Shown piece by piece: positions 1 to 64,000 of a stretch of DNA of 64,000 nt. The stretch covers positions 286-64,285 of the forward strand of contig NZ_SUGA01000032.1 in assembly GCF_004963255.1 (NCBI RefSeq), in the 5' to 3' direction. The position numbers and the translations under genes were made by a program. A model generated the notes under the pieces. That model ran no database searches and had not been told where the DNA came from. It saw only the letters and a program-made list of their open reading frames with translations. Every line of letters starts with the position of its first letter. Positions within the stretch are counted from its first letter, which is position 1. The DNA is from Mesorhizobium sp. (GTDB taxonomy: Bacteria; Pseudomonadota; Alphaproteobacteria; Rhizobiales; Rhizobiaceae).

Positions 1-18
1 CGGAAGCCTCAACGCCGC

Positions 19-216
19 CTACTTCTCCGCTCGCGCCGCTTTGCGCAAATCCCCGATAGTTCGATTCCAAAAGCGTACCAATTCAAAATGCTCTTGCCTG
101 GTCACCCAGATTTTATTCTCCAGGCTGACTGGATCCCCACCAACGATGACGGGTGTAATCTCAAACAGCTCCATGCCCTTGCGGCGCGAGTGTCCGTTTT
201 TGTCGCTCATTTTCAT
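19..216 (-). CDS. Small protein with a degenerate HNH-like motif; candidate immunity protein
   Basis: 65 aa; FEITPVIVGGDPVSLENKIWVTRQEHF resembles the HNH core HxxPxxxGG...N...H but lacks the first His. Start overlaps the SMI1/KNR4 stop (213-216). Confidence 0.55.
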   Translation of the reverse strand: MKMSDKNGHSRRKGMELFEITPVIVGGDPVSLENKIWVTRQEHFELVRFWNRTIGDLRKAARAEK

Positions 217-653
217 TCCGCCAATCGAGAAAATAGGTCAGCTATGTTACGCGCCGTTTTCAAAGCTAACTTCCTGTTCATGCCTACGAACGGAACGCGT
301 ACGATTGACATATTTGGATCCTGAGTATCAAAGCCATATCCTTCACCTCCTCCGTTCGATCCAAACAAGAAGATACCTGGCGCATATTTTTCGACTTCAT
401 ACTCTCGATTGAAGTCCGCCAATTCTTCGGCCTTAAAGAAAACAACGTAGTTGTCGTGGACAAAACCCTCGCCGCCATTATGCTCTCTGAGGAAGTCGGT
501 GTAGTCCTTGGGTAGCTCGACTCCCAAGCGTGCAGACAGTCCATCGACGACTTCGGGCTCAGCTGGCGGATCAAACTGCCCCTCGGTTAAGGTATATCTC
601 ACTGCTACCCTCGCCAAATCGAAACTGACCCCAGCCAAGACGGCCGACATCAC
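213..653 (-). CDS. SMI1/KNR4 (SUKH) family immunity protein
   Basis: Motifs LGVELPKDYTDFLREHNGGEG and FLFGSNGGGEGYGFD are typical of SUKH; lies downstream of a nuclease toxin. Confidence 0.85.
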   Translation of the reverse strand: MMSAVLAGVSFDLARVAVRYTLTEGQFDPPAEPEVVDGLSARLGVELPKDYTDFLREHNGGEGFVHDNYVVFFKAEELADFNREYEVEKYAPGIFLFGSNGGGEGYGFDTQDPNMSIVRVPFVGMNRKLALKTARNIADLFSRLAE

Positions 654-1130
654 TCAATTGCCTTTGAGCTCCGGCAAAATCCTTTCGTCGAGGAATTTGA
701 GGCGACCGGCCAGCATTTCCGCATTGGCGGGCGTTGCATCGACGTTGACCGGTATTAACTTCGCCACCGACTTTCCTTGCCGAGCCGCCTCGACCCATTC
801 CTCCAAGGCACCAATGTAGCCATCAAGAGCTTCGAAAGGCGTGGCGGCGTCATCAGCAGGGATATATGTCGGCGGCACGTCGCCGACGATCACCCATGTC
901 CATCGGTTCACCTCTGGACGACCAGGCTCTATCTCGAAAAGGAAGATGTAGATAATTTCTTCGGCGCCATATCCAAAATATTCGCCTTTGATGGATAGGA
1001 CCCAGTTGTAGAATTCGAGATACTGACGGGCCTCGACGCGGGCAGAATCGAGATCATCGTCGCCCGTGCTAACGTCGGCAGGGGGCAAGCGCTTGACGCT
1101 GCCTAGGTCTGGCTTTGCAAAATTGTCCAT
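654..1130 (-). CDS. DUF4826-like hypothetical protein, candidate immunity
   Basis: WVIVGDVPPTYI...TPFEALDGY motif; abuts the SUKH gene; lower GC than host genes. Confidence 0.5.
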   Translation of the reverse strand: MDNFAKPDLGSVKRLPPADVSTGDDDLDSARVEARQYLEFYNWVLSIKGEYFGYGAEEIIYIFLFEIEPGRPEVNRWTWVIVGDVPPTYIPADDAATPFEALDGYIGALEEWVEAARQGKSVAKLIPVNVDATPANAEMLAGRLKFLDERILPELKGN

Positions 1131-1182
1131 CAGCTAAGGGCTCAATCAAAGCATATGAGATTCTCAACGGGTCTAAGCGCCG

Positions 1183-1463
1183 TCAGCTCGCAGTCCGGCT
1201 TTGGCGACGGTCGCGAACAAAATCCACGACCAACCAGATCAACTGAGCACCGACGTATACCGGCTGTGAGACCAATCCGGCGCCCCGTCATGCGAGTAGC
1301 CGTAAGCGGACGCGACAACGGCGAGCGCCGCGCAAATGATATGCACCAGCAACAGGCGAGGCATGCCGCCATTCCAGCGCTTTGTGATCCACAGCAACAA
1401 GCGGCTCAGCAAAAATGTCGGAACCAGTGCCCCGAGCAGCATCGCGCCATAATCCGCCCCCAT
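1183..1463 (-). pseudogene. Small 3-TM membrane protein gene with a 1-nt frameshift
   Basis: ATG at 1463 with GGGGA RBS gives two hydrophobic helices (MGADYGAMLLGALVPTFLL...). A shift near 1263 continues as PVYVGAQLIWLVVDFVRDRRQSRTAS-stop at 1183, adding a third helix. Confidence 0.55.
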
Positions 1464-1662
1464 GTAATCCCCCTGTCTAATTATGAACACGCCGCAGTTC
1501 CGAACTGCGGTTCACTCGATAGAATCAAAGGCGAAAATGGCCGTTCTTCGCCCTTCACCTTCCGCCCTAACAATCTGTGATTGCAACTCCTTACATATAT
1601 GCACTTATAATTGCACGCAAGCTTACCCAACCAAACGGTAGGCTGCCCTGGGCTTCTCGAGG

Positions 1663-2277
1663 TCACCCGCCTTTGACGTTTATCCGCGTCCCTGGAGGCA
1701 AACCCCTCGCTTTCGCGATGAGCTGAGCCGTAATGTGCCAATAAACTTCCAGATCTGTCAGTTCCAGATTTGCACTATCGTCTTTGCCGCCCAGGAAGAG
1801 CGGCACCTTGTAGCCGATGCATTGGTCGTAGGCAGGTTCGGCGCCACCATTCCCGCGCCACGTCGCGTAAAAATTCGAGGCCAAGGCGGCATCCTGGTAC
1901 TCATCCAATTCGATTTCATGAAAAGTGCGGATATTGGCCGGAATCTGAAGCGCCTCGCCGGTCCCTGGCTCGAACATCACGACACCAGGCTCCCCATCCT
2001 CGGTTCGTTTGGTGTCAATGGCGAATGTCCTGCCCAACCAATCGTATCCAAAACAGGTAATGCGCCCGGCGAATGCAGGGAAGCCCACGACTATTCTGCT
2101 GCTCCACGCGGCCAAATCCTGGGCACGGACGATGCGGTAAAGGCCGTGATTGAACGACACGCCACTGAAACTGGAAAGCAGCTCATTCAGGCTTGGCACA
2201 CCAGTGTCGATGCTCACAGAATCAGGCTTGCGGCCTGCGTCCGGAGAAAAGCTTTGTCGAAACTTTGGAAACATCAC
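1663..2277 (-). CDS. Tdi1-like (DUF1851) nuclease immunity protein
   Basis: FGYDWLGRTFA and CIGYKVPLFLGGKDDSANLELTDLEVYW motifs; start overlaps the toxin stop (2274-2277). Confidence 0.8.
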   Translation of the reverse strand: MMFPKFRQSFSPDAGRKPDSVSIDTGVPSLNELLSSFSGVSFNHGLYRIVRAQDLAAWSSRIVVGFPAFAGRITCFGYDWLGRTFAIDTKRTEDGEPGVVMFEPGTGEALQIPANIRTFHEIELDEYQDAALASNFYATWRGNGGAEPAYDQCIGYKVPLFLGGKDDSANLELTDLEVYWHITAQLIAKARGLPPGTRINVKGG

Positions 2278-4955
2278 CGATCTCCGATCGTTACCTTGCC
2301 AATTCTCGTCCCGTGAGGCAGATGCTTTATCCGATGATATATCTGGGGACCCAAGCTACGGTTCACGCTTGAATCCAGCGGAGCCATGTTATGCGTCGCC
2401 TCCGCACCTCCCAATTGCAAATCGTGTACATGATCCACGTCGTGGCCGATAGGCACTTCATTGCCTTCTGCTTTGTACCTGGCACTGGCCGACGTCGGAG
2501 CACGAACCGACGGAGTGACTATCTTCTCAACCGCGTTTAGAGCCGCGACCTTTAGATCTGCCGCAAGTCGTTGTGCCGCTGTCCAATGCGGCATGTAAAA
2601 CAGATGTAAGTCGGGACGATCGGAGCCGTTGGTTGCGCCTTCAGAACCAATCGAGGCCTCGCCCGCGTCCCGTGGGATGGCGGAATTCTCGTTCGTTCTA
2701 GGATCGGCCAGATAGGGCGATGCCCCGTCTATTTTAACATCCGTGCCGAAAGACGACTTTGCATCGGCGGGCCGGTCGGCAATTCTCGCCACCACCCGCC
2801 GACCAATCGCGCCGATCCCCTCGGCGAGCGCATTTGCGCCAGTGCCCAGGATCGCTCCAGCGCCCATTTCGCGCACGATGTCCCGGCCGTTGAGCGCAGC
2901 ATCGACGCCGCCGAACACGGCCCCGTCGGCAGCCGCGGTGGTGCTTCTCGCCAGGAAGCCGGGGAAACCTTCAAGGGTTTCAGCTCCCAGCCTGCCCGTG
3001 AAGGTAAGGCCGGCTTTCTGAAAGCCTTGGCCGGTGAGGAAAGCGCCGAGCAGGTTTGCGCCTATGGCAGCCGAGCCGGCACGATCCTCGGCGTCTTCGG
3101 TTTCGGCTTGTTCGGCTGCCCGCAGTTCGGCGTAGCTCTTGTCCGAGAAGATCGCATTCAAGCCGGCGGCGATCGTGTCCGCCTGACCGAAAGTCGCGCC
3201 GTTGGCCATGAGCCTGACAGTGTCGTTCGCCGCCACAAATGGCTTTTGCCACCATGAGCCGGCATCGAACCGCACGCGCGCCGGATGCGCAGCCATCTCG
3301 ATCAGATTTGCCTGCAGCGCTTTTCCCTGGGCTTCCAACTCCGCGGGAGTGATCTTTGGATCGTCCGACGCCTTTTGGCGCAGGCGTGCCAAAGCGGACT
3401 GGAAAACCTGTCCGGCGAAGGCGAAGCGCGTCTCCGGGTCACGCAGAGCCTTGAGTTTGTCACTCAGCTCGATGATGCGCGGCTGCAGCGGCACGCTGTC
3501 ATCGACATATCTTGCGCCAAGGTCGTCCGAGAACTCCTGCGGGACAGCCAAAACCGTGCTGAAACCCAACCGCAGCTGGGCAGCTCTCGCCCACACAACG
3601 GCCGCTTGTAATTCCTCCGGCGTTTTGACCTTGCTCCAGTCTGGAGCATCGCCGCGAAACACCCCACTGGCGTACGCGACTGGATCGGCGGCGCGGGCGG
3701 CCATGATCAACTGAGCGGCGCCGGCCTTGACTTCGTAGCGTTTGCGCGCTTCCAGCGAGCCGCCGGGTCCAGGCCTGCAGTGTAGGAGCTCGGCACTGAT
3801 CGCCTGGTTCGACGCCGCATGCATGTCGGAGTAGGCTTTGCCGATGCCGGTGTTGACCCGGAATAGTTTGAATCGTTCTGGGCCCAGGTCGGCGCCGTAG
3901 ACCTGGACGAAGTCCTGAGCGGTTGGTTCTTCCTCAGGATATTTGCCGGTGGCCGCGATGACGGACGGCGCGCTCTGCTCGGCAAGCATGACCCGCGCAT
4001 TCGCGCCGATCATCTGGACCGCGGTGGCGTTGTTGGCCTGAGTTTTCAGCGCGGCAATGTCGCCGGGTTTCAGATAGGTGATGGCATCGAGAGGTATGGC
4101 TGTGTCGCTGTCCGGCGACGGGCGTTCGCCGAACGCTTGCGCCACCATCTCGTCCGGCGTTTTTTGGCCGGTTGCCGCAGCTTTTTCATCCCGAGCCACA
4201 GCACCAAGCTGCGCCCTCACCGTCTCGCCCATGCCATCGCTCGCCACCGGGCCGGCGCTGAGCAGCTCGGCGGCGCGGCGCGGGTCCAGCGCGATCAGCG
4301 CTTGCAGGCGCTCTTTCGCCGTACGGGCGAGCCAGTCGGCTTCGGCCAGCGCCTTGGCTCGCGGGTCAAGGTCCATCTTGGCGATGAGATCGAGGCCGGC
4401 CTGGCGGGAGGCGTCGAAGGCGGTGGTGTCGTTCGGGTCGCTCTGCGCGATGTTGCTGAGCACGGCGGTGTGAACCTCCGCCGCCTGATCCTGCTCATAT
4501 TGCTTGCGCCGCTGATTTTGCTGCGCCGCCATGCGCCGACCGCCTACGGCGCGAAGCGCCTCCTTGCGCGCGGCAAGACCGGCGCGCAGCTCGGGCGGCA
4601 GCTGTTTCAGGAAATTGCCGAACAGCGCGTCGAACACGCCGGTCTTCACAACCTGGCCGGTGTACGGATCGACCTGGCCATACATGGCATCGTGCAGGCC
4701 GGCGCCGTCGGCGGGCGCGTTGGCCACCGCATCGGCCTCGGCCTGGGCGAGCTCGCCGTTCAGCCGGCGCGCGGCGATCTCGGTGTCGAAGGCCTCTTGC
4801 TGCGCCTTGCGCTGCTCGTAGCGCTCGGCGGCGGCTTGCCACCGGTCGCCGAACTGCTGCATCGCCTCGCCGACCGGCGAGGAGTCCGGATATTGCACCG
4901 CATTGCCGGTATCGAGCCGGCGCTCGCCGACGAACAGGGGGATGATGTGGACCAT
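2274..4955 (-). CDS. Polymorphic toxin 1: carrier D1 + D2 + Gly/Ala-rich hydrophobic segment + HNH-like nuclease tip (893 aa)
   Basis: Start MVHIIPLF at 4955 with AGGAAA RBS matches the paralog starting at 14565. C-terminus DVDHVHDLQLGG...NMAPLDSSVNRSLG is a beta-beta-alpha-metal nuclease-like motif. Followed directly by a Tdi1-like gene. Confidence 0.8.
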   Translation of the reverse strand: MVHIIPLFVGERRLDTGNAVQYPDSSPVGEAMQQFGDRWQAAAERYEQRKAQQEAFDTEIAARRLNGELAQAEADAVANAPADGAGLHDAMYGQVDPYTGQVVKTGVFDALFGNFLKQLPPELRAGLAARKEALRAVGGRRMAAQQNQRRKQYEQDQAAEVHTAVLSNIAQSDPNDTTAFDASRQAGLDLIAKMDLDPRAKALAEADWLARTAKERLQALIALDPRRAAELLSAGPVASDGMGETVRAQLGAVARDEKAAATGQKTPDEMVAQAFGERPSPDSDTAIPLDAITYLKPGDIAALKTQANNATAVQMIGANARVMLAEQSAPSVIAATGKYPEEEPTAQDFVQVYGADLGPERFKLFRVNTGIGKAYSDMHAASNQAISAELLHCRPGPGGSLEARKRYEVKAGAAQLIMAARAADPVAYASGVFRGDAPDWSKVKTPEELQAAVVWARAAQLRLGFSTVLAVPQEFSDDLGARYVDDSVPLQPRIIELSDKLKALRDPETRFAFAGQVFQSALARLRQKASDDPKITPAELEAQGKALQANLIEMAAHPARVRFDAGSWWQKPFVAANDTVRLMANGATFGQADTIAAGLNAIFSDKSYAELRAAEQAETEDAEDRAGSAAIGANLLGAFLTGQGFQKAGLTFTGRLGAETLEGFPGFLARSTTAAADGAVFGGVDAALNGRDIVREMGAGAILGTGANALAEGIGAIGRRVVARIADRPADAKSSFGTDVKIDGASPYLADPRTNENSAIPRDAGEASIGSEGATNGSDRPDLHLFYMPHWTAAQRLAADLKVAALNAVEKIVTPSVRAPTSASARYKAEGNEVPIGHDVDHVHDLQLGGAEATHNMAPLDSSVNRSLGPQIYHRIKHLPHGTRIGKVTIGDR

Positions 4956-5099
4956 TGGGCTGTTTCCTGGCCGGCGGTTTTGGGGGATGCGCGCAGCGGC
5001 GGGCCGCCAGAGGGTGGCGGCCAGTTCGGCGGTGCGGATGGTGAAGGTTCGGCGGGGGGCGCGGATGGCGAAAGGAGTGCGGCGAGAGCGCCTGCGTCC

Positions 5100-5316
5100 C
5101 CTTCTCCCCTTGTGGGAGAAGGTGGCCGCGAAGCGGCCGGATGAGGGGTGCTCCAGCTTGGCGGCCACTCATCCCCTTGTGAGGCGGGAGCCAAGTTTGG
5201 CGACGCCTCGTTTCTTCCAGCACCCCTCATCCGTCTCGGCGCTGGCGCGCCGATCCACCGCCCGGGGGCGAGCCACGGGCCTCGCCCCGTCCTTCAGACC
5301 CCACAGGGGGAGAAGG
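5100..5316. repeat. REP/RIME-like palindromic intergenic repeat (mosaic copy)
   Basis: Arms cttctccccttgtgggagaaggtggccgcgaagcggccggatgagggg and cccctcatccgtctcggcgc match the copies at 28531 and 51442. Confidence 0.8.
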
Positions 5317-5323
5317 AGAGGCG

Positions 5324-5647
5324 TTATCTCTCCTCGGCGCGCGCCGCTTTTTCCAGCGCCGCGAGGTCGGCGTCTTCCAGCGTCAGGAACCCCATGATGT
5401 GCTGCACGACTTCGGCGCGGGCATTGCTCAGCGCGCTGTGCAGCTCGAAGCCGTCGGGCGTCTTCGTTCGGGCCAGCCAGTCGCCGTAGGAGGGGCGGCG
5501 GTAGTAGCCTGTCGTGGCGGTGAGGTCGGCCAGCACAAGCTCGCCATCCTCGCCGGAAAAGACGCGGCGATAGGCCTTGGTCAGCGCCTCGCGCGCGGCG
5601 AGCGGGCCGCCGGCGTCGGAGGGACGGGCGAAGCGTTTGCGGCTCAT
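5324..5647 (-). CDS. Bbp19-like phage protein
   Basis: AYRRVFSGEDGELVLADL...ARAEVVQHIMGFL pattern; coupled to the portal stop, the usual position in BPP-1-like podophages. Confidence 0.65.
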   Translation of the reverse strand: MSRKRFARPSDAGGPLAAREALTKAYRRVFSGEDGELVLADLTATTGYYRRPSYGDWLARTKTPDGFELHSALSNARAEVVQHIMGFLTLEDADLAALEKAARAEER

Positions 5648-7482
5648 GCGGCACCATTGGCGGCGCCGCCCACGGGGCCGCCCTGGGAGTCAGGCACGGC
5701 GCCCTGCCCGCCGGGCATCGCGCCTTGCGTCGCGCCGGCCGAACCGGCAGCGCCGCCGCCTGCCCCGCCTTGGGCGCCCTGCATCATCGCCTGAAGGCTG
5801 TCGAGCAGGCCGCTGTCTCGCGCCTGCACGGCGGCCGGCACCGCGTCCTTGGCCACCTTGCCGGCGGTGGCGATCGCCGCCATGCCGGCCTGCGCCTGCT
5901 GTGCCTGGGCGCGCGCGCCGCGCATCCCTTCCACCTCGTCCTTGCGCCGGAAAATGCGCTGCGGGCTGCGGCCGGCGCTCTGCACGACGCGGATCGCCTC
6001 GTCGCCGTCGATATTGTCCATGATGCCGGGATCGAACTGCGCCATCTGCATGGCGGTGGTCACCACCTGGATGGTGTCGCGGGCCTCGGCCGAGCGGCGC
6101 AGCACGTCGAGCGGGCCGGTGAAGGTCGGCCGCACCGCCTTGCCGGCGAGGCTTTCCGGCGGGCGGAAGCGGCTGTCCTGGTCGTAGAGGCCTTTGTCCT
6201 CGAGGATCGACAGCTCGCGATCGAGATTGGCGGCAAAGCCGGCCTGGATGATCGAGCCGGAGGGACCGAGCAGCGCGCCCTTCTCCTCCTGGCGGATCAG
6301 CGCCTCGGTCGCGGTCATCTGCGGGTTCTGCACCAGCGTCTGGAAAAGGTTGACGAACATCATGTCGCGGATCTCCTCCGCCCGGCTCGCCGCATAGTCG
6401 AAGGCATAGCTCGGGTTCTGGCCGGTGGCGATCGGCTGGATCAGCGGCCGGCCATTGTCGTCGATCAGGCCAGGATAATTCTCGCCGGGATTGAGCACCG
6501 GCACATAATCGAGCCTGGCCTTGGAGGCCCTCGGCGGATCGGTGATCTGCTGCAGCGCGCGCAAGCCGGAGCGGCGCACGGCGTTCTCCTCGCGCACCGT
6601 GGTCAGCGCCTCGATGGCCGGCGAGATGCCGTAGGCGTCGCCCTCGTAGCGGCGCCAGTTGAAGGTCGAGACCGGGAAGGTGCGGAAGCCGGACTCGCGC
6701 ACGATCTCCTCCTCGTCCTCAATGACGTGGTAAGAGGCGAAGGCCTGGTCGAGATACTGGTAGAAACCGCCCTTGCGGTACATGCGGCGCTCGTCGCGCG
6801 GCTGCACGCATTGGATCAGCGAGATCTTCTCCTCGCATTTGGCCGGGTCGTCGACCAGCGCCTTGATGCGCGCCGGCAGCTTTTCATAGCCGAGCAATTG
6901 CGCCGCCTGGCGCGCCGTGCGCTCGTAGCGGCGGTGGAAAATGTCGACCTGGCCCCAGCGGTTGCGCGACAGATAGCCCTCGACCACGGGGATCGAGGCG
7001 TAGCGGATCAGCGTGCCGCCGAACCCTTCCTCGGCATAGAGATAGGCCGGGCCGTAGCGGACGACGTTGCGCAGACAGGCCTGCGTCGCCGGCACGAAGT
7101 TGGAGTTGGCGGAATAGCGCAGCGCGAACAGGAAATCGCGCAAGGCCTCGGCCCATTCCTTCTCCTCGTCGGTTTCCTCGTCGTTCATCTCGGCCGTGGT
7201 CAGCCCATGCCATTTTTCGGACTGCGGGATGATCAGGCTTTCCAGACCAGCCGCAAGACGGTTGGCGGCGCTGTTGATGGTGTTGGCGTAGACGCGCGAA
7301 CCGCGGCGCTCCTGCCGCTCGGCCTGGCTGTCCGAGCGGCTGGTGCGGCGGCCCGACCAGATGTCGGGCGCATCCGGATCGCAGAACTCCGCCACCGCCT
7401 CCCAGACGGGCTCGTAAGTGGCGCGTTCGGTCTCGAGTTCGGCCTGTCGCGACAGGATATCGCGGGCGCGGGAGTCGGTCAT
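5644..7482 (-). CDS. Phage portal (head-to-tail connector, T7/BPP-1-like)
   Basis: 612 aa intact ORF with W...GYGISPAIEAL, MTATEALIRQEEKGALLGP and FTGPL patterns of head-to-tail connectors; Gly/Ala/Gln-rich tail; host-like GC. Confidence 0.85.
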   Translation of the reverse strand: MTDSRARDILSRQAELETERATYEPVWEAVAEFCDPDAPDIWSGRRTSRSDSQAERQERRGSRVYANTINSAANRLAAGLESLIIPQSEKWHGLTTAEMNDEETDEEKEWAEALRDFLFALRYSANSNFVPATQACLRNVVRYGPAYLYAEEGFGGTLIRYASIPVVEGYLSRNRWGQVDIFHRRYERTARQAAQLLGYEKLPARIKALVDDPAKCEEKISLIQCVQPRDERRMYRKGGFYQYLDQAFASYHVIEDEEEIVRESGFRTFPVSTFNWRRYEGDAYGISPAIEALTTVREENAVRRSGLRALQQITDPPRASKARLDYVPVLNPGENYPGLIDDNGRPLIQPIATGQNPSYAFDYAASRAEEIRDMMFVNLFQTLVQNPQMTATEALIRQEEKGALLGPSGSIIQAGFAANLDRELSILEDKGLYDQDSRFRPPESLAGKAVRPTFTGPLDVLRRSAEARDTIQVVTTAMQMAQFDPGIMDNIDGDEAIRVVQSAGRSPQRIFRRKDEVEGMRGARAQAQQAQAGMAAIATAGKVAKDAVPAAVQARDSGLLDSLQAMMQGAQGGAGGGAAGSAGATQGAMPGGQGAVPDSQGGPVGGAANGAA

Positions 7483-7655
7483 GTTGTGCCTTTCACGAGG
7501 GCCATGGGACACTGGTGGATGCATATCGGTCGCGTGCACCGCAAAAGGTTCTTGTGCGACGCAACAATCAATGCGTAGATGGGTTTGGGTAACGGCGGTG
7601 GGGTCACGATGGCCGGAGAGCGGATCTGAGACCCGAGACGACCCACTTCGACGCC

Positions 7656-8723
7656 TTGCACGGTTTGCGAGGCATCGCTGCCGTTCTGGTGATGCTTGGT
7701 CACTTCCGTGAGCTTACGGCGCCGCATCTTGATTTGGCGCCGTCAGGCTTTCTCGCCGTCGATCTGTTCTTTCTGCTGAGCGGCTTCGTGATCGCCCACG
7801 CCTATGACGAGAAGTTCCGAAAAGGCATGTCTTTCCGGGAATTCGCGGAGGCCCGCATCGTCAGGCTCTACCCGTTATATTTCGCCGGCATCGGCATTGC
7901 CGTGGCCTGCGTGGGAGCGACCATCGCGATGCACGGGCTAAGCTCGTATTCGCGGCTGGATTTGCTTGCGAGCCTTGCGTTTTCCCTGCTTTTCCTGCCG
8001 ACGCCGCCGTCGCTTTCAGTCGGTCCAGATTTGCTTTTTCCGCTGAACGGTCCGGCATGGTCGCTTTTCTATGAACTTGTCGCCAACGCGGTTTTCGCCG
8101 CGCTGGCCCTGAGGCTCGCTCGCCGCTCGCTGGCCGCTATCTTCAGCCTTGCTTTCCTGGCGCTGGCGCTGATGGCGTGGGACGGCGTCAGCCTGGGCGG
8201 CGGCGCCCATTGGGACGGCACGATCGCGGCCCCCGCCCGGATCGCCTTTTCCTTCTTCCTCGGGGTTTACCTGCGGCGATATGCGACCGGAGACAGCCGG
8301 GATGGCAATCTTTACATGCCCATCCTGCTGGCGCTTTGCGCGGGACTGATGATCTTCCGGCCCGCCGAAAATGCGCAATTGTACGATCTGGCGATTATAG
8401 TGCTGGTCTGGCCCTGGCTTGTTCTCATGGCTTCCCGCTTGCGGCTCTCGGGCTTCTGGCGTGCGATCGCCCTGTTCTCCGGCAATATCTCCTACGCCAT
8501 CTATGCGCTTCACACGCCGCTGATCAGGATCGTGAACATCCTCGACGAATCCGTCACCGGAACCTTGCGGAACCAGCACGGCCTGCCATTCGTCGTGGGA
8601 ACATCCATTCTCGTCATCGCGGTTGCCGCGTTCGCGCACTACGTCTACGACAAGAATGTGCGGACGCTGCTGCGGCATCTGCTTTCGCTGCGGCGCGCAC
8701 GCGAGGAAGTGACGCAGTTTTAG
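7656..8723 (+). CDS. Acyltransferase-3 (OafA-like) membrane protein
   Basis: LHGLRGIAA, GFLAVDLFFLLSGFVI, WSLFYE and GNISYAIYALH motifs. Start uncertain: no in-frame ATG; CTG at 7626, TTG at 7656, or a frameshift from ATG 7609. Confidence 0.85.
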   Translation: MHGLRGIAAVLVMLGHFRELTAPHLDLAPSGFLAVDLFFLLSGFVIAHAYDEKFRKGMSFREFAEARIVRLYPLYFAGIGIAVACVGATIAMHGLSSYSRLDLLASLAFSLLFLPTPPSLSVGPDLLFPLNGPAWSLFYELVANAVFAALALRLARRSLAAIFSLAFLALALMAWDGVSLGGGAHWDGTIAAPARIAFSFFLGVYLRRYATGDSRDGNLYMPILLALCAGLMIFRPAENAQLYDLAIIVLVWPWLVLMASRLRLSGFWRAIALFSGNISYAIYALHTPLIRIVNILDESVTGTLRNQHGLPFVVGTSILVIAVAAFAHYVYDKNVRTLLRHLLSLRRAREEVTQF

Positions 8724-8779
8724 GCAAGCCGGGGTCTGCCGCACATTGGCTCGGCGGGCCGGCGATTGCGGCTTTGCTG

Positions 8780-9940
8780 CTACCCGACGGTACTTGGCTC
8801 AAGCGCTGGCTTCTTGCGTGCAAACCGGCGCAACACCACGCGTCCGAGTTGCTGCCCAGGCATCTCGATGAGCCTGTAGGTCACGAAGGACAGAAGACAA
8901 ACCACCGGCAGCACGACCGCCAGCACGATGGCGAAGCGCAGCGGCGCGCCGAGGCCGTCGCCATAACGGGTAATCACGAAGGCCGCGACGGGCTGCAGCA
9001 CCAGAAGATGGATCAGATAGATGCTGTAGGACAGTTCGCCGAGCACATGAAAGATGCCTCCGCCCAATGCGATGGCGACTTTTCGCGCCGCGGCGCCCGC
9101 CGCGCCGGGCAGCATCCGATAGAGGACGAGGGCAAAGAACCCAAGCACAAGCGCTTCGCGTATCAGGAACTTCGAAAGGCCGTGGCCGTCGCCGAAGGGG
9201 ATCGCCGCGAACGCCATGGCCAGGGCCAGATGCACCAGGGGCCGCGGCTGATCCTTGCCCAGGACGCCCGCCAGAAGCATGCCGCACAAGAAAACCTGGA
9301 TCTTCAGCGGCAGGAAGGACGGCATCGGGAAATGGACCGACATCGACTTCAGGGCCACCACCGCCAGGGCGCCGAGCGCCACAACGACTAGCGCGCTCCC
9401 GACCCAGCCGAAACGGCGCACCAGAAGCATGAGCGCCGGGAAGACCGCGTAAAACTGCATTTCCAGCCCGAGGCTCCAGTCGGGCAGCGGGGTCCGGTAG
9501 GCGAAGTTCGGGGAGAGGCCGAACAGGAAGGTCAGGTGGGCGACAATGTTCTTCAGGCCGCTGTCGAGGTACCGCTCAGGCGCCTGCGGCGCGCGGCCCA
9601 CGAATGCGTCGATGACTGTTCGCGACTCGTAAACATACGGGCCGAGCGCCAGTGCGAAGAACAGCATGGCGTAGAACAGCGGCGCGATGCGGAAATAGCG
9701 CCGCGTCCAGAATTTGAGCCAGGTTTCAGGCCTTTGCCAGGGCTCCTTGTCCTGGCGCAGTTGATAGTGGAACACCATCAGGAAGCCGGAAAGCATGATG
9801 AAGAGATCGACGCCGAGTGCCGGGTCGCCAAGCACCGGGAGATGCCAGCCGGTCAGGAGCAGGCAGTGGCCGACCAGCACCCACAATGCGGCGGCGGCGC
9901 GAAGGCCATCCAGGCATTCGATGCGCGATGACTCGGTCAT
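8780..9940 (-). CDS. Acyltransferase-3 (OafA-like) membrane protein
   Basis: LDGLRAAAA, GVDLFIMLSGF, WSLGLEMQFY and GELSYSIYLIH motifs; convergent with the previous gene. Confidence 0.9.
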   Translation of the reverse strand: MTESSRIECLDGLRAAAALWVLVGHCLLLTGWHLPVLGDPALGVDLFIMLSGFLMVFHYQLRQDKEPWQRPETWLKFWTRRYFRIAPLFYAMLFFALALGPYVYESRTVIDAFVGRAPQAPERYLDSGLKNIVAHLTFLFGLSPNFAYRTPLPDWSLGLEMQFYAVFPALMLLVRRFGWVGSALVVVALGALAVVALKSMSVHFPMPSFLPLKIQVFLCGMLLAGVLGKDQPRPLVHLALAMAFAAIPFGDGHGLSKFLIREALVLGFFALVLYRMLPGAAGAAARKVAIALGGGIFHVLGELSYSIYLIHLLVLQPVAAFVITRYGDGLGAPLRFAIVLAVVLPVVCLLSFVTYRLIEMPGQQLGRVVLRRFARKKPALEPSTVG

Positions 9941-10130
9941 GCTCTCTCCATGCTGCAATGCAGCATGACCAGGGGAGTCTCAATGTCAACCCGGTTTCGG
10001 CACTCCCCTCCTCCGCTCGCGGCAAGGTTGGCCTCAGTCCGCCCGTTTTTTCACCAGCCGCGCATGCCGCCGCCAGTACCACCAGTCCAGCACGCGCCGA
10101 CGGAAGCTGCGTTTCATCGCGGTCATGGCG

Positions 10131-10325
10131 TCACACTCCGAGCAGCACGCGGCGCTGTCCGGAGACATCGCTCGGCGCAAGATCGGTCTTGATGGTGGAG
10201 AGCGTGCCCTGGCGCTGCTCGAGCTCAGCGCGCAGCGCGTCTTCCCGCGCCTGCACATCCTTGTCCTGCGCGGTCGGCACCGGCGGCAGCGGCTTCAGTT
10301 CCGGGGGCTTTTGAAAGAGACACAT
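10131..10325 (-). CDS. Small phage-type protein preceding portal (MCLFQKPP..., 64 aa)
   Basis: MC-x-x-x-K-PP Pro-rich start and position upstream of the portal resemble small podophage virion assembly proteins. Confidence 0.55.
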   Translation of the reverse strand: MCLFQKPPELKPLPPVPTAQDKDVQAREDALRAELEQRQGTLSTIKTDLAPSDVSGQRRVLLGV

Positions 10326-10794
10326 GGTTCCAGCTTTCCCTTGTCCAGTCATGGAGGAAGAAGTCTTCGCCGTTCCTGCCATAGCCCGGCAGGCGGCAGC
10401 GTTGGGTAGCGCCGAGCCTGTCCAGCCAGCGCAAGGCAAGTTCATTGTCGGCAAGCGCCCTCGCCTCGACCCGCCATGCGCCCCGCGCCGCGACCTGCGG
10501 CCCCAGCACCGCGTGGAAGAAGCGGGTGATCTCGGGCACGCAGCGCCTCATGCGGCGCGTGCCCCAGCTCCAGGCGATCCACAGGCCGGCGCGCTGCTCG
10601 GCCGCGCCAAAACCGGCCTCCGGATTGCCGTCGAGCTCGGCGACATAGGCAAAGCCCTGAAGTGCGGTCAGCGCCAAGAGCGCCGGCGACCAATGGTCGA
10701 GCTGGCAGTCGATCTCGGCCCGGTCCTCCGGGCGCAGGTTCGCGGCGATATAGGAGAGGTCCCGCAGCGTGGCGGGGACAATGCGGATGGGCAT
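10225..10794 (-). CDS. GNAT-fold phage virion protein (internal virion protein A-like)
   Basis: IAANLRPEDRAEI...NELALRWLDRLGA pattern; GGGAG RBS; overlaps the next gene by about 100 nt. Confidence 0.65.
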   Translation of the reverse strand: MPIRIVPATLRDLSYIAANLRPEDRAEIDCQLDHWSPALLALTALQGFAYVAELDGNPEAGFGAAEQRAGLWIAWSWGTRRMRRCVPEITRFFHAVLGPQVAARGAWRVEARALADNELALRWLDRLGATQRCRLPGYGRNGEDFFLHDWTRESWNHVSLSKAPGTEAAAAGADRAGQGCAGAGRRAAR

Positions 10795-11049
10795 GGGCAG
10801 ACTCCCGCCGGTCAGCAGCGAGGCGTGCCAGCGACGTATGGTGTAGAAACTCTGACGCCCCTGGCCTCGGCGTACGTCTCGGAATTGGCCTACGATTGAT
10901 GTGCCAGTGATACGCCTCGGCGTACTGGAACATTATTTTTCCCGTAGAGCTCTTCCACCACATCTTTGTCGAAATCATTTTCGTTTCTGATGGGCGAATT
11001 ATCCGTCGTGGGTCATAAGGAACGCCCCGTGGTTGACAGACATTCTTTG

Positions 11050-11496
11050 ATGAATCGGATTCGACGACCCTTTTTATTCAGTCGATTCCTTTGTCTCACG
11101 CTTGCTGTTTTGGCCACTCTGCCGACAATGCCGGGATATCCTTCCGAGGTGAAGGGCGAAAAATATTCGGTTCGATTTGTTGTCCGGATGAACGACGGGC
11201 AATATTTCAGTGGAAATTCACGGTGCAGCAGAAGGTATTATTGCGATATCCGATTTGGAAAATCGTTCGAACTCAGCGTCGGTGACTACGGAAAATCATA
11301 CAATTTTTCTATGACGGACTATGATGTAACCTCCCTTCCATGCTGCACTTTTCCGAATGGTAAGCACAGTATGGAATTTTCCAAAACTGAAAATCGCGTT
11401 AGCATGATATTTTACCAGTCCGTCGCCGATGATTTGGCGTACAGACGAAGGGCGCAAATCGGAGAAATCTTCATCATAATATCAGAAGATAAATGA
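11050..11496 (+). CDS. Low-GC hypothetical exported protein
   Basis: Hydrophobic N-terminal segment (FLCLTLAVLATL), several Cys, AT-richer than flanks. Confidence 0.45.
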   Translation: MNRIRRPFLFSRFLCLTLAVLATLPTMPGYPSEVKGEKYSVRFVVRMNDGQYFSGNSRCSRRYYCDIRFGKSFELSVGDYGKSYNFSMTDYDVTSLPCCTFPNGKHSMEFSKTENRVSMIFYQSVADDLAYRRRAQIGEIFIIISEDK

Positions 11497-11557
11497 GATG
11501 CGCCCGATGACAACGCATCGTTGGCAGCCCAGAGAATTAGGCTCCCGTCCCGTAATC

Positions 11558-11872
11558 TCAACCGGCAAAGTTGTTGTCCACAAACATTTCCGCAAATTGC
11601 TGGGGCGTGAGCGTCACCTTGTTGTCGTGGGCGATTTTGAGATTCTTCTTCCACATATCGCGGATTGCCTCCGGCATGGTGTCGGGCATGCGGAGAGCCT
11701 TGGCGATCGCATCTTCCCACCGTCCATCGCCGCCATAGATGGCCTGCAGCTTGGGAGCCATGGCGTTTAGGGACTCTTCGGACTCTCGAGCGAGTTCTCC
11801 GATAGCCTTGAGCACATAGAATTCGAGCAGTCTAAGCAGCGGCTTGCCTTCATACCGCCTGTCGGTCGACAT
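11558..11872 (-). CDS. Hypothetical protein, candidate immunity (MSTDRRYEGKPLLRLLE...)
   Basis: 104 aa ORF with GAGGAAA RBS; its 3' part is duplicated at 16353-16565. Confidence 0.65.
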   Translation of the reverse strand: MSTDRRYEGKPLLRLLEFYVLKAIGELARESEESLNAMAPKLQAIYGGDGRWEDAIAKALRMPDTMPEAIRDMWKKNLKIAHDNKVTLTPQQFAEMFVDNNFAG

Positions 11873-11881
11873 CTTGTTTCC

Positions 11882-12167
11882 TCATGCATCATTGGTGGCG
11901 TATTCGATGAGCCGTTGGCAGATGGCCGATTGGCTCGGCTTTTCCTCCTGGGACGCAATCCAGGCCTCGGTGAATTCGATCGCGATGAACACCTCGATGA
12001 AATATTTTAGGCCTGCCTTGGCAGCCTTCGCCGGCACCAATGCTGGGCTCGGGCGCAACCATCGCAGCGGAATCTTCGGTCCAAGGCTCCGCTGCATAAA
12101 TTGTGTCGTCCTCGTCAAAGTCTGACAGCCGTCCAACGATGTCCAACAGCTTCGTTATTTTTGCCAC
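11882..12167 (-). pseudogene. Frameshifted small acidic protein, candidate immunity
   Basis: GTG at 12167 (GGGAGG RBS) encodes MAKITKLLDIVGRLSDFDEDDTIYAAEPWTEDSAA; the protein continues in another frame as ALVPAKAAKAGLKYFIEVFIA...EYATNDA. Shift near 12045. Confidence 0.6.
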
Positions 12168-12298
12168 ATCGCCCTCCCCAGATTGAATCGCCAAACGCTA
12201 CACGCTATGGGTGCATAGCCTTAATGTTTGGCAATGAAGATGTCGACTGGCTCGGGGCGCCGATGCCGTTTTCGCGAATGTCGCCGGGGGAGAACACC

Positions 12299-12556
12299 AT
12301 GAAAGCACTCGTCCTTGCGCTTGGCTTGATGTTGCCCGCGCCGCTTGCCGCGGCCGAAGAGCCGATCAAATGGACATTTTCCCGCCACGGGGGAACCACG
12401 GTCGAGATCCCCGTCTTCATAGCCGACGGCAATACCAGGTTGCTTAAGGGAGGCGGAAAGGTCGGCTTAATTTTTGACTCGAAAGAGTATGGTGTCGAGT
12501 TTTCTCAATACAAAGTAATTGATGGGACCAACAAGCGCCCGATCGACTATGTCTAC
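12299..12556 (+). pseudogene. Truncated paralog of periplasmic protein 16810-17343
   Basis: MKALVLALGL...AEEPIKW...GG..VEIP matches the 16810 gene; homology stops at about 12556 where a minus-strand toxin remnant begins. Confidence 0.65.
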
Positions 12557-12830
12557 GCAGCGCCTGTTCCACCCTGTCATAGAGCGGCGCGAGCTCGGCA
12601 GACTGGTCGCTGGCGCCGGCATTCTCGCCTGTGCCTTCGGTTTGGTCCTCGGCGTGATCGAGGGCGATGCCGCTGCCAGCGTTGCGCTCCATTGTCCTGA
12701 CCTCTTGTTGCTTGAAAATGTTCGCCGGCCTGGCAAGACCTTGCCTCGCCTGACGATCGCGCCCGGCGGAGGCGCCTGGGGTCCTGCGCGATCAGCGCTT
12801 CCAGGCACGCATTCGCGGCGCCGGAGCGTC
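12557..12830 (-). pseudogene. Remnant of a toxin carrier gene (D1 end + D2 start)
   Basis: MERNAGSGIALDHAEDQTEGTGENAGASDQSAELAPLYDRVEQAL closely matches the start of the 19185 gene; upstream, another frame gives LEALIAQDPRR, matching the D1 end of both full toxins. Confidence 0.65.
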
Positions 12831-12889
12831 AGGCGGACTCGATATGGGATTTGCGATGAGGACCCGGGCCCTCTGCCTTCTGTTCGCCA

Positions 12890-13084
12890 TCAGGCTGGCG
12901 TCAGTCGGATAATTACAAACACCATATACAAAGACATAAATCCGGGAACACTGAACGCGGCTGCGCCAAAAAGAACAAGGGCTCGCCGGAGCGGCGTAAG
13001 CTGTTGCGACTTGACGCCCTTCGCCAACAGGAACATGGCGAATGCAAAACTGGGAACTCCCAGTAAGAATATTAAAACATCCAC
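12890..13084 (-). CDS. 64-aa two-TM protein, candidate PLA2 immunity (copy 2)
   Basis: GTG at 13084 with GGAG RBS; FLLGVPSFAFAMFL...FSVPGF aligns with the neighbour's YFLGSISFVFAIFL...LSLPGF. Confidence 0.55.
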   Translation of the reverse strand: MDVLIFLLGVPSFAFAMFLLAKGVKSQQLTPLRRALVLFGAAAFSVPGFMSLYMVFVIIRLTPA

Positions 13085-13122
13085 CTTAACATCTCCGACT
13101 TCAGCAGTATATATAAGTCCAT

Positions 13123-13314
13123 TCAATGGAAAATCCAGACAATTCTGTATACTGCAAAATCCCAAATAACGAAGAAGCCCGGCAAACTCAGAAAAGCCGA
13201 TATATAAATAGTGTATCGACCAATTTTCGGCCAGCGATCACTGCAGATTACGCCAACAAATGCCAAAAATATTGCGAAGACAAATGAGATAGAGCCAAGA
13301 AAGTAAAACCCCAT
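13123..13314 (-). CDS. 63-aa two-TM protein, candidate PLA2 immunity (copy 1)
   Basis: Two hydrophobic helices, low GC, immediately downstream of the PLA2-like toxin. Confidence 0.6.
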   Translation of the reverse strand: MGFYFLGSISFVFAIFLAFVGVICSDRWPKIGRYTIYISAFLSLPGFFVIWDFAVYRIVWIFH

Positions 13315-13389
13315 CGACTACCCCTTAACGCCGGCTCCAAGTCAAAACCGGAGGCAAAATGAAGGCTCTGATCTCATTCCGGATCGCGA

Positions 13390-14565
13390 CTACCAATTGC
13401 CGAATGACATGCCGCTTTCAAACCGCGCCCTTCCAACAGCCGCTTGCACGTCGTCGTAAGCCCTTTGCGCTTCATCTCGGCCAGAAATCTCCGCCGCGCT
13501 CAACGGATGGAGCGCCAAATCGCCGGCAATCTTAATCCGGAAAGCCCTGAGCGCCAGTCGAGCGTATTTGGATGCGTCCCTGCGCTCCTCGTCGGTCTTC
13601 AAGGCTGGATCCGTGGCGTAATCCTCATTGTCGAGATATGACTTCAATGATGCTGCAAGTTTCCTATCCGCTAAAATTGTATCGCCCGGCGTTTTCGCGT
13701 CATGGTAGTCCGCGTCATGCTGTTTGTAAAACCCGTTCTGAATATCAAAGGGCGGCACGTCAAAACCGCCACCCCATGTCCCGCCGGTCCAGCCACGACC
13801 GCCGTAGTTGCCATAGGTTGGCATATTTCGGTTGATCCTATCGGACAGGCTTAAAGGCTGGTCATCGCGGGTCACCCCTGCGGCGCCCAGCATTTCCAAC
13901 GCGCGCTTGGGATCCCGCGCGATCAGCGCCTCGATCCGCGTCGTCGCCGCGCGATCGCGCCAAGCGGCTTCGGCCTGCAGCCGGCTTTCAGGATCGAGGT
14001 TCATCTTGCCGATGAGGTCGATGCCGGCCTGACGGGCGGCCTCGAAGGCGGCGTGGTCGTCGGGGTCGCTCTTCGCGATGCTGTCGAGCTCTTCGGCCTG
14101 GGCCGCCGCGAGATGGTCCTGCTCATACTGGGCGCGACGCTGCAGCTGCTGCATCGCCATGCGCACCGAGCCTGCCTCCCGCAGGGCCGGCTTGCGGCTG
14201 GCGAGGCCGGCGCGCAGTTCGGGCGGCGCCTGCTTCAGGAAATTGTCGAACAGCGTGTCGAACCGGCCTTCGAGCAAGACGCGCCCGCTATGCGGATCGA
14301 CCTCGCCATACGTGGCGTGGTGCAGGCCCTCGCCGTCGGCCGGCGCGTTGGCCGCGACATCGGCCTCTGCGCTCGCGATCTCGCCATCCAGCCTGTGCGC
14401 CGCGATCTCGGTGTCGAAGGCCTGCTGCCGCGCCATGCGCCGTTCGTAGTGAGCGGCAACCTCCTGCCAGTAGGGATCGAGCGGGCCGGCCGGCGCAGCG
14501 CCGGGCGCCGCATCGCGGGGATCGGGGCGGCGCTGATCGGTGAAGAGCGGAATGATGTGGACCAT
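13390..14565 (-). CDS. Polymorphic toxin 2: carrier D1 + phospholipase A2-like tip (391 aa)
   Basis: N-terminal ~230 aa collinear with toxin 1; tip has YGNYGGRGWTGG (Ca-loop-like) and HDADY (catalytic HD-like); GC drops at the tip. Confidence 0.75.
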   Translation of the reverse strand: MVHIIPLFTDQRRPDPRDAAPGAAPAGPLDPYWQEVAAHYERRMARQQAFDTEIAAHRLDGEIASAEADVAANAPADGEGLHHATYGEVDPHSGRVLLEGRFDTLFDNFLKQAPPELRAGLASRKPALREAGSVRMAMQQLQRRAQYEQDHLAAAQAEELDSIAKSDPDDHAAFEAARQAGIDLIGKMNLDPESRLQAEAAWRDRAATTRIEALIARDPKRALEMLGAAGVTRDDQPLSLSDRINRNMPTYGNYGGRGWTGGTWGGGFDVPPFDIQNGFYKQHDADYHDAKTPGDTILADRKLAASLKSYLDNEDYATDPALKTDEERRDASKYARLALRAFRIKIAGDLALHPLSAAEISGRDEAQRAYDDVQAAVGRARFESGMSFGNW

Positions 14566-14823
14566 GGGGTGCTTCCAGGCGCGCGGAGGCGCCGCCGGCG
14601 GCATGGCCAGCGCGCGCCGCGCCGGCTGCCGCTACGGGGCTGTCGGATCGGGGATTTCAGGGAGGCGGGAAGGCCGGCGTTGCGGAATAAAGGCGCCGGC
14701 GGCGCAAGCTTCAAACTACGGTGACAGTGCGTGATTTTCCGCTCGATCGAACGGAAACGTTGCGGACTTCAACAAGTGGAATCGCGTTCAGAAAATGAAT
14801 GCGTCCTCACCGCAATTCCGATG

Positions 14824-15252
14824 CTATTCCTCATCGTAGGGTTCGACTATCGCAACGAAAATGCCCAACGAATCAAGCAGATCAAAAGCGCGTTCTGAAA
14901 TGACGAGGCGGAAGGGCACTGCGATCCCGAAGTCGTCCTGACCCGCCTTTCCATGCACTTTCAACCAAACGAAACGCGGCAGCACCACGCCGGGTTGATC
15001 TTCCTGAAATTCTTCCGAGGTCGTCACCTCGGCGTCGGCAAACGTTGCGCCTGAAAAGCCCATCTTCTCCAACGCGCGCTGGGCTTCTTCAGTAACAAGG
15101 AAACAGGGAAACGTCGCAACAATCACGTCCCCGAACCATGCGTTCACCTCGTAGTGGAGCTTGGTTACGATCGGTGGATGAACGCTCGAGTCGAGAACCG
15201 TGCCTTTGCCAACCCCGCCAGCCGGGTGCGGCCGTATTTTAAAGTATTGCAT
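14824..15252 (-). CDS. Candidate immunity protein, paralog 3 of a tandem trio
   Basis: Shares DSSVHPPIV..LHY, FPCFLVTE, FVWLKV.G.AG.DDFG and ISER motifs with the other two copies. Confidence 0.65.
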   Translation of the reverse strand: MQYFKIRPHPAGGVGKGTVLDSSVHPPIVTKLHYEVNAWFGDVIVATFPCFLVTEEAQRALEKMGFSGATFADAEVTTSEEFQEDQPGVVLPRFVWLKVHGKAGQDDFGIAVPFRLVISERAFDLLDSLGIFVAIVEPYDEE

Positions 15253-15285
15253 CAGAGGAAGACCGATCAACCTGCAAGCTGAACC

Positions 15286-15717
15286 TCAGAAAGGTTCGAT
15301 TAAAGCATGGGAGATGCCCAATGGCCTCAGGGCATCGAGCACACGCTCGGAGACAACATGCCGGTGGTCCTCGGCTAGCCCGAAATCGTCGTGGCCCGCC
15401 CTCCCATCCACTTTCAGCCAAACGAATGGCGGCAACTCCACGTCCGGCTGCATCTCCTCGAACAATTCGGACGTGGTTACTTTGACCTTGTCGGAGGTCG
15501 CTCCCGAAAAGCCAGCCGTAAGAAATTTCGCTTTTAGGTATTCAGTGACGAGACAGCACGGGAACGACGCAACCATCACATCATCCAGCCACCCGTCGAA
15601 TTCATAGTGCAGACGTGTCACGATAGGAGGATGGACGCTTGTGTCCATAATGGCATCATCGCCAAGCCCGCCCGAGACTTCCGGTTCCAAATAGAAATAT
15701 TTCACTGGCCCTCCCAT
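15286..15717 (-). CDS. Candidate immunity protein, paralog 2 of a tandem trio
   Basis: Same motifs; likely GTG start overlaps the stop of an upstream gene remnant (GTGA). Confidence 0.65.
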   Translation of the reverse strand: MGGPVKYFYLEPEVSGGLGDDAIMDTSVHPPIVTRLHYEFDGWLDDVMVASFPCCLVTEYLKAKFLTAGFSGATSDKVKVTTSELFEEMQPDVELPPFVWLKVDGRAGHDDFGLAEDHRHVVSERVLDALRPLGISHALIEPF

Positions 15718-15909
15718 TCCGGAGCGAAATCACCGACGTCCGAAATCGCCTCGTCAACGGCTCCACACCTCAGTGGTGCCGCAGCATCCTATGCAATCTA
15801 TAATTGCAAGCCAGCCCCCCCCTGTTTAGGCGCCTACGGTCGTGGGGGGCGCGGGAACTCCTCAAAGCCGCGCGATCTTGTAGCCATCCTCACATTTGAA
15901 ACGCCCAAC

Positions 15910-16338
15910 CTACCGATCATCGTAAGGCTCGACTATCGCGAACGGAATGCCCAGCGATTCAAGCAGATCAAGAACGCGTTCCGAGATGATGAGGTGGAAG
16001 GGTACCGCGATCCCGAAGTCGTCTTGACCCGCTCTCCCATTCACTTTCAACCAAACGAAATGTGGCAGGTCCAGGCCGGGTTGATCTTCTTGACATTCTT
16101 CCGAGGTTGTCACCTCGGCGTCTGCGAACGTCGCGCCTGAAAAGCCCATCTTCTGCAGCGCGCGCTGGGTCTCTTCAGTGACGAGGAAGCAAGGGAACGT
16201 CGTAACAATCACATCCCCGAACCAGCCCTCTACCACATAGTGTAGCTTGCTCACGATTGGCGGATGGACACTCGAATCGAAAACTGTGCCTTTGCCGACC
16301 CCACCAGCCACGTTCGGCCATATTTTAAAAAATCGCAT
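15910..16338 (-). CDS. Candidate immunity protein, paralog 1 of a tandem trio
   Basis: Highly similar to 14824-15252 at both DNA and protein level. Confidence 0.65.
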   Translation of the reverse strand: MRFFKIWPNVAGGVGKGTVFDSSVHPPIVSKLHYVVEGWFGDVIVTTFPCFLVTEETQRALQKMGFSGATFADAEVTTSEECQEDQPGLDLPHFVWLKVNGRAGQDDFGIAVPFHLIISERVLDLLESLGIPFAIVEPYDDR

Positions 16339-16352
16339 CAGAGAAAGACCGA

Positions 16353-16680
16353 TCAACCGGCGAAGTTGTTGTCGACGAACATCTCAGCAAATTGCTGAGG
16401 CGTGAGCGTCACCTTGTTGTCGTGGGCGATTTTGAGATTCTTCCTCCACATATCGCGGATTGCATCCGGCATCGTGTCGGGCATGTGGAGAGCCTTGGCG
16501 ATAGCATCTTCCCATCGTCCATTGCCGCCATAGATGGCCTGCAGCTTGGGCGCCATGGCGTTCAGCGTTGCGGCGGAATCTTCGGTCCAAGGCTCTGCTG
16601 CATAAATTGTGTCGTCCTCGTCAAAATCTGACAACCGTCCACCGTCCAACGATATCCAACAGCTTTGTTATTTTTGCCAC
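16353..16680 (-). pseudogene. Deletion chimera of the 11882-12167 and 11558-11872 homologs
   Basis: LSDFDEDDTIYAAEPWTEDSAA is fused in frame to LNAMAPKLQAIYGG...NNFAG; a 7-bp tandem duplication (ccgtcca x2, ~16635-16648) frameshifts the 5' end. Confidence 0.7.
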
Positions 16681-16809
16681 GCCAGCCCCCAAGATTGAAT
16701 CGCCAACCGCCACACGCTATGGGTGCATAGCCTTAATGTTTGGCGGTGAAGATGTCGATTGGCTCGGGGCGCCGATGTCGTTTTCCGAATGTCGCCGGGG
16801 GATAACACC

Positions 16810-17343
16810 ATGAAAGCACTTGTTTTTGCACTTGGCCTTTTAGCAGCGTCATCGCCCTTTGCGATGGCAGAGGAGCCGATCAAATGGATCGTTTCCACGA
16901 CTGGCGGAAGCCAGATCGAGATTCCCTCGTTCTTTGCCGACGGGAAGGTCGAACCTCTGTCTTCCTTCTCCGAAGGACTTACGTTTACACCCAAAAATTA
17001 TCCGGATACCCATTTTCGTCAATATGAAGGAAGCGGAACGATAACTCCATTCGGGTATATCGCGCGCATGCTCGTCGACGATACTGAAAACTATGAAGAC
17101 CAAACGAAAGATTATTACGAACGTAACCACCCTGGCGATAAAGTTACTTATACTTCCGATAATGCGTCCATCGGCGCGGTTTCCGGTACGCGCGCATACG
17201 GTGCTCTCATCTACTATGGCATGTGTCGGAAGCACGCCACCGATATCATAACCTGTTTCGATATGACCTGGAGCAAGAAAGATAAAGCGATATTCGAACC
17301 GATCGCTCAGCGTATCGCTCGGTCGTTCGGTAAAGATAGATGA
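16810..17343 (+). CDS. Periplasmic protein with signal peptide, candidate amidase immunity
   Basis: MKALVFALGLLAASSPFAMA signal peptide; C-terminal Cys pair; convergent with the amidase tip. Confidence 0.6.
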   Translation: MKALVFALGLLAASSPFAMAEEPIKWIVSTTGGSQIEIPSFFADGKVEPLSSFSEGLTFTPKNYPDTHFRQYEGSGTITPFGYIARMLVDDTENYEDQTKDYYERNHPGDKVTYTSDNASIGAVSGTRAYGALIYYGMCRKHATDIITCFDMTWSKKDKAIFEPIAQRIARSFGKDR

Positions 17344-17395
17344 TCGTCATAGATTCGCAGATAGACGCCCCCAGGGACGACGATAAAAATCTGCT

Positions 17396-17815
17396 CTACC
17401 TTTCAATAATGTAGTAATAAGCGCCACTCTCAAGGCCCTGACCTGCACCCTCCCAGGGCCGGAAGGTTATGTTTGCGTTCCGACGCTTCCATTGATCCAA
17501 AATGAAGATCCCCGATTCATTTTGACCGAGGTAAATTCCGGTGTGACTAAATCCGCTTACCCCCCCAGATTGGCCCTTTGGTCCATAATGAATTTTGCCC
17601 TTTCCGTCACCCCAATCACCGTTGAACGTGGCGATGGGAGTCCCGGGTAAAATCTTACCATTTCCTTGTACTCTCTCTCCCTTTTTCCATGTTGAGGCAG
17701 GAATACCGGCCATACCTCCCACTTCCTTTGTCAACGCGACGCATTGGCCATTGCCGAAACTTTTTCCCAGAATTTTTGTGTAGGATTTAGCCCTCGCCTG
17801 GACGTCTTCCGGCAA
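17396..17815 (-). CDS. Tae/BPSL0067-like NlpC/P60 peptidoglycan amidase domain, out of frame with its upstream carrier
   Basis: GQCVALTK (Cys), PIATF, HTGIYLGQ (His) and ILDQW motifs; frame is open upstream to about 17955. Confidence 0.75.
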   Translation of the reverse strand: MPEDVQARAKSYTKILGKSFGNGQCVALTKEVGGMAGIPASTWKKGERVQGNGKILPGTPIATFNGDWGDGKGKIHYGPKGQSGGVSGFSHTGIYLGQNESGIFILDQWKRRNANITFRPWEGAGQGLESGAYYYIIER

Positions 17816-19185
17816 AACTGAAATATTTGTGGTGCTGTTCCCAAACCATCCTTCAAGAGATTTTTCGACTGCGGTAGCTTTTTGCTGAAATCGATAGAAG
17901 GAGCCTTCGGACTCCCTGGCGGCGGCTTCATCTGTTCTGATGGGACCTCCTTCAAGTCAACCCGCAAATTGGAATTGTCGTCCGCGGATTGGGACGCCGG
18001 GTCAGATGTTCCAGAAGGAACGCCCGGACGCTCTGGCGGCGGATCTATCTGCTCCGGCAGCACCTGCGTCAGTTCAACCGGCGCATCAAAATTGTCATTG
18101 GCAAGCCCGGACGCGGATACCAGGGAACCACTGTCGGCAGCGACCGGAGAGTCACCAGCCGCAAGGGTCTCGGAGGATTGCGCAGGCGCCCGCGTCGAAG
18201 GCGACGCATCCTGGCTCTCAAAGGGTGCCTTTGAGGGCAACCCAAAGCGCTTGTCGAAATCATCCTGCCCAAGCGGGGTTACCTTCTGCGTCTGCCCGCC
18301 AAGCAATCCAGCCTCGGCAAACTGCTGCTTGACCGCCGCCTTGACGACCGGATCCGTCGTTCCGGAAAGCAGGCCGTTCATCCCGGCCCACATGTCTTGC
18401 GGCGGCATTCCGCCGAGCTCTTTCAGCACCGATCGCGGCACGGGCTCAGCGTTCTCGATGCCGAGATAGCGCTGCGTGGCGATGGTGAGGGCCAGCGCGT
18501 TCCGGACCGCGGCGGGGTCGCGCCAGCCCTGGGCCGCCGCGGCGCGCCAGGCCTCGTTCGCCTGCGGAAACGCCTTGACGGCCTCGCCGGCAGGATCGTT
18601 CTGCCTGGCTTCCAGCACGTGTTGGGCGGCAGCGGCGGTTATCCGGTAGCGCGACTGGCCCTCCGGCGAATTCGCCGCGCCGACGGCTGCGTCCAGCAGC
18701 TGGCTGTTTATGTCCCGGGCCGGCATGACACGCATGTCGAAGGCCTGCTTGCCCGTCCCCACGCTCTGGTCGAACTTCGCCAGTTGCCGGCGGCCTTCCT
18801 CGACGCCGAAGACATAGGCGAAGTCCTCGGGCTTGGGCATCACGCCGGCATAGCTGCCGGTGTCCGCAAAAGCCTTCGGGGCGTTCTGAAAGGCCAGAGA
18901 GATATTGGCGCGCGCGCCGACCAGCTGGGAGACATTGGCGGCGCGCGCACGCCGGGCAAGAGCGCCGGCGGAGCCCGGCGTGAGATCGGCAAGCACGGCG
19001 GCGAGCGGCCGATCCTTGTCCGTCAGGGCATCGACCGGCCGGTCCTTCGCCAGCGCCTGTTTCACCCTGTCATAGAGCGGCGCGAGATCGGCGGACTGGT
19101 CGCTGGCGCCGGCATTCTCGCCGGTGCCTTCGGTCTGGTCGTCGGCGCTATCCAGGAGCGTTCCGTCGCCGATCTTACGATCCAT
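17731..19185 (-). CDS. Polymorphic toxin 3 carrier (D2 + Pro-rich linker), frameshifted before the amidase tip
   Basis: LADLTPGSAGAL...GSYAGVMPKPEDFAYVFGVEEG aligns with toxin 1 ITYLKPGDIAAL...GKYPEEEPTAQDFVQVYGADLG. Confidence 0.7.
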   Translation of the reverse strand: MDRKIGDGTLLDSADDQTEGTGENAGASDQSADLAPLYDRVKQALAKDRPVDALTDKDRPLAAVLADLTPGSAGALARRARAANVSQLVGARANISLAFQNAPKAFADTGSYAGVMPKPEDFAYVFGVEEGRRQLAKFDQSVGTGKQAFDMRVMPARDINSQLLDAAVGAANSPEGQSRYRITAAAAQHVLEARQNDPAGEAVKAFPQANEAWRAAAAQGWRDPAAVRNALALTIATQRYLGIENAEPVPRSVLKELGGMPPQDMWAGMNGLLSGTTDPVVKAAVKQQFAEAGLLGGQTQKVTPLGQDDFDKRFGLPSKAPFESQDASPSTRAPAQSSETLAAGDSPVAADSGSLVSASGLANDNFDAPVELTQVLPEQIDPPPERPGVPSGTSDPASQSADDNSNLRVDLKEVPSEQMKPPPGSPKAPSIDFSKKLPQSKNLLKDGLGTAPQIFQFCRKTSRRGLNPTQKFWEKVSAMANASR

Positions 19186-19246
19186 TGTTTTGACCCTTGT
19201 AACTCTGGGATGAGTGCGAGGTGCCCTGCTCGGCTCGCCGAACACG

Positions 19247-19468
19247 CTATTCGGCGGCCGCCGCAGATTGTATGGCGATGGCCGCGTCGGTCAGCTGTTT
19301 GAACTCTTCCAGTTTCATTGGATAGTACTGGTAGTTGCCACTGGCCATGCCTGCCAGCACTACGTATTTGCGGCCTTGGCTATCGCGCTTCAAACGCAGG
19401 GAAATCGTGCATTGGCGGTCCATAATTGGCGTGTCGATCCGTTGGATGACCTTGCCAGTGATCGCCAT
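19247..19468 (-). CDS. Small hypothetical protein
   Basis: 73 aa, lower GC, between the terL fragment and toxin 3. Confidence 0.45.
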   Translation of the reverse strand: MAITGKVIQRIDTPIMDRQCTISLRLKRDSQGRKYVVLAGMASGNYQYYPMKLEEFKQLTDAAIAIQSAAAAE

Positions 19469-19562
19469 CTTGATAGAGCGGAAAATCGTCAAGAAGTTCA
19501 TGCGGTCTGCCCCAAGCTCGATGAACTTTACCGCGCGAGTTCCGCCTTGTCGCCTTCACCAT

Positions 19563-19999
19563 CTCACCTGAAAGCTCCCAGCGGATCGCTCTGCCCACCT
19601 GGCGCCGCGCCGCCTTGAACTCCGCCGGATCGACGATCGCCTCGCGCAGCATCATCACGCCGTAGCGCGTCGCGGCCATGAGATCGTCGCGCAGCTTCAC
19701 CACCTGGCCGTTCTTGCGATGGTAGAGGCGGAATTCCTCGAACCAGGCGGCTAAGGTCGAAAACACCTTGAAGCGGCCGGACTGCATGCGGTCGAGCATG
19801 TCCATTAGGCCGGCCTCGACCGAGACGGAGCCGTCGGCGAAACGGGCGTGGCCGGTCAGCATGTTCAGCCCAGGCGCGGCATATTGCTTCGCCAGCGCCA
19901 CGCCGGCGCCTTCCAGCGTCTCGCGCCGGCCGTCGCGCGGCCAGGCGAAGGGCAGCCATTCGCCCCAAGCCTTCAGCGCCACCGCCTGCATAGCGGGCG
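19563..19999 (-). pseudogene. Duplicated 3' fragment of terL with a 1-nt deletion
   Basis: Near-identical direct repeat of 22735-23172 (437 vs 438 bp); no 5' half. Confidence 0.9.
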
Positions 20000-20395
20000 A
20001 CCAATGGTCGAAACAGACAGTCGATCTCCGCCCGATCTCCGGGGCGCAGATTAGCGGCAATGTTGGAGAGGTCCCGCCGGCGTGGCGGGGACGACGCGAA
20101 TGGGCATTCAGAGATATTCAGAATCGCACGGATGTCGAGTCGACGAAGCCGACGATGATGGCACTCAGACTAGTTGGACGGCCCACGGTTGGTGTCGATT
20201 GAAGCTGCAAGGCGGCACGACCTGCAAGGGCCAATCGACGAACAATCGTGTTGCTTGATGCACACCCATACGTCGGCGTCACCATCAGCGTGTGGCAGTA
20301 ACTCAGGCGGATAGGTGATAACTTTCCCCTGGGGAAGACTCATGGTGTCTGCTCCGGTATAGTTCGTATCCCGAATCACCCAAGGAGCTGCCGCT

Positions 20396-20629
20396 ATGGC
20401 ACGGGTTCAATACTTTGTTGTCCTCCACGAAAATGAATGGAAGGTTACTTTGGACGGGAAGCACTATGGCCCGTACGCCACCCAAGCACTCGCGATAAAA
20501 GCAGCCGTCGATGCGGCTCATAGCACTGGAAAGAAGGGCACCGACGCCCAAGTTCTTGTGCAAGGAACGAACAATCAGTTCCGGACTGAGTGGACATATG
20601 GCAATGATCCCTATCCGCCGAAGGGATAG
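20396..20629 (+). CDS. DUF2188 family protein
   Basis: YFVVLHENEWKV...YATQALAIKAAVDAA...RTEWTYGNDPYPPKG pattern; GGAG RBS. Confidence 0.75.
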   Translation: MARVQYFVVLHENEWKVTLDGKHYGPYATQALAIKAAVDAAHSTGKKGTDAQVLVQGTNNQFRTEWTYGNDPYPPKG

Positions 20630-20966
20630 GTTTGGACTGTTTGCCTTCCAAGGCGGCCCAGAAAGCCGCCTTTTTTCGTTTGCCGAAGATCGCGTAGATT
20701 GGGCAGATAGCCACCTGCTGAGCAGCAACTCTCAGTCTGTCATATTGGTTTGCCGCATCACACTTGCGAAGTGAGCGCCAAGAGCCCCGGCGACCAGTGG
20801 CCGGCCTGCGGTCGCCAAGGTGCAGATTGGCGGTGATGTAGGAGAGATTCAATAGGATGCCGGAACAATGGATTTGGCATCACGCACCCATTGTCGAAAA
20901 CCGACACTTTCTGGTTTGGCCACCAACAGCGAGGATCGGCTAGAAACAATCTCAAGAAGCAGACTT

Positions 20967-21713
20967 TTATCTAGCCTTTTCAAACTCCACAAAGGGTTGA
21001 TGGACTTCTGATTGCATAACCTGAAAACCGCTAGGAACCACCGATTCAAATCGGCACAGCAGCCGAAGCTGAATTGGTGCGTCTTGATTGGTTCGAACCA
21101 CCTTGATCCTCGCACTGGCGCAAGACTTCTTGTCGATGAGAAGACGCTTAATGTCCTCGGCATAAAACGTTGGGATGTACCCGACCAAGATCGTGTCATC
21201 TTCGCCACGAAGGGCCACAGCACAAGGGTCCACAGGGTTTTGGACATCCAGCAGAGGCAACAACCTTCCGCCAATCTCCAACTTCTTTGACCAATCCAAG
21301 ACGTCTTTGTGCATATGTCGCATGGCATGGACAAAGAATTCGAGTTCATAGCGGCCGTCCGCGACGGCCGGTTCGGGGTACATCAAAATTGAATCTGTTC
21401 CTGGAATTAATCCAAATTTCGACAACAGCTCGAATTCGTTCCCCATTTCGCGAACGTTGAGCCAATGCGCCATCTTTTCAAAATCCCCCCTGCTCCGAGA
21501 AGGGATTCTGTTTGTAAACAGAGGAATTAATTCTTCAAACCGATATTGAAATTTTGGATCCATACGGAAAAGATCAAAAGGAATTGTTCTTAGATATTTT
21601 ACGCCCTTCGTAAAAACAAAGTAGTATGCGTCTTTCTCTTTAGTCAACCGCCCAATTGTATGCCATTTGCGAGTAGCGTCATCCTGCCACGCCACGAAAA
21701 TACGATTAGACAT
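20967..21713 (-). CDS. HIRAN-domain protein, partner of the HipA-like kinase
   Basis: N-terminal IFVAWQD...WHTIGRL...LFTNRIPSRSR; C-terminal NPVDPCAVAL...VGYIP HIRAN-like motif; overlaps the kinase stop; low GC. Confidence 0.75.
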   Translation of the reverse strand: MSNRIFVAWQDDATRKWHTIGRLTKEKDAYYFVFTKGVKYLRTIPFDLFRMDPKFQYRFEELIPLFTNRIPSRSRGDFEKMAHWLNVREMGNEFELLSKFGLIPGTDSILMYPEPAVADGRYELEFFVHAMRHMHKDVLDWSKKLEIGGRLLPLLDVQNPVDPCAVALRGEDDTILVGYIPTFYAEDIKRLLIDKKSCASARIKVVRTNQDAPIQLRLLCRFESVVPSGFQVMQSEVHQPFVEFEKAR

Positions 21714-22635
21714 TTGTGGCTCCCAAAATCATTGCCTGATTGGCACACAACATACGAATCGCGAAACGGGCTGCCCCTTCGTCAATCCATTCTTCGCCAA
21801 TCTGTCCAAAGACCTTGCTGAACGCCTCCTCAGAAAGCTCGCCGATGCGGGTCGCCCAAAACTGAGTAGCCTCGGGGTACACTTTGACCAATTCGTCGAC
21901 CAACTCACAGAGGTGCAGGGTGCCAGGCGTATTGCTACCGAAGAAGGCGGACTTACCGCGCTCCGCATAAGCCTCAACCGTCGCACGGTGATCTTTGGTA
22001 GTAAGTCTCATTGACCGCTTCTCAGCAGGCTCATTTCTACCGAGGGACGACGCATGATCAAAACTCGGCGCTAGATGAACGGAAATATTTTCCTTTTCGA
22101 CATTTACAACTACGCCCCAGTTCTCATGATGTCTGTCGGTGTTTCCGATCAATGCATCAAATAAAAGGTAGCCTACAAATACCTCCGTGGCCGACAAATT
22201 CTTGAGTTCCTCTTCCCATCCCACCGGCTTTCGAAGTCCTCGAAGCCGTTTTATCAGGTTCAGCACATGGCCGATCTTGTAGTCGATCTGTTGAAACCTT
22301 TTGTTCCCATCGTAACCGTCTACTACTCGCGCAAGCAGCATGTTACCCGGAATGAACTGTGCCGCATCTGGCATGAAACGCTCAGACACAACTCCTTTTA
22401 CGTCACCGATACGAGCGAAATCATACGAAGCGCATGGAATGCCCAGCAGCTTGCAAAGCTCAAAGGACACTTTTTCCGCCCAATTTTCTCCAGTATTGGG
22501 CCGACCTATCTTAAAGAGGTGCGGCCGCCGAACCAACTCGTGGCCCTCGCTGGGAAGCACCCAAGTCTTCTCTTTTGTGCCGAGACTCTCCGGACGCTGA
22601 GAAACGAAGTCGCTGATGTTGTAGACTGGAAACAC
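21706..22635 (-). CDS. HipA-like (CtkA-type) Ser/Thr kinase
   Basis: SLGTKEK, LFK...GENWAEKV, DALIGNTDRHHENWG and LAPSFDHASSL motifs; low GC. Confidence 0.85.
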   Translation of the reverse strand: MFPVYNISDFVSQRPESLGTKEKTWVLPSEGHELVRRPHLFKIGRPNTGENWAEKVSFELCKLLGIPCASYDFARIGDVKGVVSERFMPDAAQFIPGNMLLARVVDGYDGNKRFQQIDYKIGHVLNLIKRLRGLRKPVGWEEELKNLSATEVFVGYLLFDALIGNTDRHHENWGVVVNVEKENISVHLAPSFDHASSLGRNEPAEKRSMRLTTKDHRATVEAYAERGKSAFFGSNTPGTLHLCELVDELVKVYPEATQFWATRIGELSEEAFSKVFGQIGEEWIDEGAARFAIRMLCANQAMILGATNV

Positions 22636-22735
22636 GCGCTAAGCGCCCTAACCTACAGAACAATACGCTGAATCGGCCACCTTGTGTCAACGGTGCATTT
22701 AATGACTGCTGCCATCCTAGTGACGCAGAGTTCGC

Positions 22736-23491
22736 TCACCTGAAAGCTCCCAGCGGGTCGCTTTGCCCCGCCGGACGCCGCGCCGCCTTGAACTCCGCCG
22801 GATCGACCACCGCATCCCTCAGCATCATCACGCCGTAGCGCGTGGCGGCCATCAAATCGTCGCGCAGCTTCACCACCTGGCCGTTCTTGCGATGGTAGAG
22901 GCGGAATTCCTCGAACCAGGCGGCCAAGGTCGAAAACGCCTTGAAGCGGCCGGACTGCATGCGGTCGAGCATGTCCATCAGGCCGGCCTCGACCGAGACG
23001 GAGCCGTCGGCGAAACGGGCGTGGCCGGTCAGCATGTTCAGCCCATGCGCGGCATATTGCTTCGCCAGCGCCACGCCGGCGCCTTCCAGCGTCTCGCGGC
23101 GGCCGTCGCGCGGCCAGGCGAAGGGCAGCCATTCGCCCCAGGCCTTCAGCGCCAGCGCCTGCATGGCGGGCGTCTGCTGGGAGGCGCGGTGCGCCTTGGT
23201 CACATAGACGACATCGGCCTCGGTATCCCAGGCAAGCTCGACCGCGGCGGAAGGATGGTCCCAGCCGAAATCGAGCGCGCCGACCCGCGGCCACCAGCGC
23301 GGCAATTTGAACGGCTCGCAGGCGATCAACTCCTCCGCCACCGGGAAAATGCGGCCCGAGCCCAGCACCGGAATGCCTTTCGCGCGGGCCTCGCGTTCAT
23401 GCTCGGGATAGGCGGCGATGATTTCGGCGCGCTGCTCAGGCGAATAATGCCCGGCATCGTCGATGGTCATGAAGGTGACGTGGCGGGACAT
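22736..23491 (-). CDS. terL: Terminase large subunit, C-terminal nuclease half
   Basis: GALDFGWDHPSA and DDLMAATRY nuclease-domain motifs; own GGAG RBS before MSRHVTF. Confidence 0.85.
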   Translation of the reverse strand: MSRHVTFMTIDDAGHYSPEQRAEIIAAYPEHEREARAKGIPVLGSGRIFPVAEELIACEPFKLPRWWPRVGALDFGWDHPSAAVELAWDTEADVVYVTKAHRASQQTPAMQALALKAWGEWLPFAWPRDGRRETLEGAGVALAKQYAAHGLNMLTGHARFADGSVSVEAGLMDMLDRMQSGRFKAFSTLAAWFEEFRLYHRKNGQVVKLRDDLMAATRYGVMMLRDAVVDPAEFKAARRPAGQSDPLGAFR

Positions 23492-23502
23492 GGCAACTCC
23501 AG

Positions 23503-23670
23503 TTCCTCGCCCCGCGAGAGCGGGGAGAGGTGGCGCGGCGAAGCCGCGACGGAGAGGGGATGGCGCCGGCTTTGACCAGGGACGGGAGGCCATTCGCCAA
23601 GCGCTCTACGAAGGCCCCTTTCCGGCCGCTGCGCGGCCACCTCTCCCCCCGCTTCGCGCGGGGCGAGGAA
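23503..23670. repeat. REP/RIME-like palindromic repeat inside split terL
   Basis: ttcctcgcccc...ggggcgaggaa outer arms with ggggagaggtggcgcggcgaagccgcgacggag internal arm. Confidence 0.75.
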
Positions 23671-23674
23671 AAGG

Positions 23675-24028
23675 TCAGCCCTTGTACCCTTCGTTGACGC
23701 AGTCGTTCTTCCAGGCCCAGTCGAAGTCGGCCTGCGACATGGGCGAGCCGAGGCCCGGTTCGACATAGGGCCCGGCGCCGTCGATGTAGACGATGAAGCG
23801 CGTTTGCTTGGTGAAGATGCCGACCTTGCTTATGACGACGCCGCAGGTCTGTCCGGTCGCGCTGTCGCCGGTGAGATCGACATGGGAGAAGGTTGCCTCC
23901 GGATTATTGACCAGGCCACGCATCCTGGCTTCCGCCGAAGCGATCGCATCGGCGCGCCAGTCGCCGCTGGAGCCGGAGCAGGCCGAGAGCAGCGCGCAGA
24001 GAAAAAGCAGTTCTGGCAGGGGTCGCAT
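23675..24028 (-). CDS. Lipoprotein inserted between the terL halves
   Basis: MRPLPELLFLCALLSAC lipobox; 117 aa; bracketed by two related palindromic repeats. Confidence 0.75.
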   Translation of the reverse strand: MRPLPELLFLCALLSACSGSSGDWRADAIASAEARMRGLVNNPEATFSHVDLTGDSATGQTCGVVISKVGIFTKQTRFIVYIDGAGPYVEPGLGSPMSQADFDWAWKNDCVNEGYKG

Positions 24029-24120
24029 GTCGGCTCCGGATCGGCCGGAAGCTACTCGACCTCCGGTTGCGGCCAAAGCGGCATCGCAAATCATGGTTTC
24101 GGTGTGGTTTCGTGAAGCGC

Positions 24121-24290
24121 TCTTTCCTCGGCCCACGCAAGTGGGGAGAGGTGGCGCGGCGAAGCCGCGACGGAGCGGGGGCAGCGCCGGCTTTTGATGC
24201 AAGAGCGGAAAGCTGCTCGTTAAGCTTGTCGCTCTAGGACATCCCCCTCTCCGGCCGCTGCGCGACCACCCCACCTTGCGGGGGCGAAGA
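24121..24290. repeat. REP/RIME-like palindromic repeat providing the terL-N stop codon
   Basis: Same arm sequence as 23503-23670; the TerL-N ORF ends inside it at 24234. Confidence 0.75.
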
Positions 24291-24968
24291 ACCCAAGTTC
24301 TGAACCGCTTCAGCCGACAAAAACCTCAGCACCACATCGCTCATGCCGAGCAGCGGCGTGAAGGTCACGATGGTTATGCCGTCGGTGGCATTGGTGCGGG
24401 TCAGCCCCTCGGAATAAATGTCCAGCGGCGGCTCCTCGTCGAACCACACGCCGTGCAGCGTCTCGCCCTGCCATTTCTCGCGGCCCTTTTCGTAGCTCTT
24501 GAAGGAGAGCACGCTTTCACCGGCCTGGACGTCGCCACCGCCGCCCCAGCGCACGATGACGCTGTCCAACGCTCCGGGCGTACCGCGGCCCATCACCGTG
24601 CCGGCGATGGCATTGGCCGGGATCATGCCGGTGCCCCATTCGTCCTGCTGCTGCGGCGGGCCGACCAGCACGCGCTGCGGATTGTCGCGCGTGCCTTCGC
24701 CGGTGACGCCGGCGGCCCAGAGCCTGACGGGCTGATCGAACACCTTGCCCGCCCACCAGTCGGGATAGCGGCCGGTGAGGTGCATGGCCCATTCCGCGCC
24801 CCCTGCCCTGGTCTTGCCGAGCTGGTTGCCGGCCATGAACAGGCGCTCGCGGTGGGTCGCGCCCGCCGTGTGAAAGGCGGCCTGCCTTTCGTATGGCGCG
24901 TAGGCGGCGAGAAGATTACGGCGCCGCCTTCGGTCCAATTCCTCGAGCAGCGCCAGATAGGTCTGCAT
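24234..24968 (-). CDS. terL: Terminase large subunit, N-terminal ATPase half
   Basis: Walker A FMAGNQLGKT, Walker B WFDEEPP and TFTPLLG coupling motif. Confidence 0.9.
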   Translation of the reverse strand: MQTYLALLEELDRRRRRNLLAAYAPYERQAAFHTAGATHRERLFMAGNQLGKTRAGGAEWAMHLTGRYPDWWAGKVFDQPVRLWAAGVTGEGTRDNPQRVLVGPPQQQDEWGTGMIPANAIAGTVMGRGTPGALDSVIVRWGGGGDVQAGESVLSFKSYEKGREKWQGETLHGVWFDEEPPLDIYSEGLTRTNATDGITIVTFTPLLGMSDVVLRFLSAEAVQNLGSSPPQGGVVAQRPERGMS

Positions 24969-25329
24969 CGCCGTCGAGGAGCGGCCGAAGGCTCGCCTCG
25001 AGACCACGGATGCGGCTTCGGATCTCCTCATCGCTCAGTTGCTCGAGAGTGGTTTTATCGGCATCGAAACTTTCCGAGCTGGCCGCAAAATCCTTGGGCA
25101 GCAGCGTCAGCACGACCTTGAGATACTGGTCGGGCTTTTCGGCCCTGACCGCCGCGATGACGCCGGCGCCATGAGCGCTGAAATCGGCGCGAAGGGCGGC
25201 GGCGAAGTCATCGACGAGCGTCTTTCGCGGTCGTTTGCGGCAGGCGGCGGCTTGAACCGGTGCGGACCTCGCTCGCTTCGCGCCGGCGGGCTTGCGGCTC
25301 GCGGCCTTGTCGGCGTCAGGCCTGGGCAT
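24916..25329 (-). CDS. Terminase small subunit-like protein
   Basis: ADFSAHGAGVIAAVRAEKPDQYLKVVLTLLPKD and LEQLSDEEIR patterns; overlaps the terL start. Confidence 0.6.
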   Translation of the reverse strand: MPRPDADKAASRKPAGAKRARSAPVQAAACRKRPRKTLVDDFAAALRADFSAHGAGVIAAVRAEKPDQYLKVVLTLLPKDFAASSESFDADKTTLEQLSDEEIRSRIRGLEASLRPLLDGDADLSGAARGIGPKAAP

Positions 25330-25672
25330 CGGACGGTGTCGCTTTCGCTTGTCTTGCCTTGCGCGGCTTGCGCGCCGGCTTCTTGCGCGGCCTGGCGCGC
25401 CTCGGAGGCTCGCCATCGACGGCCGGCGCGGCAATCGCCTTCAGCTTCGCTGTCGCGGCACGGACCACCGAGGCATCGAGGCCCCAGCGCGGGAAGCCGA
25501 AACCGGCGACCGCGTCGACCGGTCCGCCGCGCACCATGCCGATGCGCACGCCGGGCGGAACCTGCTCGACGCGCCCAGTGCGGCGTGGCGGGTCCGCGCC
25601 TTCGAACGCGCCGATGGCGCTGACGATCTCGGCGCCGTCATCGGCGGTGATGATGGTGGCATAGCGTGGCAT
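25316..25672 (-). CDS. Hypothetical protein, first gene of the terminase operon
   Basis: GAGG RBS, MPRYATIITADDG..., basic tail; overlaps the TerS-like start. Confidence 0.55.
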   Translation of the reverse strand: MPRYATIITADDGAEIVSAIGAFEGADPPRRTGRVEQVPPGVRIGMVRGGPVDAVAGFGFPRWGLDASVVRAATAKLKAIAAPAVDGEPPRRARPRKKPARKPRKARQAKATPSDAQA

Positions 25673-25738
25673 GGAGCCTCGGGGCAGAATGGTGAGGCCG
25701 CGCTCCATCGCGCCAGCGCTCGAAAGAAATGGATGGCC

Positions 25739-25772
25739 AAAAAACAAAACCCGCCTCGCGGCGGGTCGTTGG
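25739..25772 (-). terminator. Intrinsic terminator-like hairpin upstream of the terminase operon
   Basis: Minus strand acccgcc-gcga-ggcgggt followed by tttgtttttt. Confidence 0.5.
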
Positions 25773-25947
25773 CGCAAATCAGCACCATGGACAAAATAGT
25801 AGCATAGCTGCCCTCACCAGGCAAGAGGTTGCAGGCATATTTTCCTATCCTCCTGAGGCCAGCCTTTGTCCCAGACCTGCTGACAAAAAACCCGATGCGC
25901 CACAGCCAGGGATTGAACCGCAGGCAAAAGCCGCGCGAGTTTTTGTC

Positions 25948-25972
25948 GGAACCAACCGTGGTCCGACGGGTT
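25948..25972 (+). promoter_or_regulatory. EcfG-type promoter motif
   Basis: GGAAC-N16-GGTT upstream of 26041. Confidence 0.6.
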
Positions 25973-26040
25973 CCACCCTCAGTCGCAGACGCGACAGACC
26001 CTGCAACAGACGAACCGTCTCGAAACAGAGGAGAAGAATC

Positions 26041-26358
26041 ATGCTTACGAAGATTCTCGCGGCTTCGGCCCTGACAATCGGCCTCGCCACGGCGGCGATG
26101 GCCCAGACCGCGAACTCGCCCGATAATTCGGCCGGCAGCGGCCAAAGCATCACCGTCGAACCGAGGACGCCGGCCGCCCCGCCGCCTGACCAGATGGCGC
26201 CCGACACCGGCACGACCGGCAGCGTCACCGGCGGCGATATGAATTCCAACGCCGACAAGAACTGCCCGAACAGCCCGCAGGGCGCGCAGGCCGATGCCAA
26301 CAACACCGCCGCCACGACGGCGCAGCCGAACGTCAACGATAATAATTGCGGCAAGTAG
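26041..26358 (+). CDS. Small secreted low-complexity protein
   Basis: Signal peptide MLTKILAASALTIGLATAAMA; GAGGAG RBS; two Cys. Confidence 0.75.
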   Translation: MLTKILAASALTIGLATAAMAQTANSPDNSAGSGQSITVEPRTPAAPPPDQMAPDTGTTGSVTGGDMNSNADKNCPNSPQGAQADANNTAATTAQPNVNDNNCGK

Positions 26359-26444
26359 GCGTGCAACTTGCTCTCGCTGAGGCCGTGGAGCAACTCCACG
26401 GCCTTTATCTTGGAGCCGGCCTGACCGGCTCGGCAAGGCCGGTC

Positions 26445-26469
26445 GGAACCATGCGGCCTTCCGACCGTT
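26445..26469 (+). promoter_or_regulatory. EcfG-type promoter motif
   Basis: Exact GGAAC-N16-CGTT. Confidence 0.75.
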
Positions 26470-26493
26470 GCAAGGGGCACAAAGGAGAAACCC

Positions 26494-27027
26494 ATGGCAG
26501 ACAATGAAAGCAGCAGCGGTGGCGCCGCAAACGGCGCCGGCACCTCGAGCACTAGCCCAGCCAGCGAAGCGCGTCCCCGTAACGCCGCTTCGCGCAGCAG
26601 CGGCGCGTCGCGCAGTGGCGCCGCATCGCGCGGCAACGCCAGGGCATCCGAGGCGGCCATGAAGAAGCAGATCGCGGAGTTGAAGCGCGAGGTGAACCGC
26701 CTGAACCGCGCGCTTTCCGAGCAGGCCGAGGAAGCGTCCGAGGCCGCGCAGGGCTGGTACCAGAGCGCGGCCGACCGTGCATCGAACCTTTATAGCGGTG
26801 CGGCCGACCGCGCGTCGAACCTCTACAGCGGCGCCTCCGGCCGCGCGTCGCGCGCGGCAAGCCAGTTGCGCAGCCAGGCGCAGAGCGTTTCGGAAACCGT
26901 GCAGCAGAATCCGGGCACTTTCTCGACGGCCATGCTGATCGGCGGCCTTATCGGGCTGCTGGCCGGCATGGCGATCAGCCGGACCTCGGACCCCGAGCCG
27001 GACTGGCTGCATCGCTGGCGCAGATAG
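26494..27027 (+). CDS. ElaB/DUF883-like stress protein with C-terminal TM anchor
   Basis: Coiled region, 11-aa repeats, QQNPGTFSTAMLIGGLIGLLAG anchor; AAGGAG RBS. Confidence 0.65.
   Translation: MADNESSSGGAANGAGTSSTSPASEARPRNAASRSSGASRSGAASRGNARASEAAMKKQIAELKREVNRLNRALSEQAEEASEAAQGWYQSAADRASNLYSGAADRASNLYSGASGRASRAASQLRSQAQSVSETVQQNPGTFSTAMLIGGLIGLLAGMAISRTSDPEPDWLHRWRR
26758..26856 (+). repeat. Three in-frame 33-bp tandem repeats
   Basis: YQSAADRASNL / YSGAADRASNL / YSGASGRASRA. Confidence 0.85.
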
Positions 27028-27105
27028 GCATTTCCGGTCCGGCTGGAGCAGCCGGGCCGATCAACGGTAGTAAGCGAAGGCTGCCTTGATGCGGCCGCGC
27101 GGAGA

Positions 27106-27140
27106 AGAAGGCCGGGCCGGCGCGCCCGGCCTTCTCTTTT
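27106..27140 (+). terminator. Intrinsic terminator
   Basis: agaaggccgggc / gcccggccttct stem followed by ctttt. Confidence 0.6.
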
Positions 27141-27263
27141 GGATGCCGGGCTTTTTCATTTCAAGGTTGTGTCGTCCCCATCCTTTTGCTGTGGCCGGTT
27201 GTCCCGGGCTGGTCATTAGCGGAAGCTTATGGGATCATCCCTCGGGGAATCGCGGAGAGCGGC

Positions 27264-27533
27264 ATGGACAGACCTGCCATGGCATCCGTCTTTCGGATGC
27301 GGCATGTGCCTGCAAACATTTCGGGCGTTCGCAGCCTTGGCAGAGGCCAGGCCGATCCGATCTTTCATTCGAGACCACTCGGCGAGGCAATTCGCTTCAT
27401 CGCTCAGGCCGATGGCCAGTACGACCTCAGCGCCGTCGCCATCTTCTACGGCGACCGCCAGACGCCGCCGCTGGGCAACCGCGAGATCAGGCAGCTCTGG
27501 AGCGAGTATGGCGAGCGGCTGATGGAGGCGTAG
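27264..27533 (+). CDS. Hypothetical protein (89 aa)
   Basis: GGAGAG RBS; host-like codon usage. Confidence 0.6.
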   Translation: MDRPAMASVFRMRHVPANISGVRSLGRGQADPIFHSRPLGEAIRFIAQADGQYDLSAVAIFYGDRQTPPLGNREIRQLWSEYGERLMEA

Positions 27534-27607
27534 GCGGCGCAGGCTTTCCCGCCGGATCGGAAACGCCGCTCATGCGTTCTTGTGGCGAGGCCAATGAGAG
27601 GAACGCC

Positions 27608-27913
27608 ATGAACGTCGCCAATCTCCAACTCGAAGGCCTGCTGATGGCCGTCGCAGCGATCAACCACGTGCTGGTCAAGAAAGGTGTGCTCACCGTCGAG
27701 GAAATCGACATCGCGCTGCGCAAGGCCGAGGCCGGTGAGACCGGCGAGGAGCGCTCGGAGGCGATCTCGGCCTCGAACCGCGACGCCATCAATTTCCCGA
27801 TCCGGCTGCTCGAGCTCGCCAACCAGTGCCAGCCCGAAGCGGAGATGCCGTCCTTCTCGAAGCTGGCGCGCATGGTCGGGCAGATGAAGGAGCCGTATAA
27901 CGACCAGATGTGA
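27608..27913 (+). CDS. Hypothetical protein (101 aa)
   Basis: GAGAGGA RBS; MNVANLQLEGLLMAVAAIN...; GGATC-N16-CGTT upstream. Confidence 0.7.
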   Translation: MNVANLQLEGLLMAVAAINHVLVKKGVLTVEEIDIALRKAEAGETGEERSEAISASNRDAINFPIRLLELANQCQPEAEMPSFSKLARMVGQMKEPYNDQM

Positions 27914-27952
27914 GGTTGCGGAAAGGCGCCTTGCCTGGAGATGCCTGCGCCG

Positions 27953-28004
27953 CCCCTCATCCGCCCCTTTCGGGGCACCTTCTCCCCGTAGAACGGGGAG
28001 AAGG
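27953..28004. repeat. REP-like half unit
   Basis: cccctcatccgcccctttcggggcaccttctccccgtagaacggggagaagg, between convergent genes. Confidence 0.75.
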
Positions 28005-28009
28005 AAAGG

Positions 28010-28429
28010 TTACGCCCTGCCCGGCCAGCCTTGGCGCAGGGCCAGCACGCTGCCCGGGCCGTGGGCGGCGGCGTAGAGCAGGCCGGCGGCGAAGGGGAAA
28101 TGCGACATGAAGGCGCCGAACTCGGCCTGGTTTCCGACCCAGTGCGACGGGCCGTGGAATGCAAAGCCAAGGAAAACGACATAGACCGCGCCGATCAGCG
28201 CCAGCGGCGTCAGATAAGCGCCGGTCAGGAAGGCGATCACCAGCAGCGTCTCCAGGAGCGCGGCGCACCAAGCGAGGAACAGCGGGAACGGGAACCCGGC
28301 GGCGGCGATGTAGCCGGCGGTGGCGCCCATATCCATCAGCTTGAAGGCCACGCCCATCGCGAACATGGCGGCGAAGATCAGGCGAGCGATGAGAATGGCG
28401 GCGGTCTGCCAGGTCGATTGGGTTTCCAC
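28010..28429 (-). CDS. DoxX family membrane protein
   Basis: LIARLIFAAMF...KL, four hydrophobic helices, GPG tail motif. Confidence 0.8.
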   Translation of the reverse strand: METQSTWQTAAILIARLIFAAMFAMGVAFKLMDMGATAGYIAAAGFPFPLFLAWCAALLETLLVIAFLTGAYLTPLALIGAVYVVFLGFAFHGPSHWVGNQAEFGAFMSHFPFAAGLLYAAAHGPGSVLALRQGWPGRA

Positions 28430-28530
28430 GAGTGTCCCTCCGGGTTGTCTGTTGATGCCCCAAGGACGGACGAAGGAAGAGGATTCCGACAGGGGGGTGG
28501 AAAATTGTTGGAAACGGAGACGCGGCGCCT

Positions 28531-28679
28531 CTCCTTCTCCCCTTGTGGGAGAAGGTGGATCGGCGCGTCAGCGCCGAGACGGATGAGGGGTGTTCCAGCG
28601 GAGTGAGACGCTGGCTGTCCCTGGAGCACCCCTCATCCGGCCGCTTCGCGGCCACCTTCTCCCACAAGGGGAGAAGGAG
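28531..28679. repeat. REP/RIME-like palindromic repeat (~149 bp)
   Basis: Near-identical to 51442-51590; ends are inverted copies of cttctccc...gggagaagg. Confidence 0.85.
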
Positions 28680-29424
28680 AATGGTGCCGCGGATGGCTGA
28701 TCGAGTCCCGCACGGTGCCGTATTCGGCGCCCCAGCGGTCAGTCATGTCGCAGCGTATGTCCCACAGCTCGGGGAAGAAGCGATGGCGGGCGCCGCCTTC
28801 CAGCATCTCCACCGGCCTGCCCTTCAGCGACTTCGAGCCCAGGCCGATCGAGCGGTGAATCAGGTAGAGGTGGTTGGCGCGGAATTTCTGGAACAGCTCG
28901 TCGAACTCGATCAGCGCCTCGGCCACGACATAGGCGTCGCCATGGTCGTAATGCTCGTCATAGATATCCGCCACGGTCAGCCCGCGGCCATCGAGATAGG
29001 CATGCTTGAAGGCCCGCCAAAGGTCCGGCGGCAGGCGCAGCAGGAATTTGAAACCCGGCGATTCCTGGCCGCTGCCATTGCCGAGCTGCAGGCGGATCTG
29101 CTGGTACTCCTTGGGCGACATGGTCTCCAGGAGATCGAGCTGCGCCGTCATCATACGCATCAGCCGGTGCACGCGGCCCATCAGCGTGACGACGCGGTGG
29201 GTATCCTGTTGCTCCAGGTAGTCGAGCACATCGACCAGCGTGTAGGCGATGAGCTTCATCCACAGCTCCTCGACCTGGTGCACGATCTGGAACTGCAATT
29301 CGTCGGCGTTGACCATCTCGGCAAGCGGCTTCTGGCAGGCGAGCAGCTGGTCGCATTTCAGATAGACGCCGTAGTCGCGCATCTCGGGCGCCTCGATGCG
29401 GGCGTGATAGTCCGTCTTGTCCAT
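28633..29424 (-). CDS. Tryptophan 2,3-dioxygenase family protein
   Basis: DELQFQIVHQVEELWMK and GNGSGQESPGF motifs; last codons lie in the repeat. Confidence 0.85.
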   Translation of the reverse strand: MDKTDYHARIEAPEMRDYGVYLKCDQLLACQKPLAEMVNADELQFQIVHQVEELWMKLIAYTLVDVLDYLEQQDTHRVVTLMGRVHRLMRMMTAQLDLLETMSPKEYQQIRLQLGNGSGQESPGFKFLLRLPPDLWRAFKHAYLDGRGLTVADIYDEHYDHGDAYVVAEALIEFDELFQKFRANHLYLIHRSIGLGSKSLKGRPVEMLEGGARHRFFPELWDIRCDMTDRWGAEYGTVRDSISHPRHHSPSPLVGEGGREAAG

Positions 29425-29558
29425 GGCTCATCCTCCTCGGGGCATGACCGCGCCACAAGGATAGCGCTCCCGGCTTGAACATTGTTCCTTTCTGTTATCT
29501 AAATAGCTTGAAATGAAGGACGATTAGCGCTTCTTCGCGCCTCAATGGAGAACGAACC

Positions 29559-30029
29559 GTGCTGGATGCCCTGGACCGCAGAATAGTCGCCGCGCTCGAG
29601 CGCGATGCGCGGATCTCCTTCGGCGAGCTGGCAGAGGAGGTCGGCTTGAGCAAGACGCCGTGCTGGAAGCGCGTGAAGGCGCTGGAAGAGGCAGGCGTCA
29701 TCCGTGGATATTCGACCCGCATCGACCCGGCCAGGATCGGCTTCGGCATCGAGGCCTTCATACAGGTGTCGATCGACTTCGAGGTGTCGGACGCCTTCGA
29801 GGCGGCGGTGAAGACGCATCCGCTGATCCGCCGCTGCTACGCCACCACGGGTGAAGCTGACTATCTGCTGCAGATCGTCACCGTCGATATGATGGCGCTC
29901 GACCGCATGCTGCGCGAGGAGCTCAGCCGCCTGCCCGGCGTGCGCCGCACGGTGACCTCGATGGCGATGCGCGAGATCAAGGGCGACATCTCCTTTGCCG
30001 AGGCGGCGGCGCGTGCGCTGAGGGGATGA
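29559..30029 (+). CDS. Lrp/AsnC family regulator
   Basis: LDALDRRIVAALERDARISFGELAEEVGLSKTPCWKRVK HTH; divergent from the TDO-family gene. Confidence 0.9.
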   Translation: MLDALDRRIVAALERDARISFGELAEEVGLSKTPCWKRVKALEEAGVIRGYSTRIDPARIGFGIEAFIQVSIDFEVSDAFEAAVKTHPLIRRCYATTGEADYLLQIVTVDMMALDRMLREELSRLPGVRRTVTSMAMREIKGDISFAEAAARALRG

Positions 30030-30077
30030 GGCGAGCACACCGAATGGCCTGAGCGCGGCGAGCATGGAGGGGCGCCG

Positions 30078-30380
30078 AGCCCTGACTTTTTCTGGGATGG
30101 TCGAGAACGGGCTCGAACCTGTCTATAGTCGCGACGGGGGTACGGCGGTGGCGGTTCATCTCAATGAAGATCAGGGCGCAGGCTGCCCCGCGATGGCCGG
30201 CGCGAGGCTTACGCCCGCGATCGCCATGAAAGCGCAAAGCCGCAAGCGTCCCGTCGGCAGCCGACCGGCGGGCCGCGCACCTATCCTGATTGAGATGATA
30301 TCCGCCACCCGCGCACCCCCGTCGCAATCATAGACCGGTTCAACGCCCGGTCCTCGATCATCCCAGAAAAAGTCAGGGCT
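30078..30380. repeat. ~300-nt imperfect palindrome (long inverted repeat)
   Basis: agccctgactttttctgggatggtcgag... at 30078 pairs with ...ctcgatcatcccagaaaaagtcagggct ending 30380; pairing continues inward for more than 100 nt. Confidence 0.85.
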
Positions 30381-30630
30381 ATGCGTAGGTCAGAAAGGCC
30401 AATAAGCAGGCGACATGGACCGCCTTTATTGGGTCAGACGACCTTGGCCCGTCGCAGCAGCCTGCGGTCCGCGCAACGGGCCAAGTGGCCTGCCTTTTGC
30501 CCGCCAGCTAAAGGCTGGCTCCTCCCATCCTCCGCTTCAGGGCAGCGGAGAGCTCGAACAATGACCGGGTTGTGCGAGGCTTGGCGATAACTTTTGTTAG
30601 TCCCAACTAAAATAAGCAACCCGACGCTGG

Positions 30631-30885
30631 CTAGCGACCGACGTGGTGGATCGCTGGCAGCGTCTGGGAGACGCTGAGCGTAGCAGAATAGACAGGCCTG
30701 CCGACTTCATCATGGACGGACACGGTCACCGTTTCATCCAAGTCGCTTGAAGCCATTTCGTCAACGGCGATGTCGTGCAGAGCCTTGAGCGCTTCTCGTC
30801 GCATCTCGCTCAAACTGCCGAGATCGACCCAGGCATCACCCAGGCACTGCCCGTTTCGGATGACCTCGAACCTGTAATTCGACAT
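30631..30885 (-). CDS. DUF6894-like small protein
   Basis: YRFE...L.SLSEMRREALKALHDIAVDE...TVSVHDEVGRPVYSATL; similar to 47979-48212. Confidence 0.65.
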   Translation of the reverse strand: MSNYRFEVIRNGQCLGDAWVDLGSLSEMRREALKALHDIAVDEMASSDLDETVTVSVHDEVGRPVYSATLSVSQTLPAIHHVGR

Positions 30886-31180
30886 GTGCCATTGTGAGAC
30901 GAAGCGATAGCAGCCGCATTAAAATTTGAGAGCCGGCTTGCTAATAAGTTTCGGCGATCGTCGATGGCGACCGATAACCCTTCACCAAAGACCGCCCGCC
31001 GATCTGGCCAGCGGGCCTGAACGTCACTTAAAAAAGATGCAGCAACGCTAAAATAAGCCTGTGCACTGTCAGAATTTGCGGTCGCTGGGCCCGCTCAGAC
31101 AGCTCACTTTGATGGTGCGGCGAACTTCGATTCGCCGGGCCGGCGCCGGGAAATCCACCCCAACAGGCAACGGGCGCCGG

Positions 31181-31372
31181 TCACTTACATTGGGGCGGGG
31201 GCTGCCGCCATAGCGCCCCGCTGGCGAGCGGAGGCTTGGAGCCGGCTACCCGCGCCGCCTCTTCCTTCTCGGCGTCGGCCTTGCGCTTCGGGCATTCCTC
31301 GAAATCATGGTCACGGCCGCCGCAATAGGAGCAGCATTTCGCGGGGGCATCGGGGTGGAGCATCGAGACCAT
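31181..31372 (-). CDS. Small protein with CCHC zinc knuckle
   Basis: CSYCGGRDHDFEEC = C-x2-C-x4-H-x4-C. Confidence 0.6.
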   Translation of the reverse strand: MVSMLHPDAPAKCCSYCGGRDHDFEECPKRKADAEKEEAARVAGSKPPLASGALWRQPPPQCK

Positions 31373-31508
31373 TCCCAAGAATGCACGAAAAGGTTTCCGG
31401 TTGCAGCAATTGCGTGAAGCCGCAACACCGCCGCCTTGCGCCATGTCCGAGAAGATCAAAATTCGAGGAGCTCGCCGCTCGCGCGGCGGGCTCCCGACCG
31501 ATCACCGC

Positions 31509-31862
31509 TCACGCATGCGCGTGAGGATGACGGAAGTCCCAGACGGCCCAAGCCGATGCCACGACCACCAGCACGCCGAGGACGACATGCGTAGTCATGA
31601 CATTCGTGTCAGCCGCAAAGCCCAGAAGCCAGGGCGACACGATCAGCCAGAGCCCGAGGACCGCGCTGACCCATTCTTCCCACTCGGCGAACACCGAAAG
31701 CGTCGCCAGCGCCAGCGCGCCGAGCAGAACGCCGACGATCCAGGCGTTCCACGCGGGCACCATCGCCGCGGTGAATCCGATAACCCAGGGTGAGATGAAG
31801 AGGCAGATCGCGAGGACCAGAGTAATCCAGTCCAGGCTCTTTCTTGTTTCAATCATTGCCAT
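31509..31862 (-). CDS. SPW repeat membrane protein
   Basis: Two SPW motifs (FISPWVIGF, IVSPWLLGF); AAGGAGG RBS. Confidence 0.9.
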   Translation of the reverse strand: MAMIETRKSLDWITLVLAICLFISPWVIGFTAAMVPAWNAWIVGVLLGALALATLSVFAEWEEWVSAVLGLWLIVSPWLLGFAADTNVMTTHVVLGVLVVVASAWAVWDFRHPHAHA

Positions 31863-32049
31863 GACAACCTCCTTGGAGCTTGACCAAAGCAACTGTATCC
31901 GCGTGGACATTGCACGCTCACCATTGATGTAATTACGCTTTTGCGGCGCTGCAAGGAGGGCCTGAGCGGCCGCGGCTCGCCCGGGCCGATCTCATCCGCC
32001 AGACGGCAAGGTGCAAATCACATCGGCGCCGGCCACCGCGAATAGACGC

Positions 32050-33132
32050 TCAAACGGCGATGTCGCTGTCGGTCTCGGCGCCGAGCTGCGGAACGATGAT
32101 TGCCTCGAGCGGCGCGTCGAGCGCCCATTTCAAACTGCCGGCCGAGCGTTCGAGACTGGAAGAACCGCTCAGCGATTGCGGGGCCACCCGCTGCAGCACC
32201 ACCGTGCCGAACCCTTTTCGTTCGGCGCCCCCCTTCTCCTTGCCATTCCTGTCAGCGACCCCAATTCCTGCCGCGCTGGACGTCTCCTGCCACAGAAGAT
32301 GAAACCGCCGCCGCGCGTCCGGACCCGTCTCGACCCTCCAGGTGATTTCCACATGGCCCCCGTCGAAGGCAAGGGCGCCATATTTGGAGGAGTTGGTGCC
32401 GAGCTCATGGAAGGCCATGCCGAGATTCTGCACCGCATTCGACTGCAGCGTCAGCAGCGGCCCGGACAGAGAGATGCGTTCCTCATGGCCGAAGGGCTTC
32501 AGATGCTCCTGGACCAGGTCGAACAGGCTGGCGCCGGCCCATTCCGAGGTCACCAGAAGATCGTGCGAGCGTGACAGCGCCATGATGCGCGCGCGGATCA
32601 TCTGCTCGAACTCAGCCGGATCGGTCGAGCGCTTGCTGGTTTCCCTGACCATCGACAGGATCACCGCGAACTGGTTCTTCACGCGGTGGTTGACCTCGCG
32701 CATCAGCAGCCGGATGCGGCGCTCGCTTTCCTTGGCGGACGTGATATCGCGGGCGATCTGTGAGGCGCCGACGATCTCGCCCGCGCTGTTCCTGATGGGA
32801 GAGACGGTGATCGACACGGCGATCAACGAGCCGTCCTTGCGCTTGCGCGTCGTCTCAAGGCTGCCCACGCCCTCGCCCCGGCGGATACGGCCGATGATCT
32901 CGGTTTCCTCGCTGTGCATATGCTCGGGGATCAAGATCAGAATCGACTGGCCTATCACCTCCTCGGCGCTGTAGCCGAACATGCGCTCGGCCGCGTGGTT
33001 CCAATCGGTGATGACGCTGTTGAGATCCTTGCCGATGATGGCGTCATAGGAGGAGTCGACGATCGCCGCGAGGCGAGCATCGGCATTGGCGTTCGGACGA
33101 AAAAACCCCCCTGGACTGGTCATGCGCATCAA
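32050..33132 (-). CDS. PAS + HWE histidine kinase
   Basis: PAS with SITVSPIR; EVNHRVKN, HELGTNSSKYGAL and KGFGT HWE motifs. Confidence 0.9.
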   Translation of the reverse strand: MMRMTSPGGFFRPNANADARLAAIVDSSYDAIIGKDLNSVITDWNHAAERMFGYSAEEVIGQSILILIPEHMHSEETEIIGRIRRGEGVGSLETTRKRKDGSLIAVSITVSPIRNSAGEIVGASQIARDITSAKESERRIRLLMREVNHRVKNQFAVILSMVRETSKRSTDPAEFEQMIRARIMALSRSHDLLVTSEWAGASLFDLVQEHLKPFGHEERISLSGPLLTLQSNAVQNLGMAFHELGTNSSKYGALAFDGGHVEITWRVETGPDARRRFHLLWQETSSAAGIGVADRNGKEKGGAERKGFGTVVLQRVAPQSLSGSSSLERSAGSLKWALDAPLEAIIVPQLGAETDSDIAV

Positions 33133-33180
33133 ATAGGGCCGTCCGCAATCAAGGCAACATATCCGCTGGATCGCATCCGC

Positions 33181-33426
33181 TTACGGCTTGGAGTCGCCGG
33201 AGCCGTCGCCCGCTGTCCTGTCCGAGGATATCACGCCGAAATCCTGAGACTTCACCCCCGCATGCGCGGTGAGGAACCCATCCGACAACAATCCTCGACG
33301 CAAAAGTTCGCGGACCGCGGCCGAACGGCTCGGCATGCGCTTTTCGAAACGCCAGTTCTCCAGCGCGGCCAACTCCTCGTCGGTCAGCATGATCTGCAAT
33401 CTTTGCGGCCGTTCCAGCTCAGCCAT
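33181..33426 (-). CDS. Ribbon-helix-helix-like small regulator
   Basis: RLQIMLTDEELAALENWRFEKRMPSRSAAVRELLRRGL. Confidence 0.7.
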   Translation of the reverse strand: MAELERPQRLQIMLTDEELAALENWRFEKRMPSRSAAVRELLRRGLLSDGFLTAHAGVKSQDFGVISSDRTAGDGSGDSKP

Positions 33427-33692
33427 GCCTGCCTCCCTGACAGACAAAAATGCTACGAATGAGTAAGTGCCTCATTGTGAGTAGAAGTAGGATTTGTCGC
33501 ATAGGACGTCAAGAATGGCGAAGCTGTGAAAGACGGCACAAACTAACGATACCAACGATGCGCCGAAACCACATTTGTTGTTCTATGCTAACTTGTTGAT
33601 TTTCTTGTCGCTTTCTGGATTTTTTGCTTGCAATCCGTGACCGTCGGGCGCAGGGTTGAAATTGAGGGATAACCTCCAGGGAGGAGGCATCC

Positions 33693-34031
33693 ATGTTCCA
33701 AAGATTTTCCATCCGCTTGCGCGATGACGCCCACCACAAGGTCCAGCGGGCTCTGCGGACCAAGGGAATCGTCAACATCATCCGGCTTTCCGAAGAGATC
33801 AGGTTGAATCATCTGGCCGAGAACATCGCCCGAGAGGACATAGAGAGCCTCGTGATGGAGATATCACAGCTCTACGGGGCGCCGATCGAGTTCGACGACG
33901 AGGCCCTTACTGCGCTCGACCTGCCGGAGGTCCTTGCGCCCGACAATCGCAACGACCTCGAAAAGATGCTGGATGGGCGCACGCTCGGCGGCGAGATCAG
34001 CATCGACGTGCTGCATATGAAACGGTGCTAG
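33693..34031 (+). CDS. Hypothetical protein
   Basis: GGAGGAGG RBS; 112-aa ORF. Confidence 0.55.
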   Translation: MFQRFSIRLRDDAHHKVQRALRTKGIVNIIRLSEEIRLNHLAENIAREDIESLVMEISQLYGAPIEFDDEALTALDLPEVLAPDNRNDLEKMLDGRTLGGEISIDVLHMKRC

Positions 34032-34228
34032 GCGCGTCGCGTCTGAACGACCCCAATCGACCGCGCCCCTCCAGGTCTGCGCGCGTCGCCGCGCTCCTTG
34101 CTCCGCCCTGGAATGACGAGGTTCAGAAGCCTCCAGCTCATCGCCGACGTTTGCGCTGACTACCCATCGGACGTCGATAGCCTTGCCCTTGAAGCCTGCA
34201 ATGTTTCAACGTCACCTGCGTTGAGGAA

Positions 34229-34450
34229 CTAGCCCTTCTTCGGGCGCTTCGCAGCGGTTTTCTTTGGCAGTACCACTGGCGCTTCGGCTTCCTGCGCCAG
34301 TCTGGCGGCGCGCAACCGCTCGGTCTTGGCCGCCCTCTCCTTTGCTTCCAGGTCCTGAATCTGCCGAGAGACACGAGAGGTCGTGTCGGTCTTGGCTTCC
34401 GTGCGGGATGGGACCGGCTTGAACAGGCCGGTATCCGGTAGCGACTTCAT
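34229..34450 (-). CDS. Small basic protein downstream of cspA
   Basis: AAGGAG RBS; KTERLRAARLAQE motif. Confidence 0.7.
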   Translation of the reverse strand: MKSLPDTGLFKPVPSRTEAKTDTTSRVSRQIQDLEAKERAAKTERLRAARLAQEAEAPVVLPKKTAAKRPKKG

Positions 34451-34556
34451 TGTCTTCTCCTTAATCAAAAAAGGCCGGGCAAAGCCCGACCTTCTCCAAC
34501 GCGCCTCTGCGGCCGATGCCAGTACATCCGTGGTCAAGGACCCCGAGGCGCTGTGA

Positions 34557-34766
34557 TCAGGCGGCTTGCAGATTCTCGGCCGCGCTTTTGCCGCTGCGGG
34601 CATCCTTCACGACATCGAAGCTGACCTTTTGGCCTTCGACGAGGGAACGCAGCCCTGCGCGCTCCACGGCCGAGATGTGAACGAACACGTCCGGCTGGCC
34701 GCCGCCCTGCTCGATAAAGCCGAAACCCTTGGTGGAATTGAAAAACTTCACCGTTCCAGTAGTCAT
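34557..34766 (-). CDS. cspA: Cold-shock protein
   Basis: [15 protein letters not shown] (RNP1) and DVFVHISAV (RNP2). Confidence 0.95.
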
Positions 34767-34991
34767 TGCGATCTCCTTACAAATCGACGCAAAATTATAC
34801 GCGCTCGGCAACCGCCAAGCGACGAATTCTTCGAAATTGAGAGGGAAGATCGCAGGGGCGCATTTTGCGCGAAAACAACGTTCTTTCAGCAAGATCGATT
34901 TGCTCTATATAGCTCTTAATTTCCTCAGCGACAAGGCCTCCTGGCAGAATACTTCAAACCGCGGTCCGTCCAAACCAAAGCAGTTCCCCCC

Positions 34992-35016
34992 GGAACGGTC
35001 GATCCGACAGAGCGTT
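34992..35016 (+). promoter_or_regulatory. EcfG-type promoter motif
   Basis: Exact GGAAC-N16-CGTT upstream of 35053. Confidence 0.75.
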
Positions 35017-35052
35017 GCTCTCTGCATGCAAGAGCGCGGATTCGGGGTAGCA

Positions 35053-35220
35053 ATGGCCGAAAGGGACAACAATCCACCCTCTCCCGACGTGGTGAAGCGA
35101 TTGATGCAGGAGACGGGAATCAGGGAGGCACAGGCGCGCGATCTCGTCCGCCTTATCGGCCTGGACTGGAGTTCTCTTGTCCGCGAGGCCAAGTTGATCG
35201 CTTCCCCACCCCGGGATTAA
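35053..35220 (+). CDS. Small protein (55 aa)
   Basis: RLMQETGIREAQARDLVRLIGLDWSSLVREAK; EcfG-type motif upstream. Confidence 0.65.
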   Translation: MAERDNNPPSPDVVKRLMQETGIREAQARDLVRLIGLDWSSLVREAKLIASPPRD

Positions 35221-35228
35221 GTCCGGAT

Positions 35229-35642
35229 TCAGCCCCTGGAATCCAGATGGTCGAGGATGGCAAGGCCGGTTTCGTATTTCTCAGGCGCTGCGCCCGCCTG
35301 GTGCGCCTGCCAGAGATTGTCGCGCAGATCGGCTATCTTCACGGCCAATGCCAGCTCGTTCGAGGCGGCGCGGCAAAGGAAGCCCTCCTCGCTCTCGTCC
35401 ATGCGCCGCGTCAGCGCATCGACCGCGGCCACCACCGACTGGCCGAACCCTGCGCCCTGCAGCCTCTCCAGGGTCCAGCCGTCGCCTTTCTCGACAATGT
35501 CGTGCAGATAGGCGACGGTCTTTTCGTCCAGCGTCTCGACGGCATCGGCAACGCGCCTCAGATGTTCGATATAGGGCCGGCCGGTCTTGTCCTTCTGGTC
35601 GCGATGAGCCTGCTCGGCTATCTTTGCTGCCTCGTGAAGCAT
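35229..35642 (-). CDS. Stand-alone HD-domain hydrolase (RelA/SpoT hydrolase-like)
   Basis: AEQAHRDQKDKTGRPYIEHL, AYLHDIVE and VKIADLRDN motifs. Confidence 0.8.
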   Translation of the reverse strand: MLHEAAKIAEQAHRDQKDKTGRPYIEHLRRVADAVETLDEKTVAYLHDIVEKGDGWTLERLQGAGFGQSVVAAVDALTRRMDESEEGFLCRAASNELALAVKIADLRDNLWQAHQAGAAPEKYETGLAILDHLDSRG

Positions 35643-35826
35643 GTTTGTTCCAATCTCGTCACAATAGAGCCCGCCCCGGCGAGGGACGGCCGAGGCGGGC
35701 TTGCTTGGGTCTGGGCCCGTTAGGTGGCGCGCCTTTCGCGGGGGGAGCGGGGCTGCGCGCCATCCTGCCTTGCAGAACAGCGGCGCTGCGCGAATGTTCC
35801 CGCCCGGAGAAAAAGACTTGTCCGCA

Positions 35827-35851
35827 GGAACCTCGCGACCGCGCTGCCGTT
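35827..35851 (+). promoter_or_regulatory. EcfG-type promoter motif
   Basis: Exact GGAAC-N16-CGTT upstream of csbD. Confidence 0.8.
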
Positions 35852-35882
35852 AGCCCTGCGTGTCCAACAGGAGGTCCGGCAA

Positions 35883-36086
35883 ATGGATTGGAACCGCGTC
35901 GAAGGCAATTGGAAGCAGGTGAAGGGCAAGGTCAAGGAACAGTGGGGCAAGCTCACCGACGACGACCTCGACCGCATCGCGGACAAACGCGACCAGCTCG
36001 AAGGCAAGATCCAGGAACGCTACGGCATCGAGAAGGATCGCGTGCGCCGCGACATCGACGACTGGTACAGCCGCCAAGGCTGGTGA
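35883..36086 (+). CDS. csbD: CsbD family general stress protein
   Basis: MDWNRVEGNWKQVKGKVKEQWGKLTDDDL; followed by a terminator hairpin at about 36105-36138. Confidence 0.95.
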   Translation: MDWNRVEGNWKQVKGKVKEQWGKLTDDDLDRIADKRDQLEGKIQERYGIEKDRVRRDIDDWYSRQGW

Positions 36087-36234
36087 CAACCGACGGCCCC
36101 AAGCAAAGGGCGCTGCCGGGCGGCAGCGCCCTTTTGGTGTTGGCGTCCGGCGCATCTTCCCATGCGGAGACCGGGACTGAAATTCGGCTTGTCCGTACTC
36201 GCGCTGGAACCTTCATTCGCGGTCCGCATTTGTT

Positions 36235-36432
36235 GTGGCCATGGATATTTTCGACGCAAATTCTCTGGTCATCGAACAGGCAAAGGCCCTGCGCGCCGAA
36301 AACAGCCGCTTGCGGCAGCTGGCCCGGGCGTATGTGGAGCAATCCAGGACCCTCGCCCGGCAATCGGCAGCGGCTCGGAACCAGCCACGTCTGGCATTGC
36401 CGATGATAGGCGACTTGACGGAGATCGAATGA
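36235..36432 (+). CDS. Small coiled-coil hypothetical protein
   Basis: 65 aa; GGAAC-N16-CATT upstream. Confidence 0.4.
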   Translation: MAMDIFDANSLVIEQAKALRAENSRLRQLARAYVEQSRTLARQSAAARNQPRLALPMIGDLTEIE

Positions 36433-37061
36433 GCCCTAGATAGCTCAGATCGCTGGTACCCCCCCCACTGGACACCATTAGCGGCTGAGAGACGACGAAC
36501 GCGCTCCCGTCTGAATACGGGAGAGCGCTATGCGCCAAACCAGAACCCCGCCGCCGCGGGCACGCGAAACCTTCCAGGATCAACTGATCCAAAGCAGCAA
36601 AGACGCGATCGAGCGCTCCCGAGACTTGCTGCGCCGCACCGAGCGTCTGGTGCGCCCAGGACTGCCTATTGTCTCGGCACAGCCCTCCGACGAAACCCCT
36701 AATCCCTAGAGCAATTGCAGGTACATCTGGGCGGCTTTCCGCCCGGAATTGGTTAAACCAACGGGATTGGAAGATTTCACCGTTCTCGTGAAACGGTGAA
36801 ATGCTCCGGCCGCACGACTGCTTCGAGTGCGGCCAAACCATGTCGCTGTTGCCTGCAGGCGCGAACAGCGACATGGCGCGATCGGCTCCAGGCCATCGGA
36901 CCGGTCATGCTTTCCGGCATTTCGCGGGGAAAAAGCGCCGATCTATCAAATGTTAGCGCGCTCTGTTCAACAACCCCATACCTCGTCAAACGCGCCTGTT
37001 TTTGAATCACTTGTGACATCCCCTGTGACCGGGCCGCTCGGCCTGCTCATGGAAGACATGA

Positions 37062-37781
37062 ATGCTTGAATCGCTTTTCCTGAACCTCGGCCAGCACGAC
37101 AGCCTCTCGGACGAGGAAAAATCCCTGCTCGGCGATTTGATGGCCGGCGAGCGCAGCTTCACCGCGGGGCAGGATATCGTCGCTTCGGGATCGCGGCCGG
37201 TCTACAGCACGCTTATCCTGGACGGCCTCGCGGCCCGCTACAAGGTGCTTGCCGATGGCGGCCGACAGTTCTCCTCGCTGCAGGTTCCAGGCGATTTCGT
37301 CGATCTCTACGCCTTCCTGCTGAAGACCATGGACCACGGCGTCATCGCGCTGTCACCCTGCCGCGTCATCCTGGCCGACCATTCCAAGCTGCGCAGCATC
37401 ACCGAGCGGGCGCCGCACCTGACGCGGCTTCTGTGGCTTGACACGCTGATCGACGGCGCCATCCATCGCGAGTGGATCGTCGCCATGGGACGGCGCTCGA
37501 AGGTCTCGCATCTGGCGCATCTGTTCTGCGAGCTGTTCGTCAGGCTCGAGGTGGTGAAACGGACCAGCGGCATGAGCTTCCATTTGCCCGTTTCGCAAGC
37601 CGAGCTCGCCGATGTGCTCGGCCTGTCGGTGGTGCATATGAACCGCGTCATCAGCGCGTTGCGCAACAGCGGCGTGATCGCCTGGGCGAACCATACGGTT
37701 ACGATCCTCGACTGGCGGAAGCTGCAGCAGATCGCCGAGTTCGACCCGACCTATCTCTCGATGACCCGCGAGCCGCGCTAA
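37062..37781 (+). CDS. Crp/Fnr family regulator
   Basis: cNMP-binding domain plus HTH (LPVSQAELADVLGLSVVHMNR); paralog of 47097-47816. Confidence 0.9.
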   Translation: MLESLFLNLGQHDSLSDEEKSLLGDLMAGERSFTAGQDIVASGSRPVYSTLILDGLAARYKVLADGGRQFSSLQVPGDFVDLYAFLLKTMDHGVIALSPCRVILADHSKLRSITERAPHLTRLLWLDTLIDGAIHREWIVAMGRRSKVSHLAHLFCELFVRLEVVKRTSGMSFHLPVSQAELADVLGLSVVHMNRVISALRNSGVIAWANHTVTILDWRKLQQIAEFDPTYLSMTREPR

Positions 37782-37823
37782 CGCCCCTTCCCCAACCCGC
37801 TGCGCTTTTCTGGCCGACAGCCA

Positions 37824-38066
37824 TCAGTCGCCGCGTCGTTTGCGGTGCGAAGACTCCTGATTCTCGCCGCGCAGCATCTGCCTGTTGTCGGGATCGATCA
37901 GATCGCGCTCTCCGGGCTTCAAGGCGCTGCCCTTCGCGCGGGCGGCCCGCTCCTGGCTCGGCCGCTTCAGCTCTTCCCTGGCGTTGAAATCCTTGCCGGC
38001 GTTCCTGGTGTTGACGCGCTCCTCGATGATGCGTTGCTGCTGGTCGTGCGTTGTCTTGCCTGCCAT
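37824..38066 (-). CDS. Small hydrophilic stress-type protein
   Basis: GGAGAG RBS; GGAAC-N16-GGTT at 38196-38220 on the minus strand. Confidence 0.65.
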   Translation of the reverse strand: MAGKTTHDQQQRIIEERVNTRNAGKDFNAREELKRPSQERAARAKGSALKPGERDLIDPDNRQMLRGENQESSHRKRRGD

Positions 38067-38642
38067 GACGGTCTCTCCTGTGTTGAAACCAATCTGTCAA
38101 AATGGAGAAGCCCGCCCGGAGGGGAGCGGGCGGGCTTCTATCGGGAGGATTGGAACCCCGATGGCGGCGGGCTTCGGGGATGCCGCCGCGGACCAAACCG
38201 GCGAGCGGCTTTTATGTTCCGGCAGGAAGGGACGCTGGCTGAGTTTAACTGAGCCTAGCGCGCTACAGCCCGCTCACGGGCTACCGCCAGCGGCGATGAC
38301 AAATCACGATTGCGCAGCGGAACAAGTCCAGGCGCTTGCGGTTTCGCAGTGATCAGGACTGCGTGAAAATGGCCCAGGATCGACGTCACAACGAAGCTCT
38401 CGCCAAGTTGCTGAGACAGCAGTTTTCCAGCGAGTTTTTGAGACGGCACTTGCGCGCGTGGCCACTTTCCGGGTTGACCGTCAGCTTCCCGAGCGCCTTC
38501 GAGCCCTGCTTGAAAGGCTGGGGCGAAGGAACGGTCGAAATCACAAAGGAGATGACAACCGCTGAGTGGCCAAGTTCGGGCAATCAGGAGAGGCGCCGTT
38601 AAGACTTCGGTCCGGACCGCGCGGGACCGTGGGCCCACACCG

Positions 38643-38667
38643 GGAACGGAAGCCACTTGCTCCCGTT
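38643..38667 (+). promoter_or_regulatory. EcfG-type promoter motif
   Basis: Exact GGAAC-N16-CGTT upstream of the 24-aa ORF. Confidence 0.75.
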
Positions 38668-38722
38668 GGTCGAAGGCGAAAGCTGCACAGGCAGCGCCTC
38701 ATCAAGAATTGAGAGAGAAGAC

Positions 38723-38797
38723 ATGAACAACATCATCTGGCTCGTAGGAGCAATCGTCATCGTCCTTGCCATCCTTGGATTCCTCGGCATCCGGTGA
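38723..38797 (+). CDS. 24-aa single-TM microprotein MNNIIWLVGAIVIVLAILGFLGIR (not in ORF track)
   Basis: GAGAGAAG RBS, one hydrophobic helix, EcfG-type promoter 56 nt upstream. Confidence 0.75.
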   Translation: MNNIIWLVGAIVIVLAILGFLGIR

Positions 38798-38813
38798 CGC
38801 TGGCGGGCGGCAC

Positions 38814-39011
38814 TTAATTCAGAAGCCGCTCCCGGTGGGCAACGTGCAGCGCCTGCGTGACTTCGAACAGATCAAGCAGCTCCAACGCCTGCTCGGCTGG
38901 AGCGCCCAGCTCGATGAGGCGATCGATGATCTCTCGCTGGCGAGAGATATGACGCGCTCCCGTGCGGATATGACGATTGAGCATTTGAAGCTCGGTTTCG
39001 GGGCTAACCAT
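38814..39011 (-). CDS. Small hypothetical protein
   Basis: ETELQMLNRHIRTGARHISRQREII...; 65 aa. Confidence 0.55.
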   Translation of the reverse strand: MVSPETELQMLNRHIRTGARHISRQREIIDRLIELGAPAEQALELLDLFEVTQALHVAHRERLLN

Positions 39012-39173
39012 CTGGTTCCAACGCGAGGGTAAGGATCGCCAACATAGTATTGTACGCCTGCGATCGCGCCGGCTTTGATCTTCATCAATTTCCCGAGGGG
39101 CCTGGTTGTCATGGCGCGCCTCGACTCCTCTCTGCCACGGGGATATGATTCCAAAGCTCGGAGGCCGAGCCTG

Positions 39174-39509
39174 ATGGACCGCTTTATCGCCAGAGAGAAC
39201 ATCAAGCACTTCGTGGACCGCCTTCAAACGGAGACGGACGAGGGCACCAGAGCGACGGTTCAAAGATTGCTGATTGCTGAAGAGGACAAATTCGCGAAAC
39301 TGTCCGAACGGCTGGACATGGTGGACCAGAACATCCTCAGGATCGCCGAACTTGCAGTGCTACAGCGGGCAAAGGTCAACGACATGCGCCCTGATGGCGA
39401 CGGCGCGGCATTGGCCCACCGTCACCTCGAAAACCTCGAGCAATTACACGAACTCTTTGTCGAGAGCCGGCAGCTCGTGGTCAGCATGATGGATAGGTCC
39501 AGCCTGTAA
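39174..39509 (+). CDS. Hypothetical protein
   Basis: GGAGG RBS; MDRFIARENIKHF...LLIAEEDK. Confidence 0.65.
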   Translation: MDRFIARENIKHFVDRLQTETDEGTRATVQRLLIAEEDKFAKLSERLDMVDQNILRIAELAVLQRAKVNDMRPDGDGAALAHRHLENLEQLHELFVESRQLVVSMMDRSSL

Positions 39510-39598
39510 ATCGGCAGCCGGTGAGCCGTGTTGCCCGGCGCCGCGAACAACAAAAACGGCGGCCGAAAGAGCCGCCGTTCCTCGTCTGTCGACCCGCC

Positions 39599-39892
39599 TC
39601 AGTTTGCGCCGCCGAGTTCCTTGGTCATCTTGCAGAAATTGTCATGCTGCTTGGCGATGGTCTCGTCGCCGCAATCCTTCTTGATCGAGGCGCGGTCTTC
39701 CTCGGTCATGGCCAGCCATGCCTTCTTGAACTCATCGCCGGATCTCATCGTCTTCATCCCCGCATCGGTGAAGAAAGGCGACATTTTTTGCGGGTCATCC
39801 AAGGCCGACGTGCCTTTGGCGCTGCTGGCCATCGCCGCGCTGGTCGCGAGCGAAAGCGCGAGTGCGCTCATGCAAAGAATCTTGGTATGCAT
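39599..39892 (-). CDS. Small secreted protein with two Cys
   Basis: Signal peptide, GGGAG RBS, terminator hairpin at about 39552-39580. Confidence 0.7.
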   Translation of the reverse strand: MHTKILCMSALALSLATSAAMASSAKGTSALDDPQKMSPFFTDAGMKTMRSGDEFKKAWLAMTEEDRASIKKDCGDETIAKQHDNFCKMTKELGGAN

Positions 39893-40160
39893 TTTTCTTC
39901 TCCCTGCGTTCATTGGAAACAACTGCTTTTCAACAGCGCTTGTGCAGGCAAAAAGTTCCAGGCGGAAACAAAGAATGCAGCAGCGTGAATTGCCGCCCCG
40001 AGGACGGTCGGTCTGCCGGCTTCGGTCGGCTCGTTTGTTCGGGCGGCGGTCAACAACAAATGAGAGTTTCCTGGGCGCTTTCACTGGAAAATTCTGTTGG
40101 GAACAAGTTCGAAAAAACTGTGTTGGGGTTGGTTATCCACCCCACTCAGGAGATGCAGAC

Positions 40161-40673
40161 ATGCCGACAACGAAAGCGGCCTCGAACAAGGGCCTCAACG
40201 AACTTTTCCACGACACGCTGAAGGACATCTATTTCGCCGAGAAGAAGATTCTGACGACGCTGCCCAAGATGGCCAAGGCAGCGCAGGACGACGCGCTGAG
40301 GGCCGCCTTCGAAAAGCACCGCGACCAGACCCAAGAACATGTCGCGCGTCTCGAGGAAGTATTCGAGGTGATCGACAAGAAGCCGGTGGGCAAGACCTGC
40401 CAGGCGATCATGGGCATCACCGAGGAAGGCGCCGAGATCATGGAAGAGTACAAAGGCTCGCCCTCACTCGACGCAGGCCTGCTGGCCGCGGCGCAGGCCG
40501 TCGAGCACTATGAGATTTCGCGCTACGGCACGCTCAGGACCTGGGCGCAGGAACTCGGCCTGACCGAGGCCGTCACCTTGCTCGACAAGACGCTGAACGA
40601 AGAGAAGGAAACGGACGTCGCGCTCACCAAGCTCGCCGAGTCTGCGGTCAACGTCGCGGCGGAAGCAGCCTGA
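40161..40673 (+). CDS. yciF: YciF/DUF892 ferritin-like stress protein
   Basis: LKDIYFAEK and AAQAVEHYEISRYGTL motifs; GGAAC-N16-TGTT at 40100-40124. Confidence 0.9.
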   Translation: MPTTKAASNKGLNELFHDTLKDIYFAEKKILTTLPKMAKAAQDDALRAAFEKHRDQTQEHVARLEEVFEVIDKKPVGKTCQAIMGITEEGAEIMEEYKGSPSLDAGLLAAAQAVEHYEISRYGTLRTWAQELGLTEAVTLLDKTLNEEKETDVALTKLAESAVNVAAEAA

Positions 40674-40782
40674 GTTTAGAGCAATCTGCGACATGGTCCG
40701 GGAGGCAGCCTGCGTGCCTGCCTTCCCGAGCCCGCGCCATGGAACTTCAGCGTCGGCCGGGAGTTGCCATGGGGCGGAAACT

Positions 40783-40998
40783 ATGGCGATGACAAAAGCG
40801 TCGCTCCACCTGCTGAAGGGCATAGGTTATCTGATCTCGACGGTCAGCGTGATATTGCTCGCCATCGTGAGCTGGTCGAGCGCATCGCAAAGCCCGTTGC
40901 TGGTTGCCTGCGTGCTCGGTGGCGCCGCGACCTCGATCGCCGGCATGTTCTGCCGCTGGCTATCCTACCAAATCGAGAAGCGCGAGGAGGAGCGGTAA
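40783..40998 (+). CDS. Small two-TM protein
   Basis: Two hydrophobic helices; GGAAC-N16-AGTT at 40741-40765. Confidence 0.65.
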   Translation: MAMTKASLHLLKGIGYLISTVSVILLAIVSWSSASQSPLLVACVLGGAATSIAGMFCRWLSYQIEKREEER

Positions 40999-41092
40999 GC
41001 TCGCCTCCAATAAGGCTGAGAGCGTTTTCACCGGTTCATCGGCTAAACACGCTATCTCTTTGATCTTACGCACTTCCGTCGCAACGTTCGGC

Positions 41093-42088
41093 CTATTGCC
41101 TGGTGCCAGTTTTCGACATCAGCGCGGTGATCAGGCAGGCGATGACAATCCATACGGCAACTTCGATGCCGGAGGCGCCGCGGGCCGGCGGCGGGGCGGT
41201 GGCGGCCGCTGGCGGATCGGCGGCCACCACGGGCGCGAGGTCCGAACGGCTGCCGCGGCGCACCGAATAGGCGCGCGTGATCTCGGCGCCGAAGAGGAAT
41301 ATCTGCGCCGAATAGTAGACCCAGACCAGCACCACCATCAGGGCTCCGGCCGCGCCATAGGAGGTGGCGATGGCGCTGGTGCCGATGTACCAGCCGATGA
41401 GCGACTTCCCGACGGTGAAGAGGAGCGCGGTGACCAGCGCGCCGACGCCCACATCGCGCCATTTGAGCTCCCGGTCGGGCAGGACCTTGTAGATCGCGGC
41501 AAAGAGCAACGCGATCAGCGCGAAGGAAACGATCGTGTTGATGGCGCTGACGATCAGCTCTCCGAAGGGTAGGCTCCGGTTGATGATCTCGCCCAGCGCC
41601 GCGATCGCCGTGCTGGCCGCGAGCGAGACCAGGAGCAGGAAGCCGAGCGCAGCCACGAGGCCGAGGCTCGCCGCCCTCGCCCTAACAAGGCGCGACAGCG
41701 ACGCCCCGTTGGGCTTCACCTTCCAGATTTCGTTGAGCGACTGCTGCATCTCGCCGAAGACGCCGGAGGCCGTGACCAAGAGCGTCACCACTCCGATCAG
41801 CGTGGCAAGCGCGCTCGACCAGCCATGCGAAGCGGTCTCCAGCGTGGCCTTCAGCAGGTCGGCGCTCTGTGGCCCCATCACGCCCGATATCTCGGCCGAC
41901 AGCGCCAGCTGGGCGGCATCGTTGCCGATGACGAAACCGGCGATCGCGACGACGATCAACAGGATCGGCGCCAGCGACGTGGTGGCGTAGAAGGCCATCG
42001 CCGCGCCATGGCTCAGCGCATTGTCATCGATGTAGCCGCTGACGCTTTCCTTCAGTATTATCCAGCCTTCGTCGACCCAGCGCGGCAT
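41093..42088 (-). CDS. YihY/BrkB family membrane protein
   Basis: GAAMAFYATTSLAP and YGAAGALMVVLVWVYYSAQIFLFGAE motifs. Confidence 0.9.
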   Translation of the reverse strand: MPRWVDEGWIILKESVSGYIDDNALSHGAAMAFYATTSLAPILLIVVAIAGFVIGNDAAQLALSAEISGVMGPQSADLLKATLETASHGWSSALATLIGVVTLLVTASGVFGEMQQSLNEIWKVKPNGASLSRLVRARAASLGLVAALGFLLLVSLAASTAIAALGEIINRSLPFGELIVSAINTIVSFALIALLFAAIYKVLPDRELKWRDVGVGALVTALLFTVGKSLIGWYIGTSAIATSYGAAGALMVVLVWVYYSAQIFLFGAEITRAYSVRRGSRSDLAPVVAADPPAAATAPPPARGASGIEVAVWIVIACLITALMSKTGTRQ

Positions 42089-42464
42089 CGCCCCCTCACC
42101 TGTCTTGGACACGGACCGGGCGCGGTTCGGCGGCGGCTTTGTCGGACTGCATGTTTCCTGCCATTGCTGACAAGACCTCCATTGAGCGGGCCGGGTGAGA
42201 CAAGAGCTCGACTGCCTTTTCGTTGGCCAGGGCGAGAAGCCGGAGAAACCAGCCCTGTTCTCTTTGCCACCAGGTCCGGCTGACGCGGCCCGCCAAACAC
42301 AACCCGACGCCGGCGCTATGGTTCCGGGACACCCGAAGGCCGCAGCTGAAGCAAGCGGCCGCGCCGATGCCATAAGGCTGCGTCGCGCGAGCTTCGCTTT
42401 GGAGAAGCGCGGTTGTATGATCGGCGGCGGGCTTATAGATTGTCGGGCTATCGGGTATTCGGAA

Positions 42465-43472
42465 ATGGATTTGGAAGACCTCTACCGGATTCTGCGAACC
42501 GGTCACGTGCAAGCTCAAGGCATTGTCGATACCGTCCCGGATCCGATGCTGGTGCTGGATTCGGCCCTGACGGTCCAGAGCGCCAACCGCGCCTTCTTCA
42601 GAACATTCGCGGTCGGACGTTACGACACGATCGGACAACACCTGTATGAGCTGGGCAATGGTCAATGGAATATTCCGGAGTTGCGGCATCTCCTGGGAGA
42701 AGTGATCCCGAAAAGCTCGGCAGTGATCGACTACAAAGTGGAGCATGATTTCCCGGACATCGGGAAGAAAGTCATGCTTCTTACAGCGCGCACCGTGTTC
42801 AATGCGGACAATGTCAGCCACCTCATGTTGCTGTCGATCGTCGACATTACGGAGAGAAGCCGGAAGGAAGCGGAGTTCGAAGCGGTCTTTGGAGAATTGC
42901 GGCACCGACTGAAGAACGTGCTCGGGCTGGTGCGGGCCCTAGCCAACCAAACCAAAGCGGAAGGCGTTTCGGGAGAGGAGTATCGCACGGCGTTCCTCGG
43001 CCGGCTGCAAGCCGTTGCGGATGCCAATGATCTGGCCTTGAGCGATCATGGTGAAGACAGTCTCGAAGCCCTGGTGGCGCGCGCAACGAAACCCTTCCAA
43101 ACCGCTCCGGAGACCATCATCATCGAGCCCGGCCCGTCAGTGACCTTGGCCTCGAAGGAGATGATGTCGCTCAGTCTTATGCTGCACGAACTGGCAACCA
43201 ACGCCGTCAAATATGGCGCTTTGTCAACTCCGGCTGGGACGGTTCGAATTCGATGGGAGGTCGAGCAAGGCGATCACCCCTTGCTGCGGCTCTCGTGGCG
43301 CGAGAGCGGCGGCCCGCCTGTACGCAAGCCCACCTCCACAGGATACGGAACCCAGCTCATTCAGTTCGCCATCGCCTACAATCTCGGTGGCAAGGTGGAA
43401 CAGAATTATCGAACCGAAGGTTTCGAAGCCGAGATTGTCGTCCCACTCGAAAGGGCCGCTCGCCCAGATTGA
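42465..43472 (+). CDS. PAS + HWE histidine kinase
   Basis: ELRHRLKN, HELATNAVKYGAL and WRESGGP...GYGT motifs. Confidence 0.9.
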   Translation: MDLEDLYRILRTGHVQAQGIVDTVPDPMLVLDSALTVQSANRAFFRTFAVGRYDTIGQHLYELGNGQWNIPELRHLLGEVIPKSSAVIDYKVEHDFPDIGKKVMLLTARTVFNADNVSHLMLLSIVDITERSRKEAEFEAVFGELRHRLKNVLGLVRALANQTKAEGVSGEEYRTAFLGRLQAVADANDLALSDHGEDSLEALVARATKPFQTAPETIIIEPGPSVTLASKEMMSLSLMLHELATNAVKYGALSTPAGTVRIRWEVEQGDHPLLRLSWRESGGPPVRKPTSTGYGTQLIQFAIAYNLGGKVEQNYRTEGFEAEIVVPLERAARPD

Positions 43473-43478
43473 TGGCCG

Positions 43479-43835
43479 GTGCAAAAGACCATCCTGATCG
43501 TCGAAGATGAATTCATCATCGCGATGGATCTTAAGGTGATGTTGGAGCGCCAGGGATGGCGGGTGCTGGGACCGGTCGCCAGAGTCGCACACGCGCTCCG
43601 CCTGCTGGAAGACGAACTGCCGACGGTCGCCTTGCTCGACGTGAATTTAGGCGACCGTCCCGTCACGCCGGTAGCCGAGGCCTTGCGCAGCCGTGGTGTG
43701 CCATTCGCGGTGGCGAGCGCCTATGACAAGCCGGAACTCTTTGGCGGGGCCGTACTGGCGGACGCACCCAATGTCGGGAAACCCACATCGGAGTGGAGCC
43801 TCCTGGAGGTTCTGGCGAAGCTCTCGCCGCCCTGA
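43479..43835 (+). CDS. Single-domain response regulator
   Basis: ILIVEDE, ALLDVNL and KP receiver motifs. Confidence 0.9.
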   Translation: MQKTILIVEDEFIIAMDLKVMLERQGWRVLGPVARVAHALRLLEDELPTVALLDVNLGDRPVTPVAEALRSRGVPFAVASAYDKPELFGGAVLADAPNVGKPTSEWSLLEVLAKLSPP

Positions 43836-43929
43836 CCTCGCGGCCCTCCGCTTCTCGCGTCGAAGCCTAGGCAAACCTACGGTGTTCGACTAGCCTCGAA
43901 GCCTGATCAGGGCCGCGTGGGGGCATGCG

Positions 43930-44521
43930 ATGAAGGTCAATGTCGTCTACGCGCATCCGGCGCAGGACAGCTACATGGCCTCGCTGCACAGGCGAGTCTT
44001 TGGGGGCCCTCAAGGCCAGGGGCGACGAGGTCGTCGATTTCGATCTCTACGCGATGAAATTCGATCCCGTCATGCAGGTCGAGGAATTGAAGGGGCACGC
44101 CGGTCCATCGCCAGCACCTGCGGAGCTGCGGGTCTATATCGACGCATTGCAATGGGCCGAGGCGTGCGTGTTCTGCTTCCCGACCTGGTGGTCGGGCATG
44201 CCTGCTGTGCTCAAGGGATATTTCGACCGCGTGTGGCGCCCGGGCGTCGCCTTCGACCTGCCGACGGATGGCGGCACGATCAAGCCGGCGCTTTTGAACA
44301 TCCGCCGTATGGGCGTCGTCACCACCTTCGGCTCGCCATGGTGGTACACCAGGCTCTACATGCAGGACCCGGGCAGGAAGGTGCTTTTGCGCGGCTTGAA
44401 ATCCATGTGCGGACGCACGGAGAAGCACCTCTATCTGGCGAGATACTCGGTGGAAAGCATCTCCAACGAGGAACGGGAAAAGTTCGCCCGCAAGGTGGAG
44501 CAGCGGTTCGAGCGATTTTGA
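43930..44521 (+). pseudogene. NAD(P)H dehydrogenase (flavodoxin-2) with a 1-nt frameshift
   Basis: MKVNVVYAHP start is in one frame; ALKARGDEVVDFDLY...FPTWWSGMPAVLKGYFDRVW in another. Shift at the tttggggg run near 44000. Confidence 0.8.
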
Positions 44522-44671
44522 TCGACTGCCGGACTTGCCCGCAGGCTCGCCAACCGCGGTTTGACCGATGGCCTGGGCCGGCCTCCCCTGCTGGCATTTA
44601 CCCGGAGTTTTGCAATGAGGGGCAATCGCGATATATTTAGTTGACTAAGTGATTCATGGCACGGTGAACCG

Positions 44672-44857
44672 ATGGCCAAGAAGAAAGACAGACAGGCTGA
44701 TTCGGGCATCGCGGAAGCGTCGCGCGCCGAAATCCTTGAGGCGACCTATTTTGCCCGCAAATGCGGCCTCACGCGCGACGAGGCCCTGCAGATGATCCGC
44801 GAGGCGCACGCCTCGCCGGTGCTCAAGCCGGCCGAGAGCGAGAAGCGCAAGCACTGA
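44672..44857 (+). CDS. Small hypothetical protein
   Basis: EATYFARKCGLTRDEALQMIRE; 61 aa. Confidence 0.6.
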   Translation: MAKKKDRQADSGIAEASRAEILEATYFARKCGLTRDEALQMIREAHASPVLKPAESEKRKH

Positions 44858-44879
44858 TCCTTATCAGTCAGGGCGGGCC

Positions 44880-45179
44880 TCACTGCCCAGTCTGCGGCGG
44901 CACCTCGCCCGGCTTGATCACCGGCATTTCGCTGCCGGTCGGCGGCGGGGTCGTCGCGTTCTTGTCGCCGGTCGGCGGCGGCTTCAGCACGCCGCCGCAA
45001 TTGCCGAGCTGTTTCGACAGCTCGTCCGTATCGGCCTCTTGCTTCTGTTTCTGCTGCTGGTCGTTGGCGTCCGGCTTGGCCTGGCAGTTCTGCGTCTGCT
45101 GATCCGGCTTGGCCGTCTGCGCCGCCGCCGGCAGCACCGGCATCAGCGCGATGGCCGCGATGAGAAGCGCTTTCTTCAT
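44880..45179 (-). CDS. Small secreted Pro/Gln-rich protein
   Basis: Signal peptide, GGAGGA RBS, LSKQLGNCGGVLKPP...MPVIKP motif. Confidence 0.75.
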   Translation of the reverse strand: MKKALLIAAIALMPVLPAAAQTAKPDQQTQNCQAKPDANDQQQKQKQEADTDELSKQLGNCGGVLKPPPTGDKNATTPPPTGSEMPVIKPGEVPPQTGQ

Positions 45180-45195
45180 GGGATCCTCCTGGTGG

Positions 45196-46233
45196 TCAGT
45201 AGCCCCCGATGATCGGCAGGATCTCGCCGGTGATGTAGCTGGAGCATTGCGGCGAGGCCAGGAACACATAGGCCGGCGCGATCTCCTCCGGCTGGGCGGG
45301 CCGCTTCATCGGCGTCTTGGCGCCGAACTGCGAAACATCCTCCGCCTGCTTTTCCGACGGGTTGAGCGGCGTCCAGACCGGACCCGGCGCGACCGCGTTG
45401 ACGCGGATCCCCTTGGCGATGAGATTGCCGGAGAGCGCTCGGGTGAAGGCATGGATGCCGCCCTTGGTCATCGAGTAGTCGACCAGTTCCTTCGAGCCTT
45501 CGATGCCGGTGACCGAACCGGTGTTGATGATCGCCGAGCCCGGTTTCATCTGCGGCACGGCTTCCTGCGCCATGTGGAAATAGCCGTAGAGATTGGTCTT
45601 TAGCGTGGTGTCGAAATGCTTTTCGGTGAGATCGGCGAAATCGGCCGAGTGAACCTGGAAGGCCGCGTTGTTGACGAGCACGTCGATCCTGCCAAACGCC
45701 TTGACCGTCTCGGCCACCGCCTTGCGGCAGAAGGCGCGTTTGGCGACGTCGCCGCGCAGGGTGATGCAGCGCCTGCCCTCGGCCTCGACCGCCTGCTTCG
45801 TCGCCTTGGCGTCGCGGTCCTCGCTGAGATAGACGATGGCGACATCGGCGCCTTCGCGCGCGAACAGCACGGCCACCGCGCGGCCGATGCCGGAGTCGCC
45901 GCCGGTGATGAGCGCGACCCTGTCCTTGAGCTTGCCCGATCCTTGCCAGAACGGCGCGTCATAGAGCGGCGCCGGGTCGATCGCCCACTCCTCGCCGGGC
46001 TTGGGATGATGCTGCTTCGGGAAAGGCGGCACCGGGTAGCGGCGCGCGCCGGCCTGCATGGCGCCCGAGGCTTTCGGCTTCGGCTTGCTGCGATCGGTGG
46101 CGTCGACCTGGCGCTGGACGCTGCGCTGCCTGCGCGCGGTCTTGGCGGTGTCAGGTTTCTCCCCGGTGACTGATTTCTCCCTGGCGACTGATCTCTGGGC
46201 TGCGTCTGATTTCGTTCGGCTGCTGGTTGGCAT
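45196..46233 (-). CDS. SDR oxidoreductase (general-stress YhdF-like)
   Basis: TGGDSGIG, NNAA, YSMTK and NAVAPGPVWTP; AAGGAG RBS; CCAAC-N16-CGTT upstream. Confidence 0.9.
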   Translation of the reverse strand: MPTSSRTKSDAAQRSVAREKSVTGEKPDTAKTARRQRSVQRQVDATDRSKPKPKASGAMQAGARRYPVPPFPKQHHPKPGEEWAIDPAPLYDAPFWQGSGKLKDRVALITGGDSGIGRAVAVLFAREGADVAIVYLSEDRDAKATKQAVEAEGRRCITLRGDVAKRAFCRKAVAETVKAFGRIDVLVNNAAFQVHSADFADLTEKHFDTTLKTNLYGYFHMAQEAVPQMKPGSAIINTGSVTGIEGSKELVDYSMTKGGIHAFTRALSGNLIAKGIRVNAVAPGPVWTPLNPSEKQAEDVSQFGAKTPMKRPAQPEEIAPAYVFLASPQCSSYITGEILPIIGGY

Positions 46234-46390
46234 AATGGTCTCCTTTCGGGAGACAACGCATGTCGGCGCAAAAGGTTGGCCCGGTTCGTCGCCCCGTCGA
46301 GAAGCCCGCGGATACATCAAAGTTAAATGCGGCTGACCGATCCAGGGTGCTAACCCTCGGTCATTGGGGGGACTCTCGAGGAGGAGTCCC

Positions 46391-46567
46391 ATGGACGTTC
46401 GAACTTTCATCGGCAGCCTGTCGGCCGCCTTGCGGCGCCGGCGCGCAGCCACGCCGCCAGCGCCCGTGCGGGTGATCCGCGCTTCGCTCGCCGACGCGCC
46501 GCTGAGGCCGCGTCCGCGGCCGCCGCACCGGCCGGCGCCGCCGATCCGGCCCGCGAGCAACATGTGA
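46391..46567 (+). CDS. Small Pro/Arg-rich hypothetical protein
   Basis: Strong GAGGAGGAG RBS before the ATG; 58 aa. Confidence 0.45.
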   Translation: MDVRTFIGSLSAALRRRRAATPPAPVRVIRASLADAPLRPRPRPPHRPAPPIRPASNM

Positions 46568-46655
46568 CCCGAGGCTTGTCGTACCGACTGGCCGGCCGGA
46601 TGCAACCGACCGGCGACATCCTCGTTTAGGCCCATCCCCAATCTTGTGGTGCACC

Positions 46656-46766
46656 ATGAAATCCTTGCCTATCAACAGCCCTCTTCTCATCCTGGCCGCC
46701 GCAGTGGTCGCTCTGGCGCCCTTTGCCGGCCTGGCCTGGCGCACCCGCGAATGGCTCGGATGGTGA
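46656..46766 (+). CDS. 36-aa single-TM microprotein (not in ORF track)
   Basis: MKSLPINSPLLILAAAVVALAPFAGLAWRTREWLGW; GCAAC-N16-CGTT at 46602-46626; stop overlaps the next gene's RBS. Confidence 0.55.
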   Translation: MKSLPINSPLLILAAAVVALAPFAGLAWRTREWLGW

Positions 46767-46773
46767 GGACCCG

Positions 46774-47073
46774 ATGAGCCGTTTCCTCCCCCTCACCATC
46801 CGCTTCGTCAGCGGCGGCACGATGGTGGTCACCACGGTGGCCGAGGCCAAGAAGGCGCTCGCCGGGACATGGAAGAACAAGGAAGCGCCGGACTATCTCA
46901 AGGCGGCGCGGCTGGTGGACGATGCGATCGCCGGCATCTGCCGGCCGGCCGTCGCCTTCGCCGCCTTCAAGAAGGCCGCCGCGCAGCAGGGGCTGCTGAA
47001 GGAGGCCGCGCCGAGCGCCGCGCTCACCATGCTGGACGAGTTGTGGTCACGCTCCAAGGTCCCGCCAAGCTAG
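46774..47073 (+). CDS. DUF982 family protein
   Basis: VTTVAEAKKAL...A.RLVDDAIAG...AVAFAAFKKAAAQQGLL pattern; GAGGA RBS. Confidence 0.75.
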   Translation: MSRFLPLTIRFVSGGTMVVTTVAEAKKALAGTWKNKEAPDYLKAARLVDDAIAGICRPAVAFAAFKKAAAQQGLLKEAAPSAALTMLDELWSRSKVPPS

Positions 47074-47096
47074 GAGGCCGCTCCATCCCGGCTGGT

Positions 47097-47816
47097 CTAT
47101 CTCGGCTCGCGCGACATGCTGAGATAGGTCGGATCGAATTCGGCGATCGTGACCAGGCGCTCCCAGTCAAGGATCGTGATCATATGGTTGGTCCAGTTGA
47201 TGACGTTCATGCGTCGCAGCGTTCCGATCACCCTGTTCATATGGACGACGGACAAGCCCAGCACGTCCGCGAGCTGGGCCTGCGACAGCGGCAGGTGGAA
47301 GCTCATATCACGTGTCTTCTTCACCACCTGAAGCCTGACGAACAGCTCGCATATGAGATGCGCGAGATGGGATAGCTTGGAGCGGCGCCCCATGGCCACG
47401 ATCCATTCGCGATGGATGGCGCCATCGACCAGCGTGTCCAGCCAGAGCAATCGCGTGAGATGCGGCGCCTGCTCCGTGATCGTCTTGAGCTTGCTGTGCT
47501 CGGCCGCCGCCACATGACAGGGCGACAGCGCGACGATGCCATGATCCATCGTCTTGAGCAGGAAGGCATGCAGGTCAACGAAATCGCCCGCGACCTGCAG
47601 CGAGGTGAACTGGCGGCCGCCGTCCTCCAGAACCTTGTAGCGGGCGGCGAGCCCGTCGATGATCAGGGTGCTGTAGGTCGGCCTGCTTCCTTCGACAACG
47701 ATATCCTCTCCCACGCCGAAATATTTCTCGATCGACAAGGTCGATATGAGCAACGCTTTCTCTTCGTCCGAGAGAGCGTCATGCTGGCCGAGATTGAGAT
47801 AGAGTGATTCCAGCAT
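47097..47816 (-). CDS. Crp/Fnr family regulator (paralog)
   Basis: Same 239-aa length as, and collinear with, 37062-37781; GCAAC-N16-CGTT at 47842-47866 on the minus strand. Confidence 0.9.
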   Translation of the reverse strand: MLESLYLNLGQHDALSDEEKALLISTLSIEKYFGVGEDIVVEGSRPTYSTLIIDGLAARYKVLEDGGRQFTSLQVAGDFVDLHAFLLKTMDHGIVALSPCHVAAAEHSKLKTITEQAPHLTRLLWLDTLVDGAIHREWIVAMGRRSKLSHLAHLICELFVRLQVVKKTRDMSFHLPLSQAQLADVLGLSVVHMNRVIGTLRRMNVINWTNHMITILDWERLVTIAEFDPTYLSMSREPR

Positions 47817-47978
47817 CCGGCTGCCTCCATTCGCCACTGCTAACGCCGCAAGCCGACGCTGGTTGCGAGCGGTGCCGCGCCGAAGGCCGGCGCATGGCCG
47901 ATTCTCCCTCTGGATCAGATGTTTGGAACCATGATCGCGTCCGTGAATTGACCGTCGAAATTGGGGCTCAACGTGCCG

Positions 47979-48212
47979 ATGCAACGCTTCTATTTCGACC
48001 TTTACAACACTGAGCACAGCCAGGAAGATACCGAGGGACAGCTCTTCGCCAACCGCGAGCGCGCCGGCATGGAGGCACTGCGCATCCTGCATGACGTCGC
48101 CCGCGACGAGATGCCGGGCGGCAGCCATCTGACCATCACGGTCAAGGTGCTCGACGAAAAGCGTGACCAGATCTTCGAAGCGTCGCTGACGCTGGATTCG
48201 GCCTGGACCTGA
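47979..48212 (+). CDS. DUF6894-like small protein
   Basis: MQRFYFDL...D.EG...EALRILHDVARDE...VKVLDE pattern. Confidence 0.75.
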   Translation: MQRFYFDLYNTEHSQEDTEGQLFANRERAGMEALRILHDVARDEMPGGSHLTITVKVLDEKRDQIFEASLTLDSAWT

Positions 48213-48247
48213 GGCGGCCGGCGCCGGTCCAGATACCGGAGGCAAGC

Positions 48248-49141
48248 ATGTTCGACGATTTCGACAGCCGTGAGATCGATACGGGTGAGGCCAGGATCTT
48301 CGCCCGCCGCGCCGGCGCCGGCCCCGGCCTGCTTCTGCTGCACGGCTTTCCGCAGACGCATGCGATGTGGCGCGAGGTCGCGCCAATCCTGGCGCGGGAT
48401 TTCACTGTCGTCTGCGCCGATTTGCGCGGCTATGGGCGAAGCTCCTGTCCGCCATCGGCCGCCGATCATGCACCCTATGCCAAGCGCGCCATGGCCGCCG
48501 ACATGGTGGCGCTGATGGAGAAATTGGGTTTCAGGCGCTTCATGGTCGCCGGTCACGACCGCGGCGGGCGTGTCGCCTACCGACTGGCGCTCGACCATCC
48601 GGATCGCGTCGAGAGGCTCGCTGTGCTCGACATCATTCCCACCGCCGACGCGTGGGACCGCGCCGACGCAAGACTGGCCCTCGGCTATTGGCCGTGGTCG
48701 TTGCTGGCGCAACCCGAGCCGCTGCCGGAGACGATGCTCGCGGCCGCCGCCGATGCCATCGTCGACAATGCGCTTTCCGGCTGGGGATCGTCGCCCGAAG
48801 CGTTCCCGCCCGGGGTGCGGCAACTCTATGTCGACGCGCTGCGCGACCCGGCGCACATCCATGGCATTTGCGAAGAATATCGCGCGGCGGCGTCCCTCGA
48901 CCGCGAGCATGACCATGCCGACAGGGAGACCGGCCGGCACATCGCCTGCCCGCTGCTGGCGCTATGGAGCGAGCATGGGGCGCTGGCCGAATGGTACCTT
49001 GAGCAAGGCGGCCCTGAGGCGCTGTGGCGAAACTGGGCCGACGACGTCAGCGGCGGCGCCTTGCCCGGCGGTCATTTCTTCCCGGAGGCCTCGCCGATCG
49101 AAACGGCAGCCACGCTCGACGCATTCTTCTCCGGAAGATAG
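48248..49141 (+). CDS. Alpha/beta hydrolase (fluoroacetate dehalogenase-like)
   Basis: LLLHGFPQTHAMW, GHDRGGRVAY and GGHFFPE motifs. Confidence 0.9.
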   Translation: MFDDFDSREIDTGEARIFARRAGAGPGLLLLHGFPQTHAMWREVAPILARDFTVVCADLRGYGRSSCPPSAADHAPYAKRAMAADMVALMEKLGFRRFMVAGHDRGGRVAYRLALDHPDRVERLAVLDIIPTADAWDRADARLALGYWPWSLLAQPEPLPETMLAAAADAIVDNALSGWGSSPEAFPPGVRQLYVDALRDPAHIHGICEEYRAAASLDREHDHADRETGRHIACPLLALWSEHGALAEWYLEQGGPEALWRNWADDVSGGALPGGHFFPEASPIETAATLDAFFSGR

Positions 49142-49738
49142 CCCTGCGGACACTGGCGCCGGCCCGCCAGGCGCCCGACGGGACGGCTCACGCAAGCATC
49201 AGGTAAAGCAACGGCACTGCAGCAAGGCCGATCGCCATTGCGATAAGCGCGGCATGGCCCAGACGCTCCGCGCGCCTGGCGATGTCGGCTATCTCAGCCT
49301 CATCATTGATGTCGTCGAGGAATGAAAGATCGAAAGGCGCGAAAGGTTGGTTGTCGTTGGCAGGCAGGGTTTCGACAGTCTGCCGGGTGGGCTTTGCAGA
49401 GATATAGGTCAAAACGTCGTCTCGCTCCGGGGCCGGCTCGCGGCCTTCTTGTTCGTGGATGTTGGTGTCCGCCGACTTGCGCGGGGGAGCGATCGGCGGG
49501 CACCAGTAGGGCCGGCGATGAAGGGGTTTTCCCGTCGGCCGCTCACCAATTCGCAGAAAGCCCATTGGTTGCACAAGCCAGCCCAATGCGCTTGCCGGGT
49601 CGGACTTCAGTCGGGCGGAGTCACGAAATATTTCGGGCGGAACATCGGTTGCCGGAGCTTGTTCCCCCTACTCAAGGATGTCGAGCGCGTCCTTGATTTC
49701 AACCCTGAAGAACAATCCGAACCAACGGAGAATTGGAT

Positions 49739-49954
49739 ATGCCCAATCAAGGCGGAACCCACGAACAGCACGTCAAGGCCGGCCAGCAGAGCCACAAGAA
49801 CCGCGACGATCAACGCCGCGGTGGCGGACAGCAGCAGGCCGAGGACCGCAATATGGGTCAGCGGAGCGCGGGCCAGCACAGAGGCGGCAGCGGCAACTTC
49901 GCCGAAGATCGTCAGCGCGCCTCGGAAGCAGGCCGCAAGGGCGGCCAGCGCTGA
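49739..49954 (+). CDS. KGG-repeat (YciG-like) stress protein
   Basis: GNFAEDRQRASEAGRKGGQ; GGAAC-N16-TGTT at 49639-49663. Confidence 0.85.
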   Translation: MPNQGGTHEQHVKAGQQSHKNRDDQRRGGGQQQAEDRNMGQRSAGQHRGGSGNFAEDRQRASEAGRKGGQR

Positions 49955-50105
49955 GTTCAAGATGGCGTCCGCGGATGCGGGCGCCATCTTATTTGCCCGG
50001 CGCAATCGATCCCGGGATGGAACATCTTCCCCGCCCTCCAGTTGACCTTAGGAGCGGCTGCCGTAGCAGGCTGCCGTCGCCGCAGGATGTTCAACGGAGG
50101 CACCA

Positions 50106-50600
50106 ATGTCCTTGCATTCCCTTCATCCCGAACGCGTCGATGAGACCCGCATGCAGGCCTATTCGACCTTCGGTCCCCTGCTGATCCATGCCCTGGCGCA
50201 AAAACTGGCGCGCTGTCAGGGCGTGCGTGAATTGGACAAGATCGAACAGTCGCTGGTGCGCCTGGTCGAGGAGACCGACGTCGCCGCTCCGGATGCCGAG
50301 GCGATGAAGGAGTTCGCGGTCGAGCTCGTCGTGTCGACGCTGCGCAACGCGCGTGAGCATCCCGACGCCAAGCAGGACCTGGAACAAATCGACGAGCGCC
50401 GCACGGAAGGCCGCTCGGAGGACCCGGACACGCTGGAAGAGCAGTTGCAGTCGGGTCTCGAGGACAGTTTTCCGGCCAGCGATCCGCCGGCCGTGGTTTC
50501 CACCGCGATCACCGGCGGCTCCAAGGATATCGTCGGGACCGACGAGGTGCTGCGCCGCAAGAAGGAAGCACGCCGCAAGCAGTCGGAGACGGCGGACTGA
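50106..50600 (+). CDS. Hypothetical stress-type protein
   Basis: GGAGG RBS; LEEQLQSGLEDSFPASDPPA motif; GGAAC-N16-AGTT at 50019-50043. Confidence 0.75.
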   Translation: MSLHSLHPERVDETRMQAYSTFGPLLIHALAQKLARCQGVRELDKIEQSLVRLVEETDVAAPDAEAMKEFAVELVVSTLRNAREHPDAKQDLEQIDERRTEGRSEDPDTLEEQLQSGLEDSFPASDPPAVVSTAITGGSKDIVGTDEVLRRKKEARRKQSETAD

Positions 50601-50628
50601 CACGGCGCCGAAGCAAAGGAGACGCGCA

Positions 50629-50847
50629 ATGACGCAGGCAAACGACAACATACCGCACCGGCCGGGCGCCGCGAACGCGCCACATGGCGGCACGCTGCCG
50701 GTCAAGGGCGGCGAGGATCCCGACGTGCGGTTCCTGGCGGAGAACACCGACCTTTCGCCGAAGCAGGCGCGCGAGTTGATCCGCGAGCACGGACACGACC
50801 GCGACAAGCTGCTCGAGATCGCACGAACCATGAAGGCGGAAGGCTGA
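50629..50847 (+). CDS. Small hypothetical protein
   Basis: AAGGAG RBS; FLAENTDLSPKQARELIREHG. Confidence 0.7.
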   Translation: MTQANDNIPHRPGAANAPHGGTLPVKGGEDPDVRFLAENTDLSPKQARELIREHGHDRDKLLEIARTMKAEG

Positions 50848-50872
50848 ACGCCCTCCGGAAAGCGAGGCAAGG

Positions 50873-51070
50873 ATGAGCAATTCACCGAAGAAGGGACCGG
50901 CTGGAACGTCCGATCAATGGCCGCGCTGGGAGGGCCCGAAGGCCAACAAGCCGCGCGGCTACCTGCCGCCAAAGGACGATCCCGACGAGAACCGCGATGC
51001 CGCCGGCGAGAACAACAAGGACCCGGAACGCTCCGACCTTGGCGACGTCGCCAAGAAGAAGGGCGATTAA
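50873..51070 (+). CDS. Small hydrophilic protein
   Basis: 65-aa ORF in the same cluster and orientation. Confidence 0.5.
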   Translation: MSNSPKKGPAGTSDQWPRWEGPKANKPRGYLPPKDDPDENRDAAGENNKDPERSDLGDVAKKKGD

Positions 51071-51110
51071 TCCCTTCCCGAATTCACTCAGCGCAACAAG
51101 GAGTAAGACG

Positions 51111-51431
51111 ATGCCACGTGGCGACAAATCGAAATACACCGACAAGCAGGAACGCAAGGCCGACCATATCGCCGAAGGCTATGAGAAGCGCGGCGTCTCG
51201 GAGAAGGAAGCCGAGCGGCGCGCCTGGGCGACCGTCAACAAGGACGATGGCGGCGGCAAGAAGGAAGGCGGATCGGGACGCGGCAAGCACACCGGCCATC
51301 CGGCCGCGCATAAGGGCGGCAAGATGGGCGGCAAGGCCTCGGGCGAGCGTTCCGCGGCGGACAGATCGGCTTCGGCGAAGAAGGCTGCCGCGACGCGGAA
51401 GCGCAATGCGGAGCACCACGCGCATCATTGA
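51111..51431 (+). CDS. Conserved small basic stress-type protein (MPRGDKSKYTDKQ...)
   Basis: AAGGAG RBS; YTDKQERKADHIAEGYEKRGVSEKEAERRAWATVNK. Confidence 0.8.
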   Translation: MPRGDKSKYTDKQERKADHIAEGYEKRGVSEKEAERRAWATVNKDDGGGKKEGGSGRGKHTGHPAAHKGGKMGGKASGERSAADRSASAKKAAATRKRNAEHHAHH

Positions 51432-51441
51432 GCGCGGCTTC

Positions 51442-51590
51442 CTCCTTCTCCCCTTGTGGGAGAAGGTGGATCGGCGCGCAGCGCCGAGACGCATGAGGGG
51501 TGTTCCAGCGGAATGAGACGTTGGCTTTCCCTGGAGCACCCCTCATCCGGCCGCTTCGCGGCCACCTTCTCCCACAAGGGGAGAAGGAAG
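51442..51590. repeat. REP/RIME-like palindromic repeat
   Basis: Near-identical to 28531-28679; lies between convergent genes. Confidence 0.85.
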
Positions 51591-51595
51591 AGGCG

Positions 51596-52054
51596 CTACA
51601 GCGGCATCTCCGAGGTCTGCTTGATGATCTGGCTGGGCACGTCCGTCTTGACGTTCTGGACACCCTTGATGCGGCTCAGATGCTCCGATTGGAAGCGGCG
51701 GTAGTCGTCGATGCCGGCCGCCACGATCCGCACCAGCGCGTCGCAGTCGCCCATCATCAGATAGCACTCCATCACTTCGGGAAATTTCGCCACCTCGGCG
51801 GCGAAATGCTCGATCGTGTCCTCGTCCTGCTGCTTCAGCCAGATGCGGGTGAAGAAGGTCTGGCCGCGGCCGATCTTGGCCGGGTTGAGCACCGCGACAT
51901 AGCGGTCGATGACGCCCGCCTCTTCGAGCAGTTTCACGCGCCGCAGGCAGGGCGACGGCGACAGACCGACTTGCCTGGCAAGATCGTTGTTTGCCATGCG
52001 CCCGTCGCGCTGCAAGGCGCGCAGGATGCGTCTGTCGATCTCATCGAGCTTCAT
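51596..52054 (-). CDS. Lrp/AsnC family regulator
   Basis: LDEIDRRILRALQRDGRMANNDLARQVGLSPSPCLRRVK. Confidence 0.9.
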   Translation of the reverse strand: MKLDEIDRRILRALQRDGRMANNDLARQVGLSPSPCLRRVKLLEEAGVIDRYVAVLNPAKIGRGQTFFTRIWLKQQDEDTIEHFAAEVAKFPEVMECYLMMGDCDALVRIVAAGIDDYRRFQSEHLSRIKGVQNVKTDVPSQIIKQTSEMPL

Positions 52055-52227
52055 GGTTCCAGATTCCAGTTCTTCAGGTGAACTCGCTATCCAATGCCGA
52101 ATTTTGGCGGAAATAGCGCATTTTCGCAACCCGATTGCCGCGCGTTTCGGCTATGGTCCGGGACCGACAACAACCCCACAACCGACCGGGAGAACGGATT
52201 GCCGCAAGGCCAGCCGAAAGCAAAGCC

Positions 52228-52971
52228 ATGAGCGTTTCCGAGATCGCCCTCGCCGAGGGCAAGGCCGCCAACAGGCGCGGCGCCGAGTTCCGGCGCGGGC
52301 TGGCTGCCGCGACGCCTGTGCTGCTCGGCGTCGTCCCCTATGCGCTGGTGCTCGGCGCGCAGGCCGCGCAGAGGGGCCTCAGCGTGCTCGAGGTGCCGCT
52401 GATGACCGGGCTCAATTTTGCCGGAGGCTCGGAATTCGCCGCTATCCAGCTCTGGACCTCGCCGCCGCACATCCTGCTGATCGCCGCCATCACGCTTTTG
52501 GTCAACAGCCGGCATTTCCTGATGGGCGCAGCGCTTGCGCCTTTCATCAGGCACCTGCCGAAGCGCCAGGTTTTTCCGGCGCTGTTCCTGATGTGCGACG
52601 AGAGCTGGGCGGTGGGCCTTGCAGATGCGCAGCGCCGTGCCGTGGCCGGCGCGCGGCCGGCCTTCAGCCTGCCCTTCTATCTCGGCGCCGGCTTGGCCGT
52701 CTACCTCGCCTGGGCGGCGTTCACGACTTGCGGCGCGGCGCTCGGGCCTGTGCTCGGCGACGTCGAGACATATGGTTTCGCGATGGCCTTCCCGGCCGTC
52801 TTCCTTGTGCTGCTGCGCGGCATGTGGAAAGGCTTTGCCGCGGCGCGGCCCTGGCTGATCAGCCTCGTGGCGGCGGCGCTCACCTATCTCGTCGTGCCCG
52901 GCGCCTGGTATGTGGCGGCCGGCGCGCTGTCCGGCCTGGTGGCCGCGTGGTTCCTGGCAGGTGAGACATGA
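52228..52971 (+). CDS. azlC: AzlC branched-chain amino acid exporter subunit
   Basis: FAGGSEFAA, LVNSRHFLMG and CDESWA motifs. Confidence 0.85.
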   Translation: MSVSEIALAEGKAANRRGAEFRRGLAAATPVLLGVVPYALVLGAQAAQRGLSVLEVPLMTGLNFAGGSEFAAIQLWTSPPHILLIAAITLLVNSRHFLMGAALAPFIRHLPKRQVFPALFLMCDESWAVGLADAQRRAVAGARPAFSLPFYLGAGLAVYLAWAAFTTCGAALGPVLGDVETYGFAMAFPAVFLVLLRGMWKGFAAARPWLISLVAAALTYLVVPGAWYVAAGALSGLVAAWFLAGET

Positions 52972-53267
52972 TCGATCCGATGACAGTGCTTGCCATCCTG
53001 GCGATGGCCGGCGTGACGTATCTCACCCGCGTCGGCGGCTATGTTGTGCTCAAGAACCGCGCGCTCAGCCCGCGCGCCACGGCGGTGATGGAAGCCGCGC
53101 CCGGCTGCGTGCTGATCTCGGTGATCGCGCCGGATTTCGTCTCGAGGAATCCGGCCGACCTCGCGGCTTTGGCCATCACCCTGCTTGCCGCGACGAGGCT
53201 GTCGATGCTGCCGACAGTTGCGATCGGGGTGGCCTCGGCGGGCGTGTTGCGGTGGCTGATCGGATAA
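52968..53267 (+). CDS. azlD: AzlD family exporter subunit
   Basis: ATGA overlap with azlC; MAGVTYLTR motif; hydrophobic. Confidence 0.8.
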   Translation: MIDPMTVLAILAMAGVTYLTRVGGYVVLKNRALSPRATAVMEAAPGCVLISVIAPDFVSRNPADLAALAITLLAATRLSMLPTVAIGVASAGVLRWLIG

Positions 53268-53273
53268 CCGGCC

Positions 53274-53759
53274 TCAGAAGCTGTAGAGCCCGAGCTCGTC
53301 CGGTTGGTCGCCCTCACCGCTTGCGTGCCGCTTCAACGCGGCATCCAGCCTGTCGTTGTCGCCGCCTTGCGGGCGGACGATCGCGTTGACCAGCGCATCC
53401 AGCGAAACGCCAAGCTGGTCCAGGCCAAGCTGCCTTTCGATCTTGGCAACCGCCGACGGAGATTGCCGTTTCAACGCCTCGACGGCGCTCTTGATCGCCG
53501 AACCGTAGGAAGACACGGACTCGTAGTCGGTCTGATCGACGGCGAATTCCTTGCTCGCCTGCTGCATCAGCCGGACCTTCGTCGCCGTGATATTGAGGCC
53601 GTCGAGGCTGAACTTGGATGCCGAGATCGCGGGCTCCGCCTGCATGACCGGCGAAGCCGCCGGGCCGGAGACACCGTCGATGCTCGCGGCGGGTCTGGCG
53701 GTTGGCGGCAGGCGCTGCGGCTGCAGGGTCACAAGCGCGGTGCTGAGCGTCGAGGACAT
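53274..53759 (-). CDS. Hypothetical protein
   Basis: 161-aa ORF with host-like codon usage. Confidence 0.55.
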   Translation of the reverse strand: MSSTLSTALVTLQPQRLPPTARPAASIDGVSGPAASPVMQAEPAISASKFSLDGLNITATKVRLMQQASKEFAVDQTDYESVSSYGSAIKSAVEALKRQSPSAVAKIERQLGLDQLGVSLDALVNAIVRPQGGDNDRLDAALKRHASGEGDQPDELGLYSF

Positions 53760-53942
53760 TGCCGGGTCTCGCACGCGCCCGTCCGTCATGGACCGGACGC
53801 CGGACAGTCAAGCCAAGACCTCATGTCCCGAGCGAAGCGTTTCACGGGAAATAACCCGGTTGTCCTAAGAGTTCGATAGAACGATGGTTCGCCTTTTAAC
53901 GATGAGCCGCGCTATCGCCTTGGTTTGGCTCAACGCCGAAGC

Positions 53943-54305
53943 TCAGTCGTCGCCGCCGCCACCGCCATCGCCGCCGCCGCTGTCCCCGCCGCCGTCATGG
54001 CCGCCGCTGTCGCCGCCGCCATCGTGGCTGCCACCGTCGCCGCCCTCGTGGTCCTCGCCCTGGTGATCGCCGTCCTGGTCGCCCTCATGCGAGCCGGAGG
54101 CGGCGCTGTCCCCGCCATGCCCGGCATCGTCATTCTCGGCGGCCTCTTGGTCGTCGCCGACACTGGATGTGTTGATCTCGTCATCGTCGGCCGTCGACGC
54201 CGTCGTCAACCCGCCGCCATTGTCCGAGCCCGCATCGGATGGCTGCGTGGCTAAGATGCCGAGCAGGCCGATTGCGGTTGCCGCAAGCAAGGGAAGGGTT
54301 TTCAT
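53943..54305 (-). CDS. Secreted Gly/Asp-rich low-complexity protein
   Basis: Signal-like start, then GDQDG/HDGGGDSGG repeats. Confidence 0.6.
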   Translation of the reverse strand: MKTLPLLAATAIGLLGILATQPSDAGSDNGGGLTTASTADDDEINTSSVGDDQEAAENDDAGHGGDSAASGSHEGDQDGDHQGEDHEGGDGGSHDGGGDSGGHDGGGDSGGGDGGGGGDD

Positions 54306-54394
54306 ACAGGCGCTCCGATCCGGTTGTCGTAGCGCATCTTTGCCGCGCCGGATTACAGCGCCCTTAAATGAGTGATTTCAATTTTAGCAACTTC

Positions 54395-56512
54395 TTATTT
54401 TCGACCCAGCCTGGCATGCGGCCGTTCCTGCGACATCGAGCCGCCGGCGGCTCTAACCACGATCGCCGCCAGCGGTTCGGGCCGGTGCAGGAAATAACCC
54501 TGGCCATAGGCGACGCCCATGCCCATGAGGATCTCCAGCGCGTTTTTCTCCTCGACCTTTTCGGCCACCACGGCGGCGCCCATCGAGCGGGCGATGCCGG
54601 CGATCGCCGAAACGATCTCGCGGTCGAAGCGGCTTTCGGCGATGTGCTCGACGAAGGAACCGTCGATCTTGATGGCGTCGATGGGGAAGCGCCTGAGATA
54701 CTCGAACGAGCTCATGCCGGCGCCGAAATCGTCGAGGCTGACGCGACAGTGGCGGAGCCTCGCCTTGCGCACGAACTCGGCCGCCGCGTCGAAATTGGTT
54801 ACGGCGGCGGTTTCGGTGATCTCGAAGCCGACGGCCGACGGCGGCGCGCCGCTCTCGGCAATGGCCTCGTCGACGAAGTCCCATAGATGCGGATCGGAAA
54901 GCGTCTGCGCCGACAGGTTGAAGTCGAGCGCGATGGCGCCCGCGCGCATCGCCTCGCCGTGGCGCGTCAGCGCGGTGCGGATGATCCAGCGGTCGAGCCG
55001 CGCGGCAAGGCCGAAACGTTCGGCGACCGGCATGAAATCGCCGGGCGGGATCATCGTGCCGGTGCGGGCCTCGAGCCTGGCCAGCACCTCGACGTGGCGG
55101 CTGTCCTCCCACGGCAGGCCGAGCCGATGGATCTCCTGGCCGAACAGCTTCAACCGGCCATCCTCCATCGCGTCGACAAGGTCGGCGGCCAGCCGCGCGG
55201 CGTTGAGCCCGCCGGCGCCGGACGTCGTGTCGGGCGAGAACACGGCGAAACGGTCGCGGCCGCCGGCCTTGGCGGCGTAGCAGGCATCGTCGGCGCAGGC
55301 GAGCGCATCGGCCACGCTCATGCTGCGGTCGCGCACGAAGGCGATGCCGATGCTGGCAGCAAGCCTGCGCGAGGTGACCGCCGAGCCGAGATCGGCATCG
55401 CGCACCGCAGCGAGCACGCCGCGGGCGATGCGCTCGGCGCAAGCGTCATTGCAGTTCGGCACCATCAGCGCGAATTCATCGCCGCCGAGGCGCGCTGCAC
55501 GCGCCGACGCGGGCAGGCTGGCGAGGATGCCCGCCGCGACGCTCTTCAGCGCCAGGTCGCCGGCGGCATGACCGGCATAGTCGTTGAGCGCCTTGAAGTA
55601 GTCGAGGTCGACGTAAAACACCGCCAGCGGCAGGCGCTCGACCATGGCGATGTTCTCAGCGAGCAGCCGGTCGAAGGCGGAACGGTTGAGAAGGCCGGTC
55701 AGGGCATCGTGACCCGCGGCGAAGGCGAGTTCCTCGGCGCGCATCTTCTCCTCGGTGATGTCGCGCACGGTGCCCAAGATCTGCCCGGCCGAGCCGACGC
55801 CGGCAACGAAACGCACCAGCGACTCGACGTGGCGGATCTGGCCGTCACGCAGGACGATGCGGTATTGCGAGGCGACGACGCTGTTCGAGCCGGGCTCGAT
55901 CTGGTGGGCTCGCTCGGTGGCGTCCTTGTCGTCGGGATGAAGATAGGTGTGCCACAGGTCTGCCATCACCTCATCCGTGTCGGCAACCAGGCCGAATATC
56001 TCGCGGGTGCGGGCGTCCCAGTAGCTTTTCCGGGTGCCGATATCGTGATGCCATATGCCGGTGCCGCTGGCGGCAAGCGCGAGGCGGAAGCGGACGTTGA
56101 CCTGCTCGAGCGCCGCCTCGGCTTCTTTCTGGCGGGTGATGTCGGTCTGCACGCCCATCAGCCGAAGCGGCTTGCCGTCGGCGTCGCGCTGGACAATGCC
56201 GCCACGGTCGAGAACCCACACCCAGTGGCCGTCCTTGTGGCGCAGGCGAAGCTCGGTCTCGATGGAATCGACAAGGCCCGCAATATGCCGGTCGCCACTT
56301 TCCTGCGCGCGCTGGCGGTCGTCGGGATGGGTAAGCTTCAGCCAGAGATCGGACGTGTTGGCGAGCTCGTCCGGCTCATAGCCCAGCATCTTCGACCAGG
56401 TCGGCGAATAGTAGCAATCGCCGGTCGACAGATTCCAGTCCCAAAGGCCCAGATAAGCGCGATCAAGCGCCTGCGCCCAGAACTTGCCGTTGCGTTTGTT
56501 GTCGTCCGCCAT
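54395..56512 (-). CDS. PAS-PAS-GGDEF-EAL c-di-GMP enzyme
   Basis: Two PAS_3-like domains, RLGGDEF, EVLARL and SLDDFGAG. Confidence 0.9.
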   Translation of the reverse strand: MADDNKRNGKFWAQALDRAYLGLWDWNLSTGDCYYSPTWSKMLGYEPDELANTSDLWLKLTHPDDRQRAQESGDRHIAGLVDSIETELRLRHKDGHWVWVLDRGGIVQRDADGKPLRLMGVQTDITRQKEAEAALEQVNVRFRLALAASGTGIWHHDIGTRKSYWDARTREIFGLVADTDEVMADLWHTYLHPDDKDATERAHQIEPGSNSVVASQYRIVLRDGQIRHVESLVRFVAGVGSAGQILGTVRDITEEKMRAEELAFAAGHDALTGLLNRSAFDRLLAENIAMVERLPLAVFYVDLDYFKALNDYAGHAAGDLALKSVAAGILASLPASARAARLGGDEFALMVPNCNDACAERIARGVLAAVRDADLGSAVTSRRLAASIGIAFVRDRSMSVADALACADDACYAAKAGGRDRFAVFSPDTTSGAGGLNAARLAADLVDAMEDGRLKLFGQEIHRLGLPWEDSRHVEVLARLEARTGTMIPPGDFMPVAERFGLAARLDRWIIRTALTRHGEAMRAGAIALDFNLSAQTLSDPHLWDFVDEAIAESGAPPSAVGFEITETAAVTNFDAAAEFVRKARLRHCRVSLDDFGAGMSSFEYLRRFPIDAIKIDGSFVEHIAESRFDREIVSAIAGIARSMGAAVVAEKVEEKNALEILMGMGVAYGQGYFLHRPEPLAAIVVRAAGGSMSQERPHARLGRK

Positions 56513-56568
56513 ACTTTGTTCGTGCCACCCGGTTCTGGCAGTATTGCAGGAAAGCAAAGAAGAAAGAG

Positions 56569-56760
56569 TTACCGGGATGTGTCGTTGCCAACGGCATCGG
56601 CCAATACCGTCCTGGCCGCCGCAAGCGCCTTGTCGACAAGCGCCGCGTCGTTGATCAAGGGCATGAACTCGCGCGTGTAAACCACTTTGACCGCGACGTT
56701 ATATGCCCGCGCAGTGCCTTCGGCGATGCGGCGCATCTCTTTCTCGATCGCGGCCCTCCG
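56569..56760 (-). pseudogene. Internal fragment of an M20 amidohydrolase
   Basis: IEKEMRRIAEGTARAYNVAVKVVYTREFMPLINDAALV, with no N- or C-terminus; directly after dpaL. Confidence 0.55.
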
Positions 56761-56788
56761 CCCCGAGGTGAGCGAACCGGAACTGCTC

Positions 56789-57985
56789 TCAGGCAGTCTG
56801 CAGGAAGACCTCTTCGGGCGCCATCCCAACCAGCTCGGCAAAACGGCCATGGTCGGTCGCGCCCTCCGAGTTGATGACCAGCGCGCGCGAACGCCTGTCG
56901 AGGCCGAGCGCCGCGCGCATGCGCCTGTCGCCCGCGGCGCGGACCAGCCCGGCGAGGCCTGCTCCGCCGCTCTCGCCGGAGATAATGGCAGGGTCGTTGC
57001 CGAGCGGTCGCGCCAGCCGCTTCATCACGGCGACCGCATCCTCCTCGTCCACCGTCATGAAGGCATCGCCGACGCGCGCCAGCACGCGCCAGGCTACCAG
57101 GGACGGCTCGGCGCATTCGAGCATCGTCATGACCGTCGGCTCCTGGTTGGCGATCGTTGCCGGACGGCCGGCCTCAGCCGAAGCGTAGACGCAGGCCGAG
57201 CGCTTCGGCTCCACCACAACGGCCTTCGGCCGCCTGGAGCCGAGCATGACCGCCATATGGCCGGCGATCGCAGCCGCGAAGCCGCCGACGCCGGCCTGCA
57301 GGAAGACATGGGTGGGAGGTTCGGGCAGGCGCCGCAGCGTCTCGCGCACGATCACCGTATAGCCCTGCATGACCAGGCCGGGGACGCGCTCATAGCCGAG
57401 CCAGGAGGTGTTGGAGACGATCTTCCAGCCGCGCTCGGCGCCGACGCGCGCGACCTCGCGCACCGCATGGTCATAGCCGCCCTCGACCTCGACGATCTCG
57501 GCGCCTAAGCGGGCGATGGCCGCGACGCGCTCGCGGCTTACGCCGGCATGTACGAAAATCACCGAACGCGCGCCGACAAGGCTGGCGCCCTGGGCGACCG
57601 AGCGGCCATGGTTGCCGTCGGTGGCGCAGACGAAGATCATGCCGGACGCGATCTGGCGCACTCTGGTGTCGTTTATCTCGCCGATATCGACGTCGCGACC
57701 GAGCCACTTGCCGGCCTCCTCGAGCACCAGCCGCATGACGGCATAGGCGCCGCCCAGCGCCTTGAAGGAGCCAAGGCCAAGACGCTGGCCCTCATCCTTG
57801 ACATGAAGCGCGGCGATGCCGAGCTCGCCGGCCAGCGCCGGCAAGGCGCGCAGCGGGGTCTCGGCACGGTCATCGCGCGCCTTGAGGTAGCGCTCGGCCC
57901 GCTCGCCTCCCGCCATGCCGAGCGACTCGGCATCGGCGGTAACCAACGGCTGGTTGTGTTCTGGGCGTTGGTTGAGAAGCAGCAT
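56789..57985 (-). CDS. dpaL: Diaminopropionate ammonia-lyase
   Basis: KDEGQRLGLGSFKALGG, ATDGNHG, QAGVGGFA and GESGGAG motifs. Confidence 0.9.
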   Translation of the reverse strand: MLLLNQRPEHNQPLVTADAESLGMAGGERAERYLKARDDRAETPLRALPALAGELGIAALHVKDEGQRLGLGSFKALGGAYAVMRLVLEEAGKWLGRDVDIGEINDTRVRQIASGMIFVCATDGNHGRSVAQGASLVGARSVIFVHAGVSRERVAAIARLGAEIVEVEGGYDHAVREVARVGAERGWKIVSNTSWLGYERVPGLVMQGYTVIVRETLRRLPEPPTHVFLQAGVGGFAAAIAGHMAVMLGSRRPKAVVVEPKRSACVYASAEAGRPATIANQEPTVMTMLECAEPSLVAWRVLARVGDAFMTVDEEDAVAVMKRLARPLGNDPAIISGESGGAGLAGLVRAAGDRRMRAALGLDRRSRALVINSEGATDHGRFAELVGMAPEEVFLQTA

Positions 57986-58204
57986 GCTAGTCTTCCTGCG
58001 AGGCACTGAATTCTGTCGGCGGGCGCGATTCTGGACGCTTTCATTGGCTAAGTGATTGAAGTTTGTTTCGATTGGATGTCGCCGGATGTTCGTTTCGGAA
58101 GGCTCGACACCGCCGACTTGACTATTTTTGGGGGTATTTCGCTTCGGTTGCAGGGTGCGGGCGTGGAGGTGCCGGTGGGGTAAGCGGAGCCGAAAGCCGA
58201 CAAT

Positions 58205-58912
58205 TCACCACGGCAACCGCTTGCCATCGCGAAAGAAGCCGCCGGTCGGGCCGTCGTCGGGCAAGGTCGCGGCCCAGACGATGCCGGCAGCGCCTTGCGC
58301 CACCGGGCGTCCGCCCGGTCCGCCCATGTCGGTGGCGACCCAGCCTGGGCAGATCGCATTGACGAGCACGCCCGCGCCACGCAGCTCGGCCGCCAGGATG
58401 CGGGTCAGCGCGTTGAGCGTCGCCTTGCTGGTGGAATAGGCCGGCGCGCCGGCGCCCATCGAAGCAAGCGAGCCGCCTTCCGATGAAACGTTGACCAGCC
58501 GGCCATGGCCGGAAACGCTGAGCAGCGGCGCAAAGGCGGCGGCGACGCGCCAGGCGCCGAAGACATTGGTCTCGAAGGCCTCGCGGATCACTGTCCAGTC
58601 TGGCTGGAGCGCCCGCCCCGACGGGTCGTAATGGATCGCGGCGTTGTTGACCAGAACGTCGAGCCGGCCAAAGCGGCGCTCGACCTCTGCCGCGGCGTGC
58701 GCGGCGGCATCATGGGCGGCGACATCGAGCGCGATGGCCTCGACCTTGCCGCCGAGCTTCCTGGCCGCCGCCTCGCCCTTGGCGACGTCACGCACGCCGA
58801 TGAGCACGGTGAAGCCGAGTTCCGCGAGCTGGCGGGCCGTTTCCAGGCCGATGCCACGGTTGCCGCCGGTGACCAGTGCCAGCTTGCCGGAGTGATTTGT
58901 GCCGCCGGTCAT
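58205..58912 (-). CDS. SDR oxidoreductase (carbonyl reductase-like)
   Basis: TGGNRGIG, YSTSK and ICPGWVATDMGG. Confidence 0.9.
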   Translation of the reverse strand: MTGGTNHSGKLALVTGGNRGIGLETARQLAELGFTVLIGVRDVAKGEAAARKLGGKVEAIALDVAAHDAAAHAAAEVERRFGRLDVLVNNAAIHYDPSGRALQPDWTVIREAFETNVFGAWRVAAAFAPLLSVSGHGRLVNVSSEGGSLASMGAGAPAYSTSKATLNALTRILAAELRGAGVLVNAICPGWVATDMGGPGGRPVAQGAAGIVWAATLPDDGPTGGFFRDGKRLPW

Positions 58913-59270
58913 TGCTCCAGCTCCCTTGGTTCCTTGCACCGCCTGCAACATCGCATCGAGCGGGCGGTTTGATTAGGGCGAAAAGTTCGCAATCATCATG
59001 CGACGCGGCTCAAGAGTGGCGCCGAACCAGTCGGATACGGCACCGCGGCAGCGTGAATCGCACAGGCAAGCGCTGCTTTGCCCGGCCGCCTTGCGGCCAC
59101 CTCCCTCGCCCGCATGGAGGCAAGTGCCTCGCCGGACACAAACCAGAAACAAGATTCAATAATCCGGAAAAACTCGCGAAAAAACCCGCTGTCATAAACG
59201 GCATCGCAGCAGCCGAACGATTGCGGCGCGCGACAAGAGACATCGATCGAAACCCAAGGAGTTGCCGATT

Positions 59271-59612
59271 ATGAAAAAGACCCTTCTTTCCGCACTCGGC
59301 CTTGCCGTCGCGCTCGCTTTCGCGGTGCCGGCGCTGGGCACCACCGAAGCCAACGCCGCCGCGACGACCACCGCCACCACGACGACCACGACCACTGCTC
59401 CGGCCGCCACCACCGAAGCTGCGAAGCCGGCAGCGACCGCCGCCAAGCCGGCCAGCAACGGCCCGCACAAGAAGCGTCACCGCATGCATCACCACGCCCG
59501 TAAGCATCATCACGTGAAGAAGCACGCGAAGCATCATGCCAAGAAGCATCACGTGAAGAAGCACCACGTGCGCAAGCACCATGCGAAGAAGCCTGTTGCG
59601 AAGAAGGCGTAA
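59271..59612 (+). CDS. Secreted Thr/Ala-rich protein with His/Lys-rich tail
   Basis: AAGGAG RBS, signal peptide, poly-Thr, KKHH(V/A) repeats. Confidence 0.8.
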   Translation: MKKTLLSALGLAVALAFAVPALGTTEANAAATTTATTTTTTTAPAATTEAAKPAATAAKPASNGPHKKRHRMHHHARKHHHVKKHAKHHAKKHHVKKHHVRKHHAKKPVAKKA

Positions 59613-59686
59613 GGCCAGAGACGTTTCGAACTTCAGAGCCGGATGATCCCGGACCGCTTCCAAAGGGTTCAGGATCATCGCTTCCC

Positions 59687-59722
59687 GAAAACGCCGCCCT
59701 CCCTTCCGGGCGGCGTTTTTGG
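59687..59722. terminator. Bidirectional intrinsic terminator
   Basis: aaaacgccgccc / gggcggcgtttt stem between convergent genes. Confidence 0.75.
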
Positions 59723-60322
59723 TTATTTCTTCTTCTGCGGATGGATCGTCTCGCCGCGCGCCAGCATCGCCACCAGATCGGCGATCTTCTTCTTGCGCCC
59801 CGCCTCCGTCTTCATGTTGCGGGTGCGGAAGGCGAGCGCGAAGCGGTTCTGCGCCGAGAGCTTCTCCAGCATCGCTTTCGCCTTCGGCTCGGCATCGATC
59901 GCGCCCTGCAGGTCGGGCGGAAGGGTCATCTCCTTCGAGCCGGCATAGGCACGGTCCCAGCGGCCGTCGGCCTTGGCAGCCTCGACCTCGCGCAGGCCGT
60001 GCTCGGTCATGCGGCCCTCCGCGACCAGGCGCGCGACATTGTCGATGTTGATCTTGCTCCAGATGCTCTTTTTACCGCGCGGCGTGTAGCGCTGCAGGAA
60101 GCTCTTGTCGTCGAGCGACTTGCGTACCGCGTCGATCCAGCCGAAGCAGAGCACAACGTCGACCGCCTCCTTCGGCGTGATCGATGGGAGCCCCGAGCCG
60201 ACCTTGTGGATCTTGATCCAGACCTCGCTTTCGGAGGCGTGATTGTCGGCCAGCCAGGCGTGGAAGCTTTGCGCATCGGGGAATTCCCGGACCTTGTCCG
60301 GATCGACCTTGATCGGGGCCAT
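59723..60322 (-). CDS. YdeI/OmpD-associated family protein
   Basis: AVDVVLCFGWID, RYTPRGKKSIWSKIN and LSAQNRFAL motifs; AAGGAGG RBS. Confidence 0.85.
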   Translation of the reverse strand: MAPIKVDPDKVREFPDAQSFHAWLADNHASESEVWIKIHKVGSGLPSITPKEAVDVVLCFGWIDAVRKSLDDKSFLQRYTPRGKKSIWSKINIDNVARLVAEGRMTEHGLREVEAAKADGRWDRAYAGSKEMTLPPDLQGAIDAEPKAKAMLEKLSAQNRFALAFRTRNMKTEAGRKKKIADLVAMLARGETIHPQKKK

Positions 60323-60479
60323 TGTTGTTCCTCCTTGCGCGGCGCCGGAACTGCTGATCTCCCCGCTCGTGGGGGAGATTGGCTGTACCATCATCGGGCC
60401 TTCCGATACCACTATCGGTTTCTTCCGTTTCCGCTTCGCGGGTTGGCCTGCCACATGACCGTCCATGCAAAGGAAAGGC

Positions 60480-61202
60480 ATGGACATGGAGAAGATCCTG
60501 ATCGTCGGCGGCAGTTCGGGCATGGGGCTGGCGCTTGCCAGGCGCTGTCTCGAGGAAGGCGCGCACGTCATCGTCGCCGGGCGTGGCGAAGCGAGGCTGA
60601 ACGCGGCGCGGGATGGGCTCGGCCGGCCGGGAGCGTTCGAAACGGCGGTGGTCGACATCAGCCGCGAGGATGAGGTCGCGGCGCTGTTCGAGCGCATCGG
60701 GCGGCTCGATCATATCGTCAGCACCGCGGCCGCGATCGAGGGCGCCTACCGGCTGTTGCCGGAGATCGAACTTTCAGCCGCGCAACGCGTGGTGGAGAGC
60801 AAGTTCTACGGCCCGCTGCTGCTTGCCAAGCACGGCGCGCCCACGCTGCCGCCGACCGGCTCGCTCACCTTCGTCTCCGGTATCGCGGCCTACCGGCCGG
60901 CGGCGCGCGGCTCGGTGGTCGCCGCCGTCAACGCGGCGCTGGAGGGGCTGGTGCGGGCCTTGGCGGTCGAGCTGGCGCCGATCCGCGTCAACGCCGTCTC
61001 ACCGGGCTGGGTCGACACGCCGATCTGGGAGTTCGTCGTCGGCGAGAAGAAGGACGAGACGCTGGCCGCGATGGCGAAGCGTCTGCCGGCCGGACGCGTC
61101 GGACGGCCTGAGGACATCGCCGATGCAATCCGCTTCCTGATCGGCAACGGTTTCACGACGGGAGAGACGCTGCATGTCGAGGGCGGGCACCGGCTGGTGT
61201 GA
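60480..61202 (+). CDS. SDR oxidoreductase
   Basis: VGGSSGMG, RVNAVSPG and TGETLHVEGG. Confidence 0.9.
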   Translation: MDMEKILIVGGSSGMGLALARRCLEEGAHVIVAGRGEARLNAARDGLGRPGAFETAVVDISREDEVAALFERIGRLDHIVSTAAAIEGAYRLLPEIELSAAQRVVESKFYGPLLLAKHGAPTLPPTGSLTFVSGIAAYRPAARGSVVAAVNAALEGLVRALAVELAPIRVNAVSPGWVDTPIWEFVVGEKKDETLAAMAKRLPAGRVGRPEDIADAIRFLIGNGFTTGETLHVEGGHRLV

Positions 61203-61226
61203 CCGGCGCAAAGCCGCCTGCAGCGG

Positions 61227-62159
61227 CTATTTGTTTTTCCGCAATTCCGGACGGAAAACCGTTGCACACTTTTCCTGGAATTGCTCGAGCAGCGCCTTCA
61301 GCGCCGGCGGCTGGACGCGGCGACGGCGCCAGACCATCACGATGTCGGCCGAGCGGACGGGGCCGGGCCAGGCGAGCTCGGCGACCTTACCGCGCTCGAT
61401 TGCGGCGGCGACCGCCAGCCGCGGCACGAGGCCAAAGCCGGCGCCGGCCGCCACCAGTCCGGCGATGGCGTCGATGCTGCCGGCTTCGGCGGCCAGCCTT
61501 GGCTTGCCAACTCCCGCTTCGCCGAACGCCTTGTCGACCATGGCGCGGTAGACGCAGCCGGTCTCGGTGGCGACGAAATGCTTCTCGGCCAGCGTCGCCA
61601 GATCGACATCCACATGGTTGTCGCCGGGCGGGGCGATCAGCGCCAGCGGCTCGACCGCCACGACACGCCTGGCAAGACGCTGGTCCGGCGCTTCGGTATC
61701 AAGCTCGGCGGGCCGTTCGAAGCAGAAGGCGACGTCGATCTCGCCATCGCTGAGCCTGCGCAGCAACTCGCCGCTGCCGGCGATCCGAAGCTTGATGTCG
61801 ATGCCGGCATGGGCGGCACGGAAACCGGCGAGCCATGGAGCCAGCCTTGCCGAGGCGATCGTCTCCAGGGCGCCGATCGACAGGCTGCCCACCGTCCCTG
61901 CCCCGGTGGCATCGACGGCGGCGCGCGCGTCATCGGAAAGCGCCAGCAGGTCGTCGGCATAGGGTTTCAGCGCCTCGCCCGCCGGCGTCAGAGTGAGCCC
62001 CTGCCGCGAGCGGGTGAACAGGCTGGCGCCAAGCTCGGTCTCCAGCGCCTGGATCTGGTCGCTGACGCTCGACTGGGCGAGATTGACCTCCTGCGCCGCG
62101 CGCGTGACGTTGCCGGTGCGCGCGACCGCGAGAAAGGTCTTCAGCAGCCTTGGATGCAT
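61227..62159 (-). CDS. LysR family regulator
   Basis: FLAVARTGNVTRAAQEVNLAQSSVSDQIQALE HTH. Confidence 0.9.
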   Translation of the reverse strand: MHPRLLKTFLAVARTGNVTRAAQEVNLAQSSVSDQIQALETELGASLFTRSRQGLTLTPAGEALKPYADDLLALSDDARAAVDATGAGTVGSLSIGALETIASARLAPWLAGFRAAHAGIDIKLRIAGSGELLRRLSDGEIDVAFCFERPAELDTEAPDQRLARRVVAVEPLALIAPPGDNHVDVDLATLAEKHFVATETGCVYRAMVDKAFGEAGVGKPRLAAEAGSIDAIAGLVAAGAGFGLVPRLAVAAAIERGKVAELAWPGPVRSADIVMVWRRRRVQPPALKALLEQFQEKCATVFRPELRKNK

Positions 62160-62165
62160 CCGGCG

Positions 62166-63068
62166 CTACTGCAATTGCGGCTTCTTCAGGAAGGAATTGC
62201 GGTCGGCTGATTTCACGCGCAGCCAGGTCTCGCGGCCGTCACGTACGACGCGCAGCGGGATTTCCGAGCCGGCCGGGTTCTGCCAGAGTTTCCTGTAGAA
62301 ATCGGCCAGACCGTCCACCTCACCGTCGCGCACGTCGGAGATGATGTCGCCCTGGCGCAGTCCGGCCTTTGCCGCCGGACCGCCTTCGGCGACGCTCATC
62401 ACCACCACCATGCCGTTCGACTCGGCCGAGAAGGCGCCGAGCCACGGACGCGGCGCCTTCGCCGCCTGGCCGCGCTTGATGAGATCATCGAGGATCGGCG
62501 TCAGAAGATCGATGGGCACCACCATGTTGATGTCGGCCACCTCGCCGGCGCGGCTCATCTGCAGCCGCAGCGAGCCGATGCCGAGCAGCTTGCCCTCGCG
62601 GTCGAACAGCGCGGCCCCACCCCAGGACGGATGCGCGGGGGCGATGAAGATCGCCTCGTCGATCAGATATTCCCAATAGCCGGCGAATTCCTGCTTGGTG
62701 ACGATGTGGGCGTCGACCTGCTGGCCGATGCCGTCGGCAAGCGTCACCGCGTCGCCGATATTGGCCTTCCTGGCATCGCCGAACTGGACAGCCGGAAGGT
62801 TGAGCGGCGACAGCGCCTGCACGAGGCCGAAGCCGGTCTCCTGGTCGTAGGCCAGCGCATGCGCGGCGACCACGCGGCCATCCTGGTCGGTCAGCCACAC
62901 TTCCTCGGCCTCGGTGATGAGGTAGCCTATGGTCAGCACAAGGCCGTTGTCGCGGATCACCACGCCGCTGCCCTCGCGGCGCGTGCCCAGCGCATTGGCG
63001 GTGAAAGCGTCGTCCGGAACCGTGGCGCGCACGGCAACGACGGAGCGCGAAATTTTCTCGACGGTCAT
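62166..63068 (-). CDS. S1C serine protease with PDZ domain
   Basis: GSGVVI, LTIGYLI, SWGGAAL and a PDZ domain (GPAAKAGLRQGDII). Confidence 0.85.
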   Translation of the reverse strand: MTVEKISRSVVAVRATVPDDAFTANALGTRREGSGVVIRDNGLVLTIGYLITEAEEVWLTDQDGRVVAAHALAYDQETGFGLVQALSPLNLPAVQFGDARKANIGDAVTLADGIGQQVDAHIVTKQEFAGYWEYLIDEAIFIAPAHPSWGGAALFDREGKLLGIGSLRLQMSRAGEVADINMVVPIDLLTPILDDLIKRGQAAKAPRPWLGAFSAESNGMVVVMSVAEGGPAAKAGLRQGDIISDVRDGEVDGLADFYRKLWQNPAGSEIPLRVVRDGRETWLRVKSADRNSFLKKPQLQ

Positions 63069-63290
63069 CGATCCATCCTGCGTTGCGGGTTTTGTTCTAT
63101 AAGTATGGCCGAAGGAGCGCCGCGCAAGGGTGGATTTTCCCGTTGCGGGGCTGGCACAAGCGCTAGTTCAACGAAGGTTGAACTTTTTTCTTTGACGCGC
63201 GCGCAACCGCACCTAAGTCTATCGGCATCGTGGCAGATTTCCCGCCCTTCACGAAACGCTCCGCCCCGCGCGAAACACAAGGCCTCTGAC

Positions 63291-64000
63291 ATGGACCAAT
63301 ATATCCCGCCGAAAGTCTGGACCTGGAACAAGCCCAATGGCGGCCAGTTCGCTTCGATCAACCGGCCGATCGCCGGCCCGACGCATGAGAAGGAGCTGCC
63401 GGTCGGCAAGCACCCGCTGCAGCTCTATTCGCTGGCCACGCCCAACGGCCAGAAGGTGACCATCATGCTGGAGGAGCTTCTGGCGCTTGGCCACACGGGC
63501 GCGGAATACGATGCCTGGCTGATCAAGATCGGCGACGGCGACCAGTTCGGCAGCGGCTTCGTCCAGGTCAATCCGAACTCGAAGATCCCGGCGCTCATGG
63601 ATCACAGCGAGCCGAAACCGGTGCGCGTGTTCGAGTCCGGCTCGATCCTCACCTATCTCGCGGAAAAATTCGGCGCGTTCCTGCCCACCGAGCGCGCGGC
63701 GCGCGCGGAAACCTTCTCGTGGCTGTTCTGGCAGATGGGTTCCGCGCCCTATCTCGGCGGCGGCTTCGGCCATTTCTATGCCTATGCGCCGCAAAAGATC
63801 GAATATGCCATCGACCGCTTCGCCATGGAGACGAAGCGGCAGATGGACGTGCTCGACCGCCGGCTGGCGGAGAGCGAATATCTCGCGGGCCCCGATTACA
63901 CGATCGCCGACATGGCGGTGTGGCCCTGGTATGGCGGGCTCGCCAAGGGCCGCAGCTACAACGATGCCGCGCAGTTCCTGTCGGTGCATGAATACAAGAA
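63291..64000 (+). CDS. yghU: Glutathione-dependent disulfide oxidoreductase YghU (GST family), 3' end outside window
   Basis: MDQYIPPKVWTW...FASINRPIAG...LYSLATPNGQKV...NPNSKIPAL; absent from the ORF track because it is open-ended. Confidence 0.9.
   Translation, partial: MDQYIPPKVWTWNKPNGGQFASINRPIAGPTHEKELPVGKHPLQLYSLATPNGQKVTIMLEELLALGHTGAEYDAWLIKIGDGDQFGSGFVQVNPNSKIPALMDHSEPKPVRVFESGSILTYLAEKFGAFLPTERAARAETFSWLFWQMGSAPYLGGGFGHFYAYAPQKIEYAIDRFAMETKRQMDVLDRRLAESEYLAGPDYTIADMAVWPWYGGLAKGRSYNDAAQFLSVHEYK

Follow-up and report, generated by a model that had tools for sequence, protein, structure and literature searches.

The carrier-amidase gene at 17396-19185 (minus strand) is probably a prophage-borne polymorphic effector with a Tae2 tip that was recently inactivated in a single lineage, while its candidate immunity gene was retained. 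It lies on contig NZ_SUGA01000032.1 of Mesorhizobium sp., within a 64,000-nt stretch that was analysed as a whole and is called the window in the following. In the mechanism that we propose, the effector would be built from an all-alpha podovirus-like carrier, a linker rich in Pro and a low-GC tip of the Tae2/BPSL0067 type gained by horizontal transfer. When intact (595-736 aa in relatives), such a protein would target the cell wall in the periplasm with its tip, either to poison competitors or as an enzyme, carried in the virion, that cuts the wall; the convergent secreted neighbour would inhibit the tip. A lineage-specific mutation at 17855-17858 (net -1) would then have put the tip out of frame, leaving a recent pseudogene with a product reduced to carrier, linker and 41 nonsense residues.

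Two open frames separated by the loss of one base

The carrier frame (ORF A, minus strand) runs from an ATG at 19185, with a GTG at 19245 as alternative start upstream, to a TGA at 17733-17731 and encodes 484 aa. Its first ~320 aa form the all-alpha carrier domain 'M' (18226-19185), followed in the same frame by a Pro/Ser-rich linker (17859-18225) with a repeated 'LPEQxDPPPERP'-like motif. The end of this linker, ...KKLPQSKN(L), is still homologous to in-frame orthologs; it is followed by an out-of-frame tail (17731-17856) of 41 aberrant residues (LKDGLGTAPQIFQFCRKTSRRG...) up to the TGA, for which no homolog was found among the relatives compared. The second frame (frame B) is open on the same strand from 17956 to a TAG at 17398-17396, that is for 186 codons from stop to stop, with a TTG at 17815 as first usable start, and holds the amidase tip (17396-17854, 152 codons plus stop). 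Since codons start at positions with p mod 3 = 1 in frame B and p mod 3 = 0 in ORF A, frame B is the -1 frame relative to the carrier frame. ORF coordinates and codon phases thus agree with the original prediction of an intact Tae-like domain in the -1 frame relative to 19185-17731, and the region in which both frames had been described as open (~17730-17955) measures 17731-17956 (75 codons). This dual openness is not special to the window, because the flanks are ~99% identical in in-frame orthologs, where the same off-frame openness is found.

The break was located by DNA alignment with three near-identical orthologous loci at 17855-17858 (minus strand). All three loci read AAAAATCTATCTGAAGG where the window reads AAAAATCTCTTGAAGG, which sets AAAAATCT-CT-TGAAGG in the window against AAAAATCT-ATC-TGAAGG in the orthologs. 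The lesion consists of a net loss of one base together with a substitution, its site is outside any homopolymer, and it is the sole frame-breaking indel in the 1,790 nt of the gene; the second gap in the alignment is in-frame (3 nt). The frame is therefore broken in the -1 direction, as predicted, and it is due to this one-base loss that ORF A lacks the tip and ends in its aberrant residues.

The lesion falls within a tract of ~180 nt at the linker-tip junction (17747-17925) that is 97-99% identical to the M. plurifarium locus L017, and around this tract identity to L017 is 76-79% in the linker and 86-93% in the remaining tip. Such a pattern suggests recent gene conversion or a constrained junction.

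All nine distinct relatives with carrier, linker and Tae2 tip (P0001/L017, P0152/L018, L029, L030, P0154, P0158/L023, P0159, P0002 and G075) encode them in one continuous ORF. In the best of them, P0001 from M. plurifarium (595 aa), a single frame is colinear first with ORF A and further on with the tip (...SIDFSKKLPQSKNLSEGWFGNSTTNISVLPEDVQ...). The same holds for P0152 from Mesorhizobium sp. LCM 4577 and for P0154, P0158, P0159 and P0002; the open frames extend over 815 aa in the species genome G075 and over 623, 659 and 661 aa in three IMG/VR prophage loci. Nine in-frame sequences, and a junction, ...LS(E/K)xW..., that is kept even where tip identity is as low as 64%, mark the in-frame state as the ancestral one. 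The 484-aa truncated protein is a singleton cluster from one assembly only, and a search for a second record of the lesion with a gapped pattern matched only the in-frame M. plurifarium sequence among genome contigs and nothing among metagenome contigs. As far as the sequences compared indicate, the frame shift is unique to this genome. That all distinct relatives are in frame is the outcome that the original prediction itself had named as a refutation; it speaks against the slippage that was offered there as an option, and leaves the toxin architecture put forward there standing.

Age and nature of the break

Relative to M. plurifarium, the tip shows 26 synonymous and 12 non-synonymous differences (dS 0.31, dN/dS 0.11), against a dN/dS of 0.26 in the carrier domain and 0.55 in the linker, and no stop codon has arisen within the tip frame. 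The low ratio and the absence of stops mean that the break is young relative to the divergence of the lineages, or artefactual: the tip still shows purifying selection, with a break that is either recent or an assembly error. Continued expression of the tip would also fit the low dN/dS, and the substitutions polarised to the window branch (2 synonymous and 3 non-synonymous sites) do not suffice to demonstrate relaxed selection.

The genome is a 159-contig draft and the lesion occurs in a single assembly, in front of a fully intact tip under strong purifying selection and between flanks ~99% identical to in-frame orthologs. All this would also be expected if the strain carried an intact carrier-Tae2 gene of ~595 aa and the missing base were a draft artefact. 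We nevertheless regard this explanation as unlikely, given a substitution plus deletion in non-repetitive sequence, a genome completeness of 100% and unbroken long ORFs in the rest of the window. A complex change outside any homopolymer is unlike a typical base-calling error, and together with the otherwise normal ORFs of the window it leads us to favour a real mutation. The idea of a recent inactivation, as originally predicted, thus agrees with the tip's low dN/dS and with the presence of just one frame-breaking indel, in so far as the lesion is the real mutation that we infer.

Slippage at the overlap

Two A-rich sites in the overlap, C-AAA-AAG and G-AAA-AAT, had been proposed as possible slip sites. 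Both are present on the minus strand, at 17884-17878 and 17866-17860, as A5 runs that are not canonical X-XXY-YYZ heptamers. The first can be ruled out as the shift site, as frame A stays homologous to the orthologs for eight codons beyond it. Run length likewise rules out transcriptional slippage, for which A5 is too short.

Programmed or leaky -1 ribosomal frameshifting would yield a low level of full-length toxin, with a slip either at G-AAA-AAT, which precedes the lesion by three bases, or at T-TTG-GGA (17839-17845, minus strand), the only canonical X-XXY-YYZ heptamer of frame A in the overlap. We consider it very unlikely. A slip at G-AAA-AAT would give ...QSKN-SLEGWFGN..., equal in length to ...QSKNLSEGWFGN... 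of the orthologs, and the tip ORF is intact; however, both A5 runs are base-for-base the same in in-frame orthologs and hence no adaptations to a shift, and in none of the nine distinct relatives (0/9) but in the window alone is the frame shifted. The one canonical heptamer that could count in favour is at chance level, with ~0.3 expected in 75 codons (75/256), and no stimulatory RNA structure was apparent in the 80 nt past each candidate site, where folds were no better than shuffles (z = -0.16, +1.40 and -0.25; -0.16 downstream of T-TTG-GGA). The chance is thus slight that a leaky slip at G-AAA-AAT restores the junction at ortholog length and provides a trickle of active carrier-amidase, with the immunity gene kept; if true, the toxin would be dosage-attenuated and not dead. 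Nothing indicates that low-level leakiness at this site is selected. The slippage at A runs suggested at the outset has therefore given way to a break at 17855-17858. The frameshift itself is ordinary, a single lesion or an error in a gene found intact everywhere else, and does not belong on a list of candidates for recoding.

The Tae2-type amidase tip

The tip opens with the conserved EGWFGNSTTNISVLPEDVQ and reaches 57.1 bits (E 1.9e-15) against NCBIfam NF033857, 'BPSL0067 family', which has a curated cut-off of 27 bits. It also matches the solved Tae2 (type 6 secretion amidase effector 2, PDB 6WIN; E 4.1e-7), with the Cys of GQCVAL (codon 17743-17741) and the His of SHTGIYLG (codon 17545-17543) aligned with the Cys and His of 6WIN and invariant in seven relatives. 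According to PMC10469887, which cites Russell 2012 on this point, Tae2 cuts the DD cross-link between mDAP and D-Ala in peptidoglycan. Pfam and PHROGs models gave no match to the tip, and its AF2 model, built on a shallow alignment of 7 sequences (mean pLDDT 47.4), was too poor for a fold search for the papain-like (NlpC/P60-type) fold expected of the family.

An exhaustive search returned 391 relatives of the tip domain. Of the best 150, many are larger proteins (200-800 aa) in which the match falls at the C-terminus, and others are stand-alone proteins of 113-150 aa. In view of this C-terminal placement in many larger relatives, the domain is a general polymorphic-toxin tip and not one restricted to T6SS; the T6SS-type effector domain of the original prediction thus stands as a Tae2-type amidase, with the term 'T6SS-type' to be qualified. 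At ~0.49, the GC content of the tip and of the tip's convergent neighbour is well below the ~0.70 of the carrier. The Tae2 tip is present in 3 of 202 Mesorhizobium species genomes, a distribution that fits a mobile cassette.

The stand-alone relatives share the domain limits of the tip at 113-150 aa, the 6WIN chain has 140 aa and the genome encodes TssC on another contig, so the tip might now be made as a free 139-aa Tae2-like protein from TTG 17815, available to the strain's own T6SS. We hold this to be extremely improbable: the TTG is the sole usable start, is preceded by ...CACAAATATTTCAGTT without a Shine-Dalgarno motif and also lies inside the ORFs of the in-frame orthologs, the exact ORF is missing from the protein collection, and the carrier-tip gene is unlinked to the T6SS (TssC on contig C71, the window on C85). 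Recent inactivation of a carrier-borne tip remains our preferred reading.

In P0002 and P0159, an extra module of ~170 aa with a WRNNNPGNIEYG motif stands between linker and Tae2 tip (residues ~370-540); it has no Pfam match.

The carrier as a module of a phage protein family

The phage-type carrier predicted beneath the Tae domain was supported by PHROG profile matches to a ~900-aa phage protein family. ORF A matches phrog_24166 only at profile positions ~237-525 and phrog_37988 only at 289-487, both being phage families of ~770-920 profile positions. In the same window, ORF 13390-14604 covers positions 1-240 of the two profiles, and ORF 2274-5168 (964 aa) spans the whole carrier-family profile. 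To judge by these matches, the carrier of ORF A corresponds to 'M', the middle module in a ~900-aa family of putative podovirus-like virion proteins, and this module here has a gene of its own. The M domain is shared by 15 homologs; a common MER/MDR... N-terminus marks the start of all 14 homologs compared, and a separate N-module gene of ~255 aa abuts the M gene in other loci; the stand-alone M gene is therefore no accident of this genome.

Separate N-module genes (~252-319 aa) were observed in L023 (4725-5492), L024 (5253-6011), L026 (5216-6001) and L030 (5701-6660), in each case with a stop that abuts or overlaps the start of the M+tip gene. As the relative frames vary between loci, this arrangement looks like translational coupling and not like a conserved shift. 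In the copies that follow the portal, N and M are fused in a single protein of ~900 aa, and the metagenome protein P0153 (812 aa) apparently has two tandem M domains before a SleB-type Hydrolase_2 tip.

The AF2 model of the carrier is an all-alpha fold with a mean pLDDT of 76.5 and values >90 for residues ~90-290. No counterpart in the PDB was found by sequence profile search, and Foldseek gave only noise there (E >= 0.97). In BFVD, the model matched podovirus proteins of 700-960 aa (E 1e-4 to 7e-3, TM 0.36-0.50), some of which are annotated as structural, tail lysozyme or GH108-bearing proteins. A tblastn search of 50,697 phage records with the 964-aa paralog recovered only short tip-level matches and none to the carrier, and neither ORF A nor this paralog has a Pfam match, so that the MuF domains PF04233 and PF06152 are not detectable in either.

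Interchangeable tips and candidate immunity genes

The same M domain bears four kinds of tip, namely Tae2, glucosaminidase (PF01832), SleB-type Hydrolase_2 (PF07486) and WHH/colicin-DNase. Convergent to the Tae2 tip of the window lies an intact gene on the plus strand (16810-17343) for a secreted 177-aa protein with the signal peptide MKALVFALGLLAASSPFAMA, which is 75-77% identical to the neighbours in L017 and L018 and 53% identical to that in L023, and for which neither Pfam nor the PDB gave a match. It falls in the 'type A' branch of a paralog family with two branches, and a type A gene adjoins the Tae2 tip in every locus examined (the window, L017, L018 and L023). In L026, where the tip is a glucosaminidase, the type B paralog stands in place of type A, and the Tae2 loci retain a type B copy further along. 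The WHH tip is followed by a 93-aa ORF on the same strand. By its association with the Tae2 tip, the type A protein is a candidate immunity protein and the likely inhibitor of the tip. The pattern of tips and neighbours fits toxin-immunity pairs as well as a virion wall-cutter with a resident inhibitor, and we infer a toxin or wall-cutting role of the tip and an immunity role of the neighbour from this pattern.

Two further genes of the window were noted. The gene after the 964-aa carrier protein (1663-2277) matches the T6SS immunity protein Tdi1 (PF08906, 36.7 bits) and is, going by this match, another T6SS-type module reused in the prophage. In ORF 13390-14604, the N module is fused to a low-GC tip with YGNYGGRGW...HDADY motifs resembling phospholipase A2, and the M. 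plurifarium ortholog (390 aa) lies directly upstream of the carrier-Tae2 gene.

A long-resident prophage remnant

In the window, L017, L018, L024, L026 and L030, the carrier-tip gene lies between terL fragments and a T7-type portal gene. In the window this portal (5644-7539, PF12236) is followed by the 964-aa ORF with one small ORF between, the ortholog of which matches Phage_Bbp19 in L017. The segment order of the window is scrambled relative to the M. plurifarium locus, with duplicated and truncated copies: the carrier-Tae2 gene follows a duplicated terL 3' fragment, the gene for the N module with the phospholipase-like tip is normally upstream and is here downstream, followed by a 135-nt remnant of the M start, and the secreted-protein gene occurs in duplicated copies, one of them truncated. 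The element occupies the same chromosomal site, beside doxX. Given this common site and the split terminase in every locus examined, we regard it as a long-resident prophage remnant, and a frameshift in one cargo gene of such a remnant is unremarkable.

The ATPase and nuclease halves of terL lie at 22736-25031 in the window, 3778-5756 in L017, 1352-5085 in L026 and 719-2889 in L030. The gene is split in all the related loci examined as well as in the window, its two halves lying 0.4-2.3 kb apart, so that the split is, on this comparison, old and shared and not strain-specific. The duplicated terL 3' fragment (19571-20108) is 91% identical to terL of L017 and lies downstream of a low-GC insert of 2.6 kb (20108-22743) with HipA_C-like and HIRAN-domain genes. 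Joined to the fragment is a 116-nt piece homologous to the start of a 189-aa 'internal virion protein' gene, and a tandem duplication junction may have left this footprint. Three tandem paralogs of 143-148 aa (14824-16356; phrog_32682, E 6e-67) are inserted so as to separate the Tae2 cassette from the gene for the N module with the phospholipase-like tip; the orthologous M. plurifarium locus lacks them.

Comparison with known systems

The tip resembles Tae2 in passing the family cut-off, in its aligned catalytic Cys and His and in the expected mDAP-D-Ala target, and the locus is comparable to Tae2/Tai2 in having a periplasmic neighbour as candidate inhibitor. However, the known Tae2 is a free protein of ~140 aa encoded in a T6SS cluster, whereas here the domain is the C-terminal tip of a ~600-aa prophage protein, one of a set that spans 554-736 aa, is out of frame and lies in a genome with its T6SS on another contig. 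In contrast to Tai2, the neighbour has no detectable similarity to any known family.

A second comparison concerns the large virion-type proteins with a peptidoglycan-cleaving domain among the podovirus internal virion or ejection proteins (T7 gp16). By its predicted fold, the carrier is similar to podovirus structural proteins whose annotations include lysozyme or GH108 domains. There is also a precedent, in T4 gp5-Spackle, for a resident phage that encodes a periplasmic inhibitor. Unlike in these systems, some members of the carrier family have DNase tips and small downstream ORFs, which suits a toxin better; moreover, the carrier is a putative virion protein, and the element has a split terminase at each locus examined.

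The MuF polymorphic toxins of temperate phages (Jamet et al., 2017; PMC5576092) share with the present system the prophage encoding within a terminase-portal module, a conserved N-terminal phage domain with swappable C-terminal toxin domains, and adjacent candidate immunity genes. In contrast to MuF, the carrier is a different all-alpha module in which the MuF domain is undetectable, and the tips are mostly wall hydrolases. In addition, the carrier family occurs both as fused N and M after the portal and as separate N and M genes, each of which is able to bear a tip.

Taken at this strength, the Tae2-type wall amidase, best known as a free T6SS effector, is found here as an interchangeable tip on a non-MuF phage carrier. 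The carrier-tip system belongs to a prophage remnant that is conserved across Mesorhizobium and also encodes two matching secreted paralogs, both of them candidate inhibitors. Carrier-tip protein and secreted neighbour would constitute a testable toxin-immunity pair, or a pair of wall-cutter and exclusion protein, and the system would be a second example, besides MuF, of phage packaging-module proteins that serve as toxin carriers.

What the first reader, a model, noticed from the sequence alone, without database searches (positions are those of the whole stretch)
22736..24968. Terminase split at the ATPase-nuclease linker with both halves still open
Seen: TerL-N ends ...AVQNLG, reads into a repeat and stops; TerL-C begins GTGVAMSRHVTF with a GGAG RBS. 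Removing ~790 bp rejoins a plausible linker. Neither half has internal stops or damaged motifs. Inference: either a recent knockout or a functional two-chain terminase.
Basis: partly seen in the sequence, partly recalled or inferred. Interest (0 to 1): 0.65.

Follow-up and report, generated by a model that had tools for sequence, protein, structure and literature searches.

The report
Naturally two-gene phage terminase, later invaded
The DNA-packaging enzyme gene here was not broken by the 790-bp insert: in this whole group of Mesorhizobium phages and prophage relics it is normally two adjoining genes, both kept by selection, and host repeats plus a small lipoprotein gene later settled in the gap.

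Summary
On the minus strand, terL-N (24968..24234) and terL-C (23491..22736) are both intact. Between them lie 788 bp (23503-24290): two copies of a genome-wide palindromic repeat around a 117-aa lipoprotein gene.

The insert did not cause the split. All 68 Mesorhizobium/Rhizobiales species loci examined have the same break. It is also seen in 109 of the 120 closest C-half homologues and in three metagenomic phage-like contigs. In the least-altered copies the two genes overlap by ATGA or GTGA, the usual sign of translational coupling. Relatives below about 74% identity (Bradyrhizobium prophages, Rhizobium phages, P22 gp2) are single-chain.

The break is not exactly at the ATPase-nuclease boundary. 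It lies about 42 residues upstream, after ATPase motif III, so the C chain carries a predicted strand, two lid helices and the nuclease.

Both halves are under purifying selection (dN/dS about 0.1-0.15). This holds among the four species that share the lipoprotein insert.

This genome's copy sits at a fixed chromosomal site in a degraded prophage without capsid or tail genes. A "recent knockout" is refuted. A two-chain terminase is well supported by evolution but has not been tested biochemically. No expression data could be obtained.

The parts
24916..25434 (-). terS-like small terminase gene (172 aa), overlapping the start of terL-N
   Evidence: ORF. It has no Pfam, PHROG or NCBIfam hit of its own. 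The positional homologues in phage contigs carry Sf6_terminase or DUF5681. It is conserved upstream of terL-N in all loci. dN/dS is 0.22-0.58.
24234..24968 (-). terL-N: the RecA-like ATPase core of the large terminase, with Walker A, Walker B and motif III. The native part ends at about 24288 (...AVQNLG). The last 18 codons (24285-24237, stop at 24234) are read from repeat copy B.
   Evidence: Pfam Terminase_6N positions 1-152 of 215. Matches phrog_31467 and phrog_2. Orthologue alignment. dN/dS median 0.147.
24124..24290 (.). Repeat copy B: a dispersed palindromic (REP/MITE-like) element
   Evidence: It belongs to the genome-wide family that gives 76 matches.
23675..24028 (-). 117-aa lipoprotein gene (MRPLPELLFLCALLSAC..., lipobox LSAC), a cargo gene sitting in the terL junction
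   Evidence: ORF. It is found in only four genomes (G000, G018, G023, G034), always in this junction, at 87-90% identity. dN/dS is 0.14-0.28. No family hit.
23503..23670 (.). Repeat copy A: the same palindromic element. Its 3' arm ends just upstream of the GGAG and ATG of terL-C.
   Evidence: RNA fold -114.8 kcal/mol, z = -5.26. No Rfam family reached threshold; only a sub-threshold miRNA match that I treat as chance.
22736..23491 (-). terL-C (251 aa): a predicted beta-strand (RHVTFM), two lid/linker helices, and the RNase H-like nuclease domain
   Evidence: Pfam Terminase_6N 162-213 plus Terminase_6C. The P22 gp2 nuclease structure 4DKW aligns from residue 43. 109 of 120 homologues start at this methionine. 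dN/dS median 0.123.
19590..20003 (-). Second, partial copy of the terL-C 3' end (residues 106-243, 93% identical). It is separated from the intact gene by a low-GC island.
20967..22635 (-). Low-GC island between the two terL-C 3' copies, holding a HipA_C-like kinase gene (21706-22635) and a HIRAN-domain gene (20967-21713)
   Evidence: Pfam hits. GC content.
5644..7539 (-). Portal gene (T7-type head-to-tail connector) of the same prophage relic
   Evidence: Pfam PF12236, E = 4e-70. dN/dS 0.11-0.19.
27608..27913 (+). Host core gene (101 aa, MNVANLQLEG...) that marks the fixed chromosomal site of the element
   Evidence: It lies next to terS in 19 of the 21 relatives' loci. It is present in 35 of 36 genomes of the genus, including those without terL. 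Its dS is comparable to that of terL.

Best explanation
This is a P22-type (Pfam Terminase_6) large terminase that is naturally encoded as two genes in a lineage of temperate podovirus-like phages of Mesorhizobium.

Ancestral layout (shown). terL-N ends with a short tail after motif III (...FLSxxEVExMGKG). Its TGA stop overlaps the ATG of terL-C (ATGA), which implies translational coupling.

How the enzyme is divided (inferred). TerL-N supplies the RecA-like ATPase core. TerL-C supplies a strand, the lid/linker helices and the nuclease. The two chains would have to associate non-covalently to rebuild the packaging ATPase-nuclease. A single-base indel in the A-rich ATGA region is enough to switch between the fused and split forms.

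History of this locus (shown). A prophage of this lineage has been resident at one chromosomal site, next to a host core gene, since early in the radiation of the genus, and it has decayed. The terL-N/terL-C junction became an intergenic landing pad. Host palindromic repeats inserted there, and in the ancestor of four species a lipoprotein gene did too. Here that gives the 788-bp insert and replaces the last two residues of TerL-N with an 18-residue repeat-encoded tail.

Current state. Both halves, and the portal, stayed under purifying selection after that insertion (shown). They are therefore probably still expressed and useful, with terL-C translated from its own GGAG-ATG on a read-through transcript (inferred). 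What they are used for is unknown, because this genome lacks the matching capsid and tail genes.
For: The split is ancestral.
- Among the relatives, the N-half match ends at query residue 246-265 (mostly 248-254) in all ~22 genomes of the genus that carry the gene, and the C half starts at residue 1. The gaps between them range from 12 nt to 3.7 kb.
- In 68 named Mesorhizobium/Rhizobiales species loci, none is fused. Where both halves were found, the distance from the N stop to the C start runs from -3 (overlap) to more than 2.2 kb.
- A 4-nt overlap is seen in L027/L093 and L096 (ATGA) and in metagenome phage-like contigs L035, L036 and L037 (ATGA) and L038 (GTGA). These contigs have the order terS, terL-N, terL-C, portal.
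- 109 of the 120 best C-half homologues begin at M-[ST]-RHVTF, and 9 are fused, at 66-74% identity.
- In the tree, a clade of 119 sequences (SH-aLRT 95) is mostly split.
- The nearest isolated phages and the Bradyrhizobium prophages are fused.

Selection.
- NG86 dN/dS has a median of 0.147 for the N half (22 sequences) and 0.123 for the C half (18 sequences), with no stops.
- Among the four species that share the insert, dN/dS is 0.07-0.13, and neutrality is rejected at P <= 7e-12.
- The portal has dN/dS 0.11-0.19.

Vertical residence.
- The flanking gene is a genus-wide core gene.
- Its median dS of 0.61 is close to that of terL-N (0.58) and terL-C (0.50), with rank correlations of 0.29 and 0.40.

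Position of the break.
- Pfam coordinates and the P22 nuclease structure alignment.
- AlphaFold models: the equivalent site in a fused homologue is a low-confidence loop at residues 229-238.
- In a read-through model of a split pair, the first C-half residues form a strand at 276-281, followed by helices at 291-310.
- The fold matches P22, D6E, T4, Sf6 and P74-26 TerL.

No splicing element. No Rfam family reached threshold in the insert; the only listing is a sub-threshold miRNA match taken as chance. The only Pfam domains found are terminase domains, with no intein.
Against: - There is no transcript, protein or biochemical evidence.
- This genome has no detectable capsid or tail genes of the parent phage type, so a packaging role here is unclear.
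- Many sister species carry truncated or chimeric C halves, cut at residue 29, 99, 118, 201 or 224, some fused to a GH108 lysozyme. The C half can therefore be lost.
- A very stable repeat hairpin lies directly upstream of the terL-C start. It could block read-through or hide the ribosome-binding site.
- No promoter-like site was found.
- Low dN/dS could be partly maintained by recombination with incoming related phages. Duplicated 3'-end footprints exist.
- Pairwise dN/dS values and dS correlations are not phylogenetically independent.
- The AlphaFold models have moderate confidence (pLDDT 76-77). Their coordinates could not be inspected, so the pairing partner of the predicted strand is not verified.
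Confidence: 0.75

Rival explanations
1. Recent knockout: a single-chain terL was interrupted in this strain, or in its recent ancestors, by insertion of the repeat-lipoprotein cassette. The halves are still open only because too little time has passed.
For: The insert is real and bounded by mobile-looking repeats. The N half now reads into a repeat. The surrounding prophage is degraded.
Against: - The same break occurs without any insert, as an ATGA overlap.
- It occurs in all 68 Mesorhizobium/Rhizobiales loci.
- dS between carriers of the insert is 0.26-0.50 with dN/dS about 0.1, which is far too much divergence for open frames to survive by chance.
Confidence: 0.02
2. Ancestrally split but now dead: the two-gene terminase worked in the free phage, while the copy in this genome is a non-functional relic. 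Its apparent constraint would come from occasional gene conversion by superinfecting relatives rather than from selection in the host.
For: - No capsid or tail genes in the genome.
- Truncated or chimeric C halves in many species.
- Partial duplications of terL pieces that look like recombination footprints.
- A hairpin in front of terL-C and no promoter-like site.
- Relaxed constraint on terS.
Against: - dN/dS is 0.07-0.13 in both halves among the four species sharing the insert, and about 0.11-0.19 in the portal.
- The dS of terL tracks that of the flanking host gene. This fits vertical descent better than repeated replacement.
- The lipoprotein gene inside the junction has a similar dS, so the block was inherited as a unit.
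Confidence: 0.2
3. One polypeptide after all: the halves are joined by programmed -1 frameshifting or bypassing at the overlap, by RNA splicing (an intron), or by protein trans-splicing (a split intein).
For: Known split terL genes in other phages are repaired by group I introns or inteins (PMC12880540). In the overlap forms, the C frame is -1 relative to the N frame.
Against: - There is no conserved slippery heptamer at the overlaps. The sequences differ: ggcaaATGA, gcgATGA, gagATGA, gaaATGA, aaaGTGA.
- Spacers of 17 nt to more than 2 kb, with stops in all frames, are tolerated under continued purifying selection.
- No Rfam intron was found.
- There is no room for an intron in the overlap forms.
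- There is no intein or Hint domain, and no extra ~100-aa or ~35-aa intein halves at the break.
Confidence: 0.03

Closest known systems
Single-chain P22-type large terminase (P22 gp2; Pfam Terminase_6N + Terminase_6C; nuclease structure PDB 4DKW)
   Same: About 47% identity to P22 gp2 over the ATPase core. The nuclease domain aligns to 4DKW at E = 3e-54, and a model of a fused relative matches it with TM 0.89. All ATPase and nuclease motifs are present, and the gene order terS, terL, portal is the same.
   Different: It is encoded as two translationally coupled genes, broken after motif III. The nearest fused relatives are at most about 74% identical.
terL genes interrupted by group I introns or inteins (for example Jug jumbo phages, PMC12880540; Staphylococcus and Bacillus jumbo phages, bioRxiv 10.1101/2020.12.14.422802)
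   Same: terL appears as two or more ORFs in the genome.
   Different: Those are repaired into one chain by RNA or protein splicing. Here there is no intron or intein, the unmodified form has a 4-nt ORF overlap, and arbitrary spacers are tolerated.
Herpesvirus terminase UL15 (two exons around other genes). Cited from my own knowledge and from earlier notes of this scan.
   Same: A terminase ATPase/nuclease gene in two pieces, with unrelated genes between them.
   Different: The UL15 exons are spliced into one mRNA and one protein. Bacterial genes have no such splicing, so two polypeptides are expected here.
Other two-gene terminases noted earlier in this scan: a T7-like domesticated cluster of Candidatus Enterousia around dnaB, and viruses of ammonia-oxidising archaea (e1-700270, e1-2669751, e1-3286506). 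These are unchecked AI notes.
   Same: Separately encoded, conserved ATPase and nuclease pieces in phage-derived clusters of Alphaproteobacteria. Other genes sit in the junction, and there is evidence of purifying selection.
   Different: This is a different terminase family (P22/Terminase_6, not T7 gp19-type) and a different host. Here the free-phage form with overlapping ORFs is also seen. Whether the break point is structurally the same was not tested.
Gene transfer agents (RcGTA-like and others)
   Same: A phage-derived packaging module at a fixed chromosomal site. It appears vertically inherited, and terL and the portal are under purifying selection.
   Different: This genome has no complete head-tail gene set. 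Many species have truncated terL-C. No particle or transfer evidence exists. It is not related to RcGTA terminase or portal genes: the portal is T7-type PF12236.

Membership tests
Large terminase, Terminase_6 (T4/P22-type) | N-terminal ASCE ATPase with Walker A, Walker B and the motif III coupling motif | tested here: met
   Pfam Terminase_6N, E = 4e-18. AGNQLGKT, VWFDEE and TFTP are present and conserved.
Large terminase, Terminase_6 (T4/P22-type) | C-terminal RNase H-like nuclease with conserved acidic residues | tested here: met
   Pfam Terminase_6C, E = 5e-15. Alignment to P22 structure 4DKW at E = 3e-54. D74, D129, D211 and D212 are invariant.
Large terminase, Terminase_6 (T4/P22-type) | ATPase and nuclease on one polypeptide | tested here: not met
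   There is a stop codon and a frame change between the halves in this window and in all 68 Mesorhizobium/Rhizobiales loci. Insert-free copies have the ATGA overlap.
Large terminase, Terminase_6 (T4/P22-type) | ATP-driven DNA packaging and DNA cleavage activity | not testable with these tools
   This needs biochemistry or genetics.
Intron-interrupted terL | A group I or II intron RNA structure between the exons | tested here: not met
   The Rfam E-value scan of 23300-24500 found no intron. Overlap forms leave no intervening sequence.
Intein or split-intein terL | Hint/intein domain, or N- and C-intein halves at the break | tested here: not met
   The only Pfam domains are terminase domains. 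The N halves end 10-15 residues after motif III, and the C halves start at M-S-RHVTF.
Programmed frameshift fusion | A conserved slippery site at the frame junction | tested here: not met
   The junction sequences differ between lineages and include spacers of 17 nt to more than 2 kb.
Gene transfer agent or domesticated phage module | Fixed chromosomal locus and vertical inheritance | tested here: met
   The element lies next to a genus-wide core gene in 19 of the 21 relatives' loci. The dS of terL is comparable to, and correlated with, that of the host flank.
Gene transfer agent or domesticated phage module | A complete head (and tail) gene set able to form particles | tested here: not met
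   tblastn with ORFs downstream of the portal, taken from an intact prophage copy and from G024, finds no capsid or tail homologues in this genome.
Gene transfer agent or domesticated phage module | Particle production and DNA transfer | not testable with these tools
   Requires experiments.
REP/MITE-like dispersed palindromic repeat (the flanks of the insert) | Many dispersed copies and a long hairpin | tested here: met
   76 matches in the genome. Hairpin of -115 kcal/mol, z = -5.3.

The most novel reading that the evidence does not exclude
Mesorhizobium keeps a vertically inherited, domesticated phage packaging module (terL-N, terL-C and portal). Its terminase is an obligate two-chain enzyme cut at the hinge between the ATPase core and the lid. 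Force or signal would then have to cross a non-covalent interface. The module serves a host function, such as a GTA-like or satellite-like packaging role or a defence role, even in genomes that have lost the matching capsid and tail genes.
Probability: 0.3. Interest if true: 0.75.

Novelty: new variant of a known kind. Interest (0 to 1): 0.55.

Why it matters
Large terminases are the strongest known molecular motors, and every structurally studied one is a single chain. Current models (T4, P74-26, D6E, phi29-like) rely on movement between the ATPase core, the lid or linker, and the nuclease.

A natural lineage in which the chain is cut after motif III, yet conserved across more than 100 protein clusters, would be a ready-made fragment-complementation experiment. 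It would ask whether covalent continuity at that hinge is needed for mechanochemical coupling.

There are also two practical points.
- Half-size 'terminase family protein' and 'unknown function' calls (for example phrog_31467) in Mesorhizobium and in metagenomes are halves of one enzyme, not pseudogenes. Prophage-completeness tools will misjudge them.
- The junction acts as a tolerated landing pad for host repeats and cargo genes.

Tried and rejected
- Group I/II intron in the insert: the Rfam E-value scan gave only a sub-threshold miRNA match on the repeat, which I treat as chance.
- Intein or split intein: no such domain and no extra length at the break.
- Programmed frameshift: no conserved slippery site, and long spacers are tolerated.
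- The lipoprotein gene as a multi-copy mobile cassette: it is single-copy, found in only four species, and always in this junction.
- PDB sequence search with the N half: no hit at E <= 0.001.
- NCBIfam: no model hits either half.
- Promoter and terminator scan: nothing above the shuffle expectation.
- Literature: three full-text searches found only intron- or intein-split terL and no overlapping two-gene TerL. This is absence from an open-access subset, not proof of novelty.
- Mistake corrected: early on I wrongly thought only one locus per call was available in the Python box. The files hold many records.
- AlphaFold model coordinates are not exposed, so I could not check which sheet the predicted RHVTFM strand joins.
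Full report
**What is there**

The terminase lies on the minus strand.
- terL-N is ORF 25031..24234, with a likely start at ATG 24968 (MQTYL). It contains Walker A (AGNQLGKT), Walker B (VWFDEE) and motif III (TFTP).
- It ends ...RFLSAEAVQNLG and then reads 18 codons into a repeat before stopping.
- terL-C is best started at ATG 23491 (MSRHVTF), which has GGAG 5 nt upstream. The longer ORF from 23593 only adds 34 repeat-encoded residues.
- Pfam places Terminase_6N positions 1-152 of 215 in the N half, and Terminase_6N positions 162-213 plus Terminase_6C in the C half.

**The insert**

Between the halves, 23503-24290 holds two copies of a ~170-nt palindrome, 78-87% alike.
- This repeat gives 76 matches across the 6.7-Mb genome.
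- It folds into a -115 kcal/mol hairpin, z = -5.3.
- The two copies flank an intact 117-aa lipoprotein gene (24028..23675, lipobox LSAC).

**Is the split caused by the insert? No.**

Genomes of the same genus:
- About 22 of 36 genomes carry the gene.
- In every one, the N-half match stops at query residue 246-265 (mostly 248-254) and the C half starts at residue 1.
- The distance between the halves ranges from 12 nt to 3.7 kb.

In G033:C7 (L027), terL-N (5796..6539) and terL-C (6536..7291) overlap by ATGA.

A scan of species-representative genomes returned 80 loci.
- 68 are Mesorhizobium or unnamed Rhizobiales, and none is fused.
- Where both halves were found, the N stop lies -3 (ATGA overlap in L093 and L096), 17, 21, 117-760 or more than 2,000 nt from the C start.
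- The other 12 loci are single-chain, at 62-70% identity. They come from Bradyrhizobium, Bauldia, a Hyphomicrobiales MAG, an Acidobacteriaceae MAG and Limnoglobus.

Among the 120 best C-half homologues in the 5.8-billion-protein collection, 109 begin exactly at M-[ST]-RHVTF. Nine are fused, at 66-74% identity, with junctions such as RFLSENSQD|RHDTVMTIED.

Three metagenomic phage-like contigs of 25-50 kb show the order terS, terL-N, terL-C, portal, with a 4-nt ATGA or GTGA overlap.

The nearest isolated phages have a single-chain TerL: Rhizobium phage RHph_N2, Achromobacter phage CF418P1, and P22 at about 47% identity.

A tree of the region after the break gives a clade of 119 sequences (SH-aLRT 95) that is mostly split.
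- Three small fused groups sit inside or near its base.
- At least 2, and most parsimoniously 5, changes of state are needed.
- Switching between the states is therefore easy. From the sequence ...ggcaaATGAgc..., a one-base insertion in the A-run would put the two genes in frame and remove the stop (my inference).

**Where is the break in the fold?**

- The crystallised P22 gp2 nuclease domain (4DKW) aligns from residue 43 of TerL-C. The first 42 residues (MSRHVTFMTIDDAGHYSPEQRAEIIAAYPEHEREARAKGIPV) are therefore not part of the nuclease.
- In an AlphaFold model of a fused relative (P0253, pLDDT 75.6), the equivalent site falls in a low-confidence loop at 229-238. This follows the last core helix and precedes two helices at 249-268 and the nuclease from about residue 275.
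- That model matches P22, D6E, T4, Sf6 and P74-26 terminase structures.
- I also modelled a split pair as one chain by reading the TGA stop of locus L046 as tryptophan: N half, 45-residue spacer, C half (pLDDT 77.3). The spacer is disordered. RHVTFM becomes a beta-strand (276-281) and is followed by helices at 291-310.
- My reading is that the cut separates the RecA-like core from a strand, the lid/linker and the nuclease. Which strand RHVTFM pairs with could not be checked.

So 'ATPase-nuclease linker' is approximately right, but not exactly.

**Selection**

- Pairwise Nei-Gojobori dN/dS has a median of 0.147 for the N half (22 sequences) and 0.123 for the C half (18 sequences). There are no internal stops.
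- The lipoprotein gene occurs only in G000, G018, G023 and G034, always in this junction.
- Among those four species, dN/dS is 0.07-0.13 for terL-N, 0.09-0.12 for terL-C and 0.14-0.28 for the lipoprotein gene.
- All three have a similar dS (0.23-0.50). Neutrality is rejected at P <= 7e-12 for both halves.
- Constraint therefore continued after the insertion.
- The portal has dN/dS 0.11-0.19. terS is more relaxed, at 0.22-0.58.

**History of the locus**

- A 101-aa gene upstream of terS (27608-27913) lies next to the element in 19 of the 21 relatives' loci. The two exceptions are the G033 copies.
- That gene is a genus-wide core gene, present in 35 of 36 genomes, including those without terL.
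- Its median dS is 0.61, against 0.58 for terL-N and 0.50 for terL-C, with rank correlations of 0.29 and 0.40.
- This fits one old integration that was then inherited vertically and has decayed to different degrees.
- Several species have C halves cut at residue 29, 99, 118, 201 or 224. Some are fused in frame to a GH108 lysozyme with a peptidoglycan-binding domain.
- This genome lacks homologues of the capsid and tail ORFs of an intact copy.
- It carries a duplicated terL-C 3' fragment beyond a low-GC island with HipA-like and HIRAN genes.
- The closest relative (L108, 97% identical) has a single repeat and no lipoprotein gene in the junction. The cassette was therefore gained or lost by recombination between repeats.

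**Alternatives**

- The Rfam scan lists no family at threshold, only a sub-threshold miRNA match that I treat as chance, so there is no intron. There is no intein domain and no conserved slippery site.
- Long spacers carrying stops are tolerated. The evidence therefore points to two polypeptides.
- The main uncertainty is whether the relic copy in this strain is still used.
- Against use: a strong hairpin in front of terL-C, no promoter-like site, missing capsid and tail genes, and frequent loss of the C half in sister species.
- For use: the low dN/dS within the clade that carries the insert.

**What is known**

- Full-text searches found split terL only as intron- or intein-interrupted genes that are repaired (PMC12880540).
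- PHROGs already holds a 261-position family of 'unknown function' (phrog_31467) that matches the N half, and a nuclease-only 'terminase large subunit' family (phrog_5653) that matches the C half. Stand-alone halves are therefore in databases but not recognised as such.
- NCBI labels the halves 'terminase family protein'.
- Earlier unchecked notes from this scan describe other two-gene terminases, of the T7 type, in gut Alphaproteobacteria and in archaeal viruses.
- I rate this a new variant of a known kind.

**Verdict**

- The 'knockout' reading is refuted.
- The 'two-chain terminase' reading is well supported by comparative evidence and untested experimentally.
- The copy in this window is a secondary, repeat-invaded relic of that arrangement.

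Noticed in passing
Homologues P0194, P0200, P0206, P0210, P0217, P0224, P0236-P0249; G029, G030, G032: In many Mesorhizobium genomes terL-C is cut at about residue 201 and continues in frame into a GH108 lysozyme plus PG_binding_3 domain. Another group is cut at residue 224 and continues into an unrelated stretch of about 245 aa, giving proteins of about 496 aa. These are conserved chimeric ORFs, presumably from deletions inside the relic.
   Followed up: partly
window 19590-20003 and 20004-22735: A second copy of the terL-C 3' end (93% aa identity to residues 106-243, and diverging near its end) lies beyond a 2.7-kb low-GC island. The island carries a HipA_C-like kinase gene and a HIRAN-domain gene. 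This looks like the footprint of DNA that recombined into terL-C and brought a replacement 3' end.
   Followed up: partly
L108 (MAG Mesorhizobium sp. N.Ca.ET.125.02.1), junction upstream of position 2501: The closest relative (97% identity in both halves) has a single hybrid repeat and no lipoprotein gene between the halves. Its 5' part matches window copy B and its 3' part matches copy A. Recombination between the two repeats therefore deletes or inserts the cassette.
   Followed up: partly
L022 (G009) 5403-5641; L023 (G005) 8376-8648; L024 (G001) 7225-7332: Extra partial copies of the terL-N 3' end sit inside the junction in three other species. The junction is therefore a recurrent site of rearrangement.
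   Followed up: no
P0225 (473 aa) in the tree: A fused TerL (74% identical) is nested among split sequences. Its junction reads ...DDPGAAY|RHVTSMTIDD. This is a possible secondary re-fusion.
   Followed up: no
phrog_31467: This PHROG is annotated 'unknown function' (261 positions). It matches the terL-N half at E = 6e-44 and is most likely the stand-alone ATPase-core half of split terminases.
   Followed up: no
window 24234-24287: The native C-terminal tail of TerL-N is conserved in other split forms (...EVERMGKG, ...QIKMLGKK, ...QVEQMVKGK). Here, and in G018, it is replaced by ...AVQNLG plus 18 repeat-encoded residues. If the tail helps the two chains dock, this copy may be impaired.
   Followed up: no
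G020:C10:104953-105114 and G008:C1:216186-216326, next to the host core gene: Tiny terL-N remnants (43-65% identity over about 50 residues) lie beside the same host gene in two species that otherwise lack the element. This fits an old insertion that has almost been erased there.
   Followed up: no
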